Assembly: GCA_964499695.1 (NCBI GenBank)
Contig: CAZCMD010000003.1
Span: 12,842 to 76,841 of the forward strand
DNA from: an uncultured Desulfatiglans sp.
Lineage (GTDB): Bacteria; Desulfobacterota; DSM-4660; Desulfatiglandales; HGW-15
Reading direction: 5' to 3'
DNA length: 64,000 nucleotides
Numbering within the stretch: position 1 is the first letter of the stretch; each line of letters opens with the position of its first letter. Positions 1 through 64,000 of this stretch are shown in pieces. The position numbers were made by a program, and so were the translations under genes. The notes under the pieces are model-generated. The model was not told the origin of the DNA. It worked only from the letters and a program-made list of their open reading frames with translations, and did no database searches.

Positions 1-186
1 CTGCTTGATTCCGTACTCATTAGGTTCTACATATGTTAAAAAAGAATTGTAGAGAATGACAATAATTATAAAGATAAAAATGCCAAGCACCATTCCGCCG
101 GGGAATTTCAGTTTGAAACGAGCTAATGAGGGATTACGCCTGAGCTGTTCAGGAAATACATCAAATATTTTTTTATTATTTTCCAT
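1..186 (-). CDS. partial membrane protein, N-terminus only (possibly SPFH/band-7, HflK/C-like)
   Basis: Absent from the ORF track because it runs off the left edge. ATG at 186-184 follows an AGGAGGAAGGAGA RBS (rc of 192-204). It translates to MENNKKIFDVFPEQLRRNPSLARFKLKFPGGMVLGIFIFIIIVILYNSFLTYVEPNEYGIKQ: a short tail, one TM helix, then a V-x-P-x-E-x-G start like SPFH domains. Confidence 0.35.
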   Translation of the reverse strand, partial: MENNKKIFDVFPEQLRRNPSLARFKLKFPGGMVLGIFIFIIIVILYNSFLTYVEPNEYGIKQ

Positions 187-563
187 CTTTTCTCCTTCCT
201 CCTAAGATAATTGAGGATCATACTTAATTTATAAAACAAGCGGGGAATACAGAAATTTTTGTTTTTTGATTCTGTGAAAAGAAATAACCGGATCACATAA
301 TATTCCGTTACAGGAAATCAAGGTAATAGAACCGTAATAAAAGGTCAATATCCATATTTGAATATAAGAAAGATGGTTTCTGTTTTATATAATCGTATTA
401 CATGCCACGGAACCCGGAGGTGCGTATATATTATATTTATTCTGTTTTCTTGCATAATTACCGGGAACTATATTATATAATCAAATCAAAATTTCCGTTA
501 TAATAATTGCCCTTATCAGGGCAGGAGTATCTATTAAAAAAACAAATCAAGGAGGGAAGACAA

Positions 564-1250
564 ATGGATGTATTGCAGGCAATAAAAGAAAGAAAGAGCA
601 TTAGGGCATTTAAACCTGATCAGGTACCACTGGATCTCCTTAAAAAAATCATGGAGGATGCCATGCGCGCTCCTTCATGGGCAAATACCCAGCCCTGGGA
701 ATTTGCAGTGGTTACAGGTAAGAAACTCAAAGCCATACAGGATGCCTATGTAAAACGCGGCCCTGCTGCCATGCCGGGTTCATCATCTGAAGTACCGCGA
801 CCTTCTGTATTTCCGGAACCGTTTGCCTCCCGTATTAAAAAGATGCAGATAAAGGAGAGGCGTGGCCGTACTTCTGAGCTCAGTAAAGAGGAGATGGAGC
901 ATAAGATGCTTATCAATTTTACCAATTACGGGGCAACAACCTGCATCTACCTGCTGATGGATAAAAGTTATTACCAGCAGGAAAAGGGCATAAATGTCTG
1001 GGGTATGTATGATTCAGGCTCAGCAGTGCAGAATATCATGCTCCTTGCTGTAAATTATGGACTGGGAACCATCGCCCAAGCAATGGCAGTCGTATACCCT
1101 GATATCATTCGTAAGGAGGTGGGCATCCCTGAGGATAAATGCATTGCATTAGGTATTGCCATAGGATACCCGGACTGGAGTAACGAGGTAACAAAAGACT
1201 TCCGTGACAGGGAGCCTCTGGATACTATAGTTAAATTTTACGGGTTTTAG
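564..1250 (+). CDS. nitroreductase-family NAD(P)H:flavin oxidoreductase
   Basis: ORF 507..1250, with the start moved to ATG 564 behind an AGGAGGGAAG RBS. KERKSIRAF and PSWANTQPWEF motifs are typical of the nitroreductase fold. Confidence 0.8.
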   Translation: MDVLQAIKERKSIRAFKPDQVPLDLLKKIMEDAMRAPSWANTQPWEFAVVTGKKLKAIQDAYVKRGPAAMPGSSSEVPRPSVFPEPFASRIKKMQIKERRGRTSELSKEEMEHKMLINFTNYGATTCIYLLMDKSYYQQEKGINVWGMYDSGSAVQNIMLLAVNYGLGTIAQAMAVVYPDIIRKEVGIPEDKCIALGIAIGYPDWSNEVTKDFRDREPLDTIVKFYGF

Positions 1251-1274
1251 GAAAGCAGTTTCACCGCCCGTTCG

Positions 1275-1385
1275 TTTCACTCACTAGAGACGCAGAGGAC
1301 ACAGAGTTAGATGTAGTTTTTTATTTTATGACATATGCCTACAAATAAATAACTCTCTGCGTTCTCTGCGCCTCTGTGGTGAATC
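1275..1385. repeat. GCAGAG-rich imperfect inverted repeat (REP-like intergenic element)
   Basis: The left arm (agagacgcagaggacacagag) and the rc of the right arm (agaggcgcagagaacgcagag) match at about 18/21 positions. An AT-rich spacer of about 46 nt separates them. Confidence 0.4.
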
Positions 1386-1415
1386 ATTTTTAGATTAAAG
1401 TAAAGCTCAATATAT

Positions 1416-2159
1416 ATGAATCAAGTCACAAACATAGGTTACTCCATCATCATCCCTGCCTATAATGAGGAAGATTACCTCCCCCACACACTTGCTAACC
1501 TCATACAATCGATGAAGGCTGTCAGCAGATATAAAGGTGAGATTATTGTTACAGACAATAACTCCACTGACAGGACTGCGGCTATTGCAGAAGAATACGG
1601 TGCAAGAGTCATCTTTGAAGAACACCAGCAGATCTCCCGCGCACGCAATACCGGGGCAAAAGCGGCTTCAGGGAAATTTCTGATCTTTGTTGACAGTGAT
1701 ACCATAATTACTCCTCTGCTCCTCGAAAAGACCATTAACACACTTGCTTCCGGGAGATACTGCGGAGGAGGCACCATTGTCGAATTTGATGCGCCTTTGC
1801 CGTTACCCGGCATGGTTTGTCTTAAAGGCTGGCTGTTTCTTTCCAGAACATTTAAATGGGCATGCGGGGCATATGTCTTTTGTACATGTGAGGCATTTAT
1901 TGAAACAGGTGGATTTGATGAGCGTTATTATGCATCCGAAGAGATTCACTTTTCCAGGGCGTTAAGGCTCTGGGGCAGGGAAAAAAGAAAATTATTTATT
2001 ATCCTTGAAGAACCCATTATTACAAGTAGCAGAAAACTGAAATGGTTCAGCATCATGGATCATCTTCGTATGTTTCTTCGTATGTTTGCTACTCTGAAGC
2101 CTTTACAGAACCGTGATGCCTGTTACAGGATGTGGTATCAACACCCGAGAAAAAAATAA
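1416..2159 (+). CDS. family 2 glycosyltransferase
   Basis: SIIIPAYNEEDYL near the N-terminus and a FVDSDT (DxD-like) motif; GT-A fold pattern. Confidence 0.8.
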   Translation: MNQVTNIGYSIIIPAYNEEDYLPHTLANLIQSMKAVSRYKGEIIVTDNNSTDRTAAIAEEYGARVIFEEHQQISRARNTGAKAASGKFLIFVDSDTIITPLLLEKTINTLASGRYCGGGTIVEFDAPLPLPGMVCLKGWLFLSRTFKWACGAYVFCTCEAFIETGGFDERYYASEEIHFSRALRLWGREKRKLFIILEEPIITSSRKLKWFSIMDHLRMFLRMFATLKPLQNRDACYRMWYQHPRKK

Positions 2160-2197
2160 GCAGGATCATATTTAAAGATAAAAGCAAAAACAAATGG

Positions 2198-2217
2198 ATG
2201 CCCGTCTGCACGGGCAT
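2198..2217. terminator. hairpin between convergent genes (ATGCCCGT-ctgc-ACGGGCAT)
   Basis: Perfect 8-bp stem with a 4-nt loop between the GT2 stop (2159) and the propeller-gene stop (2263). No clear U-tract, so it may be a REP element instead. Confidence 0.3.
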
Positions 2218-2262
2218 GACGGTGAATGAAGATTGTTTAATGCCTTAAGACATGATTCCAGT

Positions 2263-3534
2263 TCATTTTAGTTTAAGGCAAACAACCTCTCCCTCAGAAT
2301 CCCTGGCATAGAGATAGTCACCAATTAGAACAGGCAGAGACCAGCAGAGCCCGTTCAATATTTTCTTCCGATAGGTCTCTTTGAATTTTGTATCTACCAT
2401 ATTCCCCCAGATCAATTGGCCTGTTTCAGTCAGCATTATCATTTTATCGCCAATCCCTATCAGGCTTCCAAATTCATAACTCTGATCGAACCATACGCGT
2501 TTCCCGGTAAGGGCATTAACGCAATGGAACCCTTTATCAGCCTTTACACGTCCACTGCTTAAAAAATAAATATTATTCTTATAAATAACCTGCGGATTAA
2601 AGGCAAACCACTCGTTTGGATATTTGGCATCTGTTGAAAGCCACTCCTGTGTCAGCTTATCTCCCTTAAGGGTCAACCTCGCCATACCGTGCGCGCTGTG
2701 GTTGAGATAAATACCACCTTTATAGATATAGGGAGTTATTGCATTGCAGTTGGATTTTTCCTCCCATGTTTTAGAATATGTCGCTAATGGTTTACCGGTA
2801 GCCGGGTCCAGGATATAAAAACCTTCATTTGTAAAGATTGCTACGGCCGGTCGATTAAACATACCTGAAGGTAGAGGCTTTGGTGTTGTATATCCTACAA
2901 CATTGCCATCGCTCTTCCAGAGCAGGTTCCCTGTATCCTTATTAAAGGCCATACCATTTGTGCCGATGTTGAAGATAACCGCATCACCCATAATTGTGGG
3001 TGAACCTGGGAACCCCCACCAGGGTTTTTCCGGTTTATACTGCACGGCAGAGGCCTCCCAGATCTTTTTCCCTGTTTTGGCATCAAGGCAGAATATCTGC
3101 CCGAACTTACTCAGGGTATAGACCTTTCCTTCATGGATAGTCGGAGTAGAACTCGGGCCACCCGGATGCAGACGCGGATCAAGTTTACATGGATAATCAA
3201 ATCGCCATATCTCTTTACCGGTTTTTGCATCAAGGCAATAGACATAGTCTTTTGCCGTATCCTCATCCTTTTTTGTGCCGTCATTTCCCATGGTATAAAG
3301 CAATCCATCGGCAATTGTCACCGAGCACATTCCTGTCTTGAGCTGCACCCTCCAGACTTCTTCAGCAGAGGCAGCAGTAAACTGCTTGAGCTCAGGTTGA
3401 AAATCATTATTAGGTCCAAGATAATATGGCCAGTCTGATGCAGCATTTACATTTAATGTAAACAATATTACCATGCAGATGATAATACCGCTGATCATAT
3501 CTTTATTACCATTAAGCCCGATTATCCGTCTCAT
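2263..3534 (-). CDS. secreted PQQ-like (BamB-like) beta-propeller repeat protein
   Basis: Signal-like N-terminus. Repeated motifs of the form 'YCLDAKTGKEIWRF' and 'FCLDAKTGKKIWE' are typical of PQQ-like propeller blades. Confidence 0.7.
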   Translation of the reverse strand: MRRIIGLNGNKDMISGIIICMVILFTLNVNAASDWPYYLGPNNDFQPELKQFTAASAEEVWRVQLKTGMCSVTIADGLLYTMGNDGTKKDEDTAKDYVYCLDAKTGKEIWRFDYPCKLDPRLHPGGPSSTPTIHEGKVYTLSKFGQIFCLDAKTGKKIWEASAVQYKPEKPWWGFPGSPTIMGDAVIFNIGTNGMAFNKDTGNLLWKSDGNVVGYTTPKPLPSGMFNRPAVAIFTNEGFYILDPATGKPLATYSKTWEEKSNCNAITPYIYKGGIYLNHSAHGMARLTLKGDKLTQEWLSTDAKYPNEWFAFNPQVIYKNNIYFLSSGRVKADKGFHCVNALTGKRVWFDQSYEFGSLIGIGDKMIMLTETGQLIWGNMVDTKFKETYRKKILNGLCWSLPVLIGDYLYARDSEGEVVCLKLK

Positions 3535-3602
3535 AAGCCATCTCCTGTAAATAAATTAATAGATAGGCAGTATAAACCAGCCAAAAGGTACCCCTTTCTT
3601 TT

Positions 3603-5468
3603 TTATATAACACCTTTATATGGTCTTGCAATGCTCAACTTCTTCATTCGTGATCTCAGAGTCGAATCTTTCAAACCTAAAATTCTGGCAGCGCCATTTT
3701 TCCCGCTAACCCGCCATCCTGTTGAATTCAACACCTTTATAATGTGTTCTTTTTCCATATCTTCCATTGACATATTCTTGCTTGCAGGGGCAGCTTCAGC
3801 CTGCTCTTGTTCCAGTTTCAGTGTTGATCCGCTGCTCATTATCATACCACGTTCAATAACATTTTTAAGCTCTCTCACATTCCCCGGCCAGTTATTGCTC
3901 TGCAGCTCATCCATATTTTTTTTGGGAATTATTTTTATGGATTTACCCATGCTCTGGGAAAACTCCTCAACAAAGGCCCATACGAGGAGCGGAATGTCTT
4001 CTCTTCTCTCCCGCAATGGAGGGACCATGATAGGGAAAACATTAAGACGATAGAATAAATCTCTCCTGAATACATCCTTCTTTACGAGCTCAGCCAGATT
4101 GTGATTTGTAGCGGCTATTACACGAACGTCTACAGACACGGTTTTTGCACTGCCAAGCCTTTCAAATGTACCGTCTTCAAGAACCCTTAAAAGCTTGGCC
4201 TGGAGTTCCAGCGGAAGGTCCCCGATTTCATCAAGGAATATGGTTGATTTGTCGGCAGCTTCAAACCGGCCGGCCTGTCTGGATGCGGCGCCGGTAAAGG
4301 CGCCCTTTTCACGCCCGAACAGCTCACTCTCGATAAGGCTCGCCGGTAATGCCGCACAATTTACCCTTATCATGGAACGAACATTCCTGGGGCTGAGATT
4401 ATGTATTGCCCTTGCAAGCATCTCTTTTCCCGTTCCGGTCTCTCCGGTAATAAGAACACTTGTATTCTCCTTTGCAACCCTTTCCACTGCCATGAGAACT
4501 TTTTTGATAGCCCTGCTCTCTCCAATGATTTCATTGTGCCTGTATCTGGTTTCCACCTCTTTTCTGAGGTAGATATTTTCTTCTTCAAGCTTATTCTTCA
4601 GGGCATTAATTTCAATAAATGCCTTTTTAAGTTCATTTTCAGATTTTTTTCTTTCTGTAACATCCCTTGTGAGAGAAAGGAGGAGGGATTTTTCCTCAAG
4701 ATCAACGCGCCCCAGGCGGACTTCCACGGGAAATGTGCTTCCATCCTTCCTCCTGTGGATACTTTCAAAGGTGATATGCTTTTCAGATTGCAAAGGGCCC
4801 CAGTATCTGTCTCTGTGCCCCTTTTCTGCTACATCCATATCCACATCAGATATACTCATCGTTAAAAGTTCATCTCTACTATAACCCAGCATTTCGCAGG
4901 CTGTCAGGTTGACATCCATTATCTTGCCAACGTAATCATGTATGAAAAATCCGTCACCTGCCTGTTCAACAAGCATCCTGAATCTCTTCTCACTCAACTG
5001 AAGGGCTATGGTTGCAGCTTTTTTGTCGGTAATATCCATAATGAACCCTTCATATATGGTTTTACCCGATTTAGCCTTTACAGCCCTGGCCCTGATACTG
5101 GTCCATACAGCCTCACCATCTCTTCGCTTGAGCCTGATTTCAGCGCCGTCAACGAACCCCTGGGATTTCATCCTGTGTACTATACCATCTCTCTCCTTCG
5201 GGTCCATGTAAAGCTCTGCTGCATTGGTGCATGATTTTAACAGCTCCTCCTTTGAGTTGAACCCGAGCATCTGGGCCAGCCGCCTGTTGGCAAGAAGAAA
5301 TTCACCATCTTCATTTGAACGGTAGAACCCGACCACGGCATTTTCTATCAGACTCTGGAATCCGTTCTCTATCTCAGGCATACTTTCTAATTTTATGGTG
5401 TCCTGAATTTCTTTTCCCGTGCTCTTTTGCGTTTTTACCCTGACCTTTTTACCAGGTATACGGCCCAT
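3603..5468 (-). CDS. sigma-54-dependent transcriptional activator with two PAS domains (bEBP)
   Basis: AAA+ core has Walker A GETGTGKE, the GAFTGA loop (EKGAFTGA) and ESELFG, plus a C-terminal Fis-type HTH (AARILGLKDSTLRSRMKKL). Start placed at ATG 5468 (GGAGAAGATCAA-ATG); the maximal ORF extends to 5651. Confidence 0.85.
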   Translation of the reverse strand: MGRIPGKKVRVKTQKSTGKEIQDTIKLESMPEIENGFQSLIENAVVGFYRSNEDGEFLLANRRLAQMLGFNSKEELLKSCTNAAELYMDPKERDGIVHRMKSQGFVDGAEIRLKRRDGEAVWTSIRARAVKAKSGKTIYEGFIMDITDKKAATIALQLSEKRFRMLVEQAGDGFFIHDYVGKIMDVNLTACEMLGYSRDELLTMSISDVDMDVAEKGHRDRYWGPLQSEKHITFESIHRRKDGSTFPVEVRLGRVDLEEKSLLLSLTRDVTERKKSENELKKAFIEINALKNKLEEENIYLRKEVETRYRHNEIIGESRAIKKVLMAVERVAKENTSVLITGETGTGKEMLARAIHNLSPRNVRSMIRVNCAALPASLIESELFGREKGAFTGAASRQAGRFEAADKSTIFLDEIGDLPLELQAKLLRVLEDGTFERLGSAKTVSVDVRVIAATNHNLAELVKKDVFRRDLFYRLNVFPIMVPPLRERREDIPLLVWAFVEEFSQSMGKSIKIIPKKNMDELQSNNWPGNVRELKNVIERGMIMSSGSTLKLEQEQAEAAPASKNMSMEDMEKEHIIKVLNSTGWRVSGKNGAARILGLKDSTLRSRMKKLSIARPYKGVI

Positions 5469-5492
5469 TTGATCTTCTCCATAAAAAATCTT

Positions 5493-5531
5493 ACTAGCGA
5501 AATATCGCAAATAAAACGATATTTCGCTAGT
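5493..5531. promoter_or_regulatory. 15-bp perfect inverted repeat, candidate enhancer (UAS) for the adjacent bEBP
   Basis: ACTAGCGAAATATCG-N9-CGATATTTCGCTAGT, in the divergent intergenic region about 95 bp upstream of the -24/-12-like element. Confidence 0.35.
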
Positions 5532-5625
5532 ATTTTTTTGTAATTCCATCATCGAAAATGATTTGATCAGGATATGTTGAGTGTTTTCAATGAAATACGC
5601 CATGACATAATAACCCTGCCAGAAC

Positions 5626-5639
5626 GGCATGCTTATTGT
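5626..5639 (+). promoter_or_regulatory. candidate sigma-54 (-24/-12) promoter
   Basis: cGGCATGcttaTTGTa versus the consensus TGGCACG-N4-TTGCW. Spacing is correct, but -12 is GT rather than GC. It lies 125 bp upstream of ATG 5764. Confidence 0.25.
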
Positions 5640-5763
5640 AACTACTACCAATTAAAAATTACTTTTATTGAAATATGGAAAAAATAAATTTTCCTTAGTT
5701 TTTACGGACGGGGCTTCCCATGACTTATCAATTACTGACCTTTTCAAGAGACGGGCTTAAAAT

Positions 5764-6096
5764 ATGATAGTCCTTATCCTTACCCTGAAGGTATCTCCCT
5801 CAGATCGGAAGCATGTTGTGAGCATATTTAACACAATAGCCGGTTCAACATCTGTAAAGCCGGGATGTAAAAAAGTAAAGTTCTACTCTGATGTCGATGA
5901 TGATGATGAACTTTTGTTGATAGAAGAATGGGAAACAATGTCTGAGCTTGAACGGCATATAGTATCTGCTGATTTTCGAAAGATAATGGCAATTATGGAT
6001 ATGGCAATCGAGCCGCCTGATATCTCATTCAACACAGTCACATCGATAAAGGGTTTTGAACTGGTCGAAAAAATTCGGGAGAGTGTTAACACATGA
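5764..6096 (+). CDS. ABM (antibiotic-biosynthesis-monooxygenase-like) dimeric alpha+beta barrel protein
   Basis: 110 aa. GC..V.FY....D.......EEWET...LE.H..S..F matches the ABM-domain pattern. Confidence 0.6.
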   Translation: MIVLILTLKVSPSDRKHVVSIFNTIAGSTSVKPGCKKVKFYSDVDDDDELLLIEEWETMSELERHIVSADFRKIMAIMDMAIEPPDISFNTVTSIKGFELVEKIRESVNT

Positions 6097-6147
6097 GTTT
6101 TATTTTTTCGGTGATCATAAATATCAACATACAAGGAGGTTATTAAA

Positions 6148-7107
6148 ATGAAAAAGAAAGTATTCGTTGACCTTACCCATCCATTCAGTGCGGAGATCCC
6201 GCGCTGGCCCTATTTCGTCAAACCGGTCATAGACTCCATGCATACCATGGCAAAGGGAGGTGTACTTACCCAGAGGGTCGATTGCGTACAGCACACAGGC
6301 ACTCATGCCGATGCACCGCGTCATGTAATGGAACGTGAGTTCAACGGTAAGAGAGCGCGGTATACCCACGAAATGCCTGTTGACGCCTACACCGGAGACG
6401 CAATCTGCCTTGAGATCAAAATACACCGCTGGGGCCTGATCCTGCCCGAGCATCTCGAGGATGCCTGTAAACGTGCAGGTATTAAACCGGAAGAACTCAA
6501 GGGCATGGTTGTCTGCCTGAATACTGGGATGCACCGAAAATTCGACGACTCCAAAGAATACTATCACTATTCATGCGGGACAGGCGTAGAAGCGGGCAAA
6601 TGGTTTGTAAAACACAAGGTTAAATGTGTGGCCATGGACATGCAGGCACTGGACCATCCCCTCCATACGGCCATGGGTAAAAATGGTCCACCCCAGATGA
6701 ATCTGCCAGGGGCTTCCGGAAAGCCCATCACGGTAGAATATGCCGAACAGTTCGGTGAAGAGGCCTATGCCGAATTTGAGAAAGCAGCCTACATAAAGCT
6801 TCATGGCCAGAAGGCCTATGATGCCAAATTTGGTGACCTGGAAAAAATCGGGTGTGAGGGAACCTGGGAACCATGCCACAAGCAGATGCTGGGACATGGC
6901 ATAGTTGGAGTGGAGAACCTCGGCGGAGATCTGGACAAGGTATCAGGGAAACGTTTCAGGTTCTACTGCTTCCCGATCCGCTGGTACATGGGTGACGGCG
7001 CCATGGTGCGCTGCGTAGCCGAGATCGATGAATCAGAGCTGAATGATGTTCCTGACAGAACCTACACCTACTGTGGGACAGGATACGGACCGGCCTGCGA
7101 AAGATAA
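6148..7107 (+). CDS. cyclase-family metal-dependent hydrolase (kynurenine formamidase/isatin hydrolase fold); candidate ring hydrolase
   Basis: DLTHPF and the HTGTHADAPRH (HxGTHxDxPxH) metal motif, with an AAGGAGG RBS. At 319 aa it is longer than the simple roughly 210-aa members. Confidence 0.75.
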   Translation: MKKKVFVDLTHPFSAEIPRWPYFVKPVIDSMHTMAKGGVLTQRVDCVQHTGTHADAPRHVMEREFNGKRARYTHEMPVDAYTGDAICLEIKIHRWGLILPEHLEDACKRAGIKPEELKGMVVCLNTGMHRKFDDSKEYYHYSCGTGVEAGKWFVKHKVKCVAMDMQALDHPLHTAMGKNGPPQMNLPGASGKPITVEYAEQFGEEAYAEFEKAAYIKLHGQKAYDAKFGDLEKIGCEGTWEPCHKQMLGHGIVGVENLGGDLDKVSGKRFRFYCFPIRWYMGDGAMVRCVAEIDESELNDVPDRTYTYCGTGYGPACER

Positions 7108-7190
7108 AGGGTTACAGGAAAGCCGATCTCTCCGGTCATCACAGTAGATCGGGGAGATCGGAAGGATATTATATTAATGGAGAATCGATA

Positions 7191-8216
7191 ATGATGTCCA
7201 ATAAACTGTTTTACTTATTGCGTCTTATTCTTCTATCTCTGATTTTTTCTTCATGCATGACAGGGTGTAACAATACTGATCCTGCTGAGCCGGAGAACAA
7301 CCAAAATACTGGTTTTAGTGCACAGGTGATCAAACATACAGATAAGCTGTATGATGTTTCCGTTGCCGGTTCCGGTAATGTCTGGGTAGTAGGATATTTT
7401 GGCGTGATCTTTCATTCCACTGACAACGGTCTGAACTGGATCAAAATAGATGCCGGCACAAAGGCATCTCTTTTAGGGGTCAGTTTTGTAAATGAAAAAA
7501 CGGGATGGATTGTGGGTGATCAGGGTACCATTCTCCATACGGTTGACGGAGGTCAAACCTGGGAAAGACAAAAAAGCCCGGTAGCAAATGAAAAGCTTCT
7601 GAAAGTCCAGTTCATAAATGATAAACAGGGATGGATTGTCGGCACCTTCGGACTTGTCCTGTACACCGGAGATGATGGCATGAACTGGGAGCGACTTCCA
7701 TTTACCGAGGATGTGATTCTGAATGACCTCTGTTTTATTAATCCAAATCAGGGATGGATTGCCGGTGAATTCGGAATGGTACTTTATACTGAAGACGGAG
7801 GAAAGACATGGGTAAAACAGCTTGAAGATGAAATGGGTAGGAAGATGTTCGGAATTGCATTTATAGATTCCCTTCATGGGATCGTTGTCGGAAATGAAGG
7901 AGTTATCTACACAACCAGAAACGGCGGCAAAGATTGGGAACTTAAAAGCACAGAAAATGGTGACACCCTTTTGAAGGTGGCATTTGCGGATGACACTCAT
8001 GCAACTGCTGTTGGTCTCAGGGGGTGCATGACTGCAACCGAGGACGGTGGAGATAACTGGAGATCGGTCTGCCCCCTGAACCACTTTACATGGCTTTCAG
8101 GTATAGCCTATGACAAAAGAGGAAGAGGCTTTGCTGTGGGTGATGGCGGAAATATTTTGACGAGCAATGATTCAGGTCTTGGCTGGGCGCCCTATAATCA
8201 GCCAGCACAAAAATAA
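7191..8216 (+). CDS. Ycf48-like / BNR (Asp-box) beta-propeller lipoprotein
   Basis: Lipobox-like IFSSC. Seven Asp-box repeats: STDNGLNW, TVDGGQTW, TGDDGMNW, TEDGGKTW, TRNGGKDW, TEDGGDNW, SNDSGLGW. Confidence 0.75.
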   Translation: MMSNKLFYLLRLILLSLIFSSCMTGCNNTDPAEPENNQNTGFSAQVIKHTDKLYDVSVAGSGNVWVVGYFGVIFHSTDNGLNWIKIDAGTKASLLGVSFVNEKTGWIVGDQGTILHTVDGGQTWERQKSPVANEKLLKVQFINDKQGWIVGTFGLVLYTGDDGMNWERLPFTEDVILNDLCFINPNQGWIAGEFGMVLYTEDGGKTWVKQLEDEMGRKMFGIAFIDSLHGIVVGNEGVIYTTRNGGKDWELKSTENGDTLLKVAFADDTHATAVGLRGCMTATEDGGDNWRSVCPLNHFTWLSGIAYDKRGRGFAVGDGGNILTSNDSGLGWAPYNQPAQK

Positions 8217-8258
8217 GGTATCTGTGACTTGTAATTATTATTTAGTCGGAGTAACAGA

Positions 8259-10589
8259 ATGTATAAAATACTGGTAAGTTTTCTGATACGTTTCAGGATA
8301 CTGGGTCTGATAGCCATGGCTGTCATAACCGGATTTTTCGCAACTCAGATAATCAATATGGAGATGTATACCCAGTTTCTTGATCTTTTTCCGCACAACC
8401 ATCCCTATGTCCAGGTTCATGAGAAATACAGCAAGTACTTTGGAAGTGCCTATCAGGCAAACCTGATGATTGAGGTCAGGGAGGGTACAGTTTTTAATAT
8501 CGATACCCTTGAAAAAATCAGCAGGATACAGATGGAGGTCGATCTGATACCAGGGGTAGATCACTTCGGGATTTCTTCACTTGCCAGTCCCCGTGAGACA
8601 GTTGCAAGAGAAACACCTGATGGCATATCTGTCAAGCCCATCATGAAGAATCCCCCCAGGGACATAGAAGAAATCAACGACCTCAGGAGAAAGGTATTTA
8701 CCAGCCAGGCATACGGCACACTGGTTTCAAGGGACCAGAAGGCATTGATCCTGAATGCCAACTTTCACCAGGGGCGGCTTGATTTTAATCTCCTTTTTGA
8801 TAAATTCATGGAGATCAAAAAGAAGGAAGAAGACAAAAATCACAGGATATATCTCAGCGGTCAACCGCTTCTTTACGGGTGGATATACCATTACCTTCCT
8901 GACATGGGTATCATTTTCATTTCAACAACCGTTGTAATGCTCATCATGCTTTTTATGTATATGAGGGGCTTTGGATTCTGGTGGATACCATTATTAACCG
9001 CCATTATAAGCAGTGTATGGGGGCTTGGCATCGCAGCCATGTGGGGCTTTCATTTCGATCCGCTTATTATAGTTATTCCTTTTCTGTTGAGTGCACGGGC
9101 AATCAGTCACTCAATTCAATGGTACGAAAGGTTCATCGAGGAATACAGTGTCCTTGGAGATACTAAAGAGGCCGCCATGTTGACCGGCGCAGGCATGTTT
9201 CCTCCCGGAATGATCGGGATAGTAACAGATGCCGCAGGGCTCTTCATTATAAGCCTGGCCCCTGTGCCCATACTAAAAAACCTGGCTTACCTTGGAACGA
9301 CATGGGCCCTCAGCGTTATCTTTGCTGTCCTGGTTTTTATGCCGATGTTCTTTGCCACATTAAAACATGTGAAGGTGCCGGTGTCAAAAAAGATAGAAAA
9401 AGGTATTCTGGTCCGAACCCTTTCTGTCCTTACCGGCTGGACCTTTGGAAAGGGAAGATTTGCAGTTCTCGCAATAGCAGGCATTCTACTGATTTTTGGA
9501 ATCATCTCTTCAAGGCAACTGAAATTCGGGGATGCAAATCCGGGGAGCCCGATCTTCTGGCAGGATGCGCCCTATAATACAGACACCGAACAGATTAACA
9601 GCCGTTTTCCGGGCGTTGACCAGATGTGGGTGGTATTTGAATCAAGCGGTGACTATCCTGCAATTGTTCAGCCCGAACTCATGCAGGGAATGGAATCTCT
9701 CAAACAGTATATAATTGATGATCCAAATGTTGGTCATGCCCTTTCACTGGCAGACCTTGTAAAAAGCGTGGGTATGCTGGCATATGGCAATGATCCCAAA
9801 TTTGAATCCATACCTTCGGACAGAGGCGCTATTCATGATCTCCTGTCATTCTACAAAATGGGGGCAACCGCAGGGGATCTGGACAAATGGGCAGAACCAA
9901 CACTCAGCGCTGCCAATGTAAGGATATTCCTGAAGGATCACAGGGGAGACACACTGGTAGAGGTAATAGACCGGATCAAAAAATTCATCGCTGAAAACAA
10001 GGACTCAATGGGTAATTCCGTAATGAAACCTGCCGGTGGTCTGGGCGGGATACTGGTTGCCGCCAATGAGGTTATTGCCGAGAAAAACGATCAGTTGCTT
10101 TATCTGGTCTTAGGCATAATCTTCATTCTCTGTTCAATAACGTATCGTTCATTTACAGCAGGATTCATGTTCGTGTTTTCACTTGTCCTGGCTAATTTTT
10201 TTGCCTTTTCATACATGGTTTACCGGAATCTGGGACTTAATATCAACACACTTCCCGTAGTCTCACTTGGAATAGGCCTCGGGGTTGACTATGGTCTCTA
10301 CATTATAAGCCGTATAAAGGAAACCTATATTAAGGAAAAGGACCTGTCAAAGGCAGTAATAAAGGGTGTAACGACTTCAGGCAGGGCGGTTTTCATGACT
10401 GCTACCATGATGACCATAGGAGTTGTATTCTGGTATTTCTCACCATTGCGATTTCAGGCGGAGATGGGAATATTGCTTGGAATTCTCATGATGTCCAACA
10501 TGTTTGTCGGCATTGTGATTCTTCCGGCTATCGTCAATGTAATAAAACCAAGGTTTATTCTTGGGAAGAAAGGCAGCAATATTTTGTAA
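8259..10589 (+). CDS. RND-superfamily (MMPL/HpnN-like) inner-membrane transporter
   Basis: 776 aa with two hydrophobic 6-TM bundles, each preceded by a large soluble loop. It sits with the DUF1302/DUF1329/BNR partners. Confidence 0.8.
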   Translation: MYKILVSFLIRFRILGLIAMAVITGFFATQIINMEMYTQFLDLFPHNHPYVQVHEKYSKYFGSAYQANLMIEVREGTVFNIDTLEKISRIQMEVDLIPGVDHFGISSLASPRETVARETPDGISVKPIMKNPPRDIEEINDLRRKVFTSQAYGTLVSRDQKALILNANFHQGRLDFNLLFDKFMEIKKKEEDKNHRIYLSGQPLLYGWIYHYLPDMGIIFISTTVVMLIMLFMYMRGFGFWWIPLLTAIISSVWGLGIAAMWGFHFDPLIIVIPFLLSARAISHSIQWYERFIEEYSVLGDTKEAAMLTGAGMFPPGMIGIVTDAAGLFIISLAPVPILKNLAYLGTTWALSVIFAVLVFMPMFFATLKHVKVPVSKKIEKGILVRTLSVLTGWTFGKGRFAVLAIAGILLIFGIISSRQLKFGDANPGSPIFWQDAPYNTDTEQINSRFPGVDQMWVVFESSGDYPAIVQPELMQGMESLKQYIIDDPNVGHALSLADLVKSVGMLAYGNDPKFESIPSDRGAIHDLLSFYKMGATAGDLDKWAEPTLSAANVRIFLKDHRGDTLVEVIDRIKKFIAENKDSMGNSVMKPAGGLGGILVAANEVIAEKNDQLLYLVLGIIFILCSITYRSFTAGFMFVFSLVLANFFAFSYMVYRNLGLNINTLPVVSLGIGLGVDYGLYIISRIKETYIKEKDLSKAVIKGVTTSGRAVFMTATMMTIGVVFWYFSPLRFQAEMGILLGILMMSNMFVGIVILPAIVNVIKPRFILGKKGSNIL

Positions 10590-10641
10590 ACAAAGACTGT
10601 CAATTAATAAAAAGATCAACAACTAAATCAAGGAGGGGAAG

Positions 10642-12207
10642 ATGATAAAATTTAACTGGAAAATGGGATATGTAATGCTCATTGTCTCAGGTTTTTTGGC
10701 TTTTCTATCGCCGTCCCGCAGCTCGGCTCTTGATGATGTCAACTTGAGCGATGATACTCAATTGAGTGTTTATGGCTGGTTCAGGAACAATCTTGGTGTT
10801 TTTACGGATGAACAGACTTATGTTCAAAACGGGAATGATCTGGCAACGGCAAGGACATGGCTCAGGGTTTACGGTGATCTCAAATTCTCTGACAAGTTGA
10901 GTTTTTTCACGGGCATACAATTCGTATACGAACCTGAATACGACATCGAGGAGGGATCAATAAGTGACCAGTATCATAGCGGAAAGGTATACAGTGAATA
11001 TGACAAAATCACAGATGTGCTGCGTGAAATATATGTTGACTGGCGTCCGTCTGATAAGCACAGTATAAGGCTTGGCCGTCAGATTGTTATATGGGGTGAA
11101 TCCCTTACAACGCGCGTAGGGGATGTTATTCATCCTGAAGATCAGCGCTTTACCTTTGCCTTCGCAAATATGGAAGATACCCGTATCCCTCTATGGATGA
11201 TTAAGGGACTCCATTATTTTGACGCAATAAACGGAAGCATAGAATGGCTTGTATCTCCCAATATTATCCATGAAAAGGAGTATCTTGTTAATCGTTCCGG
11301 AGAATTTCCGCAGGCTGATCAGGATGGTGTAATTCAGCCCGGACAAAGATTTGGTCTTTACCCTGAAGACAGGACAGCAGCCGGAAATCCTATCATCAGA
11401 TCATTTGCTCCTCCCTTTCCGGGCGCCCCCTTCATGGTTCCATTTGAAATCCCGCATGTTTTTGATGAATACCCGCGGAATACCGCGGATGATCTTCGGT
11501 ATGGTTTCAAGACAAGTACATTTTTAGGCGGGTACGAATTTGGAATGATGTACTATCACACCCAGAGCTATGATCCGGTTATAAAATATGGAGAATTGCA
11601 TGCCTCGCCCATGCCTGGGATTATACCCCCTACCAGAGACTATATTATGGTGCATCCGGAGATCGATATCTTCGGTTTTTACGGCAATAAGGATATACCG
11701 ATTGGTATGCTCAGGGCAGAGATGATTTATATACCGGATAAGCCCTATAACACATTTGACCGGACAGACGCTGATGCCGTTACCGAAACAGATTATGCCA
11801 AATACATGATAGCCTGGGACCTAAACGGCCTGTTTTATTTTCCATGGCACAAATCAGCCCCGTTTGATGTGAGCCTTGAGCACGTGGGGGAGTGGGTGAA
11901 TGACAATGATGATGTCCAGCATGCAATATATAATACAGAGATTGAAGAATGGACTCCATCCTTTAATGGAAGGATATCAACCAACTTTTTCTACAACAAG
12001 CTTTCTACGGAACTGATTGTATCATACGCAACAAAGGATAAAAGCGGCCTTGTTATGCCGGTAGTTAAATATACTCCAAGCTGGCAAAACAAGGCGCTCT
12101 CATTTGAACTGCGGTATATAAATATATTTGGTGAGAGCAATTACAGCGGTCTTGGTATCTTACAGCAGAAGGACATGTTTGTATTAACATCACAGTTCAA
12201 TTTTTAA
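10642..12207 (+). CDS. DUF1302-family outer-membrane protein
   Basis: Signal peptide, then IRLGRQIVIWGESL...DVIHPEDQR, the characteristic DUF1302 core. Aromatic C-terminal residue (QFNF). Confidence 0.7.
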   Translation: MIKFNWKMGYVMLIVSGFLAFLSPSRSSALDDVNLSDDTQLSVYGWFRNNLGVFTDEQTYVQNGNDLATARTWLRVYGDLKFSDKLSFFTGIQFVYEPEYDIEEGSISDQYHSGKVYSEYDKITDVLREIYVDWRPSDKHSIRLGRQIVIWGESLTTRVGDVIHPEDQRFTFAFANMEDTRIPLWMIKGLHYFDAINGSIEWLVSPNIIHEKEYLVNRSGEFPQADQDGVIQPGQRFGLYPEDRTAAGNPIIRSFAPPFPGAPFMVPFEIPHVFDEYPRNTADDLRYGFKTSTFLGGYEFGMMYYHTQSYDPVIKYGELHASPMPGIIPPTRDYIMVHPEIDIFGFYGNKDIPIGMLRAEMIYIPDKPYNTFDRTDADAVTETDYAKYMIAWDLNGLFYFPWHKSAPFDVSLEHVGEWVNDNDDVQHAIYNTEIEEWTPSFNGRISTNFFYNKLSTELIVSYATKDKSGLVMPVVKYTPSWQNKALSFELRYINIFGESNYSGLGILQQKDMFVLTSQFNF

Positions 12208-12240
12208 TGACCTGTTCTATTTGCTAAAGGGAGGCAAAAA

Positions 12241-13482
12241 ATGAAAATGAAAATTAGAAAACAAGTAATATTAGCCGGTCTTTCAGGTTTACTGCTTGCA
12301 TTGTGCCTGAGCTTTATTGTTCCTGCCCAGGAAAGCATGCCCCAACCCGGTACAACAATAGATAAGAATAATTATTCACAATATAAAGATTTTTTTCCGG
12401 ATTTTTTTCATGAGGCATTTACAACAGGTTGGGAGATGGTAGAGCCCCTGAAGATAACTATTCAGGCCACATCATCAAACCCTGTGCCCAAACCCTTCCT
12501 GGAGGCCACTGCCAAAAATAAGGGTAAGTATTCCATTGATTCCTCCGGATATATAGCAGGAGGCGATTATAAGGATATTGTGGGATTTCCATTTCCTGAT
12601 TTGAACCCTGATGACAAGGATTTTGCAGTCAAATTTATGTGGAATTTCGATTACCGGTATAAACTGGATGATATGTATGCCATGTTTTTGAATTATGAAA
12701 AGAGGAAGGGTGAACCAACGGTCCTGTCAACTGTAGAATCATGGCAGGTATCATTCCAGAATAGAATGTTCGAGGATCCAAAACCCCTGTACCAGACAGC
12801 CAATGGCCTGAGGTCTGTGAACTTCCTTAGAAATGTCTCCCCGCCTGTTCAGAAAAATTTCATGACACTGCTCATAAGGTATATAGACCAGAAGGAGCCA
12901 GACGCCACTTTCCTTTACCTGCCGAGCATGAGACGGACATTAAGGGGAGAGGCCGGAGAAAGATCAACCCCGATCCAGTCATCCACTCAGGCACCTGATG
13001 ATTTCGAAGGAGGGTTCAATGGCCGTATCCCGGAATTCAAATACAACTATCTGGGCGAGAAAAAAATAATCGTTCTGGCAGATGCCAAACTTGGTTTCAA
13101 GGATGTGAAGGATTCCCATTCCAATATGATCCCTGTAGAAAACAAAGGGTGGGAAGTAAAGGATGTCTATATTTTTGAAATAACCCCGAAAGATCCCAAG
13201 TATCCCCATGGGAAGAAGGTTATTTATATAGACAGGGAAAACTACTGGCCCTACTACTGCGCAGGCTGGGATCGTGCAGGCGCCCTGTGGAAGGTATGGC
13301 AGACAGCTATAACAAAACAGGCTAATGCCAAAGGCGAAGCCTTCCCCTATTTCAAGGGTATGCTGGGGGTGGATGTTCAGCTCGGTTACGCTGTCAACAT
13401 GTTTACGGACTGGCAGGCCAATGGAAATAATTTAAAAGAGTCAGATGTCTCTGTTTCTTCCATGCGCAGAAGGGCAAGGTAG
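12241..13482 (+). CDS. DUF1329-family (LolA-like) periplasmic protein
   Basis: Signal peptide; size and position immediately after DUF1302 as in the conserved pair. The family call is from pattern memory only. Confidence 0.65.
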   Translation: MKMKIRKQVILAGLSGLLLALCLSFIVPAQESMPQPGTTIDKNNYSQYKDFFPDFFHEAFTTGWEMVEPLKITIQATSSNPVPKPFLEATAKNKGKYSIDSSGYIAGGDYKDIVGFPFPDLNPDDKDFAVKFMWNFDYRYKLDDMYAMFLNYEKRKGEPTVLSTVESWQVSFQNRMFEDPKPLYQTANGLRSVNFLRNVSPPVQKNFMTLLIRYIDQKEPDATFLYLPSMRRTLRGEAGERSTPIQSSTQAPDDFEGGFNGRIPEFKYNYLGEKKIIVLADAKLGFKDVKDSHSNMIPVENKGWEVKDVYIFEITPKDPKYPHGKKVIYIDRENYWPYYCAGWDRAGALWKVWQTAITKQANAKGEAFPYFKGMLGVDVQLGYAVNMFTDWQANGNNLKESDVSVSSMRRRAR

Positions 13483-13604
13483 CTTTTTATAATTGTAATT
13501 TTTTTCGCTTCACCCTCCCCGTTCCCCCGATCTCATGATGGATGGGGCGGTGAGGGTGTTAACAAGCATACAGAAATTATGCTGTAGTTTGAGATGGATA
13601 TATA

Positions 13605-14633
13605 ATGACCAGAAGAGAAAATGCCCTTATTGCCTATCATCATGGGGTGCCGGCATTCATACCTGCATTATTTACGGATATCTCTATCTTACAGGCCAGG
13701 CCGCAAATGGAACGTTATTGCGGTCTTGATTCGGGTCTTGATGAGTTCGGTATTGATTGGACCTATGTACCGCAGGCAAGGGCACCAATGCCCACCGCAG
13801 GAAAAATAATGTTTGAGGATATTAATGACTGGAAAAACCATGTAAAGTTTCCGGACCTGGAGGCTGTTGACTGGGAAAAACAGGCGAATATCGATGTCCA
13901 TACGGATTTTATGGCATTGGTCGCTGGCGCCGGTATTGTTCCAAGGGCCGACGGGAAAAGTGCATATGATGAAGAGAAACTGGTTTTATGCATGGTCATC
14001 AATGGACCTTTTGAACGTTTACACGCCATGATGGGATTTGAAAATGCGCTGATGGCCCTGGCCTCTGATCCGGATGAATGTTATGCCTATTTCAAAGCGA
14101 TTGCTGACTGGAAGATAGAGTATTTTAAGAAAATTGTTAGATATTATAAAGTAGATGTTATTAATGCACATGATGATTATGGAGCTGCAGATCGTATGTT
14201 CATGGCACCGGATACCTGGAGAAAACTTATCAAACCTCATTTAAAGAGAATGGTTGATGCGTGCCATGAGGCAGGAGTGATGTATCAACACCACAGTTGC
14301 GGTCACATTGAACCGATTTTTAAAGATTTTGTTGAGATTGGCGTTGATGCAATTGATCCCCTGCAGGCAGGAAGTAATAAAAACCTTGGTGAACTGAAGT
14401 TAATATTTGGAGATAAGATTACATTTTGCGGTGGTTTTGACAATCAGAAGGTTTTGGAAAAACCCGGGGTAACTTCAGAGGAAATCAAGACAGAATACCG
14501 CAGGGCAATTGATACCCTGGCGCCGGGGGGAAGTTATGTAGCATTTCCAATTACCATAGGGTTTGATTTTGTAGGGCCGTTTCTGGAAGAACATTTTCAA
14601 TATGGCATGGGATTTTATGCAAATCAACAGTAG
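13605..14633 (+). CDS. uroporphyrinogen-decarboxylase (URO-D) family protein, MtaA/CmuA-like methyltransferase type
   Basis: 342 aa with an N-terminal 'RENALIAYHHG' and a C-terminal 'HSCGHIEPIF..F.E.GVDAIDPLQ' pattern typical of URO-D-fold cobalamin-dependent methyltransferases. Confidence 0.65.
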   Translation: MTRRENALIAYHHGVPAFIPALFTDISILQARPQMERYCGLDSGLDEFGIDWTYVPQARAPMPTAGKIMFEDINDWKNHVKFPDLEAVDWEKQANIDVHTDFMALVAGAGIVPRADGKSAYDEEKLVLCMVINGPFERLHAMMGFENALMALASDPDECYAYFKAIADWKIEYFKKIVRYYKVDVINAHDDYGAADRMFMAPDTWRKLIKPHLKRMVDACHEAGVMYQHHSCGHIEPIFKDFVEIGVDAIDPLQAGSNKNLGELKLIFGDKITFCGGFDNQKVLEKPGVTSEEIKTEYRRAIDTLAPGGSYVAFPITIGFDFVGPFLEEHFQYGMGFYANQQ

Positions 14634-14720
14634 AAAATTACAGAACGAATCAACAATACCGGCAAACCTTGCAGGGATGCTGGCCGTGATCAATTATTAA
14701 GAATAAATGGAGATATTATT

Positions 14721-15644
14721 ATGGGAAAAGTTATAATTACAGCAGCTCTTACGGGAGCTATCCACACGCCATCCATGTCGGAATATCTTCCGTTCAGGAT
14801 AGAAGATATGGTTGAAGAGGCGGTCAGGTCATATAATGCAGGCGCAGCCGTAGTACATGTACATGCAAGAAATCCGGAAAACGGTATACCCTCTTCCAGT
14901 GTTGAGATATTCAGGGAGATATTAAGCCGTATAAAGGCTGAATGCAATGCGGTTATTACACCTACAACAGGAGGGAGTTATACAATGACTCCAAAGGAAA
15001 GGCTGGCTGTGGTAAGCGCCCTCAAGCCTGAAATGGCCACATTCAACGCAGGTTCTCTGAATTTTGCATTGTACCCGGTTCTGGAAAAGTACAGGGAATT
15101 CAAATATGACTGGGAGGAAGGCTATCTGAAGGGTACAGAGAGCTTTATCTTTTCCAACCATTTTGAATCGTTACATATCTATTCAAAGACAATGAATGAG
15201 ACAGGCACAAGGCCTGAAATAGAGATATATGATGTGGGGCAGATAAATAATGTAGCCCAGCTCTTAAGAGAAGGATACCTGAAGAAACCTGTATATCTCC
15301 AGTATGTTATGGGCATCCTGGGCGGCATTCCCGCAACTGCTGACAACCTTCTGTATCTGATAAGGGAGTCAAAAAGATTACTTAAGGAAGATTTCATATG
15401 GTCTGTCTGTGCAGCAGGAAAATTCCAGTTTTCCATGGGTGTCATCAATGTACTTGAAGGGGGTTTCTGGAGGGTTGGGCTGGAAGACAACCTTTACATA
15501 GAGAAAGGCGTGCTTGCTAAAAGTAGCGCTGAACAGGTTGAGAAGGCGATCCGTATTATTCGTGAACTCGGGTATGAACCTGCAACGCCTGATGAGGCCA
15601 GGGAGATATTGGGATTAAAAGGGATTGGAAAGGTAGAATACTGA
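14721..15644 (+). CDS. BKACE-family beta-keto acid cleavage enzyme (DUF849, Kce-like); candidate triacetate acetoacetate-lyase
   Basis: KVIITAALTGAIHTP and AAVVHVHARNPENG (His-x-His zinc site) are hallmark BKACE motifs. Confidence 0.8.
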   Translation: MGKVIITAALTGAIHTPSMSEYLPFRIEDMVEEAVRSYNAGAAVVHVHARNPENGIPSSSVEIFREILSRIKAECNAVITPTTGGSYTMTPKERLAVVSALKPEMATFNAGSLNFALYPVLEKYREFKYDWEEGYLKGTESFIFSNHFESLHIYSKTMNETGTRPEIEIYDVGQINNVAQLLREGYLKKPVYLQYVMGILGGIPATADNLLYLIRESKRLLKEDFIWSVCAAGKFQFSMGVINVLEGGFWRVGLEDNLYIEKGVLAKSSAEQVEKAIRIIRELGYEPATPDEAREILGLKGIGKVEY

Positions 15645-15646
15645 AG

Positions 15647-15768
15647 AAGGGTTCAAGGGCCCAAGGGTTCAAGGGAAAAGGTCCGGCACATGGCTCAAGG
15701 TGCAGGGCGCAGGGAAAGATAAAAAAGATGACATTACTGTAGGGGCAGGCCTGCGTGCCTGCCCGCAG
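15647..15768. repeat. intergenic tandem 13-mer (aagggttcaaggg x2) plus TGTAGGGGCA-type hairpin (gggcaggc-N6-gcctgccc)
   Basis: 13-mers at 15647-15659 and 15663-15675; 8-bp stem at about 15743-15764. Confidence 0.5.
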
Positions 15769-15820
15769 ATGATTGTACAGTATAAGAGGCACAGGGCAAC
15801 TACTTAATAGAAAGGAGAAA

Positions 15821-16609
15821 ATGATGAAAAAGGGTGATGAATTGTTAAAGGATCTTTTTGATATATCGGGAAAGGTGGCCATTGTTACAGGTGCAACCGG
15901 GGGTTTTGGGAGTGTAATAAGTATGGCACTTGCTATGGCAGGTGCAAAGGTCATGGCCACAGGACGTGGTGAGGATAAACTTAAATCGCTTGTAGAAAAG
16001 ATAAAAAAGGAAGGCGGGGTCGCATCTTTTACAGCAGGATCTCCTGTAAATCATGATGATGTAAAGAGGGTAGTAAAGGAAACAGTTAACACCTTCGGGA
16101 GGGTGGACATTCTTATTACTGCGGCCGGTACGAGTAAACCTGCTCCGATTATTGAACAGCCCCTTGAAGAATGGGAAATGATAATGGATACCAATGTAAA
16201 AGGTACTTACCTGTTCTGCAAGGAAGCAGGAAAGGTGATGATTGAACAGGGTAAGGGCGGAAAGGTTGTCCTTTTGGGTTCAGCAAGGGGTGATCTGGGT
16301 ATGGCCAATTACTCCGGTTACAGTACTTCAAAGGGAGCTGTCCATCTTCTTGCAAAGACCCTAGGTTGTGAATGGGGGCAGTACGGAATAAATGTAAATG
16401 CCATAGCGCCCACTGTTTTCAGAACAGCTTTGACCCAGTGGATGTTTGATGACAATGCATTCTACAAGAATTTTTTAAAACGGATTCCAATAGGCAGGCT
16501 TGGAGAACCGGAAGATTTTATCGGCATAGTGATATACCTTTGTTCAAAGGCCTCGGATTTTATAACGGGAGCTATTATACATACTGACGGCGGTTATGCT
16601 GCCGGATAA
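15821..16609 (+). CDS. short-chain dehydrogenase/reductase; candidate phloroglucinol reductase
   Basis: ORF 15773..16609, start moved to ATG 15821 (AAAGGAGAAA-ATG). TGATGGFGS cofactor motif and YSTSK catalytic motif. Confidence 0.85.
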   Translation: MMKKGDELLKDLFDISGKVAIVTGATGGFGSVISMALAMAGAKVMATGRGEDKLKSLVEKIKKEGGVASFTAGSPVNHDDVKRVVKETVNTFGRVDILITAAGTSKPAPIIEQPLEEWEMIMDTNVKGTYLFCKEAGKVMIEQGKGGKVVLLGSARGDLGMANYSGYSTSKGAVHLLAKTLGCEWGQYGINVNAIAPTVFRTALTQWMFDDNAFYKNFLKRIPIGRLGEPEDFIGIVIYLCSKASDFITGAIIHTDGGYAAG

Positions 16610-16629
16610 CCTCATTTTAGAAAAAATAG

Positions 16630-16709
16630 CTGTAGGGGCACAGCGCACTGTGCCCTCTCGGTCACATTGCATTATGCCAGAACGGGCACGCTGCGGCGTG
16701 CCCCTACAG
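16630..16709. repeat. TGTAGGGGCA-type double-hairpin REP-like element
   Basis: ctgtaggggcacag-cgca-ctgtgccc ... gggcacgc-tgcg-gcgtgcccctacag, with terminal ctgtag/ctacag complementarity. Confidence 0.5.
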
Positions 16710-16776
16710 TTAAATAACAATGTGATTTTGACCAGGATAACAATTTTTATAAACATGACATAAAAGGTGCTGCAGG

Positions 16777-17718
16777 ATGTCTGAAATAATGAAAATAACC
16801 GTTATTGGCGCCGGCCTTATGGGGCATGGCATTGCGCAGGTTTTTGCTCAAAATGGATACCCGGTTACATTGATGGATTTAAATGAGGAGTTTCTTGCCA
16901 ATGCGGCAAAAAATATCCGGGCAAATCTGACTTTAATGGCCGAAAATGGTATCGGCTCTTATAATGATATTGATTCGATAATTTCCAGGATAAAATTTAC
17001 TATGGAGATGTCTGAGGCAGTATCCGAAGCAGATTTTGTGGTTGAGGCCGTTTCAGAAAATCTTGACCTGAAACAGAATATATTCCAGAAACTGGATTCC
17101 CTGTGCCGGCGGGAAACAATACTTGCCACAAATACCTCTGTTATAAGCATTACGGAAATAGCTTCGAAATCAATATACCGTGACAGGATCGTTGGTACCC
17201 ACTTCTGGAACCCGCCATACCTGATCCCGCTGGTTGAGGTAGTCCGTGGAAAGGATACATCAGATGGAACAATGGATAAGACTTTTTCTCTGCTCCAATC
17301 TGTGGGGAAGCATCCTGTCCGTGTAAATAAAGACGTTCCCGGGTTTGTAGCCAATCGTTTACAGCATGCACTCTGGCGTGAAGCCATCTCAATTGTCGAG
17401 AAAGGTATCGCTGATGCAGCAACGGTTGATGAATGTGTAAAATACGGGTTCGGTTTAAGGCTGCCGGTCCTTGCTCCTATGGAAAATGCTGACATGGTCG
17501 GGACAGATCTTACACTTGCCATTCATGATTATATCCTGAAACACCTTGAGAGTTCGCCTGAACCATCTCCTCTATTGAGGAAACTGGTTGAGGAAAAAAG
17601 TCTTGGGTTTAAGTCCGGTAAGGGATTTCAGGAATGGCCTGAGAATAAAGCCAACGAGTCAAGAAAGAGGCTCCGGAAATACCTGATGGGAGTAATAAAA
17701 GAGGGAGTTAAAGCATAA
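16777..17718 (+). CDS. 3-hydroxyacyl-CoA-dehydrogenase-fold NAD-dependent dehydrogenase
   Basis: ITVIGAGLMGHGIAQVFA Rossmann motif and HFWNPP motif typical of the Hbd/FadB-N/L-carnitine dehydrogenase family. Confidence 0.85.
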   Translation: MSEIMKITVIGAGLMGHGIAQVFAQNGYPVTLMDLNEEFLANAAKNIRANLTLMAENGIGSYNDIDSIISRIKFTMEMSEAVSEADFVVEAVSENLDLKQNIFQKLDSLCRRETILATNTSVISITEIASKSIYRDRIVGTHFWNPPYLIPLVEVVRGKDTSDGTMDKTFSLLQSVGKHPVRVNKDVPGFVANRLQHALWREAISIVEKGIADAATVDECVKYGFGLRLPVLAPMENADMVGTDLTLAIHDYILKHLESSPEPSPLLRKLVEEKSLGFKSGKGFQEWPENKANESRKRLRKYLMGVIKEGVKA

Positions 17719-18962
17719 TGACAATTATGTATCCAAGGTACCGCTGGTTTACGCTGATTACAATCATAGCTGCCCATTTACTTCAGGGAATGGCCCTGAT
17801 CGGCCCAACGCCGCTGGTGGGATCAATAGCTGAATCTCTGAATCTTAATCTTGGTGCAGCAACTGCAGCTTCTATGCTGCCTTTCACGCTGATGGTTGCA
17901 ATAGGCGGACTCATAAGCGGTATGGTAATTGACCGGTGGGGACTCGCAAAAACATATGTCCTGTTCTGTTCGCTGGAGACAATTGCAGCGCTGCTCCTTC
18001 CTGCACTTGGCACCTCTGCGGCGGGGCTGGCTGTTATTCGAGGGCTTCAGGGTCTTGGATGCGGGCCTATTACCGCATCAGGCCCTAAAATGGCATCGGA
18101 ATGGTTTCCCCGCACTCAAAGGTCAATGGTTCAGGGCGTCACAGGTGCATCTCTTTCTATGGGTATTATCGTTGGCCTTAATATCGGTCCTGTCATCGCA
18201 CAAACAAGAAACTGGAATACTGCGCTTACAGTGCTGGGAGGCCTTATGATTATTGCTGTCATATTAAGCACAATTTTTATTTTTGGTCCGGAATCGCCCG
18301 GATCAATAGAGGATCAGGCCCCAAAAGAGCGTGTGTCAAAGGACTTTAAAAAGGTGTTCGGCCTGCCGGCCTTCTGGATGACATTCCTGTCCACGTTTAC
18401 ACTTGCATGGGTAATGCAGGGGTACCAGGATCTGACACCGGGGCACATAGCGGTTTCTCCGCCGGTCGGCCTTGGACTTGGAAGCATAATATCCGGACAA
18501 ATGATGGCGCTGCTTGTGTTCGCCTTTGTACTGGGATCACTTTCCACACCGGTTATTGCAGAGAAGATCTTCAGGGGTAAATATGGCAGGGCAATTACAG
18601 TAAGTTTTTGCCTTACCGCCTTTTTCTGCATCTCGGTAATGTGCCCTCTCGTTAAATCAAGTATACCTCTCTTAATAATATGCCTTTTTCTCGCCGGATT
18701 CTTCATGGGTATGCCTATGGCAACCGGCATGTCATTTATCGCCAACAATTACCCTGAACACATTACCGGCAGCGTGGGAGGGTTCACAATGGGGCTTGGT
18801 ATTTTCGGCGGTGCAATAGGAGTTGCAGCCGGATCAACAGCCCTGCATATTACCGGGATGTATAATGTATCTATAATTATCGTCGGCGTGGTTGCCGTGA
18901 TTGGTGCGATCGCAGGTTTTGGAATAAAACAGGTAAATATATTTGATGAAAACCCGGAGTAA
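17718..18962 (+). CDS. MFS transporter
   Basis: About 12 hydrophobic segments. The start overlaps the upstream stop (TAATG), suggesting translational coupling. Confidence 0.8.
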   Translation: MTIMYPRYRWFTLITIIAAHLLQGMALIGPTPLVGSIAESLNLNLGAATAASMLPFTLMVAIGGLISGMVIDRWGLAKTYVLFCSLETIAALLLPALGTSAAGLAVIRGLQGLGCGPITASGPKMASEWFPRTQRSMVQGVTGASLSMGIIVGLNIGPVIAQTRNWNTALTVLGGLMIIAVILSTIFIFGPESPGSIEDQAPKERVSKDFKKVFGLPAFWMTFLSTFTLAWVMQGYQDLTPGHIAVSPPVGLGLGSIISGQMMALLVFAFVLGSLSTPVIAEKIFRGKYGRAITVSFCLTAFFCISVMCPLVKSSIPLLIICLFLAGFFMGMPMATGMSFIANNYPEHITGSVGGFTMGLGIFGGAIGVAAGSTALHITGMYNVSIIIVGVVAVIGAIAGFGIKQVNIFDENPE

Positions 18963-18966
18963 CAGT

Positions 18967-19587
18967 ATGACAATGAACAGAATTGAGACTGAAGACGCAA
19001 TGAGGCTGGAATGGAAACTTGAGGGAGTTACCCCCAGAATGATTGACTGGTTCTGGTCAAACATGGAGAAATGCATGCTACTCTGGCATCCATCTCAGCA
19101 TGAACCTCTTGAATGGGCAAAGGCCCCTCTTCATGGAAACCCGATTAATTCCATTCATATTGCCCCGCAGACATGGAGAGACGGGACAAGGCAAAATCTC
19201 TACATCCAGATGGTTGATATCGCAACACTTCCTGAGCGGTTCAACAAATACATAAGACATGAACATGTAGCCATGGTCGCAGGCATAGGACTGGGAGAAG
19301 AAGCCCTTAAAAACCCTGTGATTATGGGATACCGCATACACCAGTGGTCAAAGGCAGATTGGGGCGTGGACGGTGAATCGGTTGCAATAGGTATAAAAAA
19401 GAAGGAAGACCATGAAGCCAAAATGACATGGGCGGCCCATTGTGAAGAAGAGATTTCGAACTGGGAGGTTTTTTTACCCGCCCTGTATAATTTATATAAA
19501 GTGGTTACCAATACTGACTACAACCCCTATGCCGATTTGACAGTTGAAAAGAAGGGGGATAAATTTCAGTACAAATATATTAAATAA
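18967..19587 (+). CDS. PhlG/phloretin-hydrolase-like (DAPG-hydrolase domain) protein, copy 1
   Basis: ORF 18943..19587, start moved to ATG 18967 after GGAG. GVTPRMIDWFW...LWHPSQH and AAHCEEE (H-x3-E) resemble, as I recall them, the PhlG Zn-site motifs. Paralogous to 24856-25509. Confidence 0.45.
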   Translation: MTMNRIETEDAMRLEWKLEGVTPRMIDWFWSNMEKCMLLWHPSQHEPLEWAKAPLHGNPINSIHIAPQTWRDGTRQNLYIQMVDIATLPERFNKYIRHEHVAMVAGIGLGEEALKNPVIMGYRIHQWSKADWGVDGESVAIGIKKKEDHEAKMTWAAHCEEEISNWEVFLPALYNLYKVVTNTDYNPYADLTVEKKGDKFQYKYIK

Positions 19588-19742
19588 TGTTCATCCAAAA
19601 ACTGATGTTTTTGTTTGAAAGCGGTCAGCTATCAGCGTTCAGCTTTCAGCAAAAGGCATATAAAATAAAGTTTTAGCTGACAGCTGATAGCTGAGTGCTG
19701 ACAGCTCAATCTAAAATTGATATATATAGATTGACACCAATT
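19584..19742 (+). repeat. MITE-like CAGC-rich repeat, copy A (degenerate ends)
   Basis: tcatccaaaaa...gcggtcagctatcagcgttcagctttcagcaaaagg...gctgacagctgatagctga aligns with the copies at 53737 and 56851(rc). The right end gacaccaatt resembles the TIR gacactaatta. Confidence 0.6.
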
Positions 19743-19776
19743 CATAGAACAGTGAACAAATAAAACGGAGCATGCC

Positions 19777-20616
19777 ATGTCAGTGGAATTCCAGCCAATG
19801 AGAAGTCTTATATACGTGGATGTGGTAAAGGAAGATTACAGACACAAACTTAAGCACTGGCTGCATCGATATCATATAGCAGACAGTATTTCTCAGTTTG
19901 GGCCATATGTAACAAAATATGCCTTTTACCCTGCCTTGCCCACCCCACCGGAAGGTGAAAGGTTCGGTACTGTCAGGATGCAGCTCACAGAGCACTACTG
20001 GCTGATAAGCCCGTTTCAGAATGACCTTAAGGTCAAAACCATCACAGAATATATGCCAGCGGATACATTGAAATGGCAGGGCATGATACCTGATACAGAT
20101 GAGCAGTTGAGCGAGAACATGGACGGTGATACCCATAGATCTTCAGGTGGTAAAGATGATTTACCCCCGTTCATTTTTGCCTTTGTACCGGTCTGTTGGG
20201 AGGAGGACTTCAAGGGGAAGGAAAGAACCGTTGAAGATGGCCCCAATTATCGCTGGCAGTTAGTACTCAGGTACCCTGACGGTATCTCTAAAGAAGAAGG
20301 AGATGGCTGGCTATATAAAGAGGTGATTCCTGTATTCGCTGAAATGCCTGAGGTGACAAGGCTCCTGACAAGCAGGATTAAGCAGGAAGTAAACAGTTGC
20401 CCTTATAATAGAGTCGTTGAAATGTGGTTTGACGGACCCAGTTCATGGTACAGGGCAGCAGTAGTAAAATCAGCATCAATAAAAAAACCTGGCTGGGCAA
20501 AGTATGAAAAATTCCCATATTTAAAACCCAGGTTTGAGATATCGAGCATTTTTTTAACCGACATCGCAGAAATAGATAATCTGACCCAGTACAGGGGCTA
20601 CTATACAATGAGATAG
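19777..20616 (+). CDS. conserved protein, candidate bacterial-type chalcone isomerase
   Basis: 279 aa with no signal peptide. Size and position (between the Phy-like and enoate-reductase genes) match the Eubacterium ramulus CHI system. The sequence-level call is from memory only. Confidence 0.4.
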   Translation: MSVEFQPMRSLIYVDVVKEDYRHKLKHWLHRYHIADSISQFGPYVTKYAFYPALPTPPEGERFGTVRMQLTEHYWLISPFQNDLKVKTITEYMPADTLKWQGMIPDTDEQLSENMDGDTHRSSGGKDDLPPFIFAFVPVCWEEDFKGKERTVEDGPNYRWQLVLRYPDGISKEEGDGWLYKEVIPVFAEMPEVTRLLTSRIKQEVNSCPYNRVVEMWFDGPSSWYRAAVVKSASIKKPGWAKYEKFPYLKPRFEISSIFLTDIAEIDNLTQYRGYYTMR

Positions 20617-20650
20617 TATATATAAAACATTACACCAGGAGTTATTAAAA

Positions 20651-21583
20651 ATGAAAATTCTCGGAATATCATCCGGATCAAAAAACGGTAATAATGATGC
20701 AATGTGCAAAGAAGCCCTCATGGGGGCAAAGGAGATGGGCGCAGATATTGAATTTATCAACCTGCATAACCTGGATTTAAAATACTGCACAGGCTGCGTC
20801 AGCTGCGTTATATCCCTGTTTTCAGGTAAAGGTAACCGCTGTGTCTTAAAGGATGATTTTGAGTGGCTCTTAGATAAGATGCTGGAGGCAGACGGTATTG
20901 TCTTTGCCACGCCGGTATTCGTAAAAGGTACCCCAGGTATTATACACACCCTGATAGATCGTTTTGGCCCGAGAATGGACAGAGGTAATAATATAATTGC
21001 AACGAAGATAGCCAAAGAAAAGGGCGGTAAGATCCCTGACATAAGAATACTGAAAGATAAAGTCGTTTCCTATATGGGGATAGGAGGTTCAGACTGGACA
21101 ACAAGAATACAGTGTGATCATGGCCTTCAGGCATTGACCCCCATGTGGAAGGTCATTGATAACGAGGTCTTTTCATGGTCCAAAGGAATTGTCATGGAAG
21201 ACGAAAAAGTAGCAAGGGTCCATATGATAGGCATTAATCTGGCAAAGGCAGCAAAAGATATCTCTTCTGCAGCCTATCTTGGTGAACCGGGAGTATGTCC
21301 TCACTGTCACAGCCGGAACTTTTTTTTAAATGACAGCGCATCCGAAGCCATTTGCTGTCTTTGCGGCATTAAGGGTGAGATAAAGGTCATTGATGGTAAA
21401 ATCTCCTTTGAATTCCCGGAGGAACAATTGAAGCACGCCCATGACACCCTTTCAGGAAAGATGATCCATGCAGGGGACATACAAAATAATGAAAGTAAAA
21501 ATATGGAGCAGATGAAAACAGGGGAATTCAAGGCCAGGATAAATAAATACAAAGAATTTATTTCTGCCAGTATGCCTGAATAA
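20651..21583 (+). CDS. Isf-like iron-sulfur flavoprotein (flavodoxin-like fold) with C-terminal Cys4 ribbon
   Basis: MKILGISSGSKNGN, a C-x2-C-x2-C-x11-C cluster motif (CTGCVSC...C), ADGIVFATPVF, and a C-terminal CPHC...CCLC. Confidence 0.65.
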   Translation: MKILGISSGSKNGNNDAMCKEALMGAKEMGADIEFINLHNLDLKYCTGCVSCVISLFSGKGNRCVLKDDFEWLLDKMLEADGIVFATPVFVKGTPGIIHTLIDRFGPRMDRGNNIIATKIAKEKGGKIPDIRILKDKVVSYMGIGGSDWTTRIQCDHGLQALTPMWKVIDNEVFSWSKGIVMEDEKVARVHMIGINLAKAAKDISSAAYLGEPGVCPHCHSRNFFLNDSASEAICCLCGIKGEIKVIDGKISFEFPEEQLKHAHDTLSGKMIHAGDIQNNESKNMEQMKTGEFKARINKYKEFISASMPE

Positions 21584-21670
21584 AACACCGGATGTCGGCT
21601 TTGATATGGAACGTTTCAAGCCGCCTTATGCGGGTACACTGGTTGCCGCAATGGTTCGGCCAATAATAGC

Positions 21671-21718
21671 GTAGACAAGACATGTTTACCCGCCGTTATT
21701 CTGGCGGGCCTTGTCTAC
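21671..21718. other. nested intergenic hairpin upstream of the enoate reductase gene
   Basis: Outer stem gtagacaag/cttgtctac and inner stem cccgcc/ggcggg, ending 40 nt before ATG 21758. Confidence 0.4.
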
Positions 21719-21757
21719 ATGGGATATAAACCTTTCCAATATAATTTGAGTTTTATT

Positions 21758-23740
21758 ATGGGAAAATTTGATCATCTTTTTTCACCTTTAAAGGTAGGAA
21801 GCTTCACGTATAAGAACAGAATCGAAAGCGCACCCATGGCATTCGCGCTGATTGCCTGTAACCCTGAAGCTGCTGACAAGTCATTCAGAAAACTGGAGGC
21901 GCCAGCCCGGGGCGGGTACGCCTGTGTTGCTGTAGGTGAACTTGATGTAAACTTCAGGGATGCCATAAGGATACCGCTGCCAGAAGTGGATTTTACTCAA
22001 ACCAATGGTTACGTGGTTGAAAAGGTTGGTGAATACGCGAAACGAATAAAAAGGCATGGTGCAATAGCTATATGCGAGCTTATGCATGCAGGAGCTGAAA
22101 AGGTACCGCTCGGGCCGGGTCAGGAGACTATAGGTCCAAATGATGAAGTCCGTCCAAATGGGATGAAAGTGCGCGCTATGACTATTGAGGACATGGAACG
22201 CATCACAGGAGATTTCGTTACATGTGCCAGGTTTGCTAGTAACTGCGGCTATGACGGTGTTCTGATTCATGGAGGACACGGGTTTCTTTTTACACAGTTT
22301 TTATCCACAGCATATAACAAAAGAACTGATAAGTACGGCGGGAGCCTGGAAAACCGCGTGCGATTTCCCATAATGATTTTAAAGGCAATAAGGGAAGCAA
22401 TGGGCCCGGATTTTCTCATTGAACTTCGTGTCAGTGCTGCTGACGGTTATGGAGGGATTACCCCTCACGAAACCGGTAAGTTTGTTGCCATGCTGGATGG
22501 AATTATTGACTCGGTCCAGATATCAAGCGGCATCTATTATGATGCTGTTGTAACCAAACAGTTTTCCTCCATGTATGTTGAGCACGGTTATAATGCGGAG
22601 CTTTCTGCAATAGTAAAAAAATATACAAAACTTCCTGTAGGTGTTGTTGGAGGAATCAATTCACCTGAGCAGATGGAAGAAATAATTGCTGAAGGAAAGG
22701 CTGACTACGTTGTACTGGGAAGACAATCTTTAGCTGACCCCGAGATAGCAAATAAGGCAAAAGAGGGGAAAGAGGACCTTATAAGACGCTGCATCAGGTG
22801 TTTTAAATGTTTTCCCGGGTCTCCGGAAGAGGGGTATAAAGATCTGCCCTATAACAGCATGGAACTGGCGAAAATTGTGGGGTACTGCACGATAAATCCA
22901 CTCGCCAACCTTCCCTTTGATCCATATGAGCTGAAACCTCCTGAGGTTTTTAAAAAAGTACTTATTATCGGCGGAGGCCCGGCAGGAATGCAGGCGGCCA
23001 TTACTGCCTCTAACAGGGGTCACAAGGTTGTACTGGCAGAAAAAGGAGACAGGCTGGGAGGGATGTTATTCTTTAGCGACCAGGAACAGGACAAGATTGA
23101 TCTGATGAATTTTAAAAATGTACTTATAAGGGAGGTAAATAACAGGGAGATTGAAGTACTTCTCAATACAAAGGCCGATGCAAATTTAATCACCCTGATC
23201 AAACCTGGTCACATCATTATTGCAACCGGGTCAGAACCGGTAACACCTGAAATCCCGGGGATAGAGCATGCCCATCAATCTTTGGATGTATATAGAGGAA
23301 ATATAATCTGCGGTAAAAAAGTTATTATGATCGGCGGCGGCCTGATCGGCTCGGAACAGGGCCTGCATCTGGCAAAGAGCGGACATAATGTCACCATTGT
23401 GGAGATGCTTCCGCGTATTGCTGATGAATCCTACGGCATGTATCGTGAAGCCCTGGTACTGGAAATTGCCAAAAAGGATATCCATGTTATGGAAAACACA
23501 AAATGTCTGGAGATAGGCAGGAACTATGTAAAAGTTCTATTACCTGATGGAGGGGAGAAGTGTCTTGATGCAGATACCATTTTATACGCTTTAGGAATGA
23601 AATCATCTCTCTTTGACGATATAAAAACTGCGGCCGGAGATGTTCCTGTAGAGGTAATAGGTGACGCCATAAAGCCTGGCAAGGTCGACCAGGCAATAAG
23701 CAGCGCCTATTATGCAGCTATCCATATAGGAAAGGTTTAA
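21758..23740 (+). CDS. Fe-S flavoenzyme of the 2-enoate reductase / 2,4-dienoyl-CoA reductase family (OYE TIM barrel + FAD/NAD(P) domain)
   Basis: ORF 21719..23740, start moved to ATG 21758 (MGKFDHLFSPLKVG...). VLIHGGHGFLFTQFLS is the OYE motif, CIRCFKC is the 4Fe-4S motif, and VLIIGGGPAGMQAA and VIMIGGGLIGSE are dinucleotide motifs. Confidence 0.8.
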   Translation: MGKFDHLFSPLKVGSFTYKNRIESAPMAFALIACNPEAADKSFRKLEAPARGGYACVAVGELDVNFRDAIRIPLPEVDFTQTNGYVVEKVGEYAKRIKRHGAIAICELMHAGAEKVPLGPGQETIGPNDEVRPNGMKVRAMTIEDMERITGDFVTCARFASNCGYDGVLIHGGHGFLFTQFLSTAYNKRTDKYGGSLENRVRFPIMILKAIREAMGPDFLIELRVSAADGYGGITPHETGKFVAMLDGIIDSVQISSGIYYDAVVTKQFSSMYVEHGYNAELSAIVKKYTKLPVGVVGGINSPEQMEEIIAEGKADYVVLGRQSLADPEIANKAKEGKEDLIRRCIRCFKCFPGSPEEGYKDLPYNSMELAKIVGYCTINPLANLPFDPYELKPPEVFKKVLIIGGGPAGMQAAITASNRGHKVVLAEKGDRLGGMLFFSDQEQDKIDLMNFKNVLIREVNNREIEVLLNTKADANLITLIKPGHIIIATGSEPVTPEIPGIEHAHQSLDVYRGNIICGKKVIMIGGGLIGSEQGLHLAKSGHNVTIVEMLPRIADESYGMYREALVLEIAKKDIHVMENTKCLEIGRNYVKVLLPDGGEKCLDADTILYALGMKSSLFDDIKTAAGDVPVEVIGDAIKPGKVDQAISSAYYAAIHIGKV

Positions 23741-23778
23741 TCCTTACTGGCACTATTGAAGAAAATTAACCTTTTTTA

Positions 23779-24417
23779 TTAATCTTTACGAAAAAGAAAT
23801 TTTGATACCCGCTCTACATGGGCTTTAATGCCTTTCTTTGAGAGGATATCCTCTTTAAGCAGCCTGTTCGTAATATCCTTTGTGGCAATTGGTGTTTCGA
23901 CTAATGCACGCGCATAGACAAGAAAACTGTCGTGATTAAAACCTTTAAAATACCCGCCTTTCTGCGCATTTTTAAAAACAGGTTCAACGATCGAATGAAG
24001 TTTTTTCTGTCTTTCTATAATATAATCCAGATGAGGGCTTGACCGGCTGTTATCATGCAGGAGGATCTTGGATAACTCCGGGTTTTTGGCTATTGTCGAT
24101 ATGTATGACTGTAAAAATTCCCTGAAAAGCTCAACAGGATCAACGGATTCGCGGGATTTTAAAATGCTTAATATATTGTTTTCCTGGATGTTCAGCCCGT
24201 AATCAACCACTGCCTTCCATAAATCTTCTTTTGAGCCGAAATGATGCCTTATAAGGCTGTGAGTGGTTCCTGCTATGGAAGCAATATCCCTTAATTTTGC
24301 ATTATGAAAACCTTCCTGCGCAAACACCTTAAGCGCGGCCTTAAGAACAGCCTCCTTTGTCTTTTCACTTACATCTCTGGGTTGTTTCCCCAGTTTTCTT
24401 TTAGTCCTGTTAATCAT
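23779..24417 (-). CDS. TetR-family transcriptional regulator (paralog 1)
   Basis: HTH region FAQEGFHNAKLRDIASIAGTTHSLIRHHFGSKEDL. Roughly 60% identical by eye to the 32638-33270 product. Confidence 0.9.
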   Translation of the reverse strand: MINRTKRKLGKQPRDVSEKTKEAVLKAALKVFAQEGFHNAKLRDIASIAGTTHSLIRHHFGSKEDLWKAVVDYGLNIQENNILSILKSRESVDPVELFREFLQSYISTIAKNPELSKILLHDNSRSSPHLDYIIERQKKLHSIVEPVFKNAQKGGYFKGFNHDSFLVYARALVETPIATKDITNRLLKEDILSKKGIKAHVERVSKFLFRKD

Positions 24418-24588
24418 TGTTCATATTTCCTGATTTTATTAAATGCACTTTATAATCAATTATACTTATTATTAATGTAATTCAATATATTTTATATGGC
24501 GGAAAAACATGGGGACCCATGTAGAATAATAATAGGTTAAATGTAAGGTTGTAAGGATAAGGTTTATACTTCAATTTCCTGATCATAG

Positions 24589-24657
24589 TTATATATTAAA
24601 GCGAGGGATCTCCGCACTGAATGGATGAGTCAGATCAACAAATACCTTCTTTCCCAT
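24589..24657 (-). pseudogene. 5' stub of a second cyclase gene (RBS + 19 codons)
   Basis: rc reads GGAGGTgtaaaaATG GGA AAG AAG GTA TTT GTT GAT CTG ACT CAT CCA TTC AGT GCG GAG ATC CCT CGC, giving MGKKVFVDLTHPFSAEIPR, then a stop after 3 more codons. 49/57 nt are identical to 6148-6204, and the differences are mostly at third positions. Confidence 0.6.
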
Positions 24658-24704
24658 TTTTACACCTCCTTAACATTTTAGAATGTTTATTATTCCCATT
24701 TTGA

Positions 24705-24742
24705 TTGACTTTTATCCTTTACGATAGTAAAAATTAATTACT
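24705..24742 (+). promoter_or_regulatory. candidate sigma-70 promoter (TTGACT-N17-TAAAAA) overlapping a conserved 15-mer TAAAAATTAATTACT (candidate TetR operator)
   Basis: -35 at 24705-24710 and -10 at 24728-24733. The 15-mer at 24728-24742 recurs exactly at 32340-32354, and the promoter half recurs at 36304-36332. Confidence 0.35.
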
Positions 24743-24855
24743 TTACAATTGGACAGCATAAATGACAAAAATAAATTATGTTGGCTTGATCTTCTTTTTT
24801 TCCGACTTAGTTGGAAAAGAGTCTAATTACAAAAATATCAAAAGGAGGCAGCAAT

Positions 24856-25509
24856 ATGGAAAAATCAAAATATCCTGAGGGATGGATGGTAGTCGATCAC
24901 GTCATTCCGGGCGTTACCGTGGAGATGCTCGACTGGTGGTGGGTCAATATGGAAAAAGGGTATGAGTTATGGTGCCCTGATGAGCATAAGGGTTTCAGAT
25001 GGGAAAAAAAACCGCCAATGAATGGCCATATCGGTGCTGTACAGATCGCTACTGAAAGCATAGATTACAGCCCGGTAATGGATTTAAGGATCGAATGGGT
25101 TGATCCCAATATAGGCACCGATGAACAGAAGGCGTTCTGGACCTATGAACATCTTCTTACAGCAGGGACAACAGGCGAAATCCCCGGTACTAAACCCTTT
25201 GTCATGCTTTCACACCAGTGGGAAGCCATCCCTGGCGGATGCAAAATGCGATCCTGCATGCACGGATTCCCAAAACCGCCTCCCGGAAGCGGGCCGGCTC
25301 ATCCTCCAGCAGCAGCAATGCCTGAACATCCAACCGGGAAAAAGCCTACCGGAGGCGGATGGCCTGCCCATAATATAGCCGAGGCAGGTACATTCAAGAA
25401 TTTTCTTCCGGCGTTGTGGGGAATCTGGCAGGCAGTTACCGACCCTGCAATCAATCGCAAGGCCTCATTAAAGATTAAAAAAGAGGGCTCTCGTATAATT
25501 TATATCTAA
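24856..25509 (+). CDS. PhlG/phloretin-hydrolase-like protein, copy 2 (with Pro/Gly-rich insert)
   Basis: ORF 24811..25509 (TTG), start moved to ATG 24856 after AGGAGG. PGVTVEMLDWWWVNMEK..LWCPDEH and AHNIAE (H-x3-E). The low-complexity segment PKPPPGSGPAHPPAAAMPEHPTGKKPTGGG is absent from copy 1. Confidence 0.45.
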   Translation: MEKSKYPEGWMVVDHVIPGVTVEMLDWWWVNMEKGYELWCPDEHKGFRWEKKPPMNGHIGAVQIATESIDYSPVMDLRIEWVDPNIGTDEQKAFWTYEHLLTAGTTGEIPGTKPFVMLSHQWEAIPGGCKMRSCMHGFPKPPPGSGPAHPPAAAMPEHPTGKKPTGGGWPAHNIAEAGTFKNFLPALWGIWQAVTDPAINRKASLKIKKEGSRIIYI

Positions 25510-25523
25510 AACAGGGGATACTT

Positions 25524-27479
25524 AAAAATGGATATACTGGAACTTAAATGGATTAAAGAAATAAAAATAGACATGGATGCATGCAAAGGATGCAAGTCAT
25601 GCATGAATGCATGTTTTGTTGATGTTATCCGCTGGGATGAGGTAAAGAAAAAACCGGTTATCGCATACCCTGAAGACTGTGTCTGGTGCCTTGCCTGTGA
25701 ATGTGCCTGTCCTGTAAAATGCATTAACATAATCCCGAATATCCCGGCACCATTACGGTCATCTTTCCAGCCGTAAAAAAGGAGAAACATAATGACTGAA
25801 TTAAATAACAATAGAGAATTACTTTCTGCCGATGTGTTGATAATAGGAGGCGGGATAGGCGGCCTTGCCTGCGCAATAAAAGTAAAAGAAAATAATCCTG
25901 AGTGCGATGTGCTGATTGTTGAGAAACAGACAACAGGCTATGCAGGTAAGGCAACAAAGATAGGCGGCATACTGGCCTTCCTGGGCCCCAATAATAACGC
26001 TGACAAGTTCATAGATTTTCAGGTGCACACATCAGGGCTTTTTCTGAATGATCAGGATTTGCTGGCAAAATATGTTAAAGATACATACAAGACTATTCAG
26101 CAGTTTTCCGAATGGGGCAATAAACTCGCCAAGACACCTGATGGCAACATGCTTTCCTTTCCTGCAATGTTCGCCCCGGAATATTCATCTACATTTATAG
26201 ATATAGACTTGATGCTGCCCATGCGTGCCAAAGCCAAAAAAATGGGGACAAGGATAATAGATAAGGTTCATGTTGTTGATCTTTTATCCCTGGATAATCG
26301 TGTAGTTGGAGCAGCCGGTTTTAATATTATTGACGGTCATTTTATAGTTATCAGTGCAAAGGCCACCATACTGGCTAACGGAAGCTGTGGTTACAAGGTA
26401 AGGCGTTTCTGGTCAGCCGGTACAGGCGATGGTATAGCAGCAGCCTACAGGGCAGGTGCTGAAATGAGAAATGCCGAATATGGAAACCTCTACGGTCACA
26501 CGGTATTCCAGGCAACAGACAGCGGCATGGTGGGTTCTGATTTTTTAGTAAACAAGCAGGGTGAAAATCTGGCCCATAAATATATGCCTGACAGGGGGCC
26601 AGCAGGTGTATTTTTACCTGTTAAACTGGCTGTTGGTCTTGAAAAAGAGGTCGCTGAAGGAAGAGGCCCGATTTACTTTGAACCGCCAAAGTCAATGCCT
26701 CCGCACGGATTTTCTACCGGGCTTCCCAAGATTGAAGAATGGTTAAAAAGAATAGGAAATAAAGAGAAGGAATACGGGATATCAAGGGACTCAAAGCCAG
26801 AGATAGCAGTACCGTTACATGGTGAGACATCCTGTATAAAGGTTGATCATGACATGAAAACCAGTCTTGAAGGTCTATGGGCAATAGGAGATACAAGCTA
26901 CTCAGGTTCTGCACTTGCCGGTGCGGTTGCCTCACCTCCCGGTGTGTGTCCCGGTTCAGGGATCATGTTTGCTGTAATAAGCGCGGGATGGGCAGGTGCC
27001 TCAGCTGCAGGCTATGTTTCAGGGGCATCTCCTGTTGATCTGAAAAACATTGATACGGATAAGATAAAGGACAGCCTATTTGCACCGATGAAGGATAAAA
27101 AAGATTTTTCACCCTGGGTAGCCATATCTGCACTGGGAAGCATTGCGGCCCCGATGAAATATAATCTCCGCAGGAGCGAAGACCGGCTTTCCGAGGCCAT
27201 CAGCATGATCGAAAGGTTAAAAGAAAAGTTGCCTGACCTCCATGCAAAAGACCCGCACTACCTGGGTAAATGCCATGAGGTAAGGTCTATGACTCTGTGT
27301 GCTGAACTCACCTTCAGGGCAGCCCTGATGAGGACTGAAAGCAGAGGCTTCCATTATAGAGAAGACTTCCCGGCTCAGGATGATAAGAACTGGCTCAAAT
27401 GGATAATCATAAAGAAGGAAAAAGAAAAGATGAAACTCTCAACTCAACCTATTCCTATTAACAATTATAAAATCAGGCC
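25524..27479 (+). repeat. 1,956-bp near-identical direct repeat, copy 1
   Basis: Matches 36394-38349 at a constant offset of 10,870. I found one mismatch (27464 A vs 38334 G). Products are identical and even the antisense spurious ORFs are identical. Confidence 0.95.
25528..25776 (+). CDS. 2x[4Fe-4S] ferredoxin-domain protein (AprB/small-subunit-like)
   Basis: 82 aa with CKGCKSCMNAC and CVWCLACECACP cluster motifs. Confidence 0.85.
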   Translation: MDILELKWIKEIKIDMDACKGCKSCMNACFVDVIRWDEVKKKPVIAYPEDCVWCLACECACPVKCINIIPNIPAPLRSSFQP

Positions 27480-27495
27480 TGCCGGTAACGTTTAA
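25792..27495 (+). CDS. FAD-dependent oxidoreductase of the fumarate reductase/succinate dehydrogenase/AprA flavoprotein superfamily
   Basis: VLIIGGGIGGLACA dinucleotide motif and the C-terminal RTESRGFHYREDFP signature shared by FrdA/SdhA/NadB/AprA. Confidence 0.8.
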   Translation: MTELNNNRELLSADVLIIGGGIGGLACAIKVKENNPECDVLIVEKQTTGYAGKATKIGGILAFLGPNNNADKFIDFQVHTSGLFLNDQDLLAKYVKDTYKTIQQFSEWGNKLAKTPDGNMLSFPAMFAPEYSSTFIDIDLMLPMRAKAKKMGTRIIDKVHVVDLLSLDNRVVGAAGFNIIDGHFIVISAKATILANGSCGYKVRRFWSAGTGDGIAAAYRAGAEMRNAEYGNLYGHTVFQATDSGMVGSDFLVNKQGENLAHKYMPDRGPAGVFLPVKLAVGLEKEVAEGRGPIYFEPPKSMPPHGFSTGLPKIEEWLKRIGNKEKEYGISRDSKPEIAVPLHGETSCIKVDHDMKTSLEGLWAIGDTSYSGSALAGAVASPPGVCPGSGIMFAVISAGWAGASAAGYVSGASPVDLKNIDTDKIKDSLFAPMKDKKDFSPWVAISALGSIAAPMKYNLRRSEDRLSEAISMIERLKEKLPDLHAKDPHYLGKCHEVRSMTLCAELTFRAALMRTESRGFHYREDFPAQDDKNWLKWIIIKKEKEKMKLSTQPIPINNYKIRPAGNV

Positions 27496-27594
27496 GAGGT
27501 CCCTGATGTTATCACTAGTTGGTAACAACTGTTTTATACGTTATCGATATGGAATATGGTTTAATAATTATTTTTTTAAAAGGGAGGTAAAAAA

Positions 27595-27984
27595 ATGAAG
27601 AGACAAATAATAATAAACGCTATTATCCTTGTATTATTTATTATATTGAGCGGATTTATAACAGCGAGCGCGCAAAACAAAGGTATTGCAGGTGAATGGG
27701 AAGCAGAATGGAATGCAGGAATCGGGATTATGACATGCCATTACACATTTAAAGTCGAAGGAAATGTGATTACCGGAAAAGTCAGCGCTGAGATGAATGG
27801 AACTGAAAGTGAAAGTGAAATAACGGAAGGAAAAATAGAGGGAGATACTATTACCTTTGCCTGGACTTTTGATAACACTGTGAAAATGGTTTATACCGGC
27901 AAAGTAAACGGAGATGAGATCAAATTCTCCCGTAAGCCAGGAAGATATGCGACTGAAGAAGCCGTGGCAACACGGGTTAAGTAA
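27595..27984 (+). CDS. small secreted protein of unknown function (paralog 1)
   Basis: Signal peptide ending ASAQ and a GGAGG RBS. About 50% identical by eye to the 38516-38923 product (shared GEW, YTFKV.G..VTGKV, SESEI..GKIEGD.ITF, GDEI). Confidence 0.6.
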   Translation: MKRQIIINAIILVLFIILSGFITASAQNKGIAGEWEAEWNAGIGIMTCHYTFKVEGNVITGKVSAEMNGTESESEITEGKIEGDTITFAWTFDNTVKMVYTGKVNGDEIKFSRKPGRYATEEAVATRVK

Positions 27985-28103
27985 TTTATAAAAGATCCTG
28001 ACCTGGACAGAAGCAAAAAGCTGAAGTCCTTGTCAGGAGAAAATCCCTGCTACTTTCTCAGTAAAAGACCCGGCCTTTACCAACATTTTCAAGACATCAC
28101 ATT

Positions 28104-28139
28104 TTTTCCCATCCCGCTGTTTATAGCTGGATGGGAAAA
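28104..28139. terminator. hairpin between convergent genes (11-bp stem ttttcccatcc/ggatgggaaaa)
   Basis: 14-nt loop followed by T-rich sequence on the + strand, between stops 27984 (+) and 28166 (-). Confidence 0.35.
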
Positions 28140-28165
28140 GTTCTGTGTTTCATGTTTTTCTTAAA

Positions 28166-29650
28166 TTAACCAGGCAGGATTACACCGCCCTTTTTAAGAG
28201 TAGTCTGTAATGCCTTGATATCGACCTTTCTTACATCAACACCGGCGTTTGTGGCCAATGCTGCAGCGGCTCCGGCGGCCTCCCCCAGGGCGATACAATG
28301 AGGTATCAGATTGAAGAACTCATTAATTACCATATCTGATGAGAAAGCGCGGCAGGCAACAAGCATGTTGTCAACCTTGCGCGGAATGAGACAACGATAG
28401 GGCATGTACATCAATAATTTTTTAGGATCGGTATTGGGGAATATCGCTATGGTGTCTTCAAAAGGTTCTGTCTTATCCATATCTTTTTCAACTAAAACGT
28501 ATTCTCCAACAACCCGTCTGCCACCGCGAGTGCCGAGCTGCATATTTGAAAGAACGATGAAGCTGTTTTCAAAACCGGGAACATTGTTTTTATAAAAATC
28601 ATGGGTTATCAGCATTTCTTTGCGACCTAAAAATTCTACACGGGTAAGTTCCTCAACATCATACTGGCATGTATTAGCGTAACGGGGAAAGCACCAGACC
28701 ACATTCTCCTGATTTTTTAAATTACTGGTAAGAAAACCTGCACTTCCGCCTGCTTTTCTAACGGTACGCATTTTTTGGGTGTAGTCTTTCTGATTTTTAC
28801 TCTTGTAATCCTGAAATTTTTTCAGGTCAACATTATCTATCCAGTAGGAAAAGGAAAGATTTGCGATCCTCATTGTGCGGTCTATTTGGGTTTCAAAGTC
28901 CGCCCCTGCGTATGGTAATAGGTCACCATCACCCGTGGAGTCTATGACAACCTTTGCCAGTACTGCCTGTCTGCCTGATTTACTCTCAAATATAACACCT
29001 TTAACCTTGTTGCCTTCCATAACTGGCTCTGTTCCCCAGGAATGGAGATATGTCTTAACCCCCGCCTCTTCCATCATATCATTGAGTATGCATTTTGATA
29101 TTTCTGCGTCTATATGGGCAGAATATCCGACCCTGTTACTTGTCGCATAAAAAAAGGAACGGTTCATGTAGTAATCAACGAGCTTTTTATCTCTAGATCC
29201 CCAATGCTCCTTTTTAGGGTAGTCAGCCGCCTCCCTTTTATCCAGTCTTTCTATCCACTCCTGTGTAATACCTGCTATCACCTGTTTGCCGTTATTGTCC
29301 GCAAGATCCGGAATAATGGTAACAAGCCCGCCTGTACCCATACCTCCCAGGTGTCCATACCGTTCAATAAGAACCGTATCAGCACCATTCCTTGCCGCTG
29401 CCAGGGCCGCTCCGATACCTCCCGGCCCCCCGCCTACAACTACAACATCTGCTGTCCGGCATACCTTAGTCTCACGCGCCGCTTCTTTGATGGTCTTGGA
29501 TGTTATTTTGGTAGAATCACTTGAACCGGCAGATACGGGTATGGATATCCCTCCCGCACCAATAGCAAGAACAGCAGCTCCTTTTAAGGCCGTACTTTTG
29601 ACAAACTCCCTTCTGCTCATTCCCTTTTCAACATTCTTTTGAAACTTCAT
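28166..29650 (-). CDS. Tat-exported FAD-dependent oxidoreductase (FAD_oxidored/GidA-like family)
   Basis: Twin-arginine motif SRREFVK followed by a hydrophobic region, and VVVVGGGPGGIGAALAAARNG. Start set at the second ATG (AGGAGAAAAGTTATC-ATG); the maximal ORF extends to 29671. Confidence 0.75.
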   Translation of the reverse strand: MKFQKNVEKGMSRREFVKSTALKGAAVLAIGAGGISIPVSAGSSDSTKITSKTIKEAARETKVCRTADVVVVGGGPGGIGAALAAARNGADTVLIERYGHLGGMGTGGLVTIIPDLADNNGKQVIAGITQEWIERLDKREAADYPKKEHWGSRDKKLVDYYMNRSFFYATSNRVGYSAHIDAEISKCILNDMMEEAGVKTYLHSWGTEPVMEGNKVKGVIFESKSGRQAVLAKVVIDSTGDGDLLPYAGADFETQIDRTMRIANLSFSYWIDNVDLKKFQDYKSKNQKDYTQKMRTVRKAGGSAGFLTSNLKNQENVVWCFPRYANTCQYDVEELTRVEFLGRKEMLITHDFYKNNVPGFENSFIVLSNMQLGTRGGRRVVGEYVLVEKDMDKTEPFEDTIAIFPNTDPKKLLMYMPYRCLIPRKVDNMLVACRAFSSDMVINEFFNLIPHCIALGEAAGAAAALATNAGVDVRKVDIKALQTTLKKGGVILPG

Positions 29651-29775
29651 GATAACTTTTCTCCTATTCATTTTTTTGTATCAGGGTAATTGATAACTAC
29701 AAGCATTGTATGCCTTTACTTCCTTTAACTCTATTTTTTTCATAGTTTCTATCTCCCCTGCCATGTCGTATTTAC

Positions 29776-29815
29776 AGATGAATCAGGCCGGCAACGCTGC
29801 CGGCCTGATTCATCT
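29776..29815. terminator. 18-bp perfect-stem hairpin downstream of the TonB receptor gene
   Basis: agatgaatcaggccggca-acgc-tgccggcctgattcatct. No U-tract on either strand, so it could be a processing or stabiliser element rather than a classic terminator. Confidence 0.35.
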
Positions 29816-29867
29816 TATCTAATGGATTAACATATAATCTCACATAACCTTTACGCGTTCCTTATAG

Positions 29868-32114
29868 TTAAAACGAATAATTAAGACTTAAACCGACCTG
29901 CCTGAATTGTGTTGGGGTTACTATCTGAACATCATTTCCGTTAGGATCTGGCCATGTAGCTGCTGGCGCTGCCTCTCCAAAAATGTTGCGCGCAAAAAGC
30001 GTGATACCCCATTCCTCCGCCGCCCTTATTCCTAACCTTGCCCCAACCATCCAGTGGCCCGGATAAATTGAAAAAGGATTATTCATAAGATTAAGACGCC
30101 GTTTAGACCTGTATGTCGCATCTGCTGAAACAAAACCGGTAATACTGTTTGTGAGAGAGTGGCTGTATTCAGTAGACACCTGGAACTTGTGTTTAGGTGC
30201 ATTCATAAGCTGCTGACCACCGATATCCTGGGGTGGATCGTCATCAGATGGGTAATAATCAGGGTATTCCGCGATATTATAGATGTAACCGGCGCTTACA
30301 CTCAAACCATACATCGGGTACCCGTAAAGGGTTAATTCAAATCCTTTTGAAATGACATCATCTTCAATATTTGCCACTTCGCAGTTCAACGCCTCAGTAG
30401 TAGTATCCAAATAACATTCGCTCCCCTGAAAATCTTCAAGCGTAGTGTAGAAAATATTGGATTCAATGGCCATTTTATTATTAAAAAGCTTGCCCTTTAC
30501 CCCTGCTTCATAGTTTGTAGAGATTTCCGCTTTAACAATTTTGGGAAGAGCATTAGGGTTTGTAAAGGGGGGTTCTGACACTACGGGTGTTTTAACTGCA
30601 TTAGTAGTATTTATAAAAAACATCCAGTCTTTATTAATATCGTACTGCCCACCCAGACGATATGAAAAATAATCCTCTTCAAGCGAGGCTATCGTTTCAA
30701 ATCCTACAGGAAGAGGTCCGGTCGTTTGCATATTGATAGCGCTTGTCCATAAATCATAGCGTGAGAAACGGGCACCGGCAAAAAGTTTAAATGCCTCAGT
30801 CAAATGGATATCAGCATTACCATATACAGCGTAGTTCTTGTTAGTACCTTCATTCAAATTACCATAGCTATATATTGGTGGAACATATGGAACAAAGGTG
30901 GGATAAGGGACACGCATCTCTGAATAAGCTATCGCATCCTGGCTTCTTTCTGACCCGTTATACCACAGACCCACTATATACTCCACCTTCTGCCCCTTTG
31001 GAGAGGCGATCCGAAAATCAGTGGTGTATCGGTCACTGGAGGTTTCCTGTCCACTGCTTCTTATTTCCAATAGCCTCGGAAAACTCATACCCATTATCTG
31101 CCAGTTCCATGGCCCTATTTCGGTTTTTGAGTAGCTCGTTATCGAGGTGATTTCATGTCCAAAGGCGTTAAAGTTAAATTCAGCGGATAGAGTATAGATA
31201 TCTGTCGTGTTGTGTTCGTCAAAATCATGACAGACATACTGATTCTCCTGTGAAGCAGTGATACCGCAGGCTGCTATAGCAGCCTGGTATATAGGTGTAA
31301 CAGAACGAACAGGGGTAAATATACTCGGCCCCTCTAATTTATTTCTACTGAAATTTCCTATAAGAGCAAAGGAGAAATCGTCGGTAGGTTTATATAAATA
31401 GTGCATGCGGACACCGTAATCTTTATTTTCCTGATCCTGACCGGAAATTTTATTTTTCCTTAAACCAATCGTATCATTGAAATTAAAGACTGTCCGTAAA
31501 GCCGAATTTTCACTGACGGGTATATTCATCAGCCCGCGGTATTCCCTGCGAGTGTATTTGGATCCAAGGGTTCCGTCATCTGTAATGTCTAAACCGAGTT
31601 TGGCGCTGAATCCCTCAGGGTCAGGCGCATTTGTGATGATATTAATCAGGCCTGCTGAAGCTGTATCCCCGTAAAGCGTTCCCTGGGGGCCTCTAAGTAC
31701 TTCAACACGCTGGACATCAAAAATACTGCTCAAAATCGCATTGCCCTGGGTAACACCATTTAAGTTCACTCCTACTGAAGGCTCCCCAATCCCTACCACC
31801 GTTGTCGTCCCGATCCCGCGCATGGTAGGAGCACCGCCCGGGCCGGAATTACCAAACTCCAGGGCCGGAGTTGTTCGCTCAAGGTCGCGCACACTGTAAA
31901 CCTGCTGCCGCTCCAATTGATCTGCAGTAGTCACAGAGATAGCGATAGGAACTTCGTGCAGGTTCTCTTTGCGTTTTTGAGATGTTACTACAATCTCATC
32001 GAGAGTGTATTCCTCTTTATCACTTTCTGCTGCCAGCACCAGTGTGCAATCGTTAAATAAAAAACAAACCCCTGACACAACCGCAAAAAACATTAATAAA
32101 ACCTTTTTCATCAT
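29868..32114 (-). CDS. TonB-dependent outer-membrane receptor
   Basis: Signal peptide, TonB-box/plug start DEIVVTSQKRKENLHEVPIAISV, long beta-barrel region and a C-terminal aromatic residue (LNYSF). Confidence 0.85.
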   Translation of the reverse strand: MMKKVLLMFFAVVSGVCFLFNDCTLVLAAESDKEEYTLDEIVVTSQKRKENLHEVPIAISVTTADQLERQQVYSVRDLERTTPALEFGNSGPGGAPTMRGIGTTTVVGIGEPSVGVNLNGVTQGNAILSSIFDVQRVEVLRGPQGTLYGDTASAGLINIITNAPDPEGFSAKLGLDITDDGTLGSKYTRREYRGLMNIPVSENSALRTVFNFNDTIGLRKNKISGQDQENKDYGVRMHYLYKPTDDFSFALIGNFSRNKLEGPSIFTPVRSVTPIYQAAIAACGITASQENQYVCHDFDEHNTTDIYTLSAEFNFNAFGHEITSITSYSKTEIGPWNWQIMGMSFPRLLEIRSSGQETSSDRYTTDFRIASPKGQKVEYIVGLWYNGSERSQDAIAYSEMRVPYPTFVPYVPPIYSYGNLNEGTNKNYAVYGNADIHLTEAFKLFAGARFSRYDLWTSAINMQTTGPLPVGFETIASLEEDYFSYRLGGQYDINKDWMFFINTTNAVKTPVVSEPPFTNPNALPKIVKAEISTNYEAGVKGKLFNNKMAIESNIFYTTLEDFQGSECYLDTTTEALNCEVANIEDDVISKGFELTLYGYPMYGLSVSAGYIYNIAEYPDYYPSDDDPPQDIGGQQLMNAPKHKFQVSTEYSHSLTNSITGFVSADATYRSKRRLNLMNNPFSIYPGHWMVGARLGIRAAEEWGITLFARNIFGEAAPAATWPDPNGNDVQIVTPTQFRQVGLSLNYSF

Positions 32115-32339
32115 TTAGTCCTCCCTTTTTAAATATAGCTATCTGAAACTCCCTTTATTTATAAACAATAAGTTTCTAACAACCTGACAGGATGAAACCA
32201 AACCGATTTTAATAATAATTAAACATTAAAGAGTTTCCGGAGTAAGAACTATATACAACATATATATCAGACAAGACGAGAATGATGATCTCTGTAATGT
32301 GTCTATTTTATTCATTTATTTCAAGCAAAAGGTAATGCT

Positions 32340-32354
32340 TAAAAATTAATTACT
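32340..32354. promoter_or_regulatory. second exact copy of TAAAAATTAATTACT (candidate TetR operator)
   Basis: Identical 15-mer to 24728-24742, followed in both by caattg. It lies in the TetR-paralog-2 / TonB-receptor divergent region. Confidence 0.35.
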
Positions 32355-32376
32355 GCAATTGCTCTAACTTATTGAA

Positions 32377-32463
32377 TCAATACCTTCTTATCATTTGGAC
32401 CGCAATGCCGGGAACAGGATAATCTGCAACCACCCATTCTTTGGAATAAGTATGTTCACTCAT
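32377..32463 (-). pseudogene. possible 5' stub of a PhlG-like gene
   Basis: rc translates to MSEHTYSKEWVVADYPVPGIAVQMIRRY*. Compare MEKSKYPEGWMVVDHVIPGVTVEMLDW at 24856. It is divergent from a TetR paralog, as in module 1. Similarity is modest. Confidence 0.3.
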
Positions 32464-32637
32464 TATGACAGTCCCTTCAGCAAAAGTGGGTATTTTATAT
32501 TTTACCGTTGTAAAGTTAATTTACTGTACGTATGTAAAATATAAAAGTCAATTAAAAATTATTCTGTTTGATATTTTTTACTGATTCGATTATTAACTTA
32601 TACGCAACAGACACTAATGATAGAGGATATATGAACA

Positions 32638-33270
32638 ATGGATCAGCAGAAAATAAAAAGAAAACTGGGGAAACAATCAAGGGACGTAAGTGAAAAAACA
32701 AAAGATGCTGTTCTTAAGGCAGCGCTAAAAATATTCGCAAGGGAAGGCTTTTATAATGCCAAATTAAGAGAGATAGCTGACCTTGCCGGCACTACCCATA
32801 GCCTTATAACGCATCATTTCGGATCAAAATATGAATTATACAAGGCAATATTGGATTACGGAATAAATATTCATGAAGAAAGATTGCGAAGGGTTATTAA
32901 ATTAAATAAATCGGATAATCCCATTGAGCTTTTCAAGAAATTAATAGCATCCTATGTAGTTTCTGTAGCGAAAAACCCTGAAGTCTCAAAAATAATAATG
33001 CACAATAACAGTACTAACGGCCTGCTATATGATTGTCTTCAGGAAAAAAAACAATTACACCTGATTGTTGAGCCTGTTTTTACGAAAGTGCAGAAGTACG
33101 GGTATTTTAAAGATTTTACGCATGACGATTTTCTCGTATATTTACACGCGCTGGTCGAAACACCTATTGCCTTGATTGATAGGACTAACAGACTGCTGAG
33201 AGGAAACATACTCTCCAGGAAGGGATTAGCCATGCATACGGAACGTGTATTGAATTTCCTTTTCCCCTGA
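32638..33270 (+). CDS. TetR-family transcriptional regulator (paralog 2)
   Basis: FAREGFYNAKLREIADLAGTTHSLITHHFGSKYEL; colinear with paralog 1. Confidence 0.9.
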   Translation: MDQQKIKRKLGKQSRDVSEKTKDAVLKAALKIFAREGFYNAKLREIADLAGTTHSLITHHFGSKYELYKAILDYGINIHEERLRRVIKLNKSDNPIELFKKLIASYVVSVAKNPEVSKIIMHNNSTNGLLYDCLQEKKQLHLIVEPVFTKVQKYGYFKDFTHDDFLVYLHALVETPIALIDRTNRLLRGNILSRKGLAMHTERVLNFLFP

Positions 33271-33343
33271 TTAAATATTAACAGATATCATATTATATTT
33301 TAATGCCAGTTAGAGATAATAAAATTAACCCAAAAGGCCATAT

Positions 33344-34687
33344 ATGGATCGCGATTTAACAAAAGGCAGTATAACAAAAAATCTATGGACGCTAACCTGG
33401 CCCTCAACCATAACCAATACTATTGCAATGCTTGGACCGACAATAGATATGATATGGATTGGCAGTCTGGGTTCTGCTGCACTTGCGGGTGTTGGTGTAT
33501 CCGGAATTGCTGTTATGGTCATTAATTCTGCAAGAATGGGATTGAACACAGGAACCCAGGCATTAATCGCACGGTCTGTAGGTGCGGGAGACAAGCAGGG
33601 CGCCAATCATGTGGCTCAGCAGACCTTCGTTATCAGTACGGTTTTTTCTTTGATTATGGCGGCTATCGGCTTCTTTCTTGCTGAATCGATTCTGGTTTTG
33701 ATAGGCGTTGAACCGGATGTGGTCAAAGAAGGCGCTGTATATATGCGTATCATGTTCATTGGTTCTGTTACCATGTCATTTGATGTCATGTCCCAGGGCA
33801 TCCTGCAGGCATCCGGGGACACTTTGACACCCATGAAAATCAGTATTTTTGCCAAGATATTTCATGTAATTTTATGCCCGTTTCTTGTTTTCGGATGGTG
33901 GATATTTCCATTTATGGGCGTTAGTGGTGCTGCCCTTACAGGTATTATTTCTCAAGGTTCAAGCGGGATCATTCTGTTATGGATACTCTTTACAGGGCGA
34001 GCCCGTCTGAAAGTAACGATGAAAGGATTTTGCTTTGACACTGAAATAATCTGGCGAATTATAAAAATAGGTATTCCTTCATCTGTGACAGCAATGCAAA
34101 GGAATTTTACCAATTTAATACTCATGTGGTTCGTAGTCCCCTTTGGCACCTATGCTGTTGCAGCACAATCACTTGCAGAAAGAATGGACATATTTGTAAA
34201 CATGCCGGCCTTTGGTGTTGGACAGGCATCAGGTATTCTGGCCGGACAAAACCTTGGAGCAAACCTTCCTGACAGGGCAGAAAAAACGGGTTGGATAGCT
34301 GCTGGCTGGTTTTCATGTTTTACATTCACAGGCTCTGTAATTATCTGGTTTTGGGCTGAGAAAATCGTCAGCATTTTCAATAATGAACCTGAGCTTGTAA
34401 TAATTACCTCTAATTTCTTAAGAATAAATATCGCGAGTTATCTGGTGTTTGGCTATGTTATCGTACTGATGACCTGCTTAAACGGTATGGGTGATACCTT
34501 CATGCCAATGTGGACCACTTTAGTGACCATGTGGCTGGTTCAGGTTCCACTCGCATATATCCTGCCCAAGTATACGAGTCTGGGGGTTTATGGAGTGCGA
34601 TGGGCAATAGTCACCGCTCTTGTCATGAGGGCAGTGACCTATGCTATATATTTCAAAGTTGGCAGCTGGAAGCAAAAAAAAGTATAA
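33344..34687 (+). CDS. MATE-family efflux transporter
   Basis: 12 TM segments and an N-terminal 'ITKNLWTLTWPSTITNTIAMLGPTIDMIWIG' motif typical of MATE/NorM. Confidence 0.85.
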   Translation: MDRDLTKGSITKNLWTLTWPSTITNTIAMLGPTIDMIWIGSLGSAALAGVGVSGIAVMVINSARMGLNTGTQALIARSVGAGDKQGANHVAQQTFVISTVFSLIMAAIGFFLAESILVLIGVEPDVVKEGAVYMRIMFIGSVTMSFDVMSQGILQASGDTLTPMKISIFAKIFHVILCPFLVFGWWIFPFMGVSGAALTGIISQGSSGIILLWILFTGRARLKVTMKGFCFDTEIIWRIIKIGIPSSVTAMQRNFTNLILMWFVVPFGTYAVAAQSLAERMDIFVNMPAFGVGQASGILAGQNLGANLPDRAEKTGWIAAGWFSCFTFTGSVIIWFWAEKIVSIFNNEPELVIITSNFLRINIASYLVFGYVIVLMTCLNGMGDTFMPMWTTLVTMWLVQVPLAYILPKYTSLGVYGVRWAIVTALVMRAVTYAIYFKVGSWKQKKV

Positions 34688-34757
34688 ATAAATATGATGA
34701 GTTCAAAACAGAGAAAAAATATTTAAAGCTGTATTCTTTATCATATTTTAAAAAGAC

Positions 34758-34802
34758 CATGCCTGGAACAGAGGCGCAAAAATGTGCCAACATCCAGGCA
34801 TG
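34758..34802. terminator. hairpin between convergent genes (catgcctgga ... tccaggcatg)
   Basis: 10-bp perfect arms with a 25-nt loop containing a second weak stem, between stops 34687 (+) and 34815 (-). Confidence 0.3.
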
Positions 34803-34814
34803 ACCCTTATAAAA

Positions 34815-36239
34815 TTATAATGCCACTTTATTCCTTTCTTCCAATGCCGTCATTATCTCTTCATGGCGCTCGCGTGATATTTTATAGAAGCTTACACAGT
34901 AGGCTGCCAAAATATTCAAAACGGCTGCACATATAAAAAGAATTCCAAGTCTGACTAATGTTCCATGCTCTACGGTATCAGGGTTTGCATTTACCGGGAA
35001 TCTAATAAGATCAATAAGAAATCCGGCTATAGCATTGCCCAGTCCTGAATTTATCTTTTGTGAAAATGAATTGGCAGCAAAGAAAATACCATCACGCCTC
35101 TTTCCGGTTATGTACTCATGTTCCCGCACAATATCTGACATCATAGAAAAGACACTAACAGCGCATATGCCACCGAAAGAGCTGGATATTAACATAATAA
35201 TAAAAATGAGAGGAAGCAGAAGAGGGTGACCATTTTCCGGGAAGAATCCAATCAGGCGGAGAATAAAAGGTGTAATCTGGAAAGCTGCCATAACACAAGC
35301 GGTAATTATCATAGCATTCTTTTTGTCAAATTTCTCCTGGACCTTTCTGGCAAGAACGGAGCCTATTATGAATCCAATCCCCATAGGAGCGGCAAGTATG
35401 CCAAGCTGTCCTGATCCGAATCCCCAGAAAAATGTATTTAAAAGGGGTGTGAGAGTCATTGCCACCCCCATGTAAAGGAAGTAAGAGAGTGCACCCATAA
35501 ATATCGATCTGAAGGATGTATTTCCCCAGACTTCAATGAACTCTCTAACCAACCGCATTGGAGTGAAGGGTTCTCCATCATTTGAAGCCTTAGGCAGTTT
35601 GGGGATTATACTGCGGGTCCCGAAAGAGGCGATAAACACAACTGCTAATATTACAATACTGCAGAAAAAGGCAAAATATGGATATCCGGCAGGGTTTAGC
35701 TGTCCTCTTGGAAATTCAGGTGTATTAGGAAGAAATACAAAGTATCCCATCATTGTAATTAATACCCCTCCCACCATTCCTATAGCTGTACGGTAGGCAA
35801 ATATTGAGGTGCGCTCAAAGTAATCATTCGAAATCTCTGAACCCAGTGCAAGATGAGGAACCTGGAAAAGTGTCATTGCTCCACGAGTAAGGACTGCAAA
35901 CATCGTCAACCACAGAAAAAGACCCGTCTGTCCCATATGTTGGGGCGGAACAAACATAAAAAAGAAAAATATTGCAAGAGGAATGGCTGAGACATACATA
36001 AATGGATGCCTTCGTCCAAGACGGGATTTACAGCTGTCCGATATTGAACCCATCATTGGATCAGTGACTGCATCAAAGGCCTGGGCAATAAATATGGCCA
36101 AACCGCAATATGTTCCTGAAAGGCCTAAAACCTGATTGAAATATAAAAAAAGAAATGTATTAAAGCCTGCTCCGGTTGCAGACTCAGCCACCTGCCCCAT
36201 ACCATATGATACTTTTATACTGCGCTTTAATGCTGTCAT
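34815..36239 (-). CDS. glycoside-pentoside-hexuronide (GPH):cation symporter family MFS transporter
   Basis: N-terminal 'KVSYGMGQVAES...FLFLYFNQVLGL......IAQAFDAVTDPMMGSISD' is the GPH/MelB-YicJ signature. Confidence 0.8.
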   Translation of the reverse strand: MTALKRSIKVSYGMGQVAESATGAGFNTFLFLYFNQVLGLSGTYCGLAIFIAQAFDAVTDPMMGSISDSCKSRLGRRHPFMYVSAIPLAIFFFFMFVPPQHMGQTGLFLWLTMFAVLTRGAMTLFQVPHLALGSEISNDYFERTSIFAYRTAIGMVGGVLITMMGYFVFLPNTPEFPRGQLNPAGYPYFAFFCSIVILAVVFIASFGTRSIIPKLPKASNDGEPFTPMRLVREFIEVWGNTSFRSIFMGALSYFLYMGVAMTLTPLLNTFFWGFGSGQLGILAAPMGIGFIIGSVLARKVQEKFDKKNAMIITACVMAAFQITPFILRLIGFFPENGHPLLLPLIFIIMLISSSFGGICAVSVFSMMSDIVREHEYITGKRRDGIFFAANSFSQKINSGLGNAIAGFLIDLIRFPVNANPDTVEHGTLVRLGILFICAAVLNILAAYCVSFYKISRERHEEIMTALEERNKVAL

Positions 36240-36303
36240 TCAACACTCCTTAATTAATGGCAAGTACTTAAACGTAATAAATATGGATCAGCTTAATTTT
36301 TCA

Positions 36304-36332
36304 TTGACTTTTTTACTTTACATTCGTACAGT
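36304..36332 (+). promoter_or_regulatory. candidate promoter TTGACT-N17-TACAGT, homologous to 24705-24733
   Basis: attgactttt is identical in both, and the following (a/t)t(c/a)ctttac is similar. It lies 66 nt upstream of ferredoxin copy 2. Confidence 0.3.
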
Positions 36333-36393
36333 AATTTAACTATACATCAGTAAAGCAATAAAATGTCAACATCTTTTACAATCAAAAAGGTGA

Positions 36394-38349
36394 AAAAATG
36401 GATATACTGGAACTTAAATGGATTAAAGAAATAAAAATAGACATGGATGCATGCAAAGGATGCAAGTCATGCATGAATGCATGTTTTGTTGATGTTATCC
36501 GCTGGGATGAGGTAAAGAAAAAACCGGTTATCGCATACCCTGAAGACTGTGTCTGGTGCCTTGCCTGTGAATGTGCCTGTCCTGTAAAATGCATTAACAT
36601 AATCCCGAATATCCCGGCACCATTACGGTCATCTTTCCAGCCGTAAAAAAGGAGAAACATAATGACTGAATTAAATAACAATAGAGAATTACTTTCTGCC
36701 GATGTGTTGATAATAGGAGGCGGGATAGGCGGCCTTGCCTGCGCAATAAAAGTAAAAGAAAATAATCCTGAGTGCGATGTGCTGATTGTTGAGAAACAGA
36801 CAACAGGCTATGCAGGTAAGGCAACAAAGATAGGCGGCATACTGGCCTTCCTGGGCCCCAATAATAACGCTGACAAGTTCATAGATTTTCAGGTGCACAC
36901 ATCAGGGCTTTTTCTGAATGATCAGGATTTGCTGGCAAAATATGTTAAAGATACATACAAGACTATTCAGCAGTTTTCCGAATGGGGCAATAAACTCGCC
37001 AAGACACCTGATGGCAACATGCTTTCCTTTCCTGCAATGTTCGCCCCGGAATATTCATCTACATTTATAGATATAGACTTGATGCTGCCCATGCGTGCCA
37101 AAGCCAAAAAAATGGGGACAAGGATAATAGATAAGGTTCATGTTGTTGATCTTTTATCCCTGGATAATCGTGTAGTTGGAGCAGCCGGTTTTAATATTAT
37201 TGACGGTCATTTTATAGTTATCAGTGCAAAGGCCACCATACTGGCTAACGGAAGCTGTGGTTACAAGGTAAGGCGTTTCTGGTCAGCCGGTACAGGCGAT
37301 GGTATAGCAGCAGCCTACAGGGCAGGTGCTGAAATGAGAAATGCCGAATATGGAAACCTCTACGGTCACACGGTATTCCAGGCAACAGACAGCGGCATGG
37401 TGGGTTCTGATTTTTTAGTAAACAAGCAGGGTGAAAATCTGGCCCATAAATATATGCCTGACAGGGGGCCAGCAGGTGTATTTTTACCTGTTAAACTGGC
37501 TGTTGGTCTTGAAAAAGAGGTCGCTGAAGGAAGAGGCCCGATTTACTTTGAACCGCCAAAGTCAATGCCTCCGCACGGATTTTCTACCGGGCTTCCCAAG
37601 ATTGAAGAATGGTTAAAAAGAATAGGAAATAAAGAGAAGGAATACGGGATATCAAGGGACTCAAAGCCAGAGATAGCAGTACCGTTACATGGTGAGACAT
37701 CCTGTATAAAGGTTGATCATGACATGAAAACCAGTCTTGAAGGTCTATGGGCAATAGGAGATACAAGCTACTCAGGTTCTGCACTTGCCGGTGCGGTTGC
37801 CTCACCTCCCGGTGTGTGTCCCGGTTCAGGGATCATGTTTGCTGTAATAAGCGCGGGATGGGCAGGTGCCTCAGCTGCAGGCTATGTTTCAGGGGCATCT
37901 CCTGTTGATCTGAAAAACATTGATACGGATAAGATAAAGGACAGCCTATTTGCACCGATGAAGGATAAAAAAGATTTTTCACCCTGGGTAGCCATATCTG
38001 CACTGGGAAGCATTGCGGCCCCGATGAAATATAATCTCCGCAGGAGCGAAGACCGGCTTTCCGAGGCCATCAGCATGATCGAAAGGTTAAAAGAAAAGTT
38101 GCCTGACCTCCATGCAAAAGACCCGCACTACCTGGGTAAATGCCATGAGGTAAGGTCTATGACTCTGTGTGCTGAACTCACCTTCAGGGCAGCCCTGATG
38201 AGGACTGAAAGCAGAGGCTTCCATTATAGAGAAGACTTCCCGGCTCAGGATGATAAGAACTGGCTCAAATGGATAATCATAAAGAAGGAAAAAGAAAAGA
38301 TGAAACTCTCAACTCAACCTATTCCTATTAACAGTTATAAAATCAGGCC
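36394..38349 (+). repeat. 1,956-bp near-identical direct repeat, copy 2
   Basis: See 25524-27479. Confidence 0.95.
36398..36646 (+). CDS. 2x[4Fe-4S] ferredoxin-domain protein (identical second copy)
   Basis: 82/82 aa identical to the 25528-25776 product. Confidence 0.85.
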   Translation: MDILELKWIKEIKIDMDACKGCKSCMNACFVDVIRWDEVKKKPVIAYPEDCVWCLACECACPVKCINIIPNIPAPLRSSFQP

Positions 38350-38362
38350 AAATGGTATATAA
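36662..38362 (+). CDS. FrdA/AprA-superfamily FAD oxidoreductase (second copy)
   Basis: Identical to the 25792-27495 product except for N-to-S at 38334 and the last few residues (..YKIRPNGI versus ..YKIRPAGNV). Confidence 0.8.
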   Translation: MTELNNNRELLSADVLIIGGGIGGLACAIKVKENNPECDVLIVEKQTTGYAGKATKIGGILAFLGPNNNADKFIDFQVHTSGLFLNDQDLLAKYVKDTYKTIQQFSEWGNKLAKTPDGNMLSFPAMFAPEYSSTFIDIDLMLPMRAKAKKMGTRIIDKVHVVDLLSLDNRVVGAAGFNIIDGHFIVISAKATILANGSCGYKVRRFWSAGTGDGIAAAYRAGAEMRNAEYGNLYGHTVFQATDSGMVGSDFLVNKQGENLAHKYMPDRGPAGVFLPVKLAVGLEKEVAEGRGPIYFEPPKSMPPHGFSTGLPKIEEWLKRIGNKEKEYGISRDSKPEIAVPLHGETSCIKVDHDMKTSLEGLWAIGDTSYSGSALAGAVASPPGVCPGSGIMFAVISAGWAGASAAGYVSGASPVDLKNIDTDKIKDSLFAPMKDKKDFSPWVAISALGSIAAPMKYNLRRSEDRLSEAISMIERLKEKLPDLHAKDPHYLGKCHEVRSMTLCAELTFRAALMRTESRGFHYREDFPAQDDKNWLKWIIIKKEKEKMKLSTQPIPINSYKIRPNGI

Positions 38363-38371
38363 CTGATAAAT

Positions 38372-38403
38372 CGTCAGGGGTACGATGTACCGTGCCCCTG
38401 ACG
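38372..38403. terminator. hairpin cgtcagggg-N14-cccctgacg after flavoprotein copy 2
   Basis: 9-bp GC-rich stem starting 10 nt after the stop codon. Weak T-tract. Confidence 0.3.
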
Positions 38404-38515
38404 TAATAGAAATCAAAATGACAACAATATGAAGTATTAATCACTTCATTAAAGGTTAGGGTAGTTTTTTTCAGGTGTAGATTTTTTTTATCAATTACAT
38501 ATTAAGGAGGTTAAA

Positions 38516-38923
38516 ATGAAAAAACTTGTTTTTACAGGTGCAATCGCCATCACACTATTATTAACACTTGGTGGATTTATGACAGCAGGTGCACAAAACG
38601 GAGAAAATAAAGGTTTTGCAGGCGAGTGGCTGGCAACCTATACTACTCCTGTTGGTGCAATGAACTGCAATTATACATTTAAGGTTGATGGAAGTGCTGT
38701 AACCGGAAAAGTTATAGTCGAAATGAGTGGAAATAAAAGTGAAAGTGAAATAAAGGATGGGAAAATAGAAGGGGACAAGATAACTTTCACCTGGCTGTAT
38801 AATAATGATGTTCAAATGTCATGTACGGGTATATTGTCAGGAGATGAGATACAACTAACCCGTCAGGCAGGCACCTATGGAACCGAATCAGCTGTAGCAA
38901 AAAGGGTGTCCGGTTCTAAGTAA
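38516..38923 (+). CDS. small secreted protein of unknown function (paralog 2)
   Basis: Signal peptide ending AGAQ and an AAGGAGG RBS. Paralog of 27595-27984. Confidence 0.6.
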   Translation: MKKLVFTGAIAITLLLTLGGFMTAGAQNGENKGFAGEWLATYTTPVGAMNCNYTFKVDGSAVTGKVIVEMSGNKSESEIKDGKIEGDKITFTWLYNNDVQMSCTGILSGDEIQLTRQAGTYGTESAVAKRVSGSK

Positions 38924-39173
38924 TAATTATTTGAGGTATTTTTCTCGCAAAGGGCATGGAGTAAAACACAAAGGGTAATGATAAGGTAAAACCCGTTTCT
39001 TTACTCTATGCCCATGCTTTATGCGCTATTTTTCCTCTTATTTTAATCCCTTAAGATTACAGAAGATTAACTTGCCTTTTGGGAAATCATACCTTCTTTA
39101 ATACCCTGATTTACCGCCATAGATATTTACCCAAATATTCAGTTCATAAAGTAATTGATATTTTTTGATATTT

Positions 39174-39187
39174 GTATACAAGTATAC
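39174..39187. promoter_or_regulatory. GTATAC-N2-GTATAC motif upstream of the GntR gene (candidate autoregulatory operator)
   Basis: gtatacaagtatac lies 80 nt upstream of ATG 39267. The same motif occurs at 40112-40125. Confidence 0.35.
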
Positions 39188-39266
39188 CTATTAATCATTA
39201 TTACTTTTCAACAACTGGGGCACCTCAGTTGAATATCAGAATTATATAATTTCAGGGAAATTTGTT

Positions 39267-40031
39267 ATGGCAGAAAAAAAAAGAAAATTTGAAAAGATAT
39301 CCCTTGACCAGAATTCATCCGTCCCCTTTTTTATTCAGATTGCTGAGACGATGAAAAGGCGAATATCATCAGGGCAATACAATCCGGGGAAACAGCTTTT
39401 TACGGGTGAAGAACTGGAAAAGGAATTCCAGACAAGCAACATAACTATCCGTAAGGCTTTGGAAAAGTTAAAAAATGACGGCTTTGTGGAACGCCGGCGC
39501 GGTCTCGGGACAACCGTATCCAGAATAAAACAGGAGCCACTGACCTTTGAGCTGGGCAGAAGTTTCAAAAAACTGAAAGAATCTATTGAAAAGCTTAACA
39601 CCAGCATCAAAGTACTGGAAATTACCATAATCGAATCCTCAGAATACATTCAGAACTATCTCTCATTGAGCCATGATCAGGATATGTGGAGGCTTAAACG
39701 TACCAGAATATATGAGGGGTTACCTGTATCATATAATACCTATTATGCTGATCCAGGCTTTTGCGGCTCCATAACAAAAGAGGAGGCCATGAAGTATGAT
39801 ATCCTGAATACTATTGAACAGGCCATGGGTGTGAAAATACATAAAGTAAACCAGACGTTAAGGGCTGTTGTTGCTGATCTCGATGTATCCAATATCCTGA
39901 AAATCCCTTTCGGGGCACCTGCCTTTTTTAATGAAACGACCTATCATTCGGTTTCAGGTGAAACATTGCTCCTCAGCCAGAATTATTTCAGGGGAGACGT
40001 GTTTGTCTTCAGAACAGCATCCCTGTTATAA
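39267..40031 (+). CDS. GntR-family (HutC subfamily, UTRA effector domain) transcriptional regulator
   Basis: wHTH 'LFTGEELEKEFQTSNITIRKALEKLKNDGFVERRRGLGTTV' and a roughly 150-aa C-terminal UTRA-sized domain. Confidence 0.85.
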   Translation: MAEKKRKFEKISLDQNSSVPFFIQIAETMKRRISSGQYNPGKQLFTGEELEKEFQTSNITIRKALEKLKNDGFVERRRGLGTTVSRIKQEPLTFELGRSFKKLKESIEKLNTSIKVLEITIIESSEYIQNYLSLSHDQDMWRLKRTRIYEGLPVSYNTYYADPGFCGSITKEEAMKYDILNTIEQAMGVKIHKVNQTLRAVVADLDVSNILKIPFGAPAFFNETTYHSVSGETLLLSQNYFRGDVFVFRTASLL

Positions 40032-40090
40032 AGACGATAAACACTCGAGCCCCTGATTCTTTATCATCCGGAATGATCTTAAATATTATA

Positions 40091-40125
40091 TTGACACATA
40101 TTGGGAGTTTAGTATACCTGTATAC
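40091..40125 (+). promoter_or_regulatory. candidate promoter (TTGACA-N16/17-TATACC) overlapped by GTATAC-N2-GTATAC operator
   Basis: ttgaca at 40091-40096 and gtatacctgtatac at 40112-40125, upstream of the esterase operon. Confidence 0.35.
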
Positions 40126-40270
40126 ATTAGTAGCAGTTTTAAGTAATCGGGACACTCTGGTCATAAGCATGATTCCGCTGATTTTGACATAAGCAATTTT
40201 CAATTTCTCGGATACTGCAATATTTTAAATGCATTATAGAATGGATCAGTCCATTGTCCGGAGTCTTCAC

Positions 40271-40364
40271 AGGGATACGATGCCTCTTAGTTCATGAAAG
40301 TAAACAAAGTAGGTTAACCGGTAGCCCCCCTATCCTGTTTTCCTGGCAAGAGCATCGTATCCCT
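40271..40364 (+). promoter_or_regulatory. 13-bp perfect long-range inverted repeat in the esterase operon leader
   Basis: agggatacgatgc (40271-40283) and gcatcgtatccct (40352-40364) enclose 68 nt. The 3' arm ends 13 nt before the GGAG RBS of ATG 40392. Confidence 0.4.
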
Positions 40365-40391
40365 ATCACTTACCTTTGGAGCGTAATAATC

Positions 40392-42992
40392 ATGAATAAA
40401 TATAAATTAAAACTGGTTGCTGTTTTCACACTGTCCTTTATTATTTTGCTATCATATGGACCTGCCCAGGCAGTGGAATCTATCGCAATTAAATACGGTT
40501 GCGCTATAAATCCCGAAGATCAGGTCCTGAAATCAATGGCCCTGGCAAAGAGTATAGCAAATCCTGATGACTCCCAATGGCGAACAAAAGGTGATCTTCA
40601 CCGGAAATATCATTTTCCGGATGCAGATATGGATATGCCCTACCGTCTGTATGTCCCTGTTTCATGGGATGGCAATTCACAACTACCGTTGGTTGTTTTT
40701 CTTCACGGAGCAGGATCGGATGAAAACCGGTATATAGATGCCAATGACAGGCAGCTTATAACCCTTGCAGAGAAGCATGGTTTCATTTTACTGTCTCCAC
40801 TTGGGTACTCTCCTCTTGGCGCCTATGGTACCCCTCTGCGCCTTCCCGCCGTATTTGGGAAACCGGAAATCGCCGCAAAACAGAGAGCTTCCGTAACACC
40901 CGAACAGGAAAAAACTCTTCAACTGAGCGAGAAGGATGTTATCAACACAATCGAGATAGTGCTCAACGAGTACCCTGTAGATCGTTCATCCATCTTCCTT
41001 GCCGGGCATTCAATGGGAAGCGGGGGAACCTGGTACCTCGGTGCAAAATATGCCCGATACTTTGCTGCAATTGCTCCGCTCTCGGGACCTTTTGTGGACG
41101 AAGCACACTATCCCTGGGACAATATAAAGCAGATGCCTGTCTTCATGACAGAAGGGACAGGGGCCACACCGTCTCTCGTTGGAAGCAAGGCCATGCTGGC
41201 ATGGATGAAAGAACGCGGATTTAAAATAGAGTATAAGGAGGTGGATGCTGATCACGGAGGCATGATACCCCTTGTACTGCCGGATATATTCAATTTTTTT
41301 GACCGCATCAGGAAGTCAATTGAAACCATAAAGATAACCGGGACGGATTGTACTGTCGAAAAGCTTGGGGCATCAATACCCGCTACAGCCATTGGTGAAC
41401 CTGTCTCCGGAGTGACTCTTAAACCGCCTGTATGGACAAATGCCAATGGACCGAATCCGGGCTACTGCAGCGTAGAAGGCTCCATTTCCCCTGTTTCAAA
41501 GGAACCAAATGCCAGGCCCATCAATTTTCGTGTTGCACTCCCCTCTTCATGGAGTCGACGTTCTTCACAGATGGGAGGGGCAGGCATGAACGGATTCATC
41601 CCGAACCTTACAGGTGGTACGGATATGTCCTCCAAGACATCCCTTATCGGCCTTGGGTTTGCCACCTATGGCAGTGATTCCGGCCATTCGATGGGACCAA
41701 TGATGGGATTTTCCAAGAGACCGGTACAAAAAAGTCCTGGCCAGGATAATAATAATGACTGGACATTGAATGAAGAGGCAATAAAAAACCTTGGCTATAT
41801 GCAGATGAAAAAGACACATGATGCAGCCATGGTGCTGATGGAAAGGGCCTACGGTGAAAGGCCTAGATACAATTATTATTTTGGTGGGTCCCAGGGAGGA
41901 AGAGAGGCCCTTACCGTAGCGCAGAGATACCCTGATGACTATAACGGGATTTCTGCAAATGTCCCCATTGTTAATTTTTCGACCCTGATGCTGGCTCCGG
42001 AACTGATCAGAATAAAGGAGAAGCCCCTTGAGAACTGGGTAACTCCTGCCAGGATAAACGCAATTGCCGGTGAGTTCATACGTCAGTGTGACAAACTGGA
42101 CGGGCTTTCTGATGGAATCATCAACAACTACATGGCCTGCAGAGAAATATTTGATGTCAAACAGGGAGACCCTGGAAGAGATCCATGGAAAACGAAACGA
42201 TGCCCTGATGGTAAAGACCCCAATCCTTCGGACACAAGCGCCAGTGCATGTCTTACAGACGGCCAGATTGATACCCTTAACTTTGTCTACAGCAGATATC
42301 AGTATGCAATCCCCCTTGCAAATAACGTAAAGACATTCGGTATGTGGCTGCCAAACACCGATCCATCCGGCAGCGGTTTGATAGAGCCCCGAAGGTATAA
42401 GGGCCAGGAGGGCGCTGATGAAGGCACGCCTGTACACAGCCAGCTGGGGGTACTGGGAGTCACCGGGTTCCTTATGCAGGATTTAAAGGCCAACCCTCTT
42501 GACTATGTTGAAGGCGGCGAGTTGAACGAAAGGAGAAAGCAACTCTCAGCTATTCTGGACTCTACCAATCCGGACCTGAGTGGCTTTAATACCCGCGGAG
42601 GAAAGATGATAGTAGCCATTGGCACTAATGATACACTTGCTTCTCCCGGTGCGCAGCTTGATTACTATCAGTCAGTCATAGATAAAATGGGCAAAAATAC
42701 CGTAGATGTATTTGCCCGCTTTTTTGTAATACCCCAGGCAAACCATGGCCTGATGGGGACAAACTATGCTGTGAACGGTGATGGGAAGTCCATCCCATCA
42801 GAACCTTTACCAACCGGTTTCAGTCGGTTCAACCTGCTTATTGACTGGGTTGAAAAAGGCATAGCTCCTCCGATGTCGGTTACATTAACGGGTGGAAACA
42901 AAAGTCGGCCTATGTGTTCATATCCGGCATACCCGAAATATAAGGGTGGCCCGACTGAGAAGGCAGAATCCTATGAATGTGCAATGCCGTAA
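40392..42992 (+). CDS. secreted two-domain esterase: N-terminal alpha/beta-hydrolase (PHB-depolymerase/feruloyl-esterase-like) + C-terminal tannase/feruloyl-esterase family domain
   Basis: ORF 40254..42992, start moved to ATG 40392 (MNKYKLKLVAV... signal peptide). First nucleophile elbow is GHSMGSGG after LVVFLHGAGSDE. The second domain has YYFGGSQGGREAL, GTNDTLASP and ANHGLMG. Confidence 0.7.
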   Translation: MNKYKLKLVAVFTLSFIILLSYGPAQAVESIAIKYGCAINPEDQVLKSMALAKSIANPDDSQWRTKGDLHRKYHFPDADMDMPYRLYVPVSWDGNSQLPLVVFLHGAGSDENRYIDANDRQLITLAEKHGFILLSPLGYSPLGAYGTPLRLPAVFGKPEIAAKQRASVTPEQEKTLQLSEKDVINTIEIVLNEYPVDRSSIFLAGHSMGSGGTWYLGAKYARYFAAIAPLSGPFVDEAHYPWDNIKQMPVFMTEGTGATPSLVGSKAMLAWMKERGFKIEYKEVDADHGGMIPLVLPDIFNFFDRIRKSIETIKITGTDCTVEKLGASIPATAIGEPVSGVTLKPPVWTNANGPNPGYCSVEGSISPVSKEPNARPINFRVALPSSWSRRSSQMGGAGMNGFIPNLTGGTDMSSKTSLIGLGFATYGSDSGHSMGPMMGFSKRPVQKSPGQDNNNDWTLNEEAIKNLGYMQMKKTHDAAMVLMERAYGERPRYNYYFGGSQGGREALTVAQRYPDDYNGISANVPIVNFSTLMLAPELIRIKEKPLENWVTPARINAIAGEFIRQCDKLDGLSDGIINNYMACREIFDVKQGDPGRDPWKTKRCPDGKDPNPSDTSASACLTDGQIDTLNFVYSRYQYAIPLANNVKTFGMWLPNTDPSGSGLIEPRRYKGQEGADEGTPVHSQLGVLGVTGFLMQDLKANPLDYVEGGELNERRKQLSAILDSTNPDLSGFNTRGGKMIVAIGTNDTLASPGAQLDYYQSVIDKMGKNTVDVFARFFVIPQANHGLMGTNYAVNGDGKSIPSEPLPTGFSRFNLLIDWVEKGIAPPMSVTLTGGNKSRPMCSYPAYPKYKGGPTEKAESYECAMP

Positions 42993-43031
42993 CGCGTGAG
43001 GACATTTAATATATTAGAGGGTAAAGGGCAA

Positions 43032-45626
43032 ATGAGAATAATATTGTTTTTTATCATATGTTTATTGATTTCAGTAAACTCAATCGGGCAGACATTGCCC
43101 TATAGGAATCCTGATTTAAGCTCTGAAGAGCGGGCAAAAGACCTGATTTCAAGATTAACCCTTGAAGAAAAGGCCACCCTGATGTGCGACGTATCGGATG
43201 CCATCCCCCGTCTCAATATAAAAAAATTCAACTGGTGGAGTGAGGCACTGCATGGCCTTGCAAATAATGGTAATGTAACAGTTTTTCCTGAGCCAATCGG
43301 CATGGCAGCTTCCTTTGACCATGAACTCGTTTATCGAATTTTCAACGCAGTGTCTGATGAAACCCGTGCCAAATATAATGAGTCTCAGCAACAAGGGCTT
43401 GAAAACCGACGTTTTTTAAGTCTCTCCGTATGGACGCCTAATGTTAATATCTTTCGCGATCCCCGCTGGGGCCGTGGACAGGAGACCTATGGAGAAGACC
43501 CTTACCTTACCTCCCGCATGGGTATTTCGGTAGTAAAAGGCCTTCAAGGGCCTGCCGATGCAAAATACCGCAAACTGCTGGCCTGCGCTAAACACTACGC
43601 AGTGCATTCAGGACCAGAATGGAGCCGCCACTCCCTTAACCTTAACAATGTTGATCCGCGAGACCTTTATGAAACGTATCTGCCTGCATTCAAGGCCCTG
43701 GTTCAGGAGGCCGGTGTCCGCCAGGTGATGTGCGCCTATCAGCGTCTGGATGATGAACCCTGCTGTGGCAACGAACGCCTGCTCCAAAATATTCTGCGTG
43801 ACGACTGGGGCTTTAAATATGTTGTTGTTTCCGATTGCGGGGCTATCGACGATTTTTACAGGAGTCATAAGGTTTCATCCGACGGGGTTCATGCATCTGC
43901 AAAAGGGGTTCTGGCTGGAACAGATGTGGAGTGCCAGTGGATGAGTCACAACTTTAAAAAACTGCCAGAAGCTGTTAGTAAGGGGCTCATAACCGAGAAA
44001 GAGATTGATACACGGTTGATGCATGTACTGACCGGACGTTTTGACCTAGGGGAGATGGATGACGATAAACTTGTGCCCTGGACAAAAATTCCCATATCTA
44101 TCGTGAATAATGAAGAACACAGAAAACTTGCCCTTGATATGGCCCGTGAATCAATGACACTTCTTCAGAATAAAAACAGTATTCTTCCCTTAAAAAAGTC
44201 CATCAAAAGGCTTGCAGTTATCGGGCCTAACGCCAATGAGAAACCAGTGCTGTGGGGAAATTATAATGGAACGCCGGTAAGGACGATCACAATCCTTGAC
44301 GGTATTAAATCAAAGCTTTCATCCAGTAAAATTCTTTATGACAAAGGCTGCGATCTGGTAGAAGACAAGGTTACACAAAGCTATTTCAATCAATGCTCAT
44401 TTGATGGCAAACAGGGTTTCAGGGCCACCTACTGGAATAATCCGGATCTTAAAGGGGATATTGTTGCAGCAACGCAGATAGAGAATCCCATTAAGCTAAC
44501 CACTGCCGGACAGCATGAATTTGCTTCAGGGGTCAAGCTCGAAGGTTTTTCAGCCAGATATGAAACAATCTTCACCCCGTCAGTAAACGAGGAGATTGTA
44601 TTCAAATGCGGGGCAACAGGTGCATTTGAACTGCTTGTTAATGGCGAATCTCTCACAAAATACAGCAACTGGCGAACACTTCCTGCAAGGATTCCCTTCA
44701 AGGTCGAAAAAGGCAAAGAATATAAAATTGAAATCCGCTACGCACAGCAGAATGACTGGCAGGCAAACATCGAATTCGATTTTGGTAAAGAGGTCGATAT
44801 GGACTATACCGCTCTTATCAAAAAGCTTGAGGGGATTGAGCTTGTAATTTTTGCGGGTGGTCTTTCAGGTAATCTTGAAGGCGAGGAAATGCCTGTTTCA
44901 TATCCGGGTTTCAAGGGGGGAGACCGCACAAATATCGATCTTCCCATGGTGCAGCGTAATTGTCTTAAGGCATTAAAAGCGGCAGGTAAAAAGGTTATTT
45001 TTGTTAACTGTTCCGGTTCAGCCATTGCCCTGACCCCTGAAACAGAAACCAGTGATGCCATTCTTCAGGCATGGTATGCAGGAGAATCGGGCGGACAGGC
45101 CATTGCAGATGTCATCTTTGGCGATTACAACCCATCAGGAAAACTTCCGATTACATTTTACAGAAATTCAAATCAGCTTAAGGATTTTGAAGATTATTCC
45201 ATGAAGGGAAGGACATACCGCTATATGAATGATGCACTGTTCCCCTTTGGCTACGGATTAAGCTATACCAAGTTTGAAATCGGCCAGACCAGTTTAAGTA
45301 AATCAGTAATCAGGGCAGACGAGACCACAGGGTTGACAGTGCCTGTTAAAAACACGGGAAAACGTGATGGCACTGAGGTAGTTCAGGTTTACGTTAGAAA
45401 ATCAGGGGATATTGAAGGGGCGCTTAAAACCCTGCGCGGCTTTAAACGTATAGATATCAAATCCGGGAAGACCATGAGGGTTGAATTTGACCTTCCACCC
45501 TCTTCATTTGAATTTTATGATCGGGAGCAGAGGAAGATGGCTGTGACGCCCGGAGAATATGAAGTGTACTATGGAAACAGTTCCGCCCCTGATGATTTGA
45601 AACTGGTAAAAATAACAGTTCAGTAG
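43032..45626 (+). CDS. glycoside hydrolase family 3 beta-glucosidase/beta-xylosidase with PA14-like insert
   Basis: Signal peptide. Motifs LTLEEKATLM, KHYAVHSGPE and VVVSDCGAID (nucleophile Asp). FRATYWNNPDLKG...ELLVNG marks PA14-type inserted domain. Confidence 0.85.
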   Translation: MRIILFFIICLLISVNSIGQTLPYRNPDLSSEERAKDLISRLTLEEKATLMCDVSDAIPRLNIKKFNWWSEALHGLANNGNVTVFPEPIGMAASFDHELVYRIFNAVSDETRAKYNESQQQGLENRRFLSLSVWTPNVNIFRDPRWGRGQETYGEDPYLTSRMGISVVKGLQGPADAKYRKLLACAKHYAVHSGPEWSRHSLNLNNVDPRDLYETYLPAFKALVQEAGVRQVMCAYQRLDDEPCCGNERLLQNILRDDWGFKYVVVSDCGAIDDFYRSHKVSSDGVHASAKGVLAGTDVECQWMSHNFKKLPEAVSKGLITEKEIDTRLMHVLTGRFDLGEMDDDKLVPWTKIPISIVNNEEHRKLALDMARESMTLLQNKNSILPLKKSIKRLAVIGPNANEKPVLWGNYNGTPVRTITILDGIKSKLSSSKILYDKGCDLVEDKVTQSYFNQCSFDGKQGFRATYWNNPDLKGDIVAATQIENPIKLTTAGQHEFASGVKLEGFSARYETIFTPSVNEEIVFKCGATGAFELLVNGESLTKYSNWRTLPARIPFKVEKGKEYKIEIRYAQQNDWQANIEFDFGKEVDMDYTALIKKLEGIELVIFAGGLSGNLEGEEMPVSYPGFKGGDRTNIDLPMVQRNCLKALKAAGKKVIFVNCSGSAIALTPETETSDAILQAWYAGESGGQAIADVIFGDYNPSGKLPITFYRNSNQLKDFEDYSMKGRTYRYMNDALFPFGYGLSYTKFEIGQTSLSKSVIRADETTGLTVPVKNTGKRDGTEVVQVYVRKSGDIEGALKTLRGFKRIDIKSGKTMRVEFDLPPSSFEFYDREQRKMAVTPGEYEVYYGNSSAPDDLKLVKITVQ

Positions 45627-45678
45627 GGGGAGGTAAGTTTATTAGTCAATTATTAAATACCATACTTAAGGGGTGACT

Positions 45679-47169
45679 ATGCAAAAAATTGTCATGGCAT
45701 TGGATCAGGGGACATCCAGTTCCAGAACAATACTCTTTGATGAAAATGCCGAGATCATTGCTTCAGCCAGTCGCAAGGTCGCTACCCATTTTCCAAAATC
45801 CGGTTGGGTGGAGCAAAACCCTGAGGAGATCTGGAATTCTCAAAAAGCAACTATTATTGAAGCGCTATTTGTGGCTAAATTAAAAATAAAGGATATTTCA
45901 GCCATCGGGATCACCAATCAAAGGGAAACAGTGATAGCATGGAACAGCGAAACCGGGGAGTCGATTGGCAGTGCTATTGGATGGCAATGCCGAAGAACAG
46001 CGGATTATTGCAGACAACTGGTATCTGAAGGATATGACCAGACAATTCATAATAAAACAGGTTTGGTAACGGACCCCTATTTTTCAGGGACCAAAATGCG
46101 CTGGATTCTGAAAAACCGCCCTGATGCGAGACGATTAGCTAAACAGGGGAAACTAAGATTTGGTACTGTGGACACCTGGCTTATCTGGAAACTGTCAGGG
46201 GGACAATACCATGTAACCGATGTTTCAAATGCCTCAAGAACAATGGTGTACAATATTTTTAGTTGCCAATGGGATGATGAGTTACTGGAAAAACTGGAAA
46301 TTCCAAAAACAACACTACCTGCGGTAAAAGGCAGTAGTGAAGTCATTGCCTTTACCGATGCTGGGGATTGGGGATCAGCAGTTCCCATTGCCGGTGTTGC
46401 GGGAGATCAACAGGCTGCGCTGTTCGGACACACCTGTTTTGATGAGGGAATGGCGAAAAATACATATGGTACTGGCTGTTTCCTCCTGTTAAACACCGGA
46501 AACAGGGCTGTTTTGTCGGACAACGGACTCCTCACCACGATTGCCTGGAAAATTGACAACAAAGTAACCTATGCCCTTGAGGGGTCGATATTTATCGGAG
46601 GAGCTCTTATTCAGTGGTTGCGTGATAAACTGGAGCTTTTTAAAGAGGCTAAGGATACTGAGGCCATGGCACTTTCTATTGACAGCACCGATGGTCTTTA
46701 TGTGGTTCCTGCCTTTGTGGGGCTGGGTGCCCCTAACTGGGACCCATACGCTCGTGGACTTATGATCGGGATCACTGGTAACACCTCTAAAAACCATGTG
46801 GTTCGTGCCTCTCTTGAAGCTATCGCCTACCAGTCTTACGATCTGATAACAATGTTTGAGCAGGACGCGGGAATATCACTTAAAGTCCTTCGGGTCGATG
46901 GTAGTGCGGCAGCCAATAATTTTCTCTGCCAATTCCAATCGGATATCCTGGGCATAGAAATCATCCGGCCAAGAATATTAGAGACCACAGCAATGGGTGC
47001 GGCATTTCTGGCCGGGTTGGCCACTGGGGTCTGGAAAGATCAGAATCATATTAAACAACTTGAACAAGAATATAAACGATTTGTGTCACATAAAAATCAG
47101 GCTGAAATAACCCTATTGATATCCGGGTGGAGGAAAGCACTGGAACGCTCAAAAAATTGGATTGATTAA
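45679..47169 (+). CDS. glpK: glycerol kinase
   Basis: ALDQGTSSSR, GWVEQNPEEIW, ITNQRET, FGTVDTWLIWKL and GDQQAAL are classic GlpK/FGGY motifs. Confidence 0.9.
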   Translation: MQKIVMALDQGTSSSRTILFDENAEIIASASRKVATHFPKSGWVEQNPEEIWNSQKATIIEALFVAKLKIKDISAIGITNQRETVIAWNSETGESIGSAIGWQCRRTADYCRQLVSEGYDQTIHNKTGLVTDPYFSGTKMRWILKNRPDARRLAKQGKLRFGTVDTWLIWKLSGGQYHVTDVSNASRTMVYNIFSCQWDDELLEKLEIPKTTLPAVKGSSEVIAFTDAGDWGSAVPIAGVAGDQQAALFGHTCFDEGMAKNTYGTGCFLLLNTGNRAVLSDNGLLTTIAWKIDNKVTYALEGSIFIGGALIQWLRDKLELFKEAKDTEAMALSIDSTDGLYVVPAFVGLGAPNWDPYARGLMIGITGNTSKNHVVRASLEAIAYQSYDLITMFEQDAGISLKVLRVDGSAAANNFLCQFQSDILGIEIIRPRILETTAMGAAFLAGLATGVWKDQNHIKQLEQEYKRFVSHKNQAEITLLISGWRKALERSKNWID

Positions 47170-47296
47170 TTATGGAATTGGGGGCAATGAACATCTCAGT
47201 ACTATTCCTGACCACATATGCTGTTCTGATCATTGGAGGCTGGGTCAATAAGGATGGAATTTATTTTCAACTTAAACATTGCAAAGGAGTAAGAAT

Positions 47297-48088
47297 GTGA
47301 TACATGCAAATGGTTTATTTAAGGGATTGGAAAATTATAATATCTATTTCCAGAAATGGTCGCCTGAAGGAAAGCCAAGAGCCGTAATATTAATAGCACA
47401 CGGTTATGCTGAACACAGCGGGCGTTACATGAATGTGGTAAACCACTTCATACCATCAGGTTATCTGGTTTACGCTCTGGATCATCGCGGTCATGGCAAA
47501 TCAGAGGGCAGCCTCAATGAGATCAAGGATTTTTCAGTATTTGTTGCTGATCTCAGAACATTTTTTACTATCATCAGGAAAGAATTTCCTGTTGAAAACA
47601 TTTTCCTGATAGGTCACAGCATGGGGTCACTCATCAGCCTTTTATACTCACTTGATTACCAGCAAGAACTGGCGGGATTGGTGATCTCAGGGGGCGGTCT
47701 CCCAAAGCAGGGTGATCCGCCGTTACCCAGGCGACCGGCTAATCAACCCTTGGATTCTTCATTCCTCAGTCGTGATCCGGAGGTAATCAAAGCCTATGAA
47801 AACGATCCACTGGTTTATAGGGGTCCCATACCGCAATCGATTGAATCCGGTATGGTAAAAGGACTAAATCAGCTTTCCATGGGAGTGAATAAAATAAAAC
47901 TGCCTGTAATCATAATGGCTGGAGATGGCTGTACGGATGGCGCCAGAAGTAAAAACCTGTATGACAGCATCGGTTCAAAAGATAAGACGCTTAAACGTTA
48001 TCCGGGTTTAATGCACGAGATATTCAATGAACCTGAATACCCTCATGTAATGGCTGATATGGAAGTATGGATGGAAGAACATATATAA
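47297..48088 (+). CDS. alpha/beta hydrolase, monoacylglycerol lipase/lysophospholipase-like
   Basis: ORF 47279..48088 (TTG). GTG 47297 follows AAAGGAG. Motifs HGYAEHSGRY, DHRGHGKSEG and GHSMGS. Confidence 0.75.
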   Translation: MIHANGLFKGLENYNIYFQKWSPEGKPRAVILIAHGYAEHSGRYMNVVNHFIPSGYLVYALDHRGHGKSEGSLNEIKDFSVFVADLRTFFTIIRKEFPVENIFLIGHSMGSLISLLYSLDYQQELAGLVISGGGLPKQGDPPLPRRPANQPLDSSFLSRDPEVIKAYENDPLVYRGPIPQSIESGMVKGLNQLSMGVNKIKLPVIIMAGDGCTDGARSKNLYDSIGSKDKTLKRYPGLMHEIFNEPEYPHVMADMEVWMEEHI

Positions 48089-48105
48089 TATGGAATAGGA
48101 AATAA

Positions 48106-49041
48106 ATGAGAACAATAAAAATAATTTACAGATCTTCAAGCAGGGCAGCTATTACATTTTTTCTGATAGTGTTTTTGCTAATGGCTATTGATTCTTCAAC
48201 TTATTCACAGGAAACAATCCGGCTCTGGGAAGGAAAGGCACCTGGATCAGAGAAGTGGACCCACCAGGAAAAAACCTCAACATTTCGCGGTGGAGGAACA
48301 ATAGTACAGGATGTTGTTGATCCGACAATAACAGCGTACCTCCCTGATCCATCCACTGCCAATGGCGCAGCAGTCATTGTCTGCCCCGGAGGGGCATTCC
48401 GTATGCTGAGCCTGGATGGAGAGGGTAAAAATGTTGCCGAATGTCTGACCAGCAAGGGTTTTGCCGCTTTTGTACTTAAATATCGATTGTACAAAGATGA
48501 TGTATCAAAAGGTATGATGGCACCAAAAATACCTTCTGAAATCAAGTTGTCTTTAAAAAACGCCAATGCGAACCCTGCACCGGACAATCAGGAGCTCAAC
48601 AATGTAATCCGCCTCGCAACAGAGGACGGGCAGCAGGCCATTCGTCTTGTCCGCAAAAACGCAAATAAATGGAATATTAATCCGGAAAAGGTAGGCATTA
48701 TGGGTTTTTCCGCGGGAGGGGGTGTAGCAGTGGGGACTGCCCTTCTGGATGACCCGGAAGGTTATCCCAATTTTATTGTCAGCCTGTATGGCCCTTCCAT
48801 GGTTGACGTTCGTGTCCCGGCCAATGCACCACCGCTTTTTATTGCTGTTGCAGCCAATCATAAGCCTGTATCTATGGGATGTGTTGCGCTCTATAATGTA
48901 TGGAACGAGGCGGGTAAATCAGCAGAACTTCATGTTTTTTCAAAGGGTACAGGACCATTCAGTATCAAGAAACAGGGATTACCAAGTGATGCCTGGCCTG
49001 AGCTTTTCATGGTCTGGATAAAAGGAGAAGGACTGATTTAA
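48106..49041 (+). CDS. secreted alpha/beta hydrolase (esterase/lipase, BD-FAE/acetyl-esterase-like)
   Basis: Signal peptide, VIVCPGGAF (oxyanion region) and GFSAGGG nucleophile elbow. Confidence 0.7.
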   Translation: MRTIKIIYRSSSRAAITFFLIVFLLMAIDSSTYSQETIRLWEGKAPGSEKWTHQEKTSTFRGGGTIVQDVVDPTITAYLPDPSTANGAAVIVCPGGAFRMLSLDGEGKNVAECLTSKGFAAFVLKYRLYKDDVSKGMMAPKIPSEIKLSLKNANANPAPDNQELNNVIRLATEDGQQAIRLVRKNANKWNINPEKVGIMGFSAGGGVAVGTALLDDPEGYPNFIVSLYGPSMVDVRVPANAPPLFIAVAANHKPVSMGCVALYNVWNEAGKSAELHVFSKGTGPFSIKKQGLPSDAWPELFMVWIKGEGLI

Positions 49042-49094
49042 CATAGCGTTAATCAATCCCGACTAAAACTTTAAAGGAATACACAGGTTAAAAA

Positions 49095-50381
49095 ATGCCG
49101 GATACTGTTTTCATCTGCATGGCAGCAATTATTTTAGTGATACTGGTTGGCTATTTCACCAGGACTAATATCGGACTATGGGCTATTACCGCTTCCTATA
49201 TTCTTGGCGTTTTTGTGCTTGACTTAAATCCCAGGGATATTGTTACACTCTGGCCCATAAAGATTTTCCTGATGCTTTTTTCAGTGACCTTCTTTTACGG
49301 GTATTCGGTCCTGAACGGTTCCCTTGAGAAACTTTCATTGAAGATTGTTTACGCCTCAAGAAAATTCCCATGGCTCATTGCAGTAACTCTTTTTTTAATA
49401 GCGATCTTTGTATCCGCTATCGGGGCTGGAGACGGTGCAACCGTCATGCTGATCCCTATTGCCATATCCATAGCAAAAATAACCCGTATGCATTATCTCC
49501 TTGCATCGGTTTCTGTTGTATCAGGGATCAGTATAGGAGGATTTTCACCAATAAGCACCATAGGTATATTTATCAGGGAACTTGCGGATCAGGTAGGCGG
49601 TTATGGTCCTGATGCAGTCAATAATTACGGTAACATTGCTATGTTACAGGCTGCTCTCCTGTTTTCCATTATATTCATTCTTTCATACCTCTTTTTAAAG
49701 GGCTACAGGGTAAAGGCCCATGAACTTGAAAAACCCGAACCCTTCAGCCGGGAGCAAATAAAAACACTTATTGTTATCGGTATTTTTATCGTTTCTCTTC
49801 TTGCCCCGCCTCTTTTAAAGGTATTATTTCCGCAAACAACCTTTTTCAGTAGATTGAATGACAATATATATCTGACATTTATTGCCTTTATGGCTTCGAT
49901 CCTGTGCAGGCTGTTAAACCTTGGCGATGAAAAAAAGGTGTTTGCACGTGTGCCCTGGCATGCCCTCACAACAATATGCGGTATGGGGATGCTGATTGCA
50001 GTTGCAGGTAAGACCGGCATAATTGAAATCATGTCAGGGTACCTGTCAGACAGCAGTCTATCAGGACAACTGGTACAGGTTTTACTTTCGGTTTTTGCCG
50101 GAATTTTGAGCCTTTTTGTGAGCGGTTTTGTTGTTAACACCACCTTCTTTGCCCTTGTTCCAGGTCTTGCGACCGGATTATCATACTCCCCCGGACTGTT
50201 TTTTTCAGCAATAGCCGTTAGCGCAATAGCAACTTCCGTATCTCCTTTTTCAGGAAGCGGAGGATTAGTAGTGGCATGCGTTGATGATGAAAAACAGCGT
50301 TCAAGGATTTTTAACAGTTTATTAATATGGCCTTTTATTAATTTGCTCATATATATCGGCATCATCTTAACTGGAATATAA
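49095..50381 (+). CDS. ion-transporter-superfamily permease (CitMHS/ArsB-NhaD/SLC13-like)
   Basis: 428 aa, entirely hydrophobic with about 10-12 TM segments and an internal-repeat appearance. The family call is approximate. Confidence 0.5.
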   Translation: MPDTVFICMAAIILVILVGYFTRTNIGLWAITASYILGVFVLDLNPRDIVTLWPIKIFLMLFSVTFFYGYSVLNGSLEKLSLKIVYASRKFPWLIAVTLFLIAIFVSAIGAGDGATVMLIPIAISIAKITRMHYLLASVSVVSGISIGGFSPISTIGIFIRELADQVGGYGPDAVNNYGNIAMLQAALLFSIIFILSYLFLKGYRVKAHELEKPEPFSREQIKTLIVIGIFIVSLLAPPLLKVLFPQTTFFSRLNDNIYLTFIAFMASILCRLLNLGDEKKVFARVPWHALTTICGMGMLIAVAGKTGIIEIMSGYLSDSSLSGQLVQVLLSVFAGILSLFVSGFVVNTTFFALVPGLATGLSYSPGLFFSAIAVSAIATSVSPFSGSGGLVVACVDDEKQRSRIFNSLLIWPFINLLIYIGIILTGI

Positions 50382-50395
50382 AGGAGGGTATAAAC

Positions 50396-51925
50396 ATGTA
50401 TCTTAAAAAAGTGATTACCGGACTGTCTGTTTTATTCCTATCCACATGTATTATTTTATCAGGCTGCACAAAACCTGAAGAAATAATCGAAAAAGCGGCT
50501 GCGCCTGCACCTTTATCCGATCCATTAAAGATAGATACCGGGTATATCTCAGGGACCCTGATCGGTGATATCGATAACCCGATAAGGGCCTACCGCGGGA
50601 TACCCTATGCAGCGCCTCCGGTAGGAGATTTAAGATGGAAACCGCCGCAACCGGCCACACCATGGAAAGAGATACGTCAGTGTACGGCATTTACAAAAAC
50701 ACCTCCACAGGCAGGAATGGAAGGGTTAAAGCAGGAGCCACAGGGTGAAGACTGCCTTTACCTTAATGTAATGACCCCTGCAAAAACAGTTGGAGAATCC
50801 CTGCCTGTAATGGTATGGCTGCACGGAGGCGGATACTCTTCAGGATCAGGCAATGATAATCTCTGCAATCTGCATCGCCTGCCTCAACAGGGCGTGGTTG
50901 TCGTTAATGTTACAATGAGGCTTAATACATTCGGCCTTCTTGCCCATCCCCTTTTGACCGCTGAGTCACCTGATCATTCATCAGGAAACTATATGTTTCT
51001 CGATATGATAGCTGCGTTAAACTGGGTTAAAAGAAACATATCGGTATTCGGAGGAAACCCGGATAATGTTACCATATTCGGAGAATCAGGAGGCGGATCA
51101 AAGGTCTCAACACTGATGGCTTCTCCAATGGCAAAGGGTCTGTTTCACAGGGCCATCTGTGAGAGCGGAACCTCCATCGGTGGTTTTCTCAATGGCATAA
51201 GTCTGAAGCAAATGGAGGAGATGGGGGTCAAATTATTTGCAAAACTTGGTGTCGACAAAGAGGCCGATCCCTTGAAGGCTGCAAGGGCCCTTCCATTTGA
51301 AAAGATCATGGAGGCAAGAGAGGCCATGATGAAGGAAATGCAGGGTAATAAAACAGGTATAAGCACTGATGATGCTACTATAGACGGATGGTTTCTACCC
51401 AAATCACCACTGGAGCTTTTTGAGTCAGAGAATTATAACGCCGTACCCTTAATCACCGTAGCTAACCTGGGTGAAATAACCGGGCCGGGAGGTTTACTCT
51501 TGCCTCAGCTTATACCCGCCTATGTGAACATGCATGAATCCCAGATCAAGGCCGGTGTGAAGAGTTATGCAGCCATATTTGATCAGGTCCCGGGTAAGTG
51601 GCGGGCAGCAGGTGCAGTATCCACACATGCAATGGAGGTGTTGTATGTATTCGGGGATTACGACAACCGCAGCGGTTGGTGGCCTTTAATGTATGGCCTT
51701 GCAAAACAATCAGGTGCAAAGGATCAGAATGATCCGGGGCTAGCTGAAGCGGACAGAAGGGTCTCGGAAGCAATGATGAAAATGTGGGCGCAGTTTGCCA
51801 AAACAGGGGACCCCAACGTGGAGGGAATGGCACAATGGCCGGCCTATAGCAAGGATGGAGATAATTATATGTACATTATTGATCCGCTGGAGATAAAGAC
51901 CGGATTTTCGAAAATAAAACCTTAA
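50396..51925 (+). CDS. type-B carboxylesterase (lipoprotein)
   Basis: Lipobox LSGC. Motifs YRGIPYAAPPVGDLRW, EDCLYLNV, WLHGGGY and FGESGGG. Confidence 0.85.
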   Translation: MYLKKVITGLSVLFLSTCIILSGCTKPEEIIEKAAAPAPLSDPLKIDTGYISGTLIGDIDNPIRAYRGIPYAAPPVGDLRWKPPQPATPWKEIRQCTAFTKTPPQAGMEGLKQEPQGEDCLYLNVMTPAKTVGESLPVMVWLHGGGYSSGSGNDNLCNLHRLPQQGVVVVNVTMRLNTFGLLAHPLLTAESPDHSSGNYMFLDMIAALNWVKRNISVFGGNPDNVTIFGESGGGSKVSTLMASPMAKGLFHRAICESGTSIGGFLNGISLKQMEEMGVKLFAKLGVDKEADPLKAARALPFEKIMEAREAMMKEMQGNKTGISTDDATIDGWFLPKSPLELFESENYNAVPLITVANLGEITGPGGLLLPQLIPAYVNMHESQIKAGVKSYAAIFDQVPGKWRAAGAVSTHAMEVLYVFGDYDNRSGWWPLMYGLAKQSGAKDQNDPGLAEADRRVSEAMMKMWAQFAKTGDPNVEGMAQWPAYSKDGDNYMYIIDPLEIKTGFSKIKP

Positions 51926-51973
51926 TTTTAAATATAATGAACAGAACCACCTGTCATCAATGAGGAAAATATT

Positions 51974-52513
51974 ATGAAAAATTTGATTACCCTGTTCGTA
52001 TGTTTTGGTTTGACCTATTTTTTATTCATCAATATGGCATTCGCTGATGTTTATGCAGATGACCGCGCCGCCATTATGGAGCTGCAAAGCCGCTATGTTT
52101 TTGCACTGGATTTTAGAGATGCTGAAACATATGCCTCCACCTTTACCGAGGATGGCATATTAAACTGGGCGCGTGGTGATATAAAGGGCAGGAAGGCGAT
52201 CTATGATTTCATTGCTTCAGGGACATATGACCCCGCCGGTAGTGCTGAAAAAGGTAAATGGCCTGCTGCCTCACGCCATTTTGTAACAAATCAGATTATT
52301 AAGGTGGATGGCAATACAGCCAGGTCATTCAGTTACTGGTTTGAGGCAACAAATAACACAGCAGACCGAAAGACAATGGTATTAGGGTTATTCGGACATT
52401 ATGAAGATGAACTGGTAAAGATTGATGGTCAATGGTATTTTAAAAAACGCGCTATATACAATGAAGGGCTGGAAGGCCGACATAAGGCAGGGGAAGAGAA
52501 TCCTGCGAGGTGA
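51974..52513 (+). CDS. secreted SnoaL-like / NTF2-fold protein
   Basis: Signal peptide. 'DRAAIMELQSRYVFALDFRDAETYASTFTEDG' is typical of SnoaL_4-type domains. Confidence 0.6.
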   Translation: MKNLITLFVCFGLTYFLFINMAFADVYADDRAAIMELQSRYVFALDFRDAETYASTFTEDGILNWARGDIKGRKAIYDFIASGTYDPAGSAEKGKWPAASRHFVTNQIIKVDGNTARSFSYWFEATNNTADRKTMVLGLFGHYEDELVKIDGQWYFKKRAIYNEGLEGRHKAGEENPAR

Positions 52514-52544
52514 ATGCCAATAAAAGGAGACTAGACAATAAACT

Positions 52545-53717
52545 ATGTCGTTATTTATCAGATTGAACATTCTAATTTTAATTTTTATTTTTTCTATTGG
52601 ATGCGAAACGATTCAACCTGTACCGGATGGAAATTTTAAGAAAGAAGGCGAAAAAGATATGATGCTCGTTAAGGAAATATTTGGGGAATTTGAAGGCAAA
52701 AAAGTTGATTTATATACATTGAAGAACGCTCACGGCATGGAGGTAAAAATAACCAATTATGGCGGTATTATCACCTCCATCAAGGTCCCGGACAAAGGCA
52801 ATAAATTTGGTGATGTTGTCCTCGGGTTTAATAATCTTATGACTTATCTGGGCAACAATCCTTTTTTTGGAGCTATCATAGGCAGGTACGCCAACAGGAT
52901 AGGCAATGCAAAGTTTTCTATTGATGGTAAGGAATACACACTGGCTAAAAACAACTGGGCGAACAGTTTACACGGTGGGGTCAAGGGTTTTGACAAGGTC
53001 CTGTGGGAAGCAGAACCGGTTACCGGTAAAGAGAGCCAGTCTCTGAAACTGACCTATATGAGTAAGGATGGAGAGGAAGGATTTCCCGGAAATCTTAATG
53101 TTACCGTAACCTACACCCTTAAAGAGGATAATTCATTTCAGATAGACTACCATGCAACAACAGATAAAACCACTGTTGTAAACCTTTCTAACCATACATA
53201 CTGGAATCTGGCAGGGGAAGGATCTGGAAATATTCTTGATCATCAGTTGATGCTGAACGCCAGCGCCTTTACGCCTGTAGACCGCGGGTCAATACCTACC
53301 GGGGAAATCCGGTCAGTTGAAGGCACACCCATGGATTTCAGAAGGCCTGAAGCTATAGGCAAAAGAATAGGCGCAGATTATGAGCAGCTTAAATTTAGCA
53401 ATGGTTATGACCATAACTGGGTAATAGACTCCAGCGATAATGCAAAACCAACACTGGCTGCAACGGTTTATGAACCGGTCAGCGGAAGATACATGGAGGT
53501 ATATACAACAGAACCCGGGGTTCAGTTTTACAGCGGAAATTTCCTGAATGATAAAATTATAGGAAAAAGCGGTAAAGGTTATGGCCCAAGAAGCGCGTTA
53601 TGTCTTGAAACACAGCATTATCCTGATTCACCGAACAAACCGGACTTTCCACCGGTTGTACTGAAACCAGGAGAGACATACAGGACAACAACTATCTATA
53701 AGTTTTCAGTCAGGTAA
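52545..53717 (+). CDS. galM: aldose 1-epimerase (galactose mutarotase), lipoprotein form
   Basis: Lipobox FSIGC, GRYANRI, NSLHGG..GFDK..W and a C-terminal E..H.PDSPN. Confidence 0.85.
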   Translation: MSLFIRLNILILIFIFSIGCETIQPVPDGNFKKEGEKDMMLVKEIFGEFEGKKVDLYTLKNAHGMEVKITNYGGIITSIKVPDKGNKFGDVVLGFNNLMTYLGNNPFFGAIIGRYANRIGNAKFSIDGKEYTLAKNNWANSLHGGVKGFDKVLWEAEPVTGKESQSLKLTYMSKDGEEGFPGNLNVTVTYTLKEDNSFQIDYHATTDKTTVVNLSNHTYWNLAGEGSGNILDHQLMLNASAFTPVDRGSIPTGEIRSVEGTPMDFRRPEAIGKRIGADYEQLKFSNGYDHNWVIDSSDNAKPTLAATVYEPVSGRYMEVYTTEPGVQFYSGNFLNDKIIGKSGKGYGPRSALCLETQHYPDSPNKPDFPPVVLKPGETYRTTTIYKFSVR

Positions 53718-53736
53718 GTTTATACCATGTGTCGTT

Positions 53737-53867
53737 TTAATTAGTGTCCATCCAAAAAGTGTCGTCTTTGGATTCAAGCGGTCAGCAATTAGCGTTCAGC
53801 TTTCAGCAAAAGGCTTTCAAACCAGGGAGTTAGCTGATCGCTGACTGCTGAAAGCTACATCCAGAAT
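53737..53867 (+). repeat. MITE-like CAGC-rich repeat, copy B
   Basis: ttaattagtgtccatccaaaaa...gcggtcagcaattagcgttcagctttcagcaaaagg...gctgactgctgaaagctacatccagaat aligns end to end with the rc of 56879-57016. Confidence 0.75.
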
Positions 53868-53876
53868 ATTTCTCGT

Positions 53877-53929
53877 TTTACTCGTTCCCACGGTCCCCGT
53901 GGGAACGTAGCCTTTAGACACTCTGCGTC
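53877..53929 (+). repeat. second short repeat family, copy D1 (11-bp perfect palindrome cgttcccacgg-tcc-ccgtgggaacg)
   Basis: ttttactcgttcccacggtccccgtgggaacgtagcctttagacactctgcgtc resembles 56543-56595. Confidence 0.55.
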
Positions 53930-53962
53930 ACAAGATAACCCTTTATGCTGTTTTACTCTATT

Positions 53963-54493
53963 TCATGACTCTTCAGTAACCAATTTTATAATATGGAAAC
54001 CGAGTATCCCGCCGAGCATGCAGAGAAGGTAATCGGAAATCACAAACATAAACATGATCACACCTAAATGGAATCCCAACTGCTCTCTTGCTGTCTGTAC
54101 AGCGACTATAACTGCGTCACCTAACCCGAACACATCAAAGAAGTTCGTTAACAGGTGTAAACCGCCTCCCACACAGACAACAAGCAGGATAAACACTGTT
54201 AAAAAAGCAGCGCCAGCCAGGGTGCCATATCTCGAATCGGATGCCCCTGTTTTTTTGGCAATTATACAGCCGGCAAGGACGGACAAAGGGAAATCAACAA
54301 GCCATGCCCCCAAAGCCTCGACTGTGAGAAAAGTCATCCCGCCGAGGATCGGTTGCAGAATGTTGAACTGAACCGCCATCACTATTTCCGCCAAAAAGAG
54401 CCCGACGATACCTGGGATGAAGGTTCCCATTAGAAATGCTGTTCTATGTTTGCTAAGGATGTCCCAGATATTTACCAGTGCTTTCTTTGTCAT
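53963..54493 (-). CDS. integral membrane protein, unknown function
   Basis: 176 aa with 4-5 hydrophobic helices and no recognisable motif. Confidence 0.5.
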   Translation of the reverse strand: MTKKALVNIWDILSKHRTAFLMGTFIPGIVGLFLAEIVMAVQFNILQPILGGMTFLTVEALGAWLVDFPLSVLAGCIIAKKTGASDSRYGTLAGAAFLTVFILLVVCVGGGLHLLTNFFDVFGLGDAVIVAVQTAREQLGFHLGVIMFMFVISDYLLCMLGGILGFHIIKLVTEES

Positions 54494-54629
54494 ATGTCAA
54501 ACCTTTGTGCTTCGATCCTTTTTTTATATATTTGCATCTTATGATCTATTTATTTTTTTATGGTCCCCTTGGCTCCCTAAAGTTATTCGGTGATTTGCCC
54601 CCTTTTTCTAGACCCCTTTTTATAATAAA

Positions 54630-55655
54630 CTACTCGAATAGCGAAAGTCGGGTTAATATCTCAAGTATCTCACGGTTTACAATATTCGGATGAGTCCAGT
54701 GAACAGCATGTCCTGCTCCGTCTATCACAATATGCTTACTGGTATCGGACCAATTTTTAAGACCAACCTGATTCTTCCATGCATCATTGTAATTACGTAG
54801 ATACTGTGATGTCAATATTGTCAATGGGATATTTAAATGTCTGTTTGATGCTACCTTCGAGGCGTTTAATTCTTTATTGACCCCTTCATCCACCTGGTTC
54901 TTATTGTTGTATAATCTCAGGAACATCATTGCATCCAGGTTCTTCAAGCCGAGAGGCGCTGACGCCCAATTGTTTCTGGCAGTGCTTAAAGAGGTTGATG
55001 AATAGAGCCCGCATCTAAACAGCAGCCGGGTAAGCCCAATCCGATTTGATATGTAGATTGCCAAATTGCTCAATTTAACCCGAATGTATAAACGAGTTGA
55101 TGATTTCGCCATATTTACATCCGAATACATATCAGGATTTGACCCATCTATGAGAACCACACCTTTCACTTCGTTTGGGTATCTCTGAGCAAACCTGATC
55201 ACTTCAAGCGAGCCGATGGAATGTCCTACAAGTATATAAGGCGGCTTTTCACCTGACATTTTCAATAACTCATGTATCTCTTGTGCTATATTGTCAATAC
55301 CTCTGGGGACATTTGTTACATCGCTCCATCCATACCCGGGACGATCGTAGACAGCTATCCTCGTATATTTCGATATCTCACTCCATAATGGATAGAAGTC
55401 AGCATACGGGCATGGTATTTTCCACCCAGACGCAAATACCACAGTTGAATCGCCACTTCCTTTTGCAAAAATGTGCATGTTGTGCCCATTTACTGGGACA
55501 ATTCGTCCTACCGAAGGATAATTATTTTTATCAAGCCATTCCCCGATATATTCGTATAGAATGCCCATGAATAGAATTGCTGCTAATATTAATGCAACTA
55601 ATTTTTTCTTACTCACTGTCCACCTGCCTATTATCTTGTCATCTTGTTTTTTCAT
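54630..55655 (-). CDS. membrane-anchored alpha/beta hydrolase
   Basis: N-terminal TM helix, GHSIGS nucleophile elbow and 'VVLIDGS'. The start is uncertain (55670 or 55655); either overlaps the upstream gene's end. Confidence 0.7.
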   Translation of the reverse strand: MKKQDDKIIGRWTVSKKKLVALILAAILFMGILYEYIGEWLDKNNYPSVGRIVPVNGHNMHIFAKGSGDSTVVFASGWKIPCPYADFYPLWSEISKYTRIAVYDRPGYGWSDVTNVPRGIDNIAQEIHELLKMSGEKPPYILVGHSIGSLEVIRFAQRYPNEVKGVVLIDGSNPDMYSDVNMAKSSTRLYIRVKLSNLAIYISNRIGLTRLLFRCGLYSSTSLSTARNNWASAPLGLKNLDAMMFLRLYNNKNQVDEGVNKELNASKVASNRHLNIPLTILTSQYLRNYNDAWKNQVGLKNWSDTSKHIVIDGAGHAVHWTHPNIVNREILEILTRLSLFE

Positions 55656-56481
55656 ATAGGATATTTTCAAAATTTTCTTTTGGTTGATACTTTAATACAT
55701 TAACTGCTTTTTCAATTACATAAATACGATCAATTGAATCTGGGAGTTTCCAGCCTGCATTCAAAAATTGACCTCTTGCATTTGGAAACTTCATATCAAT
55801 AATAGACCATGGGTCATCCAATAGAATTTTACATTCTTCCTTAACAAAAGGTGAGGAGGCGGAAATATTAAACACATGAAAACCTTTTAAGTCACTTCGC
55901 ACTGCCTGATAATGGGCTTCTGCAACATCCTCTCTGCTTACTCCGCGATACAATCTATAGAAAACCATTAAATAGTCAGGTTCAGGAAAACAGCGCGACA
56001 TTCTTAAAACGATTGTGTTCATGCCTGCCTTTGAAGCATTATAACAGAGGTTCTCTGCCTCTAACTTTGTTACATCATATATATCTTCCGGATTCGGGTC
56101 CAAACTTTCTGTCACCCAAACAGCCTCGTCTTTTGAGCGGGTTGTACATCCATAGACCGAAGTTGTACTTGTATAAACAAAGCGTTTTACTTTGATTGCC
56201 AATGCTTTATTTATTAATATCTCAGTGCCAGATACATTTACATTCCTGAATATGTTTTCATCGATAACACCGACATGAGGCGCGTGATATGCTGCACAGT
56301 GAACAACAGCATTAATATCATTCATTACCACATCAAGAAATCGACGGTCCGTAATATCGCCTACATGAGTTGTAAACTCACCTGGGAGGATATCAACACC
56401 GATGACCTCCGCATCTGATATAAGCCTTTTAGCAATTGCTGAACCGATTCTTCCGGATGTTCCAGTAACCAGTACTTTCAT
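55639..56481 (-). CDS. NAD-dependent epimerase/dehydratase (extended SDR)
   Basis: ORF reaches 56538; start moved to ATG 56481 (GGAGAAAAA-ATG). Motifs MKVLVTGTSGRIGS and YDVTK (YxxxK). Confidence 0.8.
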   Translation of the reverse strand: MKVLVTGTSGRIGSAIAKRLISDAEVIGVDILPGEFTTHVGDITDRRFLDVVMNDINAVVHCAAYHAPHVGVIDENIFRNVNVSGTEILINKALAIKVKRFVYTSTTSVYGCTTRSKDEAVWVTESLDPNPEDIYDVTKLEAENLCYNASKAGMNTIVLRMSRCFPEPDYLMVFYRLYRGVSREDVAEAHYQAVRSDLKGFHVFNISASSPFVKEECKILLDDPWSIIDMKFPNARGQFLNAGWKLPDSIDRIYVIEKAVNVLKYQPKENFENILYEKTR

Positions 56482-56542
56482 TTTTTCTCCGTGTTTGTTA
56501 TCCCTTGTTGAACCGATGCCAGGTTTTAGTTCTGTCAAGTTC

Positions 56543-56595
56543 TTTCACTCGTTTCCACGATTCCCGTGGGGACCGCTTCTTTTAAGCTCCGCGTC
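56543..56595 (+). repeat. second short repeat family, copy D2 (palindrome degraded)
   Basis: tttcactcgtttccacgattcccgtggggaccgcttcttttaagctccgcgtc. Confidence 0.5.
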
Positions 56596-56850
56596 TTTTT
56601 GCTAAAAATGATGGGCACTCTTAAGAATTAGATATCATTTTTTTTAAACCACCCAAATATAAAAAAGGCAGGTAAAGATAATCACCTTCAACCGCCTTGA
56701 TTTATATAATAGCCTTATATAGGGGTAACCTTTAAAACTAAAAACCTAATAACCGTTCCACATCAAGGTTGCGCCCCATATCAAATATCTTCTTAATATC
56801 ACGATATTTTATTTTTTAAGCTCCCCTTTTTGCTACATATTTACATTTGA

Positions 56851-57016
56851 TAATTAGTGTCAATACAGAAAGAGGCAAATTCTGGATGGAGCTTTCAGCA
56901 GTCAGCTATCAGCTGTCAGCCAAATCTTTATTTTTAATACCTTTCGCTGAAAGCTGAACGCTTATGGCTGACCGCTTGAATCCAAAAACAACAGTTTTTG
57001 GATGGACACTAATTAA
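56851..57016 (-). repeat. MITE-like CAGC-rich repeat, copy C, with intact 11-bp terminal inverted repeats
   Basis: taattagtgtc (56851-56861) and gacactaatta (57005-57015) are perfect TIRs. The core 56879-57016 is the rc of copy B. Confidence 0.75.
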
Positions 57017-57252
57017 CCGTACCACCTTTCTTTTTTCTTTTTCACATTTTTTTAATTCTTTTTTGACATTTTTTTCACATATGACCTGTCATAGTCAATT
57101 CCAGTTTTATGACCAGTGAAATTCTGTAAGCAGATGATGAGCCGGCTTTGTTTGCTGTCAGATATTTTGAGTCAGTAATATGGCATGGAGGGAAACAATA
57201 TCCAAGCGTTTACCTCCTCTGAAAATTAACAGAAAACCAGGAGGATTAAAAA

Positions 57253-58233
57253 TTGTTTAATACAATAATTAAAAAACATAAATGGGTAACTGTAATATCA
57301 ATATTTCTATTTGTTTCTTTAGGAATAGTTGCTTCATCAGGCGCCAAAGAAATTTCAGAAGCTGTAAAGGTTAAAATAGAAAAACAATATCCGGGTGCTG
57401 AGATCGTGGAAATCAGGGAAGACACCTGGAATGGCAAACCGGTAACTGAAGTGGAAGCAAGGACAGCAGAAGGCAGAGTATATGAGTTCATTATCTCACA
57501 AGATGAAAAAATCCTGCATGTTGAGGAAGAAAAAGGGCTGCCTTTAATAGGAGGAGAGTTGTCCCTGGGCGTTGCAGCGTTTTTCGAGAGAGATGTCTAT
57601 AGAGGAGTGGATGATGAAGTGCAGCCTGTGCCATTTCTGAGATACGAGAACGGGCCATTTGAAATTATGGCAAAGGATGAATTGACCCTGTCATATAAAA
57701 TATTTCAAGGGGAATCATACTCTGTTGCTGCTTTGGGAGCATATAATTTTGAGGAGGGCTATGATCCCGACGACAGCAGTTATCTGAAAGGTATGGATAA
57801 ATTAAGTTCAACATACAGTGTCGGGCTGGAAGGCGAAATGAAGGTGAGAGAGTTTATAACAGGCATTGAAGTGCTCCACGATATAAGTAGCGAGAAAAGC
57901 GGTCAGGAAGCTGAATTTTCCGTGGAGTATCCATGGCACTTTGCAGGATTTAAACTGAATGCAGGATTAAATGTGTCCTGGCTTAGCAGAAAAAGGGTTA
58001 ACTATTTATATGGTGTCTCAGCCCGGGAAGCTACTTTAGAACGCCCATTTTATAACCCCAAATCAAGTTTTGAAGTAGGCGCCGAACTCATGCTTGAAAG
58101 GCCGTTCCTTAAAAATTATACATTTGTAACCCTGATAGAAGCAAACAAGCTTGGCAGTGAAATAAGCGACAGCCCTATTGTAGATGATGATGTTGAGATA
58201 AGTGCTGCCGTGGGAATAATGTATAGCTTTTAA
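57253..58233 (+). CDS. PepSY-like domain fused to a MipA/OmpV-family outer-membrane beta-barrel
   Basis: TTG start after AGGAGG, then a signal peptide. 'VKVKIEKQYPGAEIVEIRED..NGKPVTEVEART.EGRVYEFIIS' is the PepSY-like pattern. The remainder (GVAAFFERDVYRGVDDEVQPVPFLRYENGPFE..., C-terminal MYSF) is MipA-like. Confidence 0.6.
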   Translation: MFNTIIKKHKWVTVISIFLFVSLGIVASSGAKEISEAVKVKIEKQYPGAEIVEIREDTWNGKPVTEVEARTAEGRVYEFIISQDEKILHVEEEKGLPLIGGELSLGVAAFFERDVYRGVDDEVQPVPFLRYENGPFEIMAKDELTLSYKIFQGESYSVAALGAYNFEEGYDPDDSSYLKGMDKLSSTYSVGLEGEMKVREFITGIEVLHDISSEKSGQEAEFSVEYPWHFAGFKLNAGLNVSWLSRKRVNYLYGVSAREATLERPFYNPKSSFEVGAELMLERPFLKNYTFVTLIEANKLGSEISDSPIVDDDVEISAAVGIMYSF

Positions 58234-58253
58234 CAGGAGTAAGCGATCATATC

Positions 58254-59663
58254 ATGGCTGAAATAACAGGTAATTCTTTTAAAAAATCAGCAGTAAACCT
58301 GGGATTCCTATTGTTTTTATCCGGTTGTGGCCTTGCCCCTGTCCATAATGATTTTAATGCAGTGGAGAAATTCCAGCAGGAATATTCGGGTGATATTTTA
58401 TCGGTACCTGAAGGACAGCCGCAGTGGCAGGATAGTTTTCCATCTAAAAATCTGCATGATGATCTCGTTAAGCTGATCAGGCAAAATCATGAAGTGGAGG
58501 CTGCCGCAGCACGTGTTGAGCAGGCGGTTGCTGCCCATCGTGTTGAATACTCATTTTTGTTTCCTTCAATAGATGCAGGGGCAGGCTTTGACCGTTCAAA
58601 GATTGGGGGCAATAGCAGTCAGGCTGAGCATGTCACAGGAAACATATTTTCCTTGAGTGGCATCATGAAGTGGGAACCGGATATATGGGGGCAGTTAAGG
58701 GCGAAAGAAAAGGCCTCCTCTCTGACTGTCAAAGAAAGAGAGGCATTGCTGGATAAGAAAAAATTGGATCTTCAGGATCTTCTGGTCCAGGCATGGATAA
58801 ACTACCATGTATCAAAAAAGCTTGAGAATGTCCTGGCAGAGCAGCATGAAACGAATCTTGATTTTCTTGCCTTGACAGAAAACTATTATAAGCACGGACA
58901 GGGAAGCAGTATTGATATACTGCAGCAGCAGGGGCGATTGCTGGCAACCGAAAAGGCCATGCCTGAAATTATTAACAAAAAAAAGAGTGCTGCCAACGCC
59001 TATAGGGTTTTGATGGGAACTGTTCCAAATGGCGCCGATCTTATTGATGATGAGTTGCCTTCAATTGAAGAATTGACCGTGGTTGCATCCCCTTTTGAAC
59101 TTTTTATCAACCGGGCGGATTTACGGGCGGGTTTTCTCGCTCTACAGGTAGCTGACCGGAATCTGGCCGCTTCAGTCGCCGAAAGGTTCCCGCGGCTTTC
59201 GCTTGGTGTTTCATATGGAAGAAACAGGCAAAGTTTCTCCTCAGTTGAAACTGAAACTGTCTTGAATCTGACAAGCAGTCTGCTTGCACCCATATTTGAT
59301 GCAGGGCGTCTTAAGGCACAGATGAATTTACGAGAGGCAGAGGTCTGTGAATCACTTGCACTACTGGAACAGACAGTCCTTGAAGCAGTGAGTGAGGTTG
59401 AAGATGCTGTAAACAGGGAACAGGGGTTATTTGATAAGCAGAAAATCCTGAAACGGCAAATATTAAAGGCCCAAAAAACCGTTGATAATGCAAGGCTGTT
59501 TTATATTAACGGAAAGGGATCTTATCTTACTGTCCTTTCTTCATTAATAGATCTTCAGAACCTTCAGGTTGAGGAAACTGAACTTCAGGAAGAGCTCCTT
59601 ATAAACAGATGCAGCCTATTGAGGGCCTTGGGTGCAGGATGGAGTATAAAGCATGAAAGTTAA
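58254..59663 (+). CDS. outer-membrane efflux lipoprotein (OMF/NodT-TolC family)
   Basis: Lipobox LSGC and two coiled-coil/beta repeat halves typical of OMF proteins. Confidence 0.8.
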   Translation: MAEITGNSFKKSAVNLGFLLFLSGCGLAPVHNDFNAVEKFQQEYSGDILSVPEGQPQWQDSFPSKNLHDDLVKLIRQNHEVEAAAARVEQAVAAHRVEYSFLFPSIDAGAGFDRSKIGGNSSQAEHVTGNIFSLSGIMKWEPDIWGQLRAKEKASSLTVKEREALLDKKKLDLQDLLVQAWINYHVSKKLENVLAEQHETNLDFLALTENYYKHGQGSSIDILQQQGRLLATEKAMPEIINKKKSAANAYRVLMGTVPNGADLIDDELPSIEELTVVASPFELFINRADLRAGFLALQVADRNLAASVAERFPRLSLGVSYGRNRQSFSSVETETVLNLTSSLLAPIFDAGRLKAQMNLREAEVCESLALLEQTVLEAVSEVEDAVNREQGLFDKQKILKRQILKAQKTVDNARLFYINGKGSYLTVLSSLIDLQNLQVEETELQEELLINRCSLLRALGAGWSIKHES

Positions 59664-60795
59664 TAAAAAGGAATTCTGGTATGTTCTCTTAGTTTTAATT
59701 ACAGGCTGTGTATTAACACTGGTCCTGGTTTTGGGTGAAGAGGAAAATCAATTCCCTCAGAATATTGATCATACCATTAATGTTAAAATTGTTACTGTTA
59801 AAAAGTCAGACTATCAGTTAATGATACCGGCATGGGGTTTTGTAGAACCTGCTGAAACAGTAAATATCAGGAGTGAATTAGCCGGTAAAATTGATTTTAC
59901 AGGCAAGGATGTCTTTAAAGGTGCAAAAATACAAAAAGGTAAATTGCTTTTTTCACTTGATAATAGAGACTATCTGAATGCTCTTGCAGAGGCCGAAGCG
60001 GCTAATGAACAGGCTCAGCAGGCCCTGGAGATGGAAATGGGCTGGCAGAATGTTGTTGAAAAAGAGATGGAACTGCTGGATGATCCGGAGGTGCTCGATA
60101 ATAAAAACCCTCTTATGCTTCGCGAGCCCCAGCTTAAAGAGCTGAAAGCAGGGTTGAAAGCTACTGAAGCCCGGCTGGCCCAGGCAATGCTGAATCTTGA
60201 AAAAACCCGGATATTCTCCCCCTGTACAGGCATCATTCTTGATGAATCAGTTGCCATTGATCAGTTTACTGATCCCGGGGAGAGTCCCATAAAATTTGCC
60301 TGTACTGAAAGTTATCATATCATTGCAAACTTTTCCTCAAGGTATTCACTGGATTCTGAAGAGGGTAACGTGACAATTCAGGTTGGCCCTGATCAATATA
60401 CCGGGCATATTAAGTCAGTAATCCCGCAGATAGACAGTGAAACAAGGCAAAACCAGGCCCTTGTTGAATTTACGGCAGAGAATTTGACAATGGGTTCCCA
60501 TGCGGTTCTAACCCTTCCCGGTAAATGTCAAAAAAATATTGTTGTTCTTGATAAGGCCGCTCTGCGCTCCTCCGGTACCCTATGGGTACTCAGCCCGGAA
60601 AACACCCTGGAGATACGCAATGTTTTGATCTCCGGTGAAGATAACAGAAATATTTGCGTGACGAAAGGTCTGAATGAAGGAGAAAAGGTAATACTTTCTC
60701 ATATCGCGAGTCCTTTGCAGGGTATGAAACTGAATGCTGTAAAGTCAGAAACGATTGTTTTACAGGATGAAGAGAAAAGCGGAGGGCAGATATAA
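59653..60795 (+). CDS. RND efflux periplasmic adaptor (MFP)
   Basis: N-terminal TM anchor, a coiled-coil hairpin (LNALAEAEAANEQAQQAL ... LKATEARLAQAMLNLEKT) and barrel-sandwich motifs. Overlaps the OMF gene by 11 nt. Confidence 0.8.
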   Translation: MKVNKKEFWYVLLVLITGCVLTLVLVLGEEENQFPQNIDHTINVKIVTVKKSDYQLMIPAWGFVEPAETVNIRSELAGKIDFTGKDVFKGAKIQKGKLLFSLDNRDYLNALAEAEAANEQAQQALEMEMGWQNVVEKEMELLDDPEVLDNKNPLMLREPQLKELKAGLKATEARLAQAMLNLEKTRIFSPCTGIILDESVAIDQFTDPGESPIKFACTESYHIIANFSSRYSLDSEEGNVTIQVGPDQYTGHIKSVIPQIDSETRQNQALVEFTAENLTMGSHAVLTLPGKCQKNIVVLDKAALRSSGTLWVLSPENTLEIRNVLISGEDNRNICVTKGLNEGEKVILSHIASPLQGMKLNAVKSETIVLQDEEKSGGQI

Positions 60796-63700
60796 TGAAC
60801 AGATTTCTTCATTCTTTGTTAAACCGAAAGGCATTTGCAAACAGCATAATGTTTTTGCTGATTGCGGGAGGCCTGATCTCCGCCATGAATATGAGGCAGG
60901 AGCTCTGGCCTGAAATGAAAGAACGTGAAATAGAGGTGGAAGTGGAACTGCCCGGTGCCTCACCCGATGATATTAAAAACTCTGTGATTTTATTAATTGA
61001 GAATGCAGTTCGCGGCCTGGATGGAATTAGACATGTTGACTCTGAGGCAAGTGAAGGTTCAGGAATGGTTACATTAAGCCTTCTTGAAGGAGCAGATGTA
61101 CAGAGGGTACTGGGTGATGTTAAAATTGCATTAGATCGCATTACCAACTTCCCCCAGGAAGCGGAAAAACCTGTTGTAAATGTTCCATCTCAAGTTGAAA
61201 AAGCCCTCTCAATAACCGTATCAGGCGATCAGCCTCTCATGTGGCTTTTGAGAACCGCTGAATCAATCAGGGATGATTTACGCACAGAAATAGGACTTAT
61301 GAAAGTTGAAATAGCCTTTCCCCCTGAACCTGAAATATCCGTAGAGGTAACAGAAAATATACTCAAAGAATATGGAATTACACTTGAAGATATAGCTCAA
61401 AAGGTTCGTGCAAATTCACTTGATCTTCCGGGGGGGAATATCTTATCTGAAAACTCCGATATCGCAATAAGGACTTCTGAACGCCGGGAATGGGCAGATA
61501 CCTTTTCCGATATAGTAATAGCGCAAACACCCTCCGGAAGGCCTTTGAAATTATCAGAGATTGCTGTTTTAAAAGACACATTTGGCGATTTTACAATTGA
61601 ATCCTGGTTTAATGGAAACCCTGCCATTTTGATCGATGTATACGCTGTTGGCGATGACTCTCCGATATCGGTTGAAGATAAAGTAATAGAATACCTTGAG
61701 CATACTGCAAGAGAAAAATACAGGGGTGTGGACATTAACATTTTTGAAAACGAGGCAAGCGCCTACCGCAGCCGAATGAACCTGCTTGTAGACAATGCAA
61801 TAATGGGACTTATACTGGTTATCTTTAGTCTTGGCATCTTTCTTGAACCTACTCTCGCTTTCTGGGTAATGATCGGCATGCTGACATCAGTTCTTGGCGG
61901 GTTATTGATTTTCCCTTTATTTAATGCCTCTCTGAATATGATCTCATTGTTTGCCTTTATCGTAGTCATAGGCATTGTAGTTGATGACACCATAATGATG
62001 GGAGAAGCCATTCACTCATACAGATGCAAAGGAATGGATCATTTGTCTGCTGCCGTGATGGGGCTTAAAGATATGTTTCTTCCGATTCTCATGGCAACAT
62101 CAACAACAATTCTGGTATTTATACCCATGTTTTATGTGCCCGGTTCAATGGGGGTTGTATTTAGACAGATACCGGCTGTGATTGTCGCAATCCTGCTTGT
62201 TTCAGTTGTTGAGTCAACTTTTCTCCTGTCAGTTCATTTGGCCGAAGACGGCCATGAAAGGTCCTGGAAAAAGCTTCTTGGCCGTCCTCAGCAAATTTTT
62301 AATAAAAGGCTTGAGTTTTTTATACAGGGCAGATTTAAAAAATGCATTGAGTTGTGCCTTAAATATCCTTTTGTCGCCATATCTGTCTTTATTTCTCTGA
62401 TGTTATTCACAGCAGGAGGTGTTGCGAGTGGCCTTTTAGAATTCAGTTTTACGCCTGCTATTGAGTCAGATACTGTTATTGCGCAGGCTGCGCTGCCTTA
62501 TGGCTCTCCCAAGGCCGAGTCAGTAGAAATTCAAAGGAGAATAGTCGATGCTGCTCACCGGGTGCTGAGGAATAATAAAATGGAATCAAAAGGCATATTT
62601 TCATTGATTGGAACAAGGCTTGAGGAGGGAGAAATAGAGGTGGAAACCCTTGCAGGATCTCATTATATCTCGGTTCTTTTTGGGTTGCCTCCCAGGGAGA
62701 AGAGAACTATTTCCGGCCCCGAATTTGCTCTTGAGTGGCAAAAGGCATTTGGCGACAGGGGAAATCTCGAGTCAATAAATTTTACCGGAGAGACAAAGAT
62801 AACAGGAGGTGAACCGATAAGGCTTGATGTTTTTCATCCGGATCCTGATAAAGCAGAAAAAGCTGCATCCTTTCTTGGTAACAAAATGAGAGAAATCCCG
62901 GGATTATCATCAGTCGATGATGGTATTCATGCAGGAAAGCCCCAGTTAAAACTGAGTTTTAAAAAGGAGGGGCTCAAGATGGGGATTACTGCAGAGGATA
63001 TGGCAAATCAGGTCAGGCACAGGTTTTACGGGGCAGAGGCATATCGTTTTGTAAGAGACGGTAATGAAGTAAAGGTGATGATAAGGTTGAGTGAAAAAGA
63101 ACGCACAGACATCAGTGCCATTCACGGGGTAATGCTTAAAAACCAGTATGGTTCGCTGGTTCCGCTTTCCCAGGTAGCGGAGATTACGCGCGATCATACC
63201 AGGACAAACCTGGTGCGAAGGGACGGAAAGCGTATCTTCCCCGTAACCGCTGATATAATGACAGGTATCAGTGATGATTTTATTGAGGATGAACTTGAAG
63301 AAAAGGTGTTATCTGTACTGGCTGATAAATTCCCCGGAGTATCAGTAACCGAGGGAGGGGAGGAAGAGGAAATAGATGATGCTCTGAACGCGCTGGGAAT
63401 TGGTTTTCTGGCGGTTCTGGGTGTTATATATCTTCTTTTTTCCCTCTATTTTAATTCCTGGAAACAGCCTCTTCTTATATTGTCGGTAATCCCATTCAGT
63501 TTTATTGGTGCAGTATGGGGTCACATTGTTCTCGGTTATGATCTCTCGATAGTATCAATAATGGGTATTATTGCCATGACCGGAGTAGTAATAAATGATT
63601 CACTGGTTCTTGTCACAGATTTTAACAGAAATAGAAGTAAGGATATGCCAATTCACAGGGGCATTATAAAAGCTGTATGTGAAAGATTCAGACCGGTTAT

Positions 63701-63878
63701 CCTTACTTCTCTGACCACTATTGTTGGCCTTGTACCTCTTTTGTTTGAAACATCGGAGCAGGCCCAGTTCCTTATCCCTGCGGCAATTTCAATCAGCTTT
63801 GGTATTGCTTTTGGAACCTTGATAACCCTTACGATGATACCTGCTTATCTATGGATTTTTTCAAAAAGAGAGCTATAA
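60795..63878 (+). CDS. RND efflux permease (AcrB/HAE family)
   Basis: 1027 aa with 12 TM segments and two large periplasmic loops. The start overlaps the MFP stop (TAATG). Confidence 0.9.
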   Translation: MNRFLHSLLNRKAFANSIMFLLIAGGLISAMNMRQELWPEMKEREIEVEVELPGASPDDIKNSVILLIENAVRGLDGIRHVDSEASEGSGMVTLSLLEGADVQRVLGDVKIALDRITNFPQEAEKPVVNVPSQVEKALSITVSGDQPLMWLLRTAESIRDDLRTEIGLMKVEIAFPPEPEISVEVTENILKEYGITLEDIAQKVRANSLDLPGGNILSENSDIAIRTSERREWADTFSDIVIAQTPSGRPLKLSEIAVLKDTFGDFTIESWFNGNPAILIDVYAVGDDSPISVEDKVIEYLEHTAREKYRGVDINIFENEASAYRSRMNLLVDNAIMGLILVIFSLGIFLEPTLAFWVMIGMLTSVLGGLLIFPLFNASLNMISLFAFIVVIGIVVDDTIMMGEAIHSYRCKGMDHLSAAVMGLKDMFLPILMATSTTILVFIPMFYVPGSMGVVFRQIPAVIVAILLVSVVESTFLLSVHLAEDGHERSWKKLLGRPQQIFNKRLEFFIQGRFKKCIELCLKYPFVAISVFISLMLFTAGGVASGLLEFSFTPAIESDTVIAQAALPYGSPKAESVEIQRRIVDAAHRVLRNNKMESKGIFSLIGTRLEEGEIEVETLAGSHYISVLFGLPPREKRTISGPEFALEWQKAFGDRGNLESINFTGETKITGGEPIRLDVFHPDPDKAEKAASFLGNKMREIPGLSSVDDGIHAGKPQLKLSFKKEGLKMGITAEDMANQVRHRFYGAEAYRFVRDGNEVKVMIRLSEKERTDISAIHGVMLKNQYGSLVPLSQVAEITRDHTRTNLVRRDGKRIFPVTADIMTGISDDFIEDELEEKVLSVLADKFPGVSVTEGGEEEEIDDALNALGIGFLAVLGVIYLLFSLYFNSWKQPLLILSVIPFSFIGAVWGHIVLGYDLSIVSIMGIIAMTGVVINDSLVLVTDFNRNRSKDMPIHRGIIKAVCERFRPVILTSLTTIVGLVPLLFETSEQAQFLIPAAISISFGIAFGTLITLTMIPAYLWIFSKREL

Positions 63879-63885
63879 TAGACAC

Positions 63886-64000
63886 ATGACAAATATTAAA
63901 AAAACATCACATGAATCGCTCCGGGTGCTCATTGTTGAAGACAATGAGGATATTGCCTCAAATATCGGTGACTACCTTGAGGATAAGGGCCACATTGTCG
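63886..64000 (+). CDS. partial response regulator receiver domain (N-terminus)
   Basis: Not in the ORF track because it runs off the right edge. MTNIKKTSHESLRVLIVEDNEDIASNIGDYLEDKGHIV is the typical REC-domain beta1-alpha1. Confidence 0.6.
   Translation, partial: MTNIKKTSHESLRVLIVEDNEDIASNIGDYLEDKGHIV

Follow-up and report, generated by a model that had tools for sequence, protein, structure and literature searches.

The presence of four envelope proteins among enzymes of polyphenol breakdown raises the question as to what these proteins carry, in which direction they carry it, and whether they belong to the pathway at all. Their genes lie in positions 3603-13482, the region followed up here, of the window (the whole 64,000-nt stretch of DNA that was analysed), which a preliminary description had presented as a six-gene operon divergent from a dedicated activator. 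The reading preferred here, with a probability of about 0.5, is that the sequence describes a sigma-54-dependent catabolic operon of a Desulfatiglans-like anaerobe (Desulfobacterota) that serves to break down flavonoids and the phloroglucinol formed from their A-ring, and in which an envelope cassette of the AmeABCD type is embedded; the identity, regulation and cassette nature of the locus, taken jointly, are held with high confidence. The six plus-strand reading frames were recovered at the positions first given for them, and profile searches matched all the families proposed for them (ABM, Cyclase, Ycf48/BNR, HAE3/MMPL RND, DUF1302 and DUF1329):

3603-5468, minus strand: bEBP of 621 aa, PAS-PAS-AAA+-HTH_8 (Pfam and NCBIfam)
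5492-5532, no strand: UAS palindrome TACTAGCGAAATATCG-N9-CGATATTTCGCTAGTA, perfect and conserved, presumed bEBP binding site
5625-5640, plus strand: sigma-54-type promoter CGGCAT-GCTTA-TTGTA (-24 GG, -12 TG), facing the ABM gene
5764-6096, plus strand: ABM-fold protein of 110 aa (PF03992, 48.1 bits)
6148-7107, plus strand: cyclase-family hydrolase, candidate dihydrophloroglucinol cyclohydrolase, DPGC (PF04199, 108.9 bits)
7191-8216, plus strand: Ycf48-like BNR beta-propeller, probable lipoprotein, AmeC-like (PSII_BNR/Ycf48, 134.1 bits)
8259-10589, plus strand: HAE3/MMPL-type RND inner-membrane protein of 776 aa, AmeD-like (MMPL, 110.9 bits)
10642-12207, plus strand: DUF1302 outer-membrane beta-barrel, AmeA-like (PF06980, 51.9 bits)
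12241-13482, plus strand: DUF1329/LolA-like periplasmic protein, AmeB-like (PF07044, 131.3 bits)

The activator contains two PAS domains, Sigma54_activat (237 bits), AAA_lid_14 and HTH_8 by Pfam, with a Walker A motif at residue 342 and GAFTGA at residue 389. Its divergent placement held, but the start assigned to it at 5651 was over-extended and is corrected to the ATG at 5468, which is preceded by a GGAG Shine-Dalgarno; the orthologues in loci L018 and L019 are also called at 621 aa. The former 5' extension overlapped the UAS and the promoter, and the 295 bp freed by the correction hold both elements. The palindrome occurs once in the 64-kb window and is kept in 12 loci with no more than 4/26 mismatches, 127-132 bp upstream of the -24 element. 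Since its arm changes across 11 loci are one-sided in 22 cases and compensated in 0, it is read as a pair of DNA half-sites, and an RNA hairpin was rejected on the same count; situated 24 nt before the bEBP ATG, it probably doubles as an autoregulatory operator. The promoter forms a block without variation in alignments A1 and A2, and in 12/12 loci a single match to it lies 121-143 nt upstream of the ABM ATG; its -12 element reads TTGT, as against the canonical TTGC, and by its own score it ranks no higher than many chance matches in the window, from which conservation alone distinguishes it. With both elements lying between the two genes at a spacing fixed in all 12 related loci, the proposed dedication of the bEBP to the operon is borne out, and we strongly infer from the sequence that this promoter drives the genes for the ABM protein, DPGC, the BNR lipoprotein, the HAE3 RND protein, the DUF1302 barrel and the DUF1329 protein.

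The six genes are contiguous and on one strand, as had been claimed, with intergenic gaps of 51, 83, 42, 52 and 33 bp; the array, however, runs past 13482 to 23740, so that they probably form the beginning of a series of about 16 genes and not the whole operon. The co-directional continuation consists largely of TAL-, PGR-, TfD-, MFS-, phloretin-hydrolase-, CHI-, FLR- and enoate-reductase-like genes:

13605-14633, plus strand: URO-D/MtaA-like protein, possible methyltransferase (PF01208, 63.4 bits; MtaA/CmuA, 61 bits, below cut-off)
14721-15644, plus strand: BKACE enzyme, candidate triacetate acetoacetate-lyase, TAL (BKACE, 332 bits)
15821-16609, plus strand: SDR, candidate phloroglucinol reductase, PGR (adh_short_C2, 184 bits)
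16777-17718, plus strand: 3-hydroxyacyl-CoA-dehydrogenase family, candidate (S)-3-hydroxy-5-oxohexanoate dehydrogenase, TfD (3HCDH_N, 218 bits)
17718-18962, plus strand: MFS transporter, candidate for inner-membrane uptake (MFS_1, 130 bits)
18967-19587, plus strand: DAPG/phloretin-hydrolase-like protein, weak match (PF18089, 24.1 bits; gathering cut-off 22.7)
19777-20616, plus strand: bacterial chalcone isomerase, CHI (Chalcone_N, 186.8 bits)
20651-21583, plus strand: flavone reductase (FLR)-like FMN protein (FMN_red, 70 bits)
21719-23740, plus strand: OYE and Pyr_redox_2 flavoenzyme of the enoate-reductase type, last in the array (Oxidored_FMN, 195 bits; Pyr_redox_2, 103 bits)
23779-24417, convergent: TetR gene, directly after the last array gene

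Gaps in L015 and L016 are just 9-110 bp, right into the pathway genes, and the array in the window contains gaps of 122-189 bp, which leave room for internal promoters; transcription from the sigma-54 promoter most probably continues through the URO-D, TAL, PGR, TfD, MFS, Phy-like, CHI, FLR and enoate reductase genes.

The proposed polyphenol island is borne out by these pathway genes, which include those for CHI, FLR and DAPG-hydrolase-like proteins. The promoter-proximal gene in every operon variant encodes the ABM protein, whose AF2 model (pLDDT 83.5) has a ferredoxin-like fold matched in Foldseek by ABM proteins, LsrG and FasU among them, and which belongs to a narrow clade comprising 46 cluster representatives at >=54% identity. 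The start of the SDR is probably the Met at 15821 rather than the TTG at 15773, and its best PDB matches are 5g4k/5g4l (258 bits; next, 186), which we take to be the Clostridium PGR. The cyclase is most likely DPGC, as judged from sequence features: its Trp20 and Tyr22 match the substrate-recognition residues reported for CsDPGC (PMC10470551), and homologues at 88-90% identity are found within SDR-3HCDH-IclR-Cyclase-BKACE clusters, i.e., classic phloroglucinol clusters. A role for the cyclase as a transporter accessory was rejected; its predicted role is ring cleavage in the phloroglucinol pathway, the envelope genes being an insertable cassette. The TAL candidate scores 391 bits against NF053538 (3,5-dioxohexanoate:acetyl-CoA acetone transferase; cut-off 430), and CsTfD belongs to the same 3-hydroxyacyl-CoA-dehydrogenase family as the TfD candidate (PMC10470551). 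The URO-D gene is variable: it is found in L007, L011, L014 and L032 but not in L006 or L016, and L017 has two copies after the cassette. Further downstream, the phloretin-hydrolase-like protein is 86-88% identical among orthologous loci, its PF18089 match spanning the C-terminal part only, and CHI matches the Eubacterium ramulus CHI structures 4d06 and 3zph over its full length (327 bits). The FLR-like protein matches PDB 7d38-7d3b, a 310-aa protein, at 481 bits, also over its full length; as these four entries fit the apo structure and three flavone complexes reported for FLR (PMC7862272), they are taken to be that enzyme.

That the anaerobic phloroglucinol cluster known from Clostridium scatologenes (PGR, DPGC, TfD, TAL, MFS) also occurs in Gram-negative sulfate reducers has been noted before (PMC10470551). 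The Clostridium cluster shares with the present locus the enzyme families, the diagnostic Trp20/Tyr22 of the cyclase and the MFS transporter; however, this monoderm cluster has another regulator and lacks both an ABM gene and an envelope system, whereas here a four-gene envelope set splits DPGC from TAL, PGR and TfD. The locus likewise resembles E. ramulus and F. plautii, with their flavonoid enzymes CHI, EnoR, PHY and FLR (PMC7862272), in enzyme families, and here the CHI and FLR genes are adjacent. Elsewhere, the island encodes a TonB-dependent receptor and MFS carriers, as well as a canonical HAE1 tripartite pump (58254-63878) and a MATE exporter.

The envelope set had been called uncharacterised, but it is of the AmeABCD type, a known family for which genetic work, cofitness data and AlphaFold co-folding have been published, and of which the substrate, direction and architecture are putative, in line with the earlier description. 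The BNR protein has the seven Asp-boxes ([ST]x[DN]xGxxW) previously noticed and a lipobox-like SSC/TGC N-terminus. The RND protein matches NCBIfam HAE3 (TIGR00921, 127.8 bits) and its layout resembles 12 TMS interrupted by two large loops (TM1, loop, TM2-6, TM7, loop, TM8-12); its GVDYGLYIISR aligns with the Asp-Tyr motifs of both MmpL3 halves. The DUF1302 protein (profile positions 76-541 of 541; gathering cut-off 23.2) carries a signal peptide, the RLGRQIVIWGE core first pointed out and a C-terminal aromatic beta-signal (...SQFNF); its AF2 model (pLDDT 82, pTM 0.80) is a barrel of about 20 strands that resembles porins loosely (TM 0.4-0.57), and PF06980 is found in nearly all 120 homologues among the matches listed. 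The DUF1329 protein has a signal peptide and a LolA_like match (41.3 bits), and in the PDB its sequence has a single relative, the putative lipoprotein-sorting protein 3bk5.

AmeABCD belongs to the monoterpene island of Castellaniella defragrans 65Phen and is a tetrapartite system of the HAE3 RND kind (PMC6394551). Its components are the same (DUF1302, LolA-like DUF1329, COG4447/Ycf48-like BNR and a ~780-aa HAE3 RND protein), and its genes are likewise adjacent, co-oriented and part of an island for the catabolism of plant compounds that are hydrophobic and toxic to membranes. In AmeABCD, however, the genes lie between catabolic operons in the order DUF1302-DUF1329-BNR-RND, in a betaproteobacterium and linked to monoterpenes; here, in Desulfobacterota and in a flavonoid/phloroglucinol context, the cassette lies inside the operon in the order BNR-RND-DUF1302-DUF1329, has a sigma-54 promoter, a PAS bEBP and an ABM leader gene, and is known from sequence alone. 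In Pseudomonas putida, the two pairs PP_0765/PP_0766 (DUF1302/DUF1329) and PP_2018/PP_2019 (BNR/RND) keep the internal order seen here. In Pseudomonas, however, the pairs lie apart in the genome, are associated with regulators of the LuxR or AraC type and are linked to growth on Tween 20 and fatty esters, whereas here four contiguous, apparently sigma-54/bEBP-regulated genes lie within polyphenol catabolism. The four families show cofitness in the P. putida, Shewanella, Kangiella and P. stutzeri sets (RB-TnSeq; 10.1101/072470, 10.1101/2020.07.04.188060), and AlphaFold co-folding predicts DUF1302-DUF1329 and DUF1329-BNR-RND complexes (PMC10866462, PMC13499233). The HAE3/HAE2 lipid exporters HpnN and MmpL3 share with the RND protein an MMPL-type fold, a conserved Asp-Tyr proton-relay motif and hydrophobic cargo from the inner membrane, although sequence similarity is weak (28-38 bits). 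In comparison, HAE1 pumps of the AcrAB-TolC type, for which there are precedents beside catabolic genes for toxic aromatics, also combine an RND inner-membrane component with an outer-membrane exit; the operon, however, has neither a membrane-fusion protein nor an OEP/TolC-family channel, but instead the LolA-like carrier, the BNR propeller and the DUF1302 barrel. HpnN does its work with no dedicated partner of the barrel, LolA-like or BNR kind (PMC6394551).

A synteny survey bore out the suspected link between the envelope set and aromatic catabolism: the full arrangement is kept in 10 Desulfobacterota loci (the window, L006/L015, L016, L007, L011, L014, L018, L019, L020 and L032), the orthologous loci all being uncultured MAGs or metagenomic contigs. 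Together the 10 loci come from no fewer than five genomes at species level, namely four GTDB representatives and the organism of the window. L022 has the phloroglucinol genes without the cassette and differs from L018 by a clean indel (318 bp against 6.7 kb) covering exactly the four envelope genes, while L017 and L024 have the ABM and envelope genes without an adjacent cyclase; the set is thus a modular cassette. In L017, it is headed by the same promoter and UAS, and no CHI or Phy homologue was found in the sequenced flanks. These data establish, or at the least strongly imply, that the four genes are a discrete module placed between DPGC and the remaining phloroglucinol pathway. The envelope proteins diverge much faster than the enzymes (DUF1302 37-90% identity, enzymes 85-98%) and fall as low as 37-76% across the 10 loci, with insertion point and order unchanged. 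The composition of the cassette matches that of neighbouring genes, in L032 and L033 there is a 4-nt overlap between the RND and DUF1302 genes, and genomes of the lineage hold many paralogous envelope sets beside differing catabolic genes.

What, then, is transported? Of the compounds first suggested, ring-fission products are unlikely since they are hydrophilic acids; hydrophobic flavonoid aglycones are better candidates, and a substrate of the flavonoid class is somewhat favoured. By analogy with known systems, the function of the cassette is most likely PMF-driven outward transport of membrane-active flavonoid aglycones, the outward direction taken by itself being close to an even call. The characterised relatives HpnN and MmpL3 carry hydrophobic cargo outward from the inner membrane. 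The PAS domains would sense a polyphenol signal, upon which the cytoplasmic pathway and the envelope system would be induced. The RND protein, whose Asp-Tyr relay is conserved, would be powered by the proton gradient and would extract membrane-partitioned aglycones, chalcones or dihydrochalcones from the inner membrane's outer leaflet or from the periplasm; it would pass them, the lipid-anchored BNR propeller serving as adaptor, to the LolA-like DUF1329 carrier, and this would bring them to the DUF1302 barrel, where they would be released to the outside. Export would keep the load on the membrane at a tolerable level during consumption of the substrate by the MFS carrier and the enzymes, a role also proposed for AmeABCD and monoterpenes; mutants lacking AmeABCD tolerate monoterpenes less well and accumulate more Nile Red (PMC6394551). 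Counted for the outward direction is the candidate MFS importer already present in the operon; counted against it are the HAE1 pump and MATE exporter, which make further efflux partly redundant, and the many paralogous sets by different catabolic genes, a pattern more typical of uptake. The absence of the cassette from L022 and its presence without DPGC in L017 and L024 also weigh against the preferred reading.

The opposite direction is unlikely. The DUF1302 barrel would admit hydrophobic aglycones past LPS, DUF1329 would ferry them to the inner membrane, and BNR-RND and the MFS carrier would take over, so that the cassette would feed the pathway rather than protect against its substrate. This would suit a cassette in an operon with catabolic enzymes and, by its sequence, a substrate-type promoter, the several paralogous sets beside different catabolic genes in the same lineage, an island that already has HAE1 and MATE exporters, and the ABC or MFS transporters that replace the envelope set in monoderm and some other phloroglucinol clusters. 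Pseudomonas mutants are defective on Tween 20, and Foldy proposed a "substrate transport system"; that P. putida needs its homologues to grow on Tween 20 is compatible with both uptake and tolerance. The conserved Asp-Tyr relay, however, implies the usual proton-driven outward cycle, the AmeABCD results point to export, and the TonB-dependent receptor and MFS carriers of the island suffice for uptake. To our knowledge, no importer is known in the RND superfamily.

It is improbable that the cargo is instead an endogenous envelope lipid or cell-wall component, exported as with HpnN and hopanoids or as proposed by Price et al., which would reinforce the outer membrane against polyphenols. The lipid-moving HAE3 and HAE2 relatives (HpnN, MmpL3), the LolA-like fold of DUF1329, the pleiotropic phenotypes in Shewanella and P. 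stutzeri and the "cell wall component export" proposed from RB-TnSeq work would agree with it, but the cassette is without a lipid-biosynthesis gene alongside in 10/10 loci, lies within a catabolic operon having a dedicated sensor, and has paralogues in other catabolic contexts. Export of unusable end-products, such as 3-(4-hydroxyphenyl)propionate from phloretin hydrolase, is more improbable still: the array has Phy-like, CHI, FLR and enoate-reductase genes without obvious phenylpropionate catabolism, and E. ramulus excretes the B-ring acid, yet small aromatic acids could exit via porins, making a barrel-plus-LolA-like machinery unnecessary, the family's known links are to hydrophobic compounds, and the cassette occurs without adjacent DPGC in L017 and L024 and, in L017, without CHI or Phy homologues in the flanks. 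That a mobile cassette merely landed in a highly expressed operon and was kept for reasons unrelated to polyphenols, as the clean indel and the faster divergence of the envelope proteins might suggest, is very improbable given the constant insertion point and order in 10 loci and at least five species-level genomes despite that divergence, the neighbour-like composition, the 4-nt overlap in L032 and L033, and the shared promoter and UAS of L017.

On the preferred reading of outward aglycone transport, the locus suggests a likely substrate class for the AmeABCD-type transporter family.

By sequence, the four genes that follow the ABM and cyclase genes have all the features of an envelope set of the AmeABCD type, the system described in Castellaniella defragrans. 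They are co-oriented, separated by gaps of 33-52 bp, occur together in at least ten loci and behave as a single indel. The coordinates of the preliminary description for the six plus-strand genes agree exactly with the ORF table, with gaps of 51, 83, 42, 52 and 33 bp, and all six products lie above the Pfam gathering score for their families, including DUF1302, DUF1329 and Ycf48; the RLGRQIVIWGE motif of the DUF1302 protein and the seven Asp-boxes of the BNR protein are both present.

Genes 5764-13482, with their family matches
5764-6096, plus strand: ABM protein (Pfam, 48.1 bits)
6148-7107, plus strand: cyclase (PF04199, 108.9 bits)
7191-8216, plus strand: PSII_BNR/Ycf48, COG4447-like BNR β-propeller (Pfam, 134.1 bits), with seven Asp-boxes and a lipobox-like N-terminus
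8259-10589, plus strand: RND protein of 776 aa (MMPL, 110.9 bits; HAE3 TIGR00921, 127.8 bits)
10642-12207, plus strand: DUF1302 protein (PF06980, 51.9 bits against a cut-off of 23.2, profile positions 76-541), with a signal peptide
12241-13482, plus strand: DUF1329 protein (PF07044, 131.3 bits; LolA_like, 41.3 bits), with a signal peptide

The hydropathy profile of the RND protein displays the classical 12 transmembrane segments with two large periplasmic loops; HAE3 is its nearest NCBIfam subfamily, with a TIGR00921 score under the subfamily cut-off of 351.9. Its conserved GVDYGLYIISR motif aligns with the Asp-Tyr pairs of both MmpL3 halves, which constitute the proton relay of that transporter. 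The DUF1302 protein was examined further because its HMM score is the weakest of the set: PF06980 is carried by nearly all of the 120 DUF1302 homologues listed, the C-terminus forms an aromatic β-signal (...SQFNF), and the AF2 model (43 sequences, pLDDT 82, pTM 0.80), like the other models here a single-chain prediction, is a large β-barrel of about 20 strands that loosely resembles porins. For the cyclase and for the DUF1302, DUF1329 and RND proteins, a PDB search gave no closely related structure; matches of the envelope proteins are restricted to weak ones with MmpL3, MmpL5 and HpnN and to one LolA-like protein, 3bk5, for DUF1329. The proposal of Thompson et al. that DUF1302 and DUF1329 proteins are esterases is at odds with the barrel and LolA-like folds. 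In terms of classification, a Pfam scan of 5764-13482 detects neither an HlyD/MFP nor an OEP domain, and the locus is thus not a tripartite pump of the HAE1 (AcrAB-TolC) type; both components instead accompany a separate AcrB-type gene at 58254-63878. That canonical HAE1 system comprises an OEP (58254-59663), an MFP (59653-60795) and an AcrB-type RND protein (60795-63878), is preceded by a MipA-family gene (57253-58233) and reaches to about 120 bp from the window end.

While the preliminary description called the envelope set uncharacterised, this holds for its substrate, direction and architecture, which have never been demonstrated biochemically, but not for the type as a whole, for which deletion phenotypes and cofitness are on record. 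Deletion of ameABCD in C. defragrans lowers tolerance to non-functionalised monoterpenes and increases Nile Red accumulation (PMC6394551). Members of these four families also show cofitness in Shewanella, Kangiella and Pseudomonas (10.1101/072470; 10.1101/2020.07.04.188060), and P. putida requires them for growth on Tween 20. In AlphaFold co-folding, DUF1302 is predicted to form a complex with DUF1329, and DUF1329 one with BNR and RND (PMC10866462, PMC13499233), and Price et al. place DUF1329 genes in clusters for phenanthrene, p-cresol and steroids. The present locus has all four families in common with AmeABCD but in a permuted gene order, and it differs from the known examples in its phylum, its ABM leader gene and its flavonoid/phloroglucinol context, as well as in its predicted control by a sigma-54 activator (bEBP) with PAS domains where LuxR or AraC regulators are reported for the Pseudomonas sets.

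The six-gene operon initially proposed contains the six genes as listed, but co-directional pathway genes follow after 13482.

Plus-strand genes following DUF1329, in order
Plus strand, first after DUF1329: URO-D/MtaA-like gene
Plus strand: BKACE protein, candidate triacetate acetoacetate-lyase (TAL; BKACE Pfam, 332 bits; NF053538, 391 bits against an equivalog cut-off of 430)
Plus strand: SDR, candidate phloroglucinol reductase (PGR; best PDB match 5g4k, 258 bits)
Plus strand: 3HCDH-family dehydrogenase, candidate (S)-3-hydroxy-5-oxohexanoate dehydrogenase (TfD; family-level membership clear)
Plus strand, between the 3HCDH and Phy-like genes: MFS transporter
18967-19587, plus strand: weak DAPG/phloretin-hydrolase-like (Phy-like) gene (24.1 bits, a partial match that only just exceeds the curated threshold)
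Plus strand: chalcone isomerase (CHI; 327 bits to the E. ramulus structures 4d06/3zph)
Plus strand: FMN protein resembling flavone reductase (FLR; 481 bits over its full length to 7d38-7d3b)
Plus strand, last: OYE/Pyr_redox_2 enzyme of the enoate-reductase type

Entry 5g4k is presumably a PGR; a literature search for this code gave no match. The four entries 7d38-7d3b represent one 310-aa protein, matching the FLR apo structure and three flavone complexes described in PMC7862272, and the CHI and FLR homologues are encoded side by side, as in F. plautii. Upstream of these genes, the cyclase carries Trp20 and Tyr22, the substrate-recognition residues that set the dihydrophloroglucinol cyclohydrolase (DPGC) of C. 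scatologenes apart from isatin hydrolase (PMC10470551). With these residues and its genomic context, the cyclase is most likely a DPGC. An exact-sequence look-up of the cyclase gave no match, and the PDB holds no DPGC structure. Taken together, the array is predicted to encode candidates for every step from flavone through flavanone, chalcone, dihydrochalcone, phloroglucinol, dihydrophloroglucinol, 3-hydroxy-5-oxohexanoate and triacetate to acetoacetate and acetoacetyl-CoA (route from PMC7862272 and PMC10470551).

Cyclase homologues throughout Firmicutes and Actinobacteria share about 80% identity with the window protein; those with 88-90% identity sit in SDR-3HCDH-IclR-Cyclase-BKACE clusters with a molybdopterin enzyme, and the closest ones (96% identity, in unrelated contexts in the database loci L001-L003) stand alone, without ABM or envelope genes, which speaks against a simple model in which the cyclase belongs to the transporter. 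Its gene has a GC content of 52% and a GC3 of 57.5%, as compared with roughly 40-49% in the other cluster genes; this deviation, together with its identity levels to the L001-L003 copies and across phyla, suggests strong constraint, horizontal transfer of the single gene, or both.

Given the pathway genes and the tannase/feruloyl esterase, GH3, esterase and carrier genes elsewhere in the window, the term polyphenol island is well chosen. The island also harbors a second DAPG-hydrolase homologue, several esterases, a TonB-dependent receptor and MATE and MFS carriers. This second homologue (24811-25509, 57.7 bits) lies just past the convergent TetR gene ending the main array and may, rather than the weak copy at 18967-19587, be the functional phloretin hydrolase. 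An aglycone-release block at 39267-53717 contains a GntR regulator, a 912-aa tannase/feruloyl esterase, a GH3 glycosidase with PA14, an FGGY kinase, three α/β-hydrolase or carboxylesterase genes, a MatC/CitMHS carrier, a SnoaL_4 protein and an aldose 1-epimerase. A direct duplication of 1,956 bp with 99.95% identity (25524-27479 and 36394-38349), which may have arisen recently as a segmental duplication or be an artefact of the assembly, brackets an FAD oxidoreductase, the TonB-dependent receptor, a TetR regulator and MATE and MFS_2 carriers; each copy has a FAD_binding_2/Succ_DH_flav_C flavoprotein gene (25792-27495 and 36662-38362, 99% amino acid identity), and weaker similarity (70%) extends beyond it (27730-27977 and 38660-38907).

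The array is headed by a divergent regulator and a compact putative promoter region.

3603-5468, minus strand: bEBP
5492-5532: upstream palindrome (UAS), TACTAGCGAAATATCG-N9-CGATATTTCGCTAGTA
5625-5640, plus strand: -24/-12 element, (T/C)GG(C/T)A(C/T)-N5-(T/A)TGTA

The bEBP has a PAS-PAS arrangement followed by Sigma54_activat (237 bits) and HTH_8 (36.6 bits), with a GAFTGA motif at residue 389 and a Walker A motif at 342. The canonical sigma-54 pattern TGGCAC-N5-TTGCW has no site in the 112-bp divergent gap left by the bEBP coordinates of the preliminary description, and a weighted scan gives many equally good chance matches elsewhere in the window. The first suspicion that the bEBP does not control the ABM-led operon was overturned by phylogenetic footprinting, in which the regions upstream of ABM were aligned between orthologous loci. 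This alignment reveals two near-invariant blocks, the palindrome and the -24/-12 element. Each of the 12 loci with enough upstream sequence has exactly one -24/-12 match, located 121-143 nt ahead of the ABM start codon, and the palindrome is present in 12/12 with at most 4/26 mismatches, 127-132 bp upstream of the -24 element, and is found once in the 64-kb window. The -12 element reads TG-T / GT where the canonical one has GC; judged by its own sequence, the site does not stand out from chance matches in the rest of the window, and it is singled out by its conservation. Read as a sigma-70 promoter, the conserved block would have a spacer of 12-13 nt, by eye a poor fit. Between loci, the palindrome arms display 22 one-sided changes and no compensated one, a pattern that fits a dimeric DNA-binding site and speaks against an RNA hairpin or terminator, a reading that had come with spurious miRNA matches. 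Rfam and tRNA scans were empty, no convincing intrinsic terminator occurs between the array genes of the window, and its 64 kb contain no rpoN.

In the bEBP ORF as originally listed, the palindrome and the putative promoter both fall within the first 53 codons. The true start is thus ATG 5468, which has a GGAG Shine-Dalgarno sequence upstream, and positions 5469-5651, which make up the first 61 codons in the mechanical call from TTG 5651, are not coding. The corrected protein has 621 aa, the length called independently for the orthologues in L018 and L019. The divergent PAS-PAS activator was correctly recognised, with a conserved UAS and putative promoter beside it, but its start had been misplaced. 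As the palindrome lies 24 nt before this start codon, the bEBP likely also regulates its own gene. Immediately downstream of the bEBP gene is a PQQ_2/BamB-like β-propeller gene (2263-3534, minus strand), kept in L011 (88% identity) and not adjacent to the bEBP gene in the other orthologous loci.

Related loci, all from MAGs or metagenomic contigs, bear out the expected synteny of ABM/cyclase genes with the envelope set. The full order, bEBP (minus strand), UAS, promoter, ABM, DPGC, BNR, RND, DUF1302, DUF1329, URO-D or Cupin, TAL, SDR, 3HCDH, MFS, Phy-like, CHI and onward, is common to the window and nine orthologous copies (L006/L015, L016, L007, L011, L014, L018, L019, L020 and L032). All of the RND protein's nearest relatives (57-93% identity) come from Desulfobacterota MAGs, the best from an uncultured Desulfatiglans sp. 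Gaps of 9-110 bp continue right into the pathway genes in L015 and L016. RND and DUF1302 genes, 52 bp apart in the window, overlap by 4 nt in L032 (5724-5727) and L033 (2401-2404), a sign that translation of the inner- and outer-membrane components may be coupled. Between loci the enzymes are 85-98% identical, and divergence is greater among the envelope proteins (DUF1302, 37-90%). The phloroglucinol clusters of L032 (enzyme at 15980-17280), L004 and L005 are accompanied by molybdopterin enzymes that resemble AthL, the pyrogallol-phloroglucinol transhydroxylase type, pointing to an input of trihydroxybenzenes and gallate in the organisms concerned; the window has no such gene.

Two variants reveal how this arrangement is built. 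L022 has ABM-DPGC-Cupin-TAL-SDR without envelope genes: a 318-bp stretch (1693-2011) replaces the 6.7-kb segment of L018 (6428-13157) that holds exactly the four envelope genes, in operons otherwise collinear, with flanks of 73-84% nucleotide identity. Conversely, in L017 and L024 ABM is directly followed by BNR-RND-DUF1302-DUF1329 without a cyclase, and the UAS-like palindrome and -24/-12 element are kept with no adjacent bEBP; in L017 (9732-19434) two URO-D-family genes (420-430 aa) and a CoA-transferase come after the cassette. ABM heads all three operon variants, with UAS and putative promoter kept throughout. The conserved unit is thus the head (UAS, putative sigma-54 promoter, ABM and usually a divergent bEBP), and the comparison indicates a modular payload behind it, of which the envelope set is one cassette. 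ABM accordingly belongs neither to DPGC, as L017 and L024 demonstrate, nor to the cassette alone, as L022 demonstrates. Its clade is small, with 46 cluster representatives at ≥54% identity, and a metagenome scan with the ABM alignment returned contigs of at most 4.4 kb. The ABM model has the standard ferredoxin-like fold, with neighbours including the O2-independent isomerase LsrG and the polyketide cyclase FasU.

The array genes would be co-transcribed from the head promoter upon induction by a polyphenol. Of the substrates initially proposed, aromatic or ring-fission compounds, the aromatic part is retained: the cargo would be hydrophobic flavonoid aglycones, and phloroglucinol or hydrophilic ring-fission acids are disfavoured. 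Transport would be proton-driven and outward, from RND/BNR through DUF1329 to DUF1302. To our knowledge, every characterised RND relative moves its cargo outward; as the AmeABCD data agree and an MFS importer is already present in the operon, a role in export and tolerance is favoured, with a probability of roughly 45-50%. A serious, if unlikely, rival is an uptake system, which draws strength from the HAE1 and MATE exporters that the island already has and from the many paralogues beside catabolic genes, which resemble uptake systems. Distant paralogous sets in the same lineage lie beside IclR regulators, an acyl-CoA ligase and dehydrogenase, or amidohydrolase or GAF-type bEBP genes, and at least five DUF1302 paralogues (P0243, P0247, P0264, P0268 and P0279) on one 2,465,564-bp Desulfobacterota ENA contig indicate that this lineage carries many Ame-type sets. 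Improbable, at longer odds than uptake as such, is a reading in which diderm anaerobes take up hydrophobic polyphenol aglycones across the envelope by a dedicated route with ABM as fifth component: the DUF1302 barrel and a LolA-like DUF1329 shuttle could carry the substrate inward, BNR-RND could energise or gate the passage, and ABM could act, for example, as a cytoplasmic O2-independent isomerase or ligand-binding partner. If true, this would make it the first RND-superfamily system with a role in catabolic import. Export of an envelope lipid, export of a pathway product and mere hitch-hiking of the cassette are less likely.

The phloroglucinol cluster of Gram-negative sulfate reducers is already on record (PMC10470551); in a literature search of incomplete coverage, no publication described the envelope cassette within such a cluster. 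The AmeABCD-type system is widespread in Proteobacteria and Desulfobacterota and genetically important in several species, and this locus with its nine orthologous copies links a transporter family that is unsolved at the biochemical level to a pathway with biochemically defined enzymes. It offers concrete, inexpensive candidate ligands (naringenin, phloretin, apigenin and chalcones), a natural presence/absence pair for comparative tests in L018 and L022, and, in the compact, conserved promoter/UAS/bEBP module, a candidate for a portable inducible promoter. For uncultured sulfate-reducer-related bacteria of anoxic sediments and soils, it indicates that candidates for every step of flavonoid mineralisation are encoded, which bears on carbon preservation in peat and sediments.

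Follow-up and report, generated by a model that had tools for sequence, protein, structure and literature searches.

A dihydrophloroglucinol cyclohydrolase ortholog within a flavonoid and phloroglucinol gene array of an uncultured Desulfatiglans relative

When plant polyphenols are degraded without oxygen, the ring of dihydrophloroglucinol (DPG) is opened by a manganese enzyme, dihydrophloroglucinol cyclohydrolase (DPGC), and the gene at positions 6148-7107 of the window is, by sequence, clearly an ortholog of it. The window is the whole stretch of DNA that was analysed, 64,000 nucleotides from an uncultured Desulfatiglans sp., and the gene is the second of an array of 15 genes on the same strand (5764-23740). 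The account proposed here joins the DPGC function, the array, control by sigma-54 and the deletion of a second operon, and is considered highly probable as a whole. DPGC itself is already known, as are its extra length and its occurrence in relatives of sulfate reducers. New here are the palindrome and the sigma-54-type promoter upstream of the ABM and DPGC genes, as well as the strong conservation of DPGC across phyla.

The DPGC gene lies on the plus strand, starts with ATG and encodes a protein of 319 aa. Its Shine-Dalgarno sequence AAGGAGG (6134-6140, plus strand) is located 7 nt upstream of the start and is also kept before a truncated second copy, described below. A database search for the exact 319 aa protein returned no identical record. 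The protein matches the Pfam Cyclase family (PF04199, E 3.3e-31), and the HxGTHxDxPxH metal motif pointed out in the first-pass annotation is present as HTGTHADAPRH at residues 49-59. The metal ligands are H49, H53, D55, H244 and E256, and H59, W20 and Y22 are further conserved. H49, H53, D55, H59 and H244 are invariant in a multiple alignment of DPGCs, isatin hydrolase and paralogs, and these five as well as E256, the glutamate of VENLGG, are invariant in 27 clade members. That DPGC belongs to the cyclase family, as stated in the first-pass annotation, is confirmed by the literature (PMC10470551).

Kynurenine formamidases of solved structure and further short cyclases have lengths of 186-213 aa, so that the window protein is about 100-110 aa longer, in agreement with the earlier estimate of about 100 residues. 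The N- and C-terminal parts of these short cyclases align to residues 1-69 and 241-292, and most of the excess is therefore found between DHPLH (169-173) and VENLGG (255-260), where it had been proposed to lie, and smaller extra stretches occur in the C-terminal tail and around residues 62-75. In the alignment with the DPGCs of Clostridium scatologenes (CsDPGC) and F. plautii (FpDPGC), the insert corresponds position by position. The description of the gene as a long form is correct with respect to the length itself, but there is nothing particular to this gene in it: DPGCs have this architecture as a rule, with 312-337 aa, a range into which 319 aa fits. In an AF2 model (pTM 0.80), the insert is predicted as four helices with a pLDDT of about 90, and the N-terminal active-site loops are of low confidence (pLDDT <50 for residues 14-74). 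All 32 significant structural matches of the model are PF04199 structures.

CsDPGC (UniProt A0A0E3JZE4) has been shown biochemically to be a Mn2+-dependent DPG ring opener (Zhou et al., mBio 2023, PMC10470551), with a kcat of about 1 s-1 and a KM of about 0.2 mM. The window protein shares about 84% full-length identity with CsDPGC, 71% with FpDPGC and 67% with ErDPGC from E. ramulus, values that are approximate and probably underestimates because the reference sequences were obtained by OCR of Fig. S4A in PMC10470551. An exhaustive search showed that the DPGC clade is sharply bounded, with at least 65-70% identity inside the clade and the next full-length relatives at 45% or less. These identities support the initial proposal that the gene encodes the ring-opening step of the pathway, and the window protein would be expected to hydrolyze DPG by analogy with its characterised ortholog. 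Two residues that contact the substrate in isatin hydrolase, Ile32 and Leu34, are replaced by Trp and Tyr in CsDPGC (PMC10470551). Both residues, Trp20 and Tyr22, are present in the window protein and are invariant in the 27 clade members; since W-P-Y also occurs in some distant short cyclases, they are necessary for a DPGC but do not discriminate it. Conservation of DPGC across phyla is very strong, and the window protein is 85-87% identical to proteins from Bacillota. Recent horizontal transfer was rejected as the sole cause of this identity, as synonymous positions are saturated.

All genes of the array are on the plus strand. A gene for an ABM-domain protein of 110 aa comes first (5764-6096) and is conserved directly upstream of DPGC in loci L001, L002, L006, L007 and L009. 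DPGC is followed by four genes that form an AmeABCD-type HAE3 RND set (7191-13482), encoding a Ycf48-like BNR protein (7191-8216), an RND/MMPL protein (8259-10589), a DUF1302 protein (10642-12207) and a DUF1329 protein (12241-13482), and then by a URO-D/MtaA-CmuA-like methyltransferase-family gene (13605-14633). In locus L018, a 5' remnant of the latter gene is found between DPGC and the lyase gene. The next gene encodes a BKACE-family enzyme (14721-15644; Pfam BKACE E 3e-99), presumably the triacetate (3,5-dioxohexanoate) acetoacetate-lyase (TAL). Its nearest NCBIfam model is the 3,5-dioxohexanoate model NF053538, with 391 bits against a cut-off of 430, and its best PDB match is 3lot, not the Kce type. 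It belongs to a different subgroup than the TAL of C. scatologenes and shares only 30-38% identity with the BKACE genes adjoining DPGC in Bacillota and Actinomycetota.

The presumed phloroglucinol reductase (PGR) is an SDR protein (15773-16609, with an alternative start at 15821), which is 50-58% identical to the SDR adjoining DPGC in Bacillota loci. Its best PDB matches are 5g4k and 5g4l at 260 bits, followed by 186 bits for the next best. We take 5g4k to be the phloroglucinol reductase of Conradt et al. 2016; a literature search for PDB 5G4K as phloroglucinol reductase found nothing. A 3-hydroxyacyl-CoA-dehydrogenase (HCDH)-family protein (16777-17718), 58% identical to the characterised CsTfD, is the presumed (S)-3-hydroxy-5-oxohexanoate dehydrogenase (TfD). 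The last part of the array (17718-23740) contains an MFS transporter, a PhlG-like hydrolase, a chalcone isomerase, an FMN reductase-like gene and an OYE/enoate reductase, assigned to the steps from flavonoids to phloroglucinol. The array is located in a larger polyphenol locus, together with a tannase, a GH3 glycosidase and esterases.

In the proposed pathway, the SDR phloroglucinol reductase would yield DPG, the substrate of DPGC. DPGC, as a Mn2+-dependent hydrolase of the cyclase fold, would then perform a retro-Claisen cleavage of a ring C-C bond, resulting in (S)-3-hydroxy-5-oxohexanoate. This product would be oxidized to triacetate by TfD, and triacetate would be split with acetyl-CoA by the BKACE enzyme. 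Enzymes that cleave flavonoids and an RND-type transporter of four components are encoded in the array as well.

Between the stop of DPGC (7107) and the start of the BKACE gene (14721) lie 7.6 kb, and the gene had been described as encoded that far from the rest of the pathway. The distance is correct, but the description is misleading: DPGC is part of the same co-directional array, and the gap consists of the four-gene RND set, which explains most of it, and the methyltransferase-like gene. Locus L002, whose DPGC is 98% identical, has neither of these, and DPGC is located there directly upstream of TAL-PGR-TfD, abutting the BKACE gene. No other cyclase-family gene was detected in the window by tblastn, and none is present in the 14.7-23.7 kb block, of which this had been named the only missing pathway family. 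Of 80 related loci from three phyla, around 70 have DPGC adjoining SDR and/or HCDH homologs and usually BKACE as well, and no pathway-gene remnants were found at the solitary DPGC loci. Several spacers in the array measure 120-190 bp. A scan for sigma-70 promoters and terminators over 5.5-25 kb gave hits at chance level and is uninformative on operon structure. No RNA family was detected when the window was scanned with Rfam.

The methyltransferase-like gene also bears on the substrate. An enzyme of the DPGC clade could act on a related cyclic 1,3-diketone, such as a methylated or acylated DPG derived from methoxylated flavonoids or acylphloroglucinols. The presence of this gene beside the pathway genes, the two PhlG-like hydrolases and the conserved upstream ABM gene, which has no assigned role, would fit such a substrate. 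However, the 84% full-length identity to CsDPGC and the invariant pocket and ligands leave little room for an altered specificity, and the 98% identical protein of L002 works without the methyltransferase-like gene, making a substituted substrate very unlikely.

In the automatic JGI annotation, many nearly identical homologs are named kynurenine formamidase, and a kynurenine (aryl)formamidase that hydrolyzes N-formylkynurenine in tryptophan catabolism shares the fold and the metal motif with the window protein, whose best structural match is KynB of B. anthracis (4co9). Yet the arylformamidase equivalog TIGR03035 (NCBIfam) scores 35.4 bits, far below its cut-off of 223, and matches residues 6-110 only. 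Solved KynB proteins match only marginally at the sequence level (E about 2e-3), are 13-19% identical to the window protein when the structures are aligned, and are about 110 aa shorter. No gene of tryptophan or kynurenine metabolism was found among the ORFs annotated in the window, a set that takes in part of the last 10 kb and part of the ORFs <140 aa. Together with the high identity to an enzyme shown to be a DPGC, this renders a formamidase extremely improbable. Practically no weight can be given either to a function unrelated to the downstream phloroglucinol genes, as an amidase like isatin hydrolase or as a polyketide cyclase (DpsY-like side): the best structural matches include isatin hydrolases and the family name comes from polyketide cyclases (PMC10470551), but isatin hydrolase 5NNB is 22% identical in the multiple alignment and gives only short local BLAST matches (30% over 50 residues), Ile32/Leu34 are replaced as in CsDPGC, and the synteny with SDR, HCDH and BKACE is kept across phyla. 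Identities, alignment and the TIGR03035 score all place the protein with the DPGCs rather than with the formamidases or isatin hydrolases.

Upstream of the array, a sigma-54-type -24/-12 element, GGCATGCTTATTGTA, is located on the plus strand at 5626-5640, 124 nt before the start codon of the ABM gene. Its -12 part reads TGT, where the canonical form is TGC. A search with a strict sigma-54 pattern (TGGYAY-N5-TTGCW, at most one mismatch) gave no match near the gene, and the element was seen only through comparative alignment. In an alignment of six loci, the block GGCA..CTTA.TGTA is invariant within diverged surroundings, and it is unique in the window. A perfect palindrome, AGCGAAATATCG-N9-CGATATTTCGCT (5497-5527; inverted repeat I3), is likewise invariant in the six loci and unique in the window; lying some 100-130 bp before the -24 part, it is a candidate enhancer (UAS) for the sigma-54 activator encoded next to it. 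Divergent from the ABM and DPGC genes, a sigma-54-dependent activator with a PAS-PAS-AAA+-HTH_8 architecture is encoded on the minus strand (3603-5468), and its true start is MGRIPGKK and not the upstream TTG at 5651. Transcription most likely starts at the sigma-54-type promoter at 5626-5640, and comparative conservation suggests that it is probably driven by the PAS-PAS activator, bound to the palindrome at 5497-5527.

More tentatively, the activator, the invariant palindrome, the -24/-12 element and the ABM protein may together constitute an undescribed control module of this Desulfobacterota lineage that responds to phloroglucinol or flavonoids and is always located directly upstream of DPGC. 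The position of the ABM gene as the first of the array suggests that its protein could even be an extra, cofactor-free component of the pathway, such as a tautomerase or isomerase that acts on phloroglucinol, DPG or a flavonoid intermediate, and this reading as a whole is possible but rather doubtful. To our knowledge, the published four-enzyme pathway contains no tautomerase- or isomerase-type step of this kind.

The first-pass annotation also reported a truncated copy of the 5' end of the gene at 24589-24657. Such a remnant exists on the minus strand at 24600-24657 (58 nt), containing the first 19 codons plus 1 nt of a second DPGC gene, with its own conserved RBS and its promoter region kept. 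The minus strand from 24657 to 24598 encodes MGKKVFVDLTHPFSAEIPRF, of which 18/20 residues match DPGC (tblastn within the window, E 1.9e-6), and a repeat finder independently recovered the inverted repeat 6145-6205/24600-24660 (87%). DNA homology to DPGC, however, stops at 24600, and the end reported at 24589 is where the residual frame meets its stop codon.

This remnant is the scar of a deletion of about 4.4 kb, which removed a second, compact, TetR-linked DPGC-TAL-PGR-TfD operon that is intact in a related MAG. The TetR regulator of the former resident operon is still present on the minus strand (23779-24417), collinear with L018 and L010. On the other side, a PhlG/phloretin-hydrolase-like gene (24811-25509, plus strand) is divergent from the remnant, as it is in L018, L010 and L034. 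Collinearity with L018 extends on both sides, and the junction is base-precise. It contains about 96 bp of filler (24504-24599) with the palindrome CATGGGGACCCATG, for which no match was found in the window, the 80 loci or metagenome contigs. The earlier suggestion that the island once carried at least two such genes is right in that a second DPGC existed, but that gene came from the separate resident operon and not from the same island. A simple inversion between two oppositely oriented DPGC copies was rejected, as it would not leave TetR beside the remnant. An assembly artefact at the junction is a formal possibility, as the exact junction sequence was not found in any independent metagenome contig and the scar is thus not independently replicated. 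The 20 kb segment that is missing from L018 shows no direct repeats or other mobile-element signatures at its borders (3552 and 23774).

With the gene read as a DPGC, an uncultured relative of sulfate reducers appears to encode a complete route from flavonoids via phloroglucinol to acetyl-CoA units. This is of use for predicting anaerobic polyphenol mineralisation in sediments and does not add new enzymology. Homologs of about 312-337 aa that are automatically annotated as kynurenine formamidase and are at least 65% identical to CsDPGC should be read as DPGC. Furthermore, DPGC may be parted from its partner genes by a transporter insertion or be entirely solitary, and operons of the DPGC-type pathway are gained, duplicated and lost over short evolutionary timescales.

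Among known systems, CsDPGC is like the window gene in length (312 versus 319 aa), metal motif, Trp20/Tyr22 and insert, and it has the same partners, an SDR reductase, an HCDH-family dehydrogenase and a BKACE lyase, with flavonoid-cleaving genes nearby. The window gene differs in its host, an uncultured Desulfatiglans-like member of the Desulfobacterota, in its BKACE partner of the 3lot-like instead of the Kce-like subgroup, in its position behind an ABM gene and an apparent sigma-54 promoter, and in its separation from its partners by the RND set and the methyltransferase-like gene. DPGC clusters are listed for the Gram-negative sulfate reducers Desulfopila aestuarii and Desulforhopalus singaporensis and for Archaeoglobus fulgidus (Data set S4, PMC10470551), so that the taxonomic setting is already anticipated in the literature. 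These clusters are listed only, and as far as the accessible part of that source goes, it does not mention the sigma-54/ABM module, the insertion of the transporter or the scar of the lost operon. KynB (PDB 4co9, 4cz1) and isatin hydrolase (PDB 5nna/5nnb, 4m8d) share the cyclase fold and the metal site of HxGTHxDxPxH plus a C-terminal His, and their catalytic logic is analogous, with a metal-activated water attacking a carbonyl. They are 13-22% identical to the window protein, about 60-110 residues shorter and without the helical insert at about 190-235, and they cleave C-N amide bonds, whereas DPGC cleaves a C-C bond. The transporter set has its counterpart in the AmeABCD HAE3-type RND system of Castellaniella defragrans (PMC6394551; also bioRxiv 10.1101/072470), in which the same four proteins (DUF1302 outer-membrane protein, DUF1329 LolA-like protein, Ycf48-like BNR protein and HAE3 RND pump) are encoded within a catabolic island. 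The order in the window is different, namely BNR-RND-DUF1302-DUF1329, and the set accompanies polyphenol genes instead of monoterpene genes.

The gene at 6148..7107 on the plus strand was found exactly where the first-pass annotation had placed it, and its 319 aa ORF starts with ATG, 7 nt 3' of a strong ribosome-binding site (AAGGAGG). Residues 7-170 of the protein match the Cyclase family (Pfam PF04199, E 3.3e-31), and the motif HTGTHADAPRH noted at first reading spans residues 49-59. The placing of dihydrophloroglucinol cyclohydrolase (DPGC) in this family at first reading agrees with the description of the cyclase-family protein A0A0E3JZE4 of Clostridium scatologenes (CsDPGC) as a Mn2+-dependent DPGC (Zhou et al., mBio 2023, PMC10470551). 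CsDPGC opens the ring through a retro-Claisen reaction, resulting in (S)-3-hydroxy-5-oxohexanoate; among characterised proteins, isatin hydrolase comes closest to it, with 25% identity, and its Trp20 and Tyr22 stand in for residues of the isatin-hydrolase pocket (PMC10470551). The window protein is ~84% identical to CsDPGC over its full length, ~71% to the homolog of F. plautii and ~67% to that of E. ramulus, all approximate values from the OCR text of Fig. S4A of PMC10470551. Identity to isatin hydrolase 5NNB is 22% in a multiple alignment, and BLAST gives short local matches only. An assignment as arylformamidase was rejected, as the NCBIfam equivalog gives 35 bits at a cut-off of 223. The comparison proposed at first reading, with DPGCs, formamidase and isatin hydrolase, therefore groups the protein with the DPGCs. 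Both W20 and Y22 are found in it, and H49, H53, D55, H59 and H244 are invariant among DPGCs, paralogs and isatin hydrolase. In an exhaustive HMMER search covering 1.84 billion representatives, the DPGC clade is sharply bounded, its full-length members sharing at least 65-70% identity against at most 45% for the next full-length relatives; in 27 members, W20, Y22, H49, H53, D55, H59, H244 and E256 are all invariant. A paralogous clade of long cyclase-family proteins (P0140, P0142, P0164) is 37-45% identical to DPGC and is sometimes encoded directly 3' of a true DPGC gene (2002-2736 in related locus L021, 11154-11888 in L033).

Short cyclase-family members of solved structure have 186-213 aa, so the DPGC protein is ~100-110 residues longer, close to the excess of about 100 first estimated. 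The N- and C-terminal parts of these short proteins align with residues 1-69 and 241-292. Most of these extra residues fall between DHPLH and VENLGG, and smaller additions are found at residues ~62-75 and in the C-terminal tail. DPGCs of 312 aa in C. scatologenes and 336-337 aa in E. ramulus and F. plautii are known (PMC10470551), and the "long form" is therefore simply the normal appearance of a DPGC. The long paralogs keep the first part of the insert and lack DPGC residues ~212-238. In an AlphaFold model (pTM 0.80), the insert at ~190-235 is predicted as four helices (pLDDT ~90), and the N-terminal active-site loops are poorly modelled. A Foldseek search of the PDB with this model matched only cyclase-family structures at 13-19% identity, including KynB 4co9 (TM 0.75 on target) and isatin hydrolases; none of the 32 significant matches is described as a DPGC. 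The gene also stands out in composition, with a GC of 0.52 and a GC3 of 0.575, against a GC3 of 0.39-0.49 in all 19 neighbours (2263-27495). Other AT-rich Desulfobacterota loci show this excess relative to the flanks too; it could stem from codon bias due to high expression or from a transfer that is not yet fully ameliorated.

DPGC is the second gene of an array of 15 genes (5764-23740), all on the plus strand, with spacers of -20 to 189 bp. The short-chain dehydrogenase (SDR; 15773-16609, +) has its best PDB match in 5g4k/5g4l (260 bits, 186 for the next), which we take to be the phloroglucinol reductase of Conradt et al. 2016. The HCDH-family protein (16777-17718, +) is 58% identical to the characterised CsTfD. 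For the BKACE protein (14721-15644, +), the nearest NCBIfam model is NF053538, "3,5-dioxohexanoate:acetyl-CoA acetone transferase" (3,5-dioxohexanoate being triacetate), with 391 bits, below the cut-off of 430. In the PDB it matches the uncharacterised 3lot best (356 bits), the Kce-type 2y7d giving only 166 bits, and it is only 30-38% identical to the DPGC-adjoining BKACE genes of Bacillota and Actinomycetota. The triacetate-lyase step is thus probably served here by a subgroup other than that of CsTAL, possibly through non-orthologous replacement. A flavonoid-to-phloroglucinol module follows 3' of the HCDH gene and consists of genes for an MFS transporter, a PhlG-like hydrolase, a bacterial chalcone isomerase, an FMN-reductase-like protein and an OYE/enoate reductase. 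The 167 nt spacer between the SDR and HCDH genes contains an imperfect inverted repeat with 43-nt arms (16627-16712). As RNA the repeat folds into a long hairpin (MFE of the whole spacer -55.7 kcal/mol, z = -4.0, equalled by 0/200 shuffles). This hairpin may stabilise the transcript between the cistrons, mark a processing site or represent a REP-like element.

The first-pass annotation had DPGC encoded 7.6 kb away from the rest of the pathway. The 14.7-23.7 kb block indeed holds no cyclase-family gene and the gap exists, but it consists of five genes inserted within the same-strand array. A scan of one genome per species gave 385 relatives, the nearest of which (98% identity) are from Desulfatiglans and other Desulfobacterota MAGs, so the window stems from an organism of this kind. 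By synteny mapping and blastn, locus L001 matches the window in the order PQQ-, activator-, ABM+, DPGC+, BNR, RND, DUF1302, DUF1329, URO-D-like, BKACE and SDR, and L006 and L009 have the transporter genes in the same place. In L002, with an equally similar DPGC, this gene is followed directly by BKACE-SDR-HCDH-MFS-PhlG-CHI: window 3649-7106 corresponds to L002 7506-10959, and window 14703 onward to L002 11008 onward. In most of the best 80 of the 385 loci (Desulfobacterota, Actinomycetota and Bacillota), DPGC adjoins SDR and/or HCDH homologs, usually with BKACE. Four of the gap genes, encoding a DUF1302 outer-membrane protein, a DUF1329 LolA-like protein, a Ycf48-like BNR protein and an RND pump, are an AmeABCD-type four-component HAE3 RND system. 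The fifth (13605-14633, +) is an MtaA/CmuA/URO-D-like methyltransferase-family gene, which possibly has a part in the O-demethylation of aromatics with methoxy groups. The same gene directly follows DPGC in L008 (3293-4318), and its first 328 nt are retained as a remnant in L018 (11069-11396).

The array opens with a gene for a 110 aa ABM-fold protein (5764-6096, +) without an NCBIfam assignment, which lies directly 5' of DPGC in all sigma-54-linked loci (L001, L002, L006, L007, L009); Desulfosarcina variabilis (L023) has a weak 36% match. Upstream, the divergent gene (3603-5468, -) encodes a PAS-PAS-AAA+-HTH sigma-54 activator. An alignment of the region 5' of the ABM gene in the window and five related loci puts the activator's true start at MGRIPGKK (~5468) instead of a TTG further 5'. 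Two invariant blocks stand out of diverging sequence in this alignment, each occurring once in the window. One is a perfect palindrome, AGCGAAATATCG-N9-CGATATTTCGCT with 9 intervening bases (5497-5527), and the other, ~100 bp further 3', is (T/C)GGCA(T/C)-N5-(T/A)TGTA (5626-5640), a putative sigma-54-type -24/-12 element with TGT at -12 in place of TGC. Enhancer-dependent promoters classically have their enhancer 100-130 bp 5' of the -24 element; the spacing found here fits this geometry and makes the palindrome a candidate enhancer. Judging from these sequence features, an effector-sensing activator likely turns on ABM-DPGC and possibly the whole array. A consensus promoter/terminator scan was uninformative, and an Rfam search of the leader gave no match.

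A tblastn search of the whole window with the DPGC protein matched only the gene itself and one fragment, the truncated 5' end reported previously. This minus-strand remnant (24657->24598) encodes MGKKVFVDLTHPFSAEIPRF, has its own RBS and was recovered independently by a repeat finder (I1, 87%). Loci L018, L010, L034, L004 and L017 carry a compact operon, PhlG-like(-) | DPGC-BKACE-SDR-HCDH-(MFS)-TetR. By blastn, reversed L018 is collinear with the window in three blocks: 441-3551 (L018 18386-15236; genes 5' and the PQQ-repeat gene), 23775-24503 (15192-14460; TetR and its promoter region) and 24600-27481 (10058-7179; the first 58 nt of DPGC, the PhlG-like gene and an FAD flavoprotein). There are two differences. 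The window lacks ~4.4 kb of L018 (10059-14459: DPGC from codon 20, then BKACE, SDR and HCDH), replaced by 96 bp of unrelated filler (24504-24599) without a match in the window, the 80 loci or metagenome contigs. The window also has a 20.2 kb segment (3552-23774, activator through enoate reductase), without repeats marking its borders, where L018 has a 43 bp TetR-PQQ spacer. The remnant at 24600-24657 is therefore part of a lost resident TetR-linked operon, so a second DPGC did exist, but not as a member of the island to which it had been ascribed. An assembly error at 24.5 kb is possible, since the deletion junction was absent from every other contig looked at; against this, the junction is base-precise and the window is collinear with L018 on both sides. 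The operon was presumably lost once the larger sigma-54-linked array had made it redundant.

Further rearrangements are visible in the window. The PhlG-like 3' end and an FrdA-like FAD flavoprotein gene occur twice (24600-27481 and 36375-38362; ~85% and 86% identical to L018), and downstream synteny with L018 resumes only past the second copy, at 38487-49594. The ~9 kb between the copies (27.5-36.4 kb), with an FAD oxidoreductase, a TonB-dependent receptor, a second TetR, MATE and MFS_2, was thus apparently inserted in association with the duplication. Three copies of a 130-160 nt repeat, which contains an internal inverted repeat (19620-19644 / 19675-19699), lie in the window (19588-19718, 53745-53877, 56851-57016). 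The repeat is also present in L001 (2428-2563), where the window has an empty site, and it resembles a small mobile element of the MITE/REP kind. The region 39267-55670 encodes a GntR regulator, a 912 aa tannase/feruloyl esterase, a GH3 glycosidase with PA14, an FGGY sugar kinase, several alpha/beta hydrolases, a carboxylesterase, a SnoaL-like protein and an aldose 1-epimerase. The entire 64 kb reads as a plant-polyphenol utilisation locus of a Desulfobacterota genome.

DPGC shows very strong conservation across phyla. Identities to Bacillota are 85-87% for DPGC versus 35-60% for HCDH, 42-58% for SDR and 33-38% for BKACE, and to Actinomycetota 86-96% versus 53-65%, 42-53% (best SDR hit) and 28-37%. 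Where the window and Bacillota proteins share a residue, the third codon positions agree in only 39-49% of cases, near saturation, and DPGC GC3 follows the host, ranging between 0.18 (Tissierella) and 0.98 (Thermoleophilia). Long-term purifying selection across the full length, insert included, therefore accounts for the conservation. In high-GC Actinomycetes MAGs (L019-L038, L053, L059), DPGC is 92-96% identical to that of the window, whereas the adjacent HCDH (56-65%), SDR (42-45%) and BKACE (32-37%) are distant; third-position identity is 54-62%, no lower than among Desulfobacterota. This suggests that, on top of very strong purifying selection, DPGC alone was exchanged between phyla. On four independent contigs (L081-L084), P0001, a 96% identical relative, is a solitary DPGC surrounded by Lnt, PAP2, ADP-ribosylglycohydrolase and EamA genes, with long spacers and homology to the window that does not reach more than ~13 nt past the ORF; a search of these loci found neither partner genes within 10 kb nor pathway remnants. 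Solitary DPGC genes are also seen in L003, L005, L024, L015, L022, L031 and L056, and one Actinomycetes MAG holds both a clustered (L028) and a solitary (L031) copy.

The enzyme, its family, its length and the pathway in sulfate reducers and Archaeoglobus are already known, the pathway having been published for the Gram-negative sulfate reducers Desulfopila and Desulforhopalus and for Archaeoglobus (PMC10470551). What is added is local, namely the anatomy of the array, the apparent sigma-54 module with the ABM gene, the transporter insertion, the operon-loss scar and the degree of conservation, none of which would much surprise a specialist. AmeABCD-type systems are likewise known in catabolic islands for monoterpenes and aromatics (PMC6394551; bioRxiv 10.1101/072470), and the gap block has the same four components as the AmeABCD HAE3 RND systems (PMC6394551).

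Follow-up and report, generated by a model that had tools for sequence, protein, structure and literature searches.

A Desulfobacterota gene block likely to convert plant flavonoids by way of phloroglucinol to acetoacetate

Phloroglucinol clusters have already been listed in Gram-negative sulfate reducers (Zhou et al. 2023, PMC10470551), and MFS genes accompany such clusters elsewhere (PMC10470551). CHI (chalcone isomerase), FCR and PHY have likewise been reported in Holophaga and Sporomusales (McGivern et al. 2021, PMC8084988). Given these precedents, the diderm setting of the locus described here is less unusual than a preliminary description of the same DNA had held, although the diderm genes it named are present in the 64-kb stretch that was analysed (the window): a TonB receptor (29868–32114), an AcrB-type RND protein (60795–63878) and a sigma-54 activator (3603–5651). 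The host is a probable relative of sulfate reducers, a Desulfatiglandales-like member of the Desulfobacterota. Elsewhere in the window, tannase, GH3 and esterase genes form a plant-polyphenol theme.

The block spans roughly 5764–23740 as one long same-strand gene set, and related or accessory genes continue to 27495; the block had previously been placed at 14721–23740. Coordinates, Pfam matches and conserved gene order bear out the eight co-directional ORFs of that shorter span, all on the + strand, and the families assigned to them. Unless marked otherwise, the features below are also on the + strand. The block opens with a 110-aa ABM-domain protein (5764–6096; Pfam ABM, 1.4e-12). Its gene order recurs in five independent Desulfobacterota MAG contigs (L001–L005, one of them 4.1 Mb long) with proteins 80–99% identical, which makes it more than a chance assembly. 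In L001 the order is Cyclase-BKACE-SDR-3HCDH-MFS-PhlG1-CHI-FLR-[Fdx-FrdA-like-Phy]-OYE-TetR-PhlG2. No sigma-54 promoter was detected at the block, and promoter and terminator scans of it gave a result no better than chance, so that operon structure is unproven.

We consider it likely that the block is a catabolic island in which two pathways known from Bacillota are fused, leading from plant flavonoids through phloroglucinol to acetoacetate (enzymology from PMC10470551, PMC7862272, PMC9694015 and PMC11868195). Substrates would enter through a DUF1302/DUF1329/BNR/RND-like module and an MFS carrier. FLR would reduce the C2=C3 bond of flavones or flavonols to give flavanones or flavanonols, CHI would interconvert flavanones and chalcones and ring-contract flavanonols, and an OYE/Fe-S flavoprotein would open the C-ring reductively to a dihydrochalcone, the Fcr-type step. 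A C-C hydrolase would then yield phloroglucinol and a phenylpropionate. Phloroglucinol would be reduced by PGR with NADPH, the ring of dihydrophloroglucinol opened by DPGC to (S)-3-hydroxy-5-oxohexanoate, this product converted to triacetate by a dehydrogenase of the 3HCDH fold, and triacetate converted with acetyl-CoA to acetoacetate and acetoacetyl-CoA by a BKACE enzyme. The last steps would call for a thiolase and a CoA-transferase; genes for these are missing from the 64-kb window, as is any pathway for the phenylpropionate that is released. A flavanone–dihydrochalcone–phloroglucinol–acetoacetate route within one block had been proposed in the preliminary description; it is supported here and survives the refutation tests suggested with it.

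The cyclohydrolase of this route had been thought absent. A cyclase-family gene (6148–7107; Pfam Cyclase, 3.3e-31) nevertheless lies in the same co-directional block, and its product carries Trp20 and Tyr22, the signature of CsDPGC (PMC10470551), together with an HTGTHADAPRH metal motif. It is 84% identical to a gene of C. nigeriense and 74% to one of Emergencia, each of which stands beside SDR, 3HCDH, BKACE and CHI homologues; in L001, the closest relative, the cyclase-family gene adjoins the BKACE gene. Strong homology and conserved catalytic residues show 6148–7107 to encode a predicted DPGC. The SDR (15821–16609) matches PDB 5G4K/5G4L at 9.4e-76, with the next match about 20 orders of magnitude behind (6.7e-54); we take 5G4K to be the PGR of a Clostridium sp. 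The protein shares 54% identity with the SDR of the C. nigeriense cluster and 51% with that of the Emergencia cluster, and it keeps Ser-Tyr-Lys, but its NADPH motif reads T-G-R-G where PGRs carry T-(G)-R-S/N. Best-hit and synteny evidence shows it to be a putative PGR, as had been suggested.

The same kinds of evidence show the product of 16777–17718, of 3-hydroxyacyl-CoA-dehydrogenase fold (Pfam 3HCDH_N, 9.5e-65; 3HCDH, 1.5e-22), to be a putative (S)-3-hydroxy-5-oxohexanoate dehydrogenase (TfD): it is 59% identical to a C. nigeriense cluster gene, and its Ser121, His142 and Asn193 correspond to Ser122, His143 and Asn194 of CsTfD (PMC10470551). The BKACE (14721–15644; PF05853, 2.8e-99; PDB 3LOT, 1.2e-105) scores highest on NCBIfam NF053538, the model of the 3,5-dioxohexanoate enzyme, with 391 bits, under the equivalog cutoff of 430; lysine Kce gives 270. 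These scores argue against a lysine Kce or a carnitine enzyme, and the dehydrogenase for its part scores poorly on the carnitine dehydrogenase models. The proposal that the BKACE is TAL (triacetate/3,5-dioxohexanoate acetoacetate-lyase) holds in part: best-hit and synteny evidence shows it to be a putative TAL in function, but its identity to the TAL-type BKACEs of clostridia, whose own best model is Kce, is only 38–40%; it evidently belongs to another subfamily and is no orthologue of the clostridial TAL that has been characterised.

Identification of the 279-aa product of 19777–20616 (Pfam Chalcone_N, 1.1e-55) as a bacterial CHI was confirmed by alignment over its full length with the E. ramulus structure PDB 4D06/3ZPH (1.4e-96). 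Among the key residues given in PMC9694015, His33 and Asp36 (catalytic), His73, Glu91 and Gln101 are kept, and Asp79 is replaced by Pro. The protein shares ~50% identity with the crystallised E. ramulus enzyme and 58% with another homologue from that species; at the sequence level, strong homology and conserved catalytic residues show it to be a genuine CHI. The adjoining ORF (20651–21583; Pfam FMN_red plus a Cys-rich tail) had been labelled an Isf-like Fe-S flavoprotein, a label that must be replaced. Its residues 1–310 align with residues 1–308 of PDB 7D38 (1.7e-143; 204/310, 66% identity), the chrysin-bound flavone/flavonol reductase (FLR) of F. plautii (PMC7862272), and G106, W149, H271 and I275 are kept. 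An FLR gene likewise adjoins CHI in most of 80 CHI loci. Strong homology and conserved catalytic residues thus show a predicted FLR, with which the route would begin one step earlier, at flavones and flavonols.

The reductase at 21758–23740 combines OYE, [4Fe-4S] and FAD/NAD parts (Pfam Oxidored_FMN, 2.2e-57; Pyr_redox_2, 2.7e-29); these domains and the CIRCFKC motif, at residue 345, agree with the preliminary description, and the ATG at 21758 is favoured as start because homologues have 660 aa. It is 60–71% identical to many Bacillota proteins. The gene lies directly 3′ of Phy280 in L001 and L003–L005, and homologues come after an FLR-type gene in Catenibacillus and, in L086, after a canonical DAPG_hydrolase; one close homologue, in L085, has no flavonoid context. 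The best curated model is BaiCD (391 bits, cutoff 825) and the best PDB match 2-naphthoyl-CoA reductase (3.9e-58), and the family therefore covers many specificities. Architecture and gene context suggest a candidate flavanone/flavanonol-cleaving enzyme of the Fcr type.

Canonical phy, for phloretin hydrolase, has been deleted from the block, leaving two uncharacterised relatives, PhlG1 and PhlG2. The scar is a 62-nt fossil (21590–21651) that is 82% identical to an internal piece of L001 phy (15846–15907) and encodes 20 residues 75–85% identical to residues 166–185 of Phy280; apart from it, no canonical phy was found in the 64-kb window. With this gene gone, the hydrolase step must fall to PhlG2, PhlG1 or some gene outside this window, and our assignment of it to any of these is uncertain. 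PhlG2 (24856–25509, ~217 aa; PF18089, 1.6e-15), a second phloretin-hydrolase candidate, belongs to a tight family of 213–220 aa, whose length favours the ATG at 24856 over the listed TTG at 24811. All four metal-ligand positions are kept (H59, E82, H187 and E191, invariant), and hhalign relates it to canonical Phy with 97% probability.

PhlG1 (18967–19587, 206 aa) had been described as PhlG/phloretin-hydrolase-like. The superfamily link stands, through an H-x3-E motif (residues 158–162) and a marginal match to PF18089 (3.4e-5, confined to the C-terminal 45 residues), but the closer likeness does not: the hhalign probability is 99.6% against PhlG2 but 24% against Phy, and an invariant Gln occupies a metal-ligand position where the family has Glu. 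A sequence search of PDB returned zero matches; the AF2 model (pLDDT 95) has 5XE5 and 3HWP as its top PDB fold matches, at a TM of about 0.57. Its family is uniform at ~206 aa, with 681 matches, every one named 'hypothetical', and with H45, Q68, H158 and E162 invariant in 121 sequences. In unrelated genomes, members adjoin either CHI/FLR or TAL/thiolase/CoA-transferase genes (3/3 unbiased look-ups). To judge from these comparisons, PhlG1 is a remote paralogue, shorter and with a substitution at one metal ligand, and not the canonical phloretin hydrolase; it is a candidate for a divergent, phloroglucinol-releasing C-C hydrolase.

The loss of phy lends some weight to a different reading, which we regard as unlikely: the island would work on phloroglucinol supplied by the community (PGR-DPGC-TfD-TAL), flavonoid breakdown having become incomplete with loss of the Fdx-FrdA-like-Phy module, so that flavones and flavanones are merely reduced, isomerised and ring-opened and PhlG1 and PhlG2 have other substrates. 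The scar is common to the window and L002 while close relatives retain the gene, yet CHI, FLR, OYE and PhlG1 are intact ORFs with their catalytic residues kept and 80–95% identity to relatives, which points to continued selection. That PhlG1 occurs together with canonical Phy in L001 and L003–L005 argues that it is no simple substitute, and it has Gln at a ligand position; several Bacillota CHI loci nonetheless have PhlG1 without canonical Phy within 10 kb, PhlG2 with its full ligand set is retained just downstream, and phy may sit elsewhere in the genome. Far less probable still is action on non-flavonoid acylphloroglucinols or phlorotannin-type compounds (e.g. DAPG-like polyketides, algal or plant phloroglucinol derivatives), with the CHI and FLR homologues serving other substrates. 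Neither DAPG-hydrolase-superfamily protein has an assigned specificity, and the source lineage comes from the environment (MAGs from Zodletone spring and from sediment), not gut, but CHI and FLR are ~50–66% identical to enzymes of demonstrated flavonoid specificity and keep the substrate-contacting residues, and the CHI-FLR pair is a hallmark of flavonoid loci in most of 80 genomes examined.

If the block converts flavonoids to acetoacetate, as we prefer, several further genes may contribute. The MFS gene (17718–18962; Pfam MFS_1, 1e-37) begins within the dehydrogenase stop (TAATG), an overlap noted earlier and visible at the junction, GCATAATGAC; the two genes are predicted to be translationally coupled. 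Similar clusters have MFS genes beside them in L087 and L088. A four-gene envelope module (7191–13482; BNR/Ycf48-like, MMPL/RND-like, DUF1302 and DUF1329 by Pfam matches) would take up hydrophobic aromatic substrates through the outer membrane. It is present in L002–L005 and missing in L001, where 48 bp stand for window positions 7107–14702; in L089 a DUF1329 gene lies beside PhlG1/FLR-type genes. A URO-D/MtaA-like protein (13605–14633; Pfam URO-D, 2.4e-17; NCBIfam MtaA/CmuA, 1e-16, under cutoff; PDB 4AY7, 1.5e-5) has an H-x-C...C motif (HSC at 230–232, Cys275), is 88–91% conserved in L002, L003 and L005, and possibly transfers methyl groups from methoxylated flavonoids; URO-D genes border PhlG1 in L089, and in L082 they are close to PhlG2.

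Position suggests regulation by two − strand genes. The sigma-54 activator, divergent from the block, is an enhancer-binding protein with PAS domains (Pfam Sigma54_activat, 1.2e-70; PAS_9; HTH_8); L001 has a counterpart at the corresponding site (93% identity), and sigma-54 enhancer-binding proteins flank CHI clusters in Bacillota loci too. The TetR-family protein (23779–24417; Pfam TetR_N, 8.1e-14) is also kept in position, at 91–94% identity in L001 and L002. PhlG2 is followed by a 2x[4Fe-4S] ferredoxin (25528–25776; Pfam Fer4) and an FrdA/AprA-like flavoprotein (25792–27495; Pfam FAD_binding_2 and Succ_DH_flav_C), a conserved triad found also in L081, L082 and L083; L001, L003–L005, L050 and L086 carry a paralogous Fdx-FrdA-like-Phy280 module. 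A second ferredoxin and FrdA-like pair lies at 36394–38349 (1,956 bp, 99.95% identical to 25524–27479).

Desulfobacterota CHIs form a single clade nested among those of Bacillota, and identities of 60–84% link block proteins across the two phyla; the flavonoid genes, for enzymes mostly known from gut clostridia, were probably acquired from Bacillota. Broad families (BKACE, SDR, 3HCDH) and this unusual closeness to Bacillota would also suit a generic role in the metabolism of beta-keto acids, lysine or carnitine, or a contig that is a chimeric or mis-binned piece of Bacillota DNA, but we give this hardly any credence in view of the BKACE's preference for the triacetate model over lysine Kce, the dehydrogenase's low carnitine dehydrogenase scores, the setting between diderm-specific genes (DUF1302/DUF1329, TonB receptor, RND pumps) at an even GC of 0.41–0.47, and the recurrence in five Desulfobacterota contigs. 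Merged flavonoid and phloroglucinol blocks occur also in C. nigeriense, C. caldaquaticum, Emergencia and a Lachnospiraceae MAG. Since Gram-negative sulfate reducers are already known to have phloroglucinol clusters, and diderms CHI sets, the locus is of a known kind, to which this block adds some variant features.

The genes that run in one direction from about 5764 to 23740, with accessory genes reaching 27495, probably form a catabolic island for flavonoids and phloroglucinol. All eight open reading frames on which the preliminary description had built an anaerobic route from flavanones to acetoacetate were recovered on the + strand where it had placed them, and Pfam agreed with their families, including BKACE (2.8e-99), SDR, a 3-hydroxyacyl-CoA-dehydrogenase fold, MFS and Chalcone_N (1.1e-55). 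Finer details were also borne out: the start of the MFS gene overlaps the preceding stop in a TAATG junction, the OYE-type reductase carries CIRCFKC at residue 345, the PhlG-like protein has H-x3-E at residues 158–162, and homologue lengths back the start codons chosen for the reductase (21758) and for the PhlG-like frame (18967). The interpretation of the block as one such route is supported, with four corrections.

The 279-aa product of 19777–20616 resembles bacterial chalcone isomerase (CHI) from end to end, as had been proposed. It aligns with the E. ramulus enzyme (PDB 4D06/3ZPH) at E 1.4e-96, residues 4–279 against 4–282, with about 50% identity to the crystallised protein, and has the Chalcone_N domain (PF18232) at its N terminus. 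Alignment to the solved enzyme shows that His33, Asp36, His73, Glu91 and Gln101 are kept and that Asp79 is replaced by Pro; the catalytic His33 is polarised through Asp36 (PMC9694015). These features identify 19777–20616 as a predicted CHI of the E. ramulus type. In a genome scan the protein was 58% identical to a second E. ramulus homologue. This second homologue, distinct from the crystallised CHI, adjoins a gene of the flavone reductase type in strain 21 (locus L022, 6257–7087).

The adjacent gene, 20651–21583, had been called Isf-like and is better described as a flavone reductase (FLR). Pfam finds FMN_red plus a Cys-rich tail, and the protein matches PDB 7D38 from one end to the other with 66% identity (E 1.7e-143, residues 1–310 against 1–308), the F. 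plautii flavone reductase with chrysin (PMC7862272). The homology spans the C-terminal tail that sets FLR apart from WrbA-type flavodoxins, and all four residues whose mutation abolishes activity (G106, W149, H271 and I275) are kept, as G106, W149, H273 and I277 in the window's numbering. With a predicted FLR of the F. plautii type in the block, the encoded route would start at flavones and flavonols, one step before the proposed flavanones.

The reductase encoded at 21758–23740 combines the Pfam domains Oxidored_FMN and Pyr_redox_2 with the 4Fe-4S motif CIRCFKC, the architecture described for the flavanone/flavanonol-cleaving reductase (Fcr) of E. ramulus. Its best curated model is BaiCD, which it matches with 391 bits where the cutoff is 825, and its best PDB match is 2-naphthoyl-CoA reductase, with no solved Fcr structure among the PDB matches. 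More than 100 Bacillota relatives lie at 60–71% identity, the same range as for CHI and FLR. E. ramulus Fcr was not among the best 120 matches, nor was it found within 6–10 kb of CHI in two E. ramulus loci; a published criterion for Fcr asks for about 33% identity or more across 80% or more of the E. ramulus protein AGS82961 (PMC11170127). The reductase gene comes after FLR in the window, and its orthologue lies directly 3′ of the gene for canonical phloretin hydrolase (Phy) in L001 and L003–L005, four Desulfobacterota contigs with the same gene order. A Catenibacillus relative (L084, 60% identical) is directly 3′ of an FLR-type gene, another (L086) comes after a canonical DAPG_hydrolase, and the homologue in L085 has neither flr nor phy context. 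In Clostridium sp. CF012 canonical Phy is followed by an OYE gene, an order that resembles the fcr-phy unit of C. butyricum (PMC11868195). Architecture and gene context together give indirect support to 21758–23740 as an Fcr-type candidate.

The cyclohydrolase had been reported as the one enzyme absent from the block, and this claim did not hold. Annotation of the whole window revealed a Cyclase-family frame on the same (+) strand at 6148–7107 (PF04199, 3.3e-31), with the metal motif HTGTHADAPRH at residue 49 (pattern HxGTHxDxPxH) and the N-terminal sequence ...E-I-P-R-W20-P-Y22-F, which contains the Trp20/Tyr22 signature. These pocket residues tell CsDPGC, a dihydrophloroglucinol cyclohydrolase (DPGC), from isatin hydrolase (Zhou et al. 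2023, PMC10470551). The protein is 84% identical to its homologue in C. nigeriense (L010) and 74% to that in Emergencia (L060), and both homologous genes adjoin SDR, BKACE, 3HCDH and CHI homologues. In L001 the cyclase gene is directly beside the BKACE gene; in the window it lies 7.6 kb upstream of the other phloroglucinol genes, on the same strand. By these signatures we regard 6148–7107 as encoding a genuine cyclase-family DPGC.

A URO-D/MtaA-like protein encoded directly upstream of the BKACE gene (13605–14633; motif H-S-C at 230–232 ... C275) was considered as the missing cyclohydrolase and rejected, given the cyclase-family DPGC farther upstream. The URO-D/MtaA-like gene is kept in L002, L003 and L005, and no corrinoid protein is encoded near it. 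URO-D genes also flank PhlG1, the short PhlG-like gene of 18967–19587, in L089, and occur near its paralogue PhlG2 in L082 and near CHI in L048 and L072.

The remaining phloroglucinol genes were assigned with varying precision. The SDR (15821–16609), a candidate phloroglucinol reductase (PGR), has its best PDB match in 5G4K/5G4L at 9.4e-76, and the entry ranked second reaches 6.7e-54. The best match was deposited under a generic name, and we take 5G4K to be a Clostridium sp. PGR. The window's SDR is 51–54% identical to the SDRs of the C. nigeriense and Emergencia clusters, and no NCBIfam PGR model matched it. Its NADPH motif reads T-G-R-G, against T-G-R-S or T-G-R-N in the cluster homologues, so that the Arg of the published PGR motif TR(S/N) (PMC10470551) is kept and the third position differs. 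The candidate (S)-3-hydroxy-5-oxohexanoate dehydrogenase (TfD; 16777–17718) has the 3HCDH fold in Pfam, and its S121/H142/N193 match S122/H143/N194 of CsTfD. Enzymes of the TfD type are in general further marked by loss of Lys56/Asn221, which contact CoA in Hbd of C. butyricum and C. acetobutylicum. For the 307-aa BKACE (14721–15644; PF05853), the proposed role as triacetate acetoacetate-lyase (TAL) was upheld in part: the top NCBIfam model, NF053538 ('3,5-dioxohexanoate:acetyl-CoA acetone transferase'), outscores lysine Kce by 391 to 270 bits, but 391 falls below the equivalog cutoff of 430. The protein is not orthologous with the characterised CsTAL. Since the BKACEs of the clostridial clusters are about 275 aa long, score best on the Kce model and are only 38–40% identical to it, the window seems to rely on another BKACE subfamily for triacetate cleavage than clostridia do.

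The hydrolase step is the weak link of the route. PhlG1 had been likened to PhlG and phloretin hydrolase; a DAPG_hydrolase match is indeed present, though marginal, but the protein is no canonical Phy, with 206 aa and Gln at a ligand position. Against PF18089 it scores 23.9 bits (cutoff 22.7; 3.4e-5) through its C-terminal 45 residues at profile positions 178–223, with no stretch significant alone. PhlG2 (24856–25509, about 217 aa) is 28% identical to PhlG1 and scores 57.7 bits over positions 33–222, compared with 248–271 bits for canonical neighbours. Direct sequence searches of the PDB with the two proteins gave no Phy or PhlG match, and for PhlG1 no match of any kind; their link to Phy was established by a profile of canonical Phy, by profile-profile alignment and by a predicted structure. 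PhlG1 belongs to a family of uniform length (about 206 aa; 681 matches, 'hypothetical proteins'), and PhlG2 to a tight family of its own of about 215 aa that has no named function.

The AF2 model of PhlG1 (pLDDT 95) has a Bet v1/START-type fold, and its top Foldseek match in the PDB is 5XE5 (E 4.9e-7, TM 0.57), with 3HWP at TM 0.58; generic Bet v1/START proteins score similarly. Metal-ligand positions were mapped through alignment to 5XE5 (H123/E154/H259/E263) and profile-profile alignments, His/Glu/His/Glu being presumably the metal ligands in PhlG. PhlG2 has the whole set (H59/E82/H187/E191, all invariant), whereas PhlG1 has H45/Q68/H158/E162, with a Gln that is invariant in 121 sequences. 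In hhalign, PhlG2 aligned to Phy with a probability of 97%; PhlG1 reached 99.6% with PhlG2 and 24% with Phy. Both proteins fall short of the canonical 274–294 aa, and their alignment to Phy280, the canonical protein, begins at about its residue 76–83. PhlG1 is found beside MFS-CHI-FLR in Caloramator, as the last gene of a thiolase-BKACE-...-CoA-transferase operon in L088, and between URO-D and FLR-type genes, adjoining DUF1329, in L089. These contexts fit an enzyme that would link flavonoid-derived compounds to phloroglucinol, and they leave its substrate undefined. Confidence in any one named enzyme as the hydrolase of the block is low.

Canonical Phy proteins of about 280 aa (PF18089, 1e-74 to 1e-81; PDB 5XE5, 1e-48; 3HWP, 5.5e-40) are encoded between FLR and the OYE gene in L001 and L003–L005, and no canonical Phy was found in the 64-kb window. 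What the FLR-OYE spacer contains is a phy fossil at 21590–21651 (+), a 62-nt internal, in-frame fragment with 82% identity to L001 that reads TPDVGFDMERFK...GTLVAA. The fossil is common to the window and L002, and L001, the closest relative by CHI, keeps the whole gene. This distribution mildly conflicts with the CHI tree and may reflect recombination among relatives. The same spacer holds a 48-nt perfect nested hairpin at 21671–21718 (GTAGACAAG...CCCGCC-loop-GGCGGG...CTTGTCTAC), inside a 54-nt stretch missing from the L002 spacer; it may act as a terminator/attenuator or be a small repeat element that was inserted here.

Directly after PhlG2, 25528–27495 encodes an 82-aa 2x[4Fe-4S] ferredoxin (Fdx) and a 567-aa FrdA/AprA-like flavoprotein. 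This triad recurs in L081, L082 and L083, three long and unrelated contigs, once beside an SDR and cyclase pair. Fdx and FrdA-like genes accompany Phy in L050, L086 and L001/L003–L005, and PhlG1 in L007. A unit of hydrolase, ferredoxin of about 80 aa and flavoprotein with FAD_binding_2/Succ_DH_flav_C domains was seen alongside each of the three hydrolase subfamilies (canonical Phy, PhlG1 and PhlG2), in Bacillota and in Desulfobacterota. Relative to L001, the window is without a 4.4-kb segment that carries a paralogous module, Fdx (47–49% identical), FrdA-like (39%) and Phy280. Orthology between the window's FrdA-like gene and the one deleted with phy was rejected at this level of identity, which makes them paralogues. 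No function for a pairing of DAPG-hydrolase-family, ferredoxin and FrdA-like proteins was found described in the literature. That PhlG1 and PhlG2 are new C-C-cleaving flavonoid enzymes instead of redundant phloretin hydrolases, and the triad an unrecognised module that reduces and then cleaves, is a tentative proposal that we hold to be rather doubtful. Such a module could act on the chalcone that CHI produces, reducing it, or on auronols like alphitonin and maesopsin, whose cleavage to phloroglucinol and phenylacetates has been put down to an 'unknown enzyme' (PMC12203004). Set against its close relatives, the block offers the two short PhlG-like families and their ferredoxin/flavoprotein partner as candidates for steps of flavonoid degradation still without enzymes.

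The Fdx and FrdA-like segment is present twice in the window, at 25524–27479 and 36394–38349 (1,956 bp, 99.95% identity), which suggests either an older duplication followed by recent gene conversion or an assembly artefact. A small signal-peptide protein is encoded 3′ of each copy (27595–27984 and about 38510–38900), the two being diverged paralogues.

We also examined the host and the origin of the block. The nearest CHI loci are all in Desulfobacterota MAGs (Desulfatiglans, Desulfatiglandales, Desulfobacterales and a Zodletone 'Deltaproteobacteria' bin), at 83–94% identity, and Bacillota follow at 72% or less. L001, the closest of these, has 92% nucleotide identity to the window. It differs further by a 7.6-kb segment between cyclase and BKACE, encoding BNR, MMPL, DUF1302, DUF1329 and URO-D proteins, that the window has and L001 lacks (7107–14702, against 5224–5273 in L001). 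Because the flanks of the block are diderm-specific and GC content is uniform, a mis-binned Bacillota fragment is unlikely. In a neighbour-joining tree drawn without support values, the Desulfobacterota CHIs form one clade inside the Bacillota radiation, and cross-phylum identities for CHI, FLR, OYE, PhlG1 and DPGC are 60–84%. Tree placement and identities together point to horizontal acquisition of the flavonoid genes across phyla. On this reading the block would document transfer of a whole gut-type pathway between phyla, followed by adaptation to a diderm envelope.

Relevant spacers held no sigma-54 promoter, and when at most 2 mismatches to TGGCAC-N5-TTGCW were allowed, 26 matches were counted where about 34 would be expected, so that the case for sigma-54 control comes from the presence of the activator only. 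Scans of the block for sigma-70 promoters and terminators performed no better than on shuffled sequence, and operon boundaries can therefore not be claimed. Sigma-54 enhancer-binding proteins are encoded beside CHI or phloroglucinol genes in nine Bacillota loci (L006, L007, L008, L010, L012, L016, L039, L058 and L060); sigma-54 control may thus have been inherited with the clusters and not be peculiar to the diderm host. A frame for a 110-aa ABM-domain protein (5764–6096; Pfam 1.4e-12) separates the sigma-54 activator from the cyclase gene.

A second co-directional block, 39267–53717, lies behind a GntR/UTRA regulator and encodes a tannase/feruloyl-esterase of 912 aa that bears an additional esterase domain at its N terminus, a PA14-containing GH3 glycosidase, an FGGY kinase, three more esterases, a MatC/CitMHS carrier, a SnoaL_4 protein and an aldose 1-epimerase. 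Judged by these families, it looks like a tannin and glycoside front end for polyphenol use. Converging on the flavonoid block from the − strand (28166–32114) are genes for a TonB-dependent receptor and then a 501-aa PF12831 FAD-dependent oxidoreductase with about 70 extra N-terminal residues.

Should the block function as interpreted here, an order related to sulfate reducers could carry flavones to acetoacetate and acetyl-CoA units in anoxic sediments. This would tie plant polyphenol carbon to sulfate reduction, and would bear on the 'enzyme latch' debate over the persistence of polyphenols where oxygen is absent. The host lineage, the evidence for transfer and the hydrolase/flavoprotein modules make the block worth experimental follow-up.

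The pathway itself is already known. Phloroglucinol clusters have been listed in Gram-negative sulfate reducers and Archaeoglobus, and the flavonoid genes of C. scatologenes have been called 'similarly organised' (Zhou et al. 2023, PMC10470551). Meinert et al. 2021 include Gram-negative strains among the sources of CHIs, and CHI/FCR/PHY sets have been inferred in Holophaga and Sporomusales of wetland soil (McGivern et al. 2021, PMC8084988), environmental diderm anaerobes that likewise carry genes for flavonoid C-ring cleavage and differ by phylum. The diderm context, which the preliminary description had set against the characterised systems, is confirmed by the flanks and has precedents in Gram-negative lineages. 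For Desulfobacterota or Desulfatiglans, our search of the literature returned nothing specific on flavonoid or phloroglucinol genes and no flavonoid case from the phylum.

Set beside the C. scatologenes cluster (Zhou et al. 2023, PMC10470551), the block has the same PGR/DPGC/TfD/TAL families and predicted chemistry, an MFS transporter and a regulator, W20/Y22 of DPGC and the Ser/His/Asn triad of the dehydrogenase. In contrast, its BKACE belongs to a 307-aa subfamily nearest NF053538 / PDB 3LOT instead of the Kce-like TAL of about 275 aa, thiolase and CoA-transferase genes are missing from the block, the cyclase gene is parted from the other three by the 7.6-kb transport/URO-D insert, and the cluster is joined, all on one strand, to flavonoid genes. 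With F. plautii and E. ramulus (PMC7862272, PMC9694015, PMC11868195) the block shares the adjacent CHI-FLR pair, conserved catalytic residues and an OYE/Fe-S/FAD reductase of Fcr architecture; it differs in its diderm Desulfobacterota host, in forming one block with phloroglucinol catabolism, in the deletion of canonical Phy, and in identities of about 50% to the characterised CHI and 66% to FLR. The merged Bacillota loci of C. nigeriense (L010), C. caldaquaticum (L006) and Emergencia (L060) are similar in having SDR-cyclase-BKACE-3HCDH, PhlG1, an FLR-type gene and CHI within about 10 kb, together with sigma-54 activators, but they are without the outer-membrane module and without an OYE gene beside CHI, their BKACE is Kce-like, and their FLR-type gene is 39–41% identical to the window's. 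PhlG1 and PhlG2 have a predicted Bet v1-like catalytic domain, W-x-P-x-x-H and a C-terminal H-x3-E, as in Phy and PhlG (PDB 5XE5, 3HWP), but both are without about 60–75 N-terminal residues and several internal segments, and neither subfamily has a member with a named function. Given the Gram-negative, Holophaga/Sporomusales and merged Bacillota precedents, the block joins a known type of catabolic island, with variant features of its own: a putative diderm uptake module, another BKACE subfamily, the loss of canonical phy, and two short PhlG-like paralogues with a ferredoxin/flavoprotein partner.
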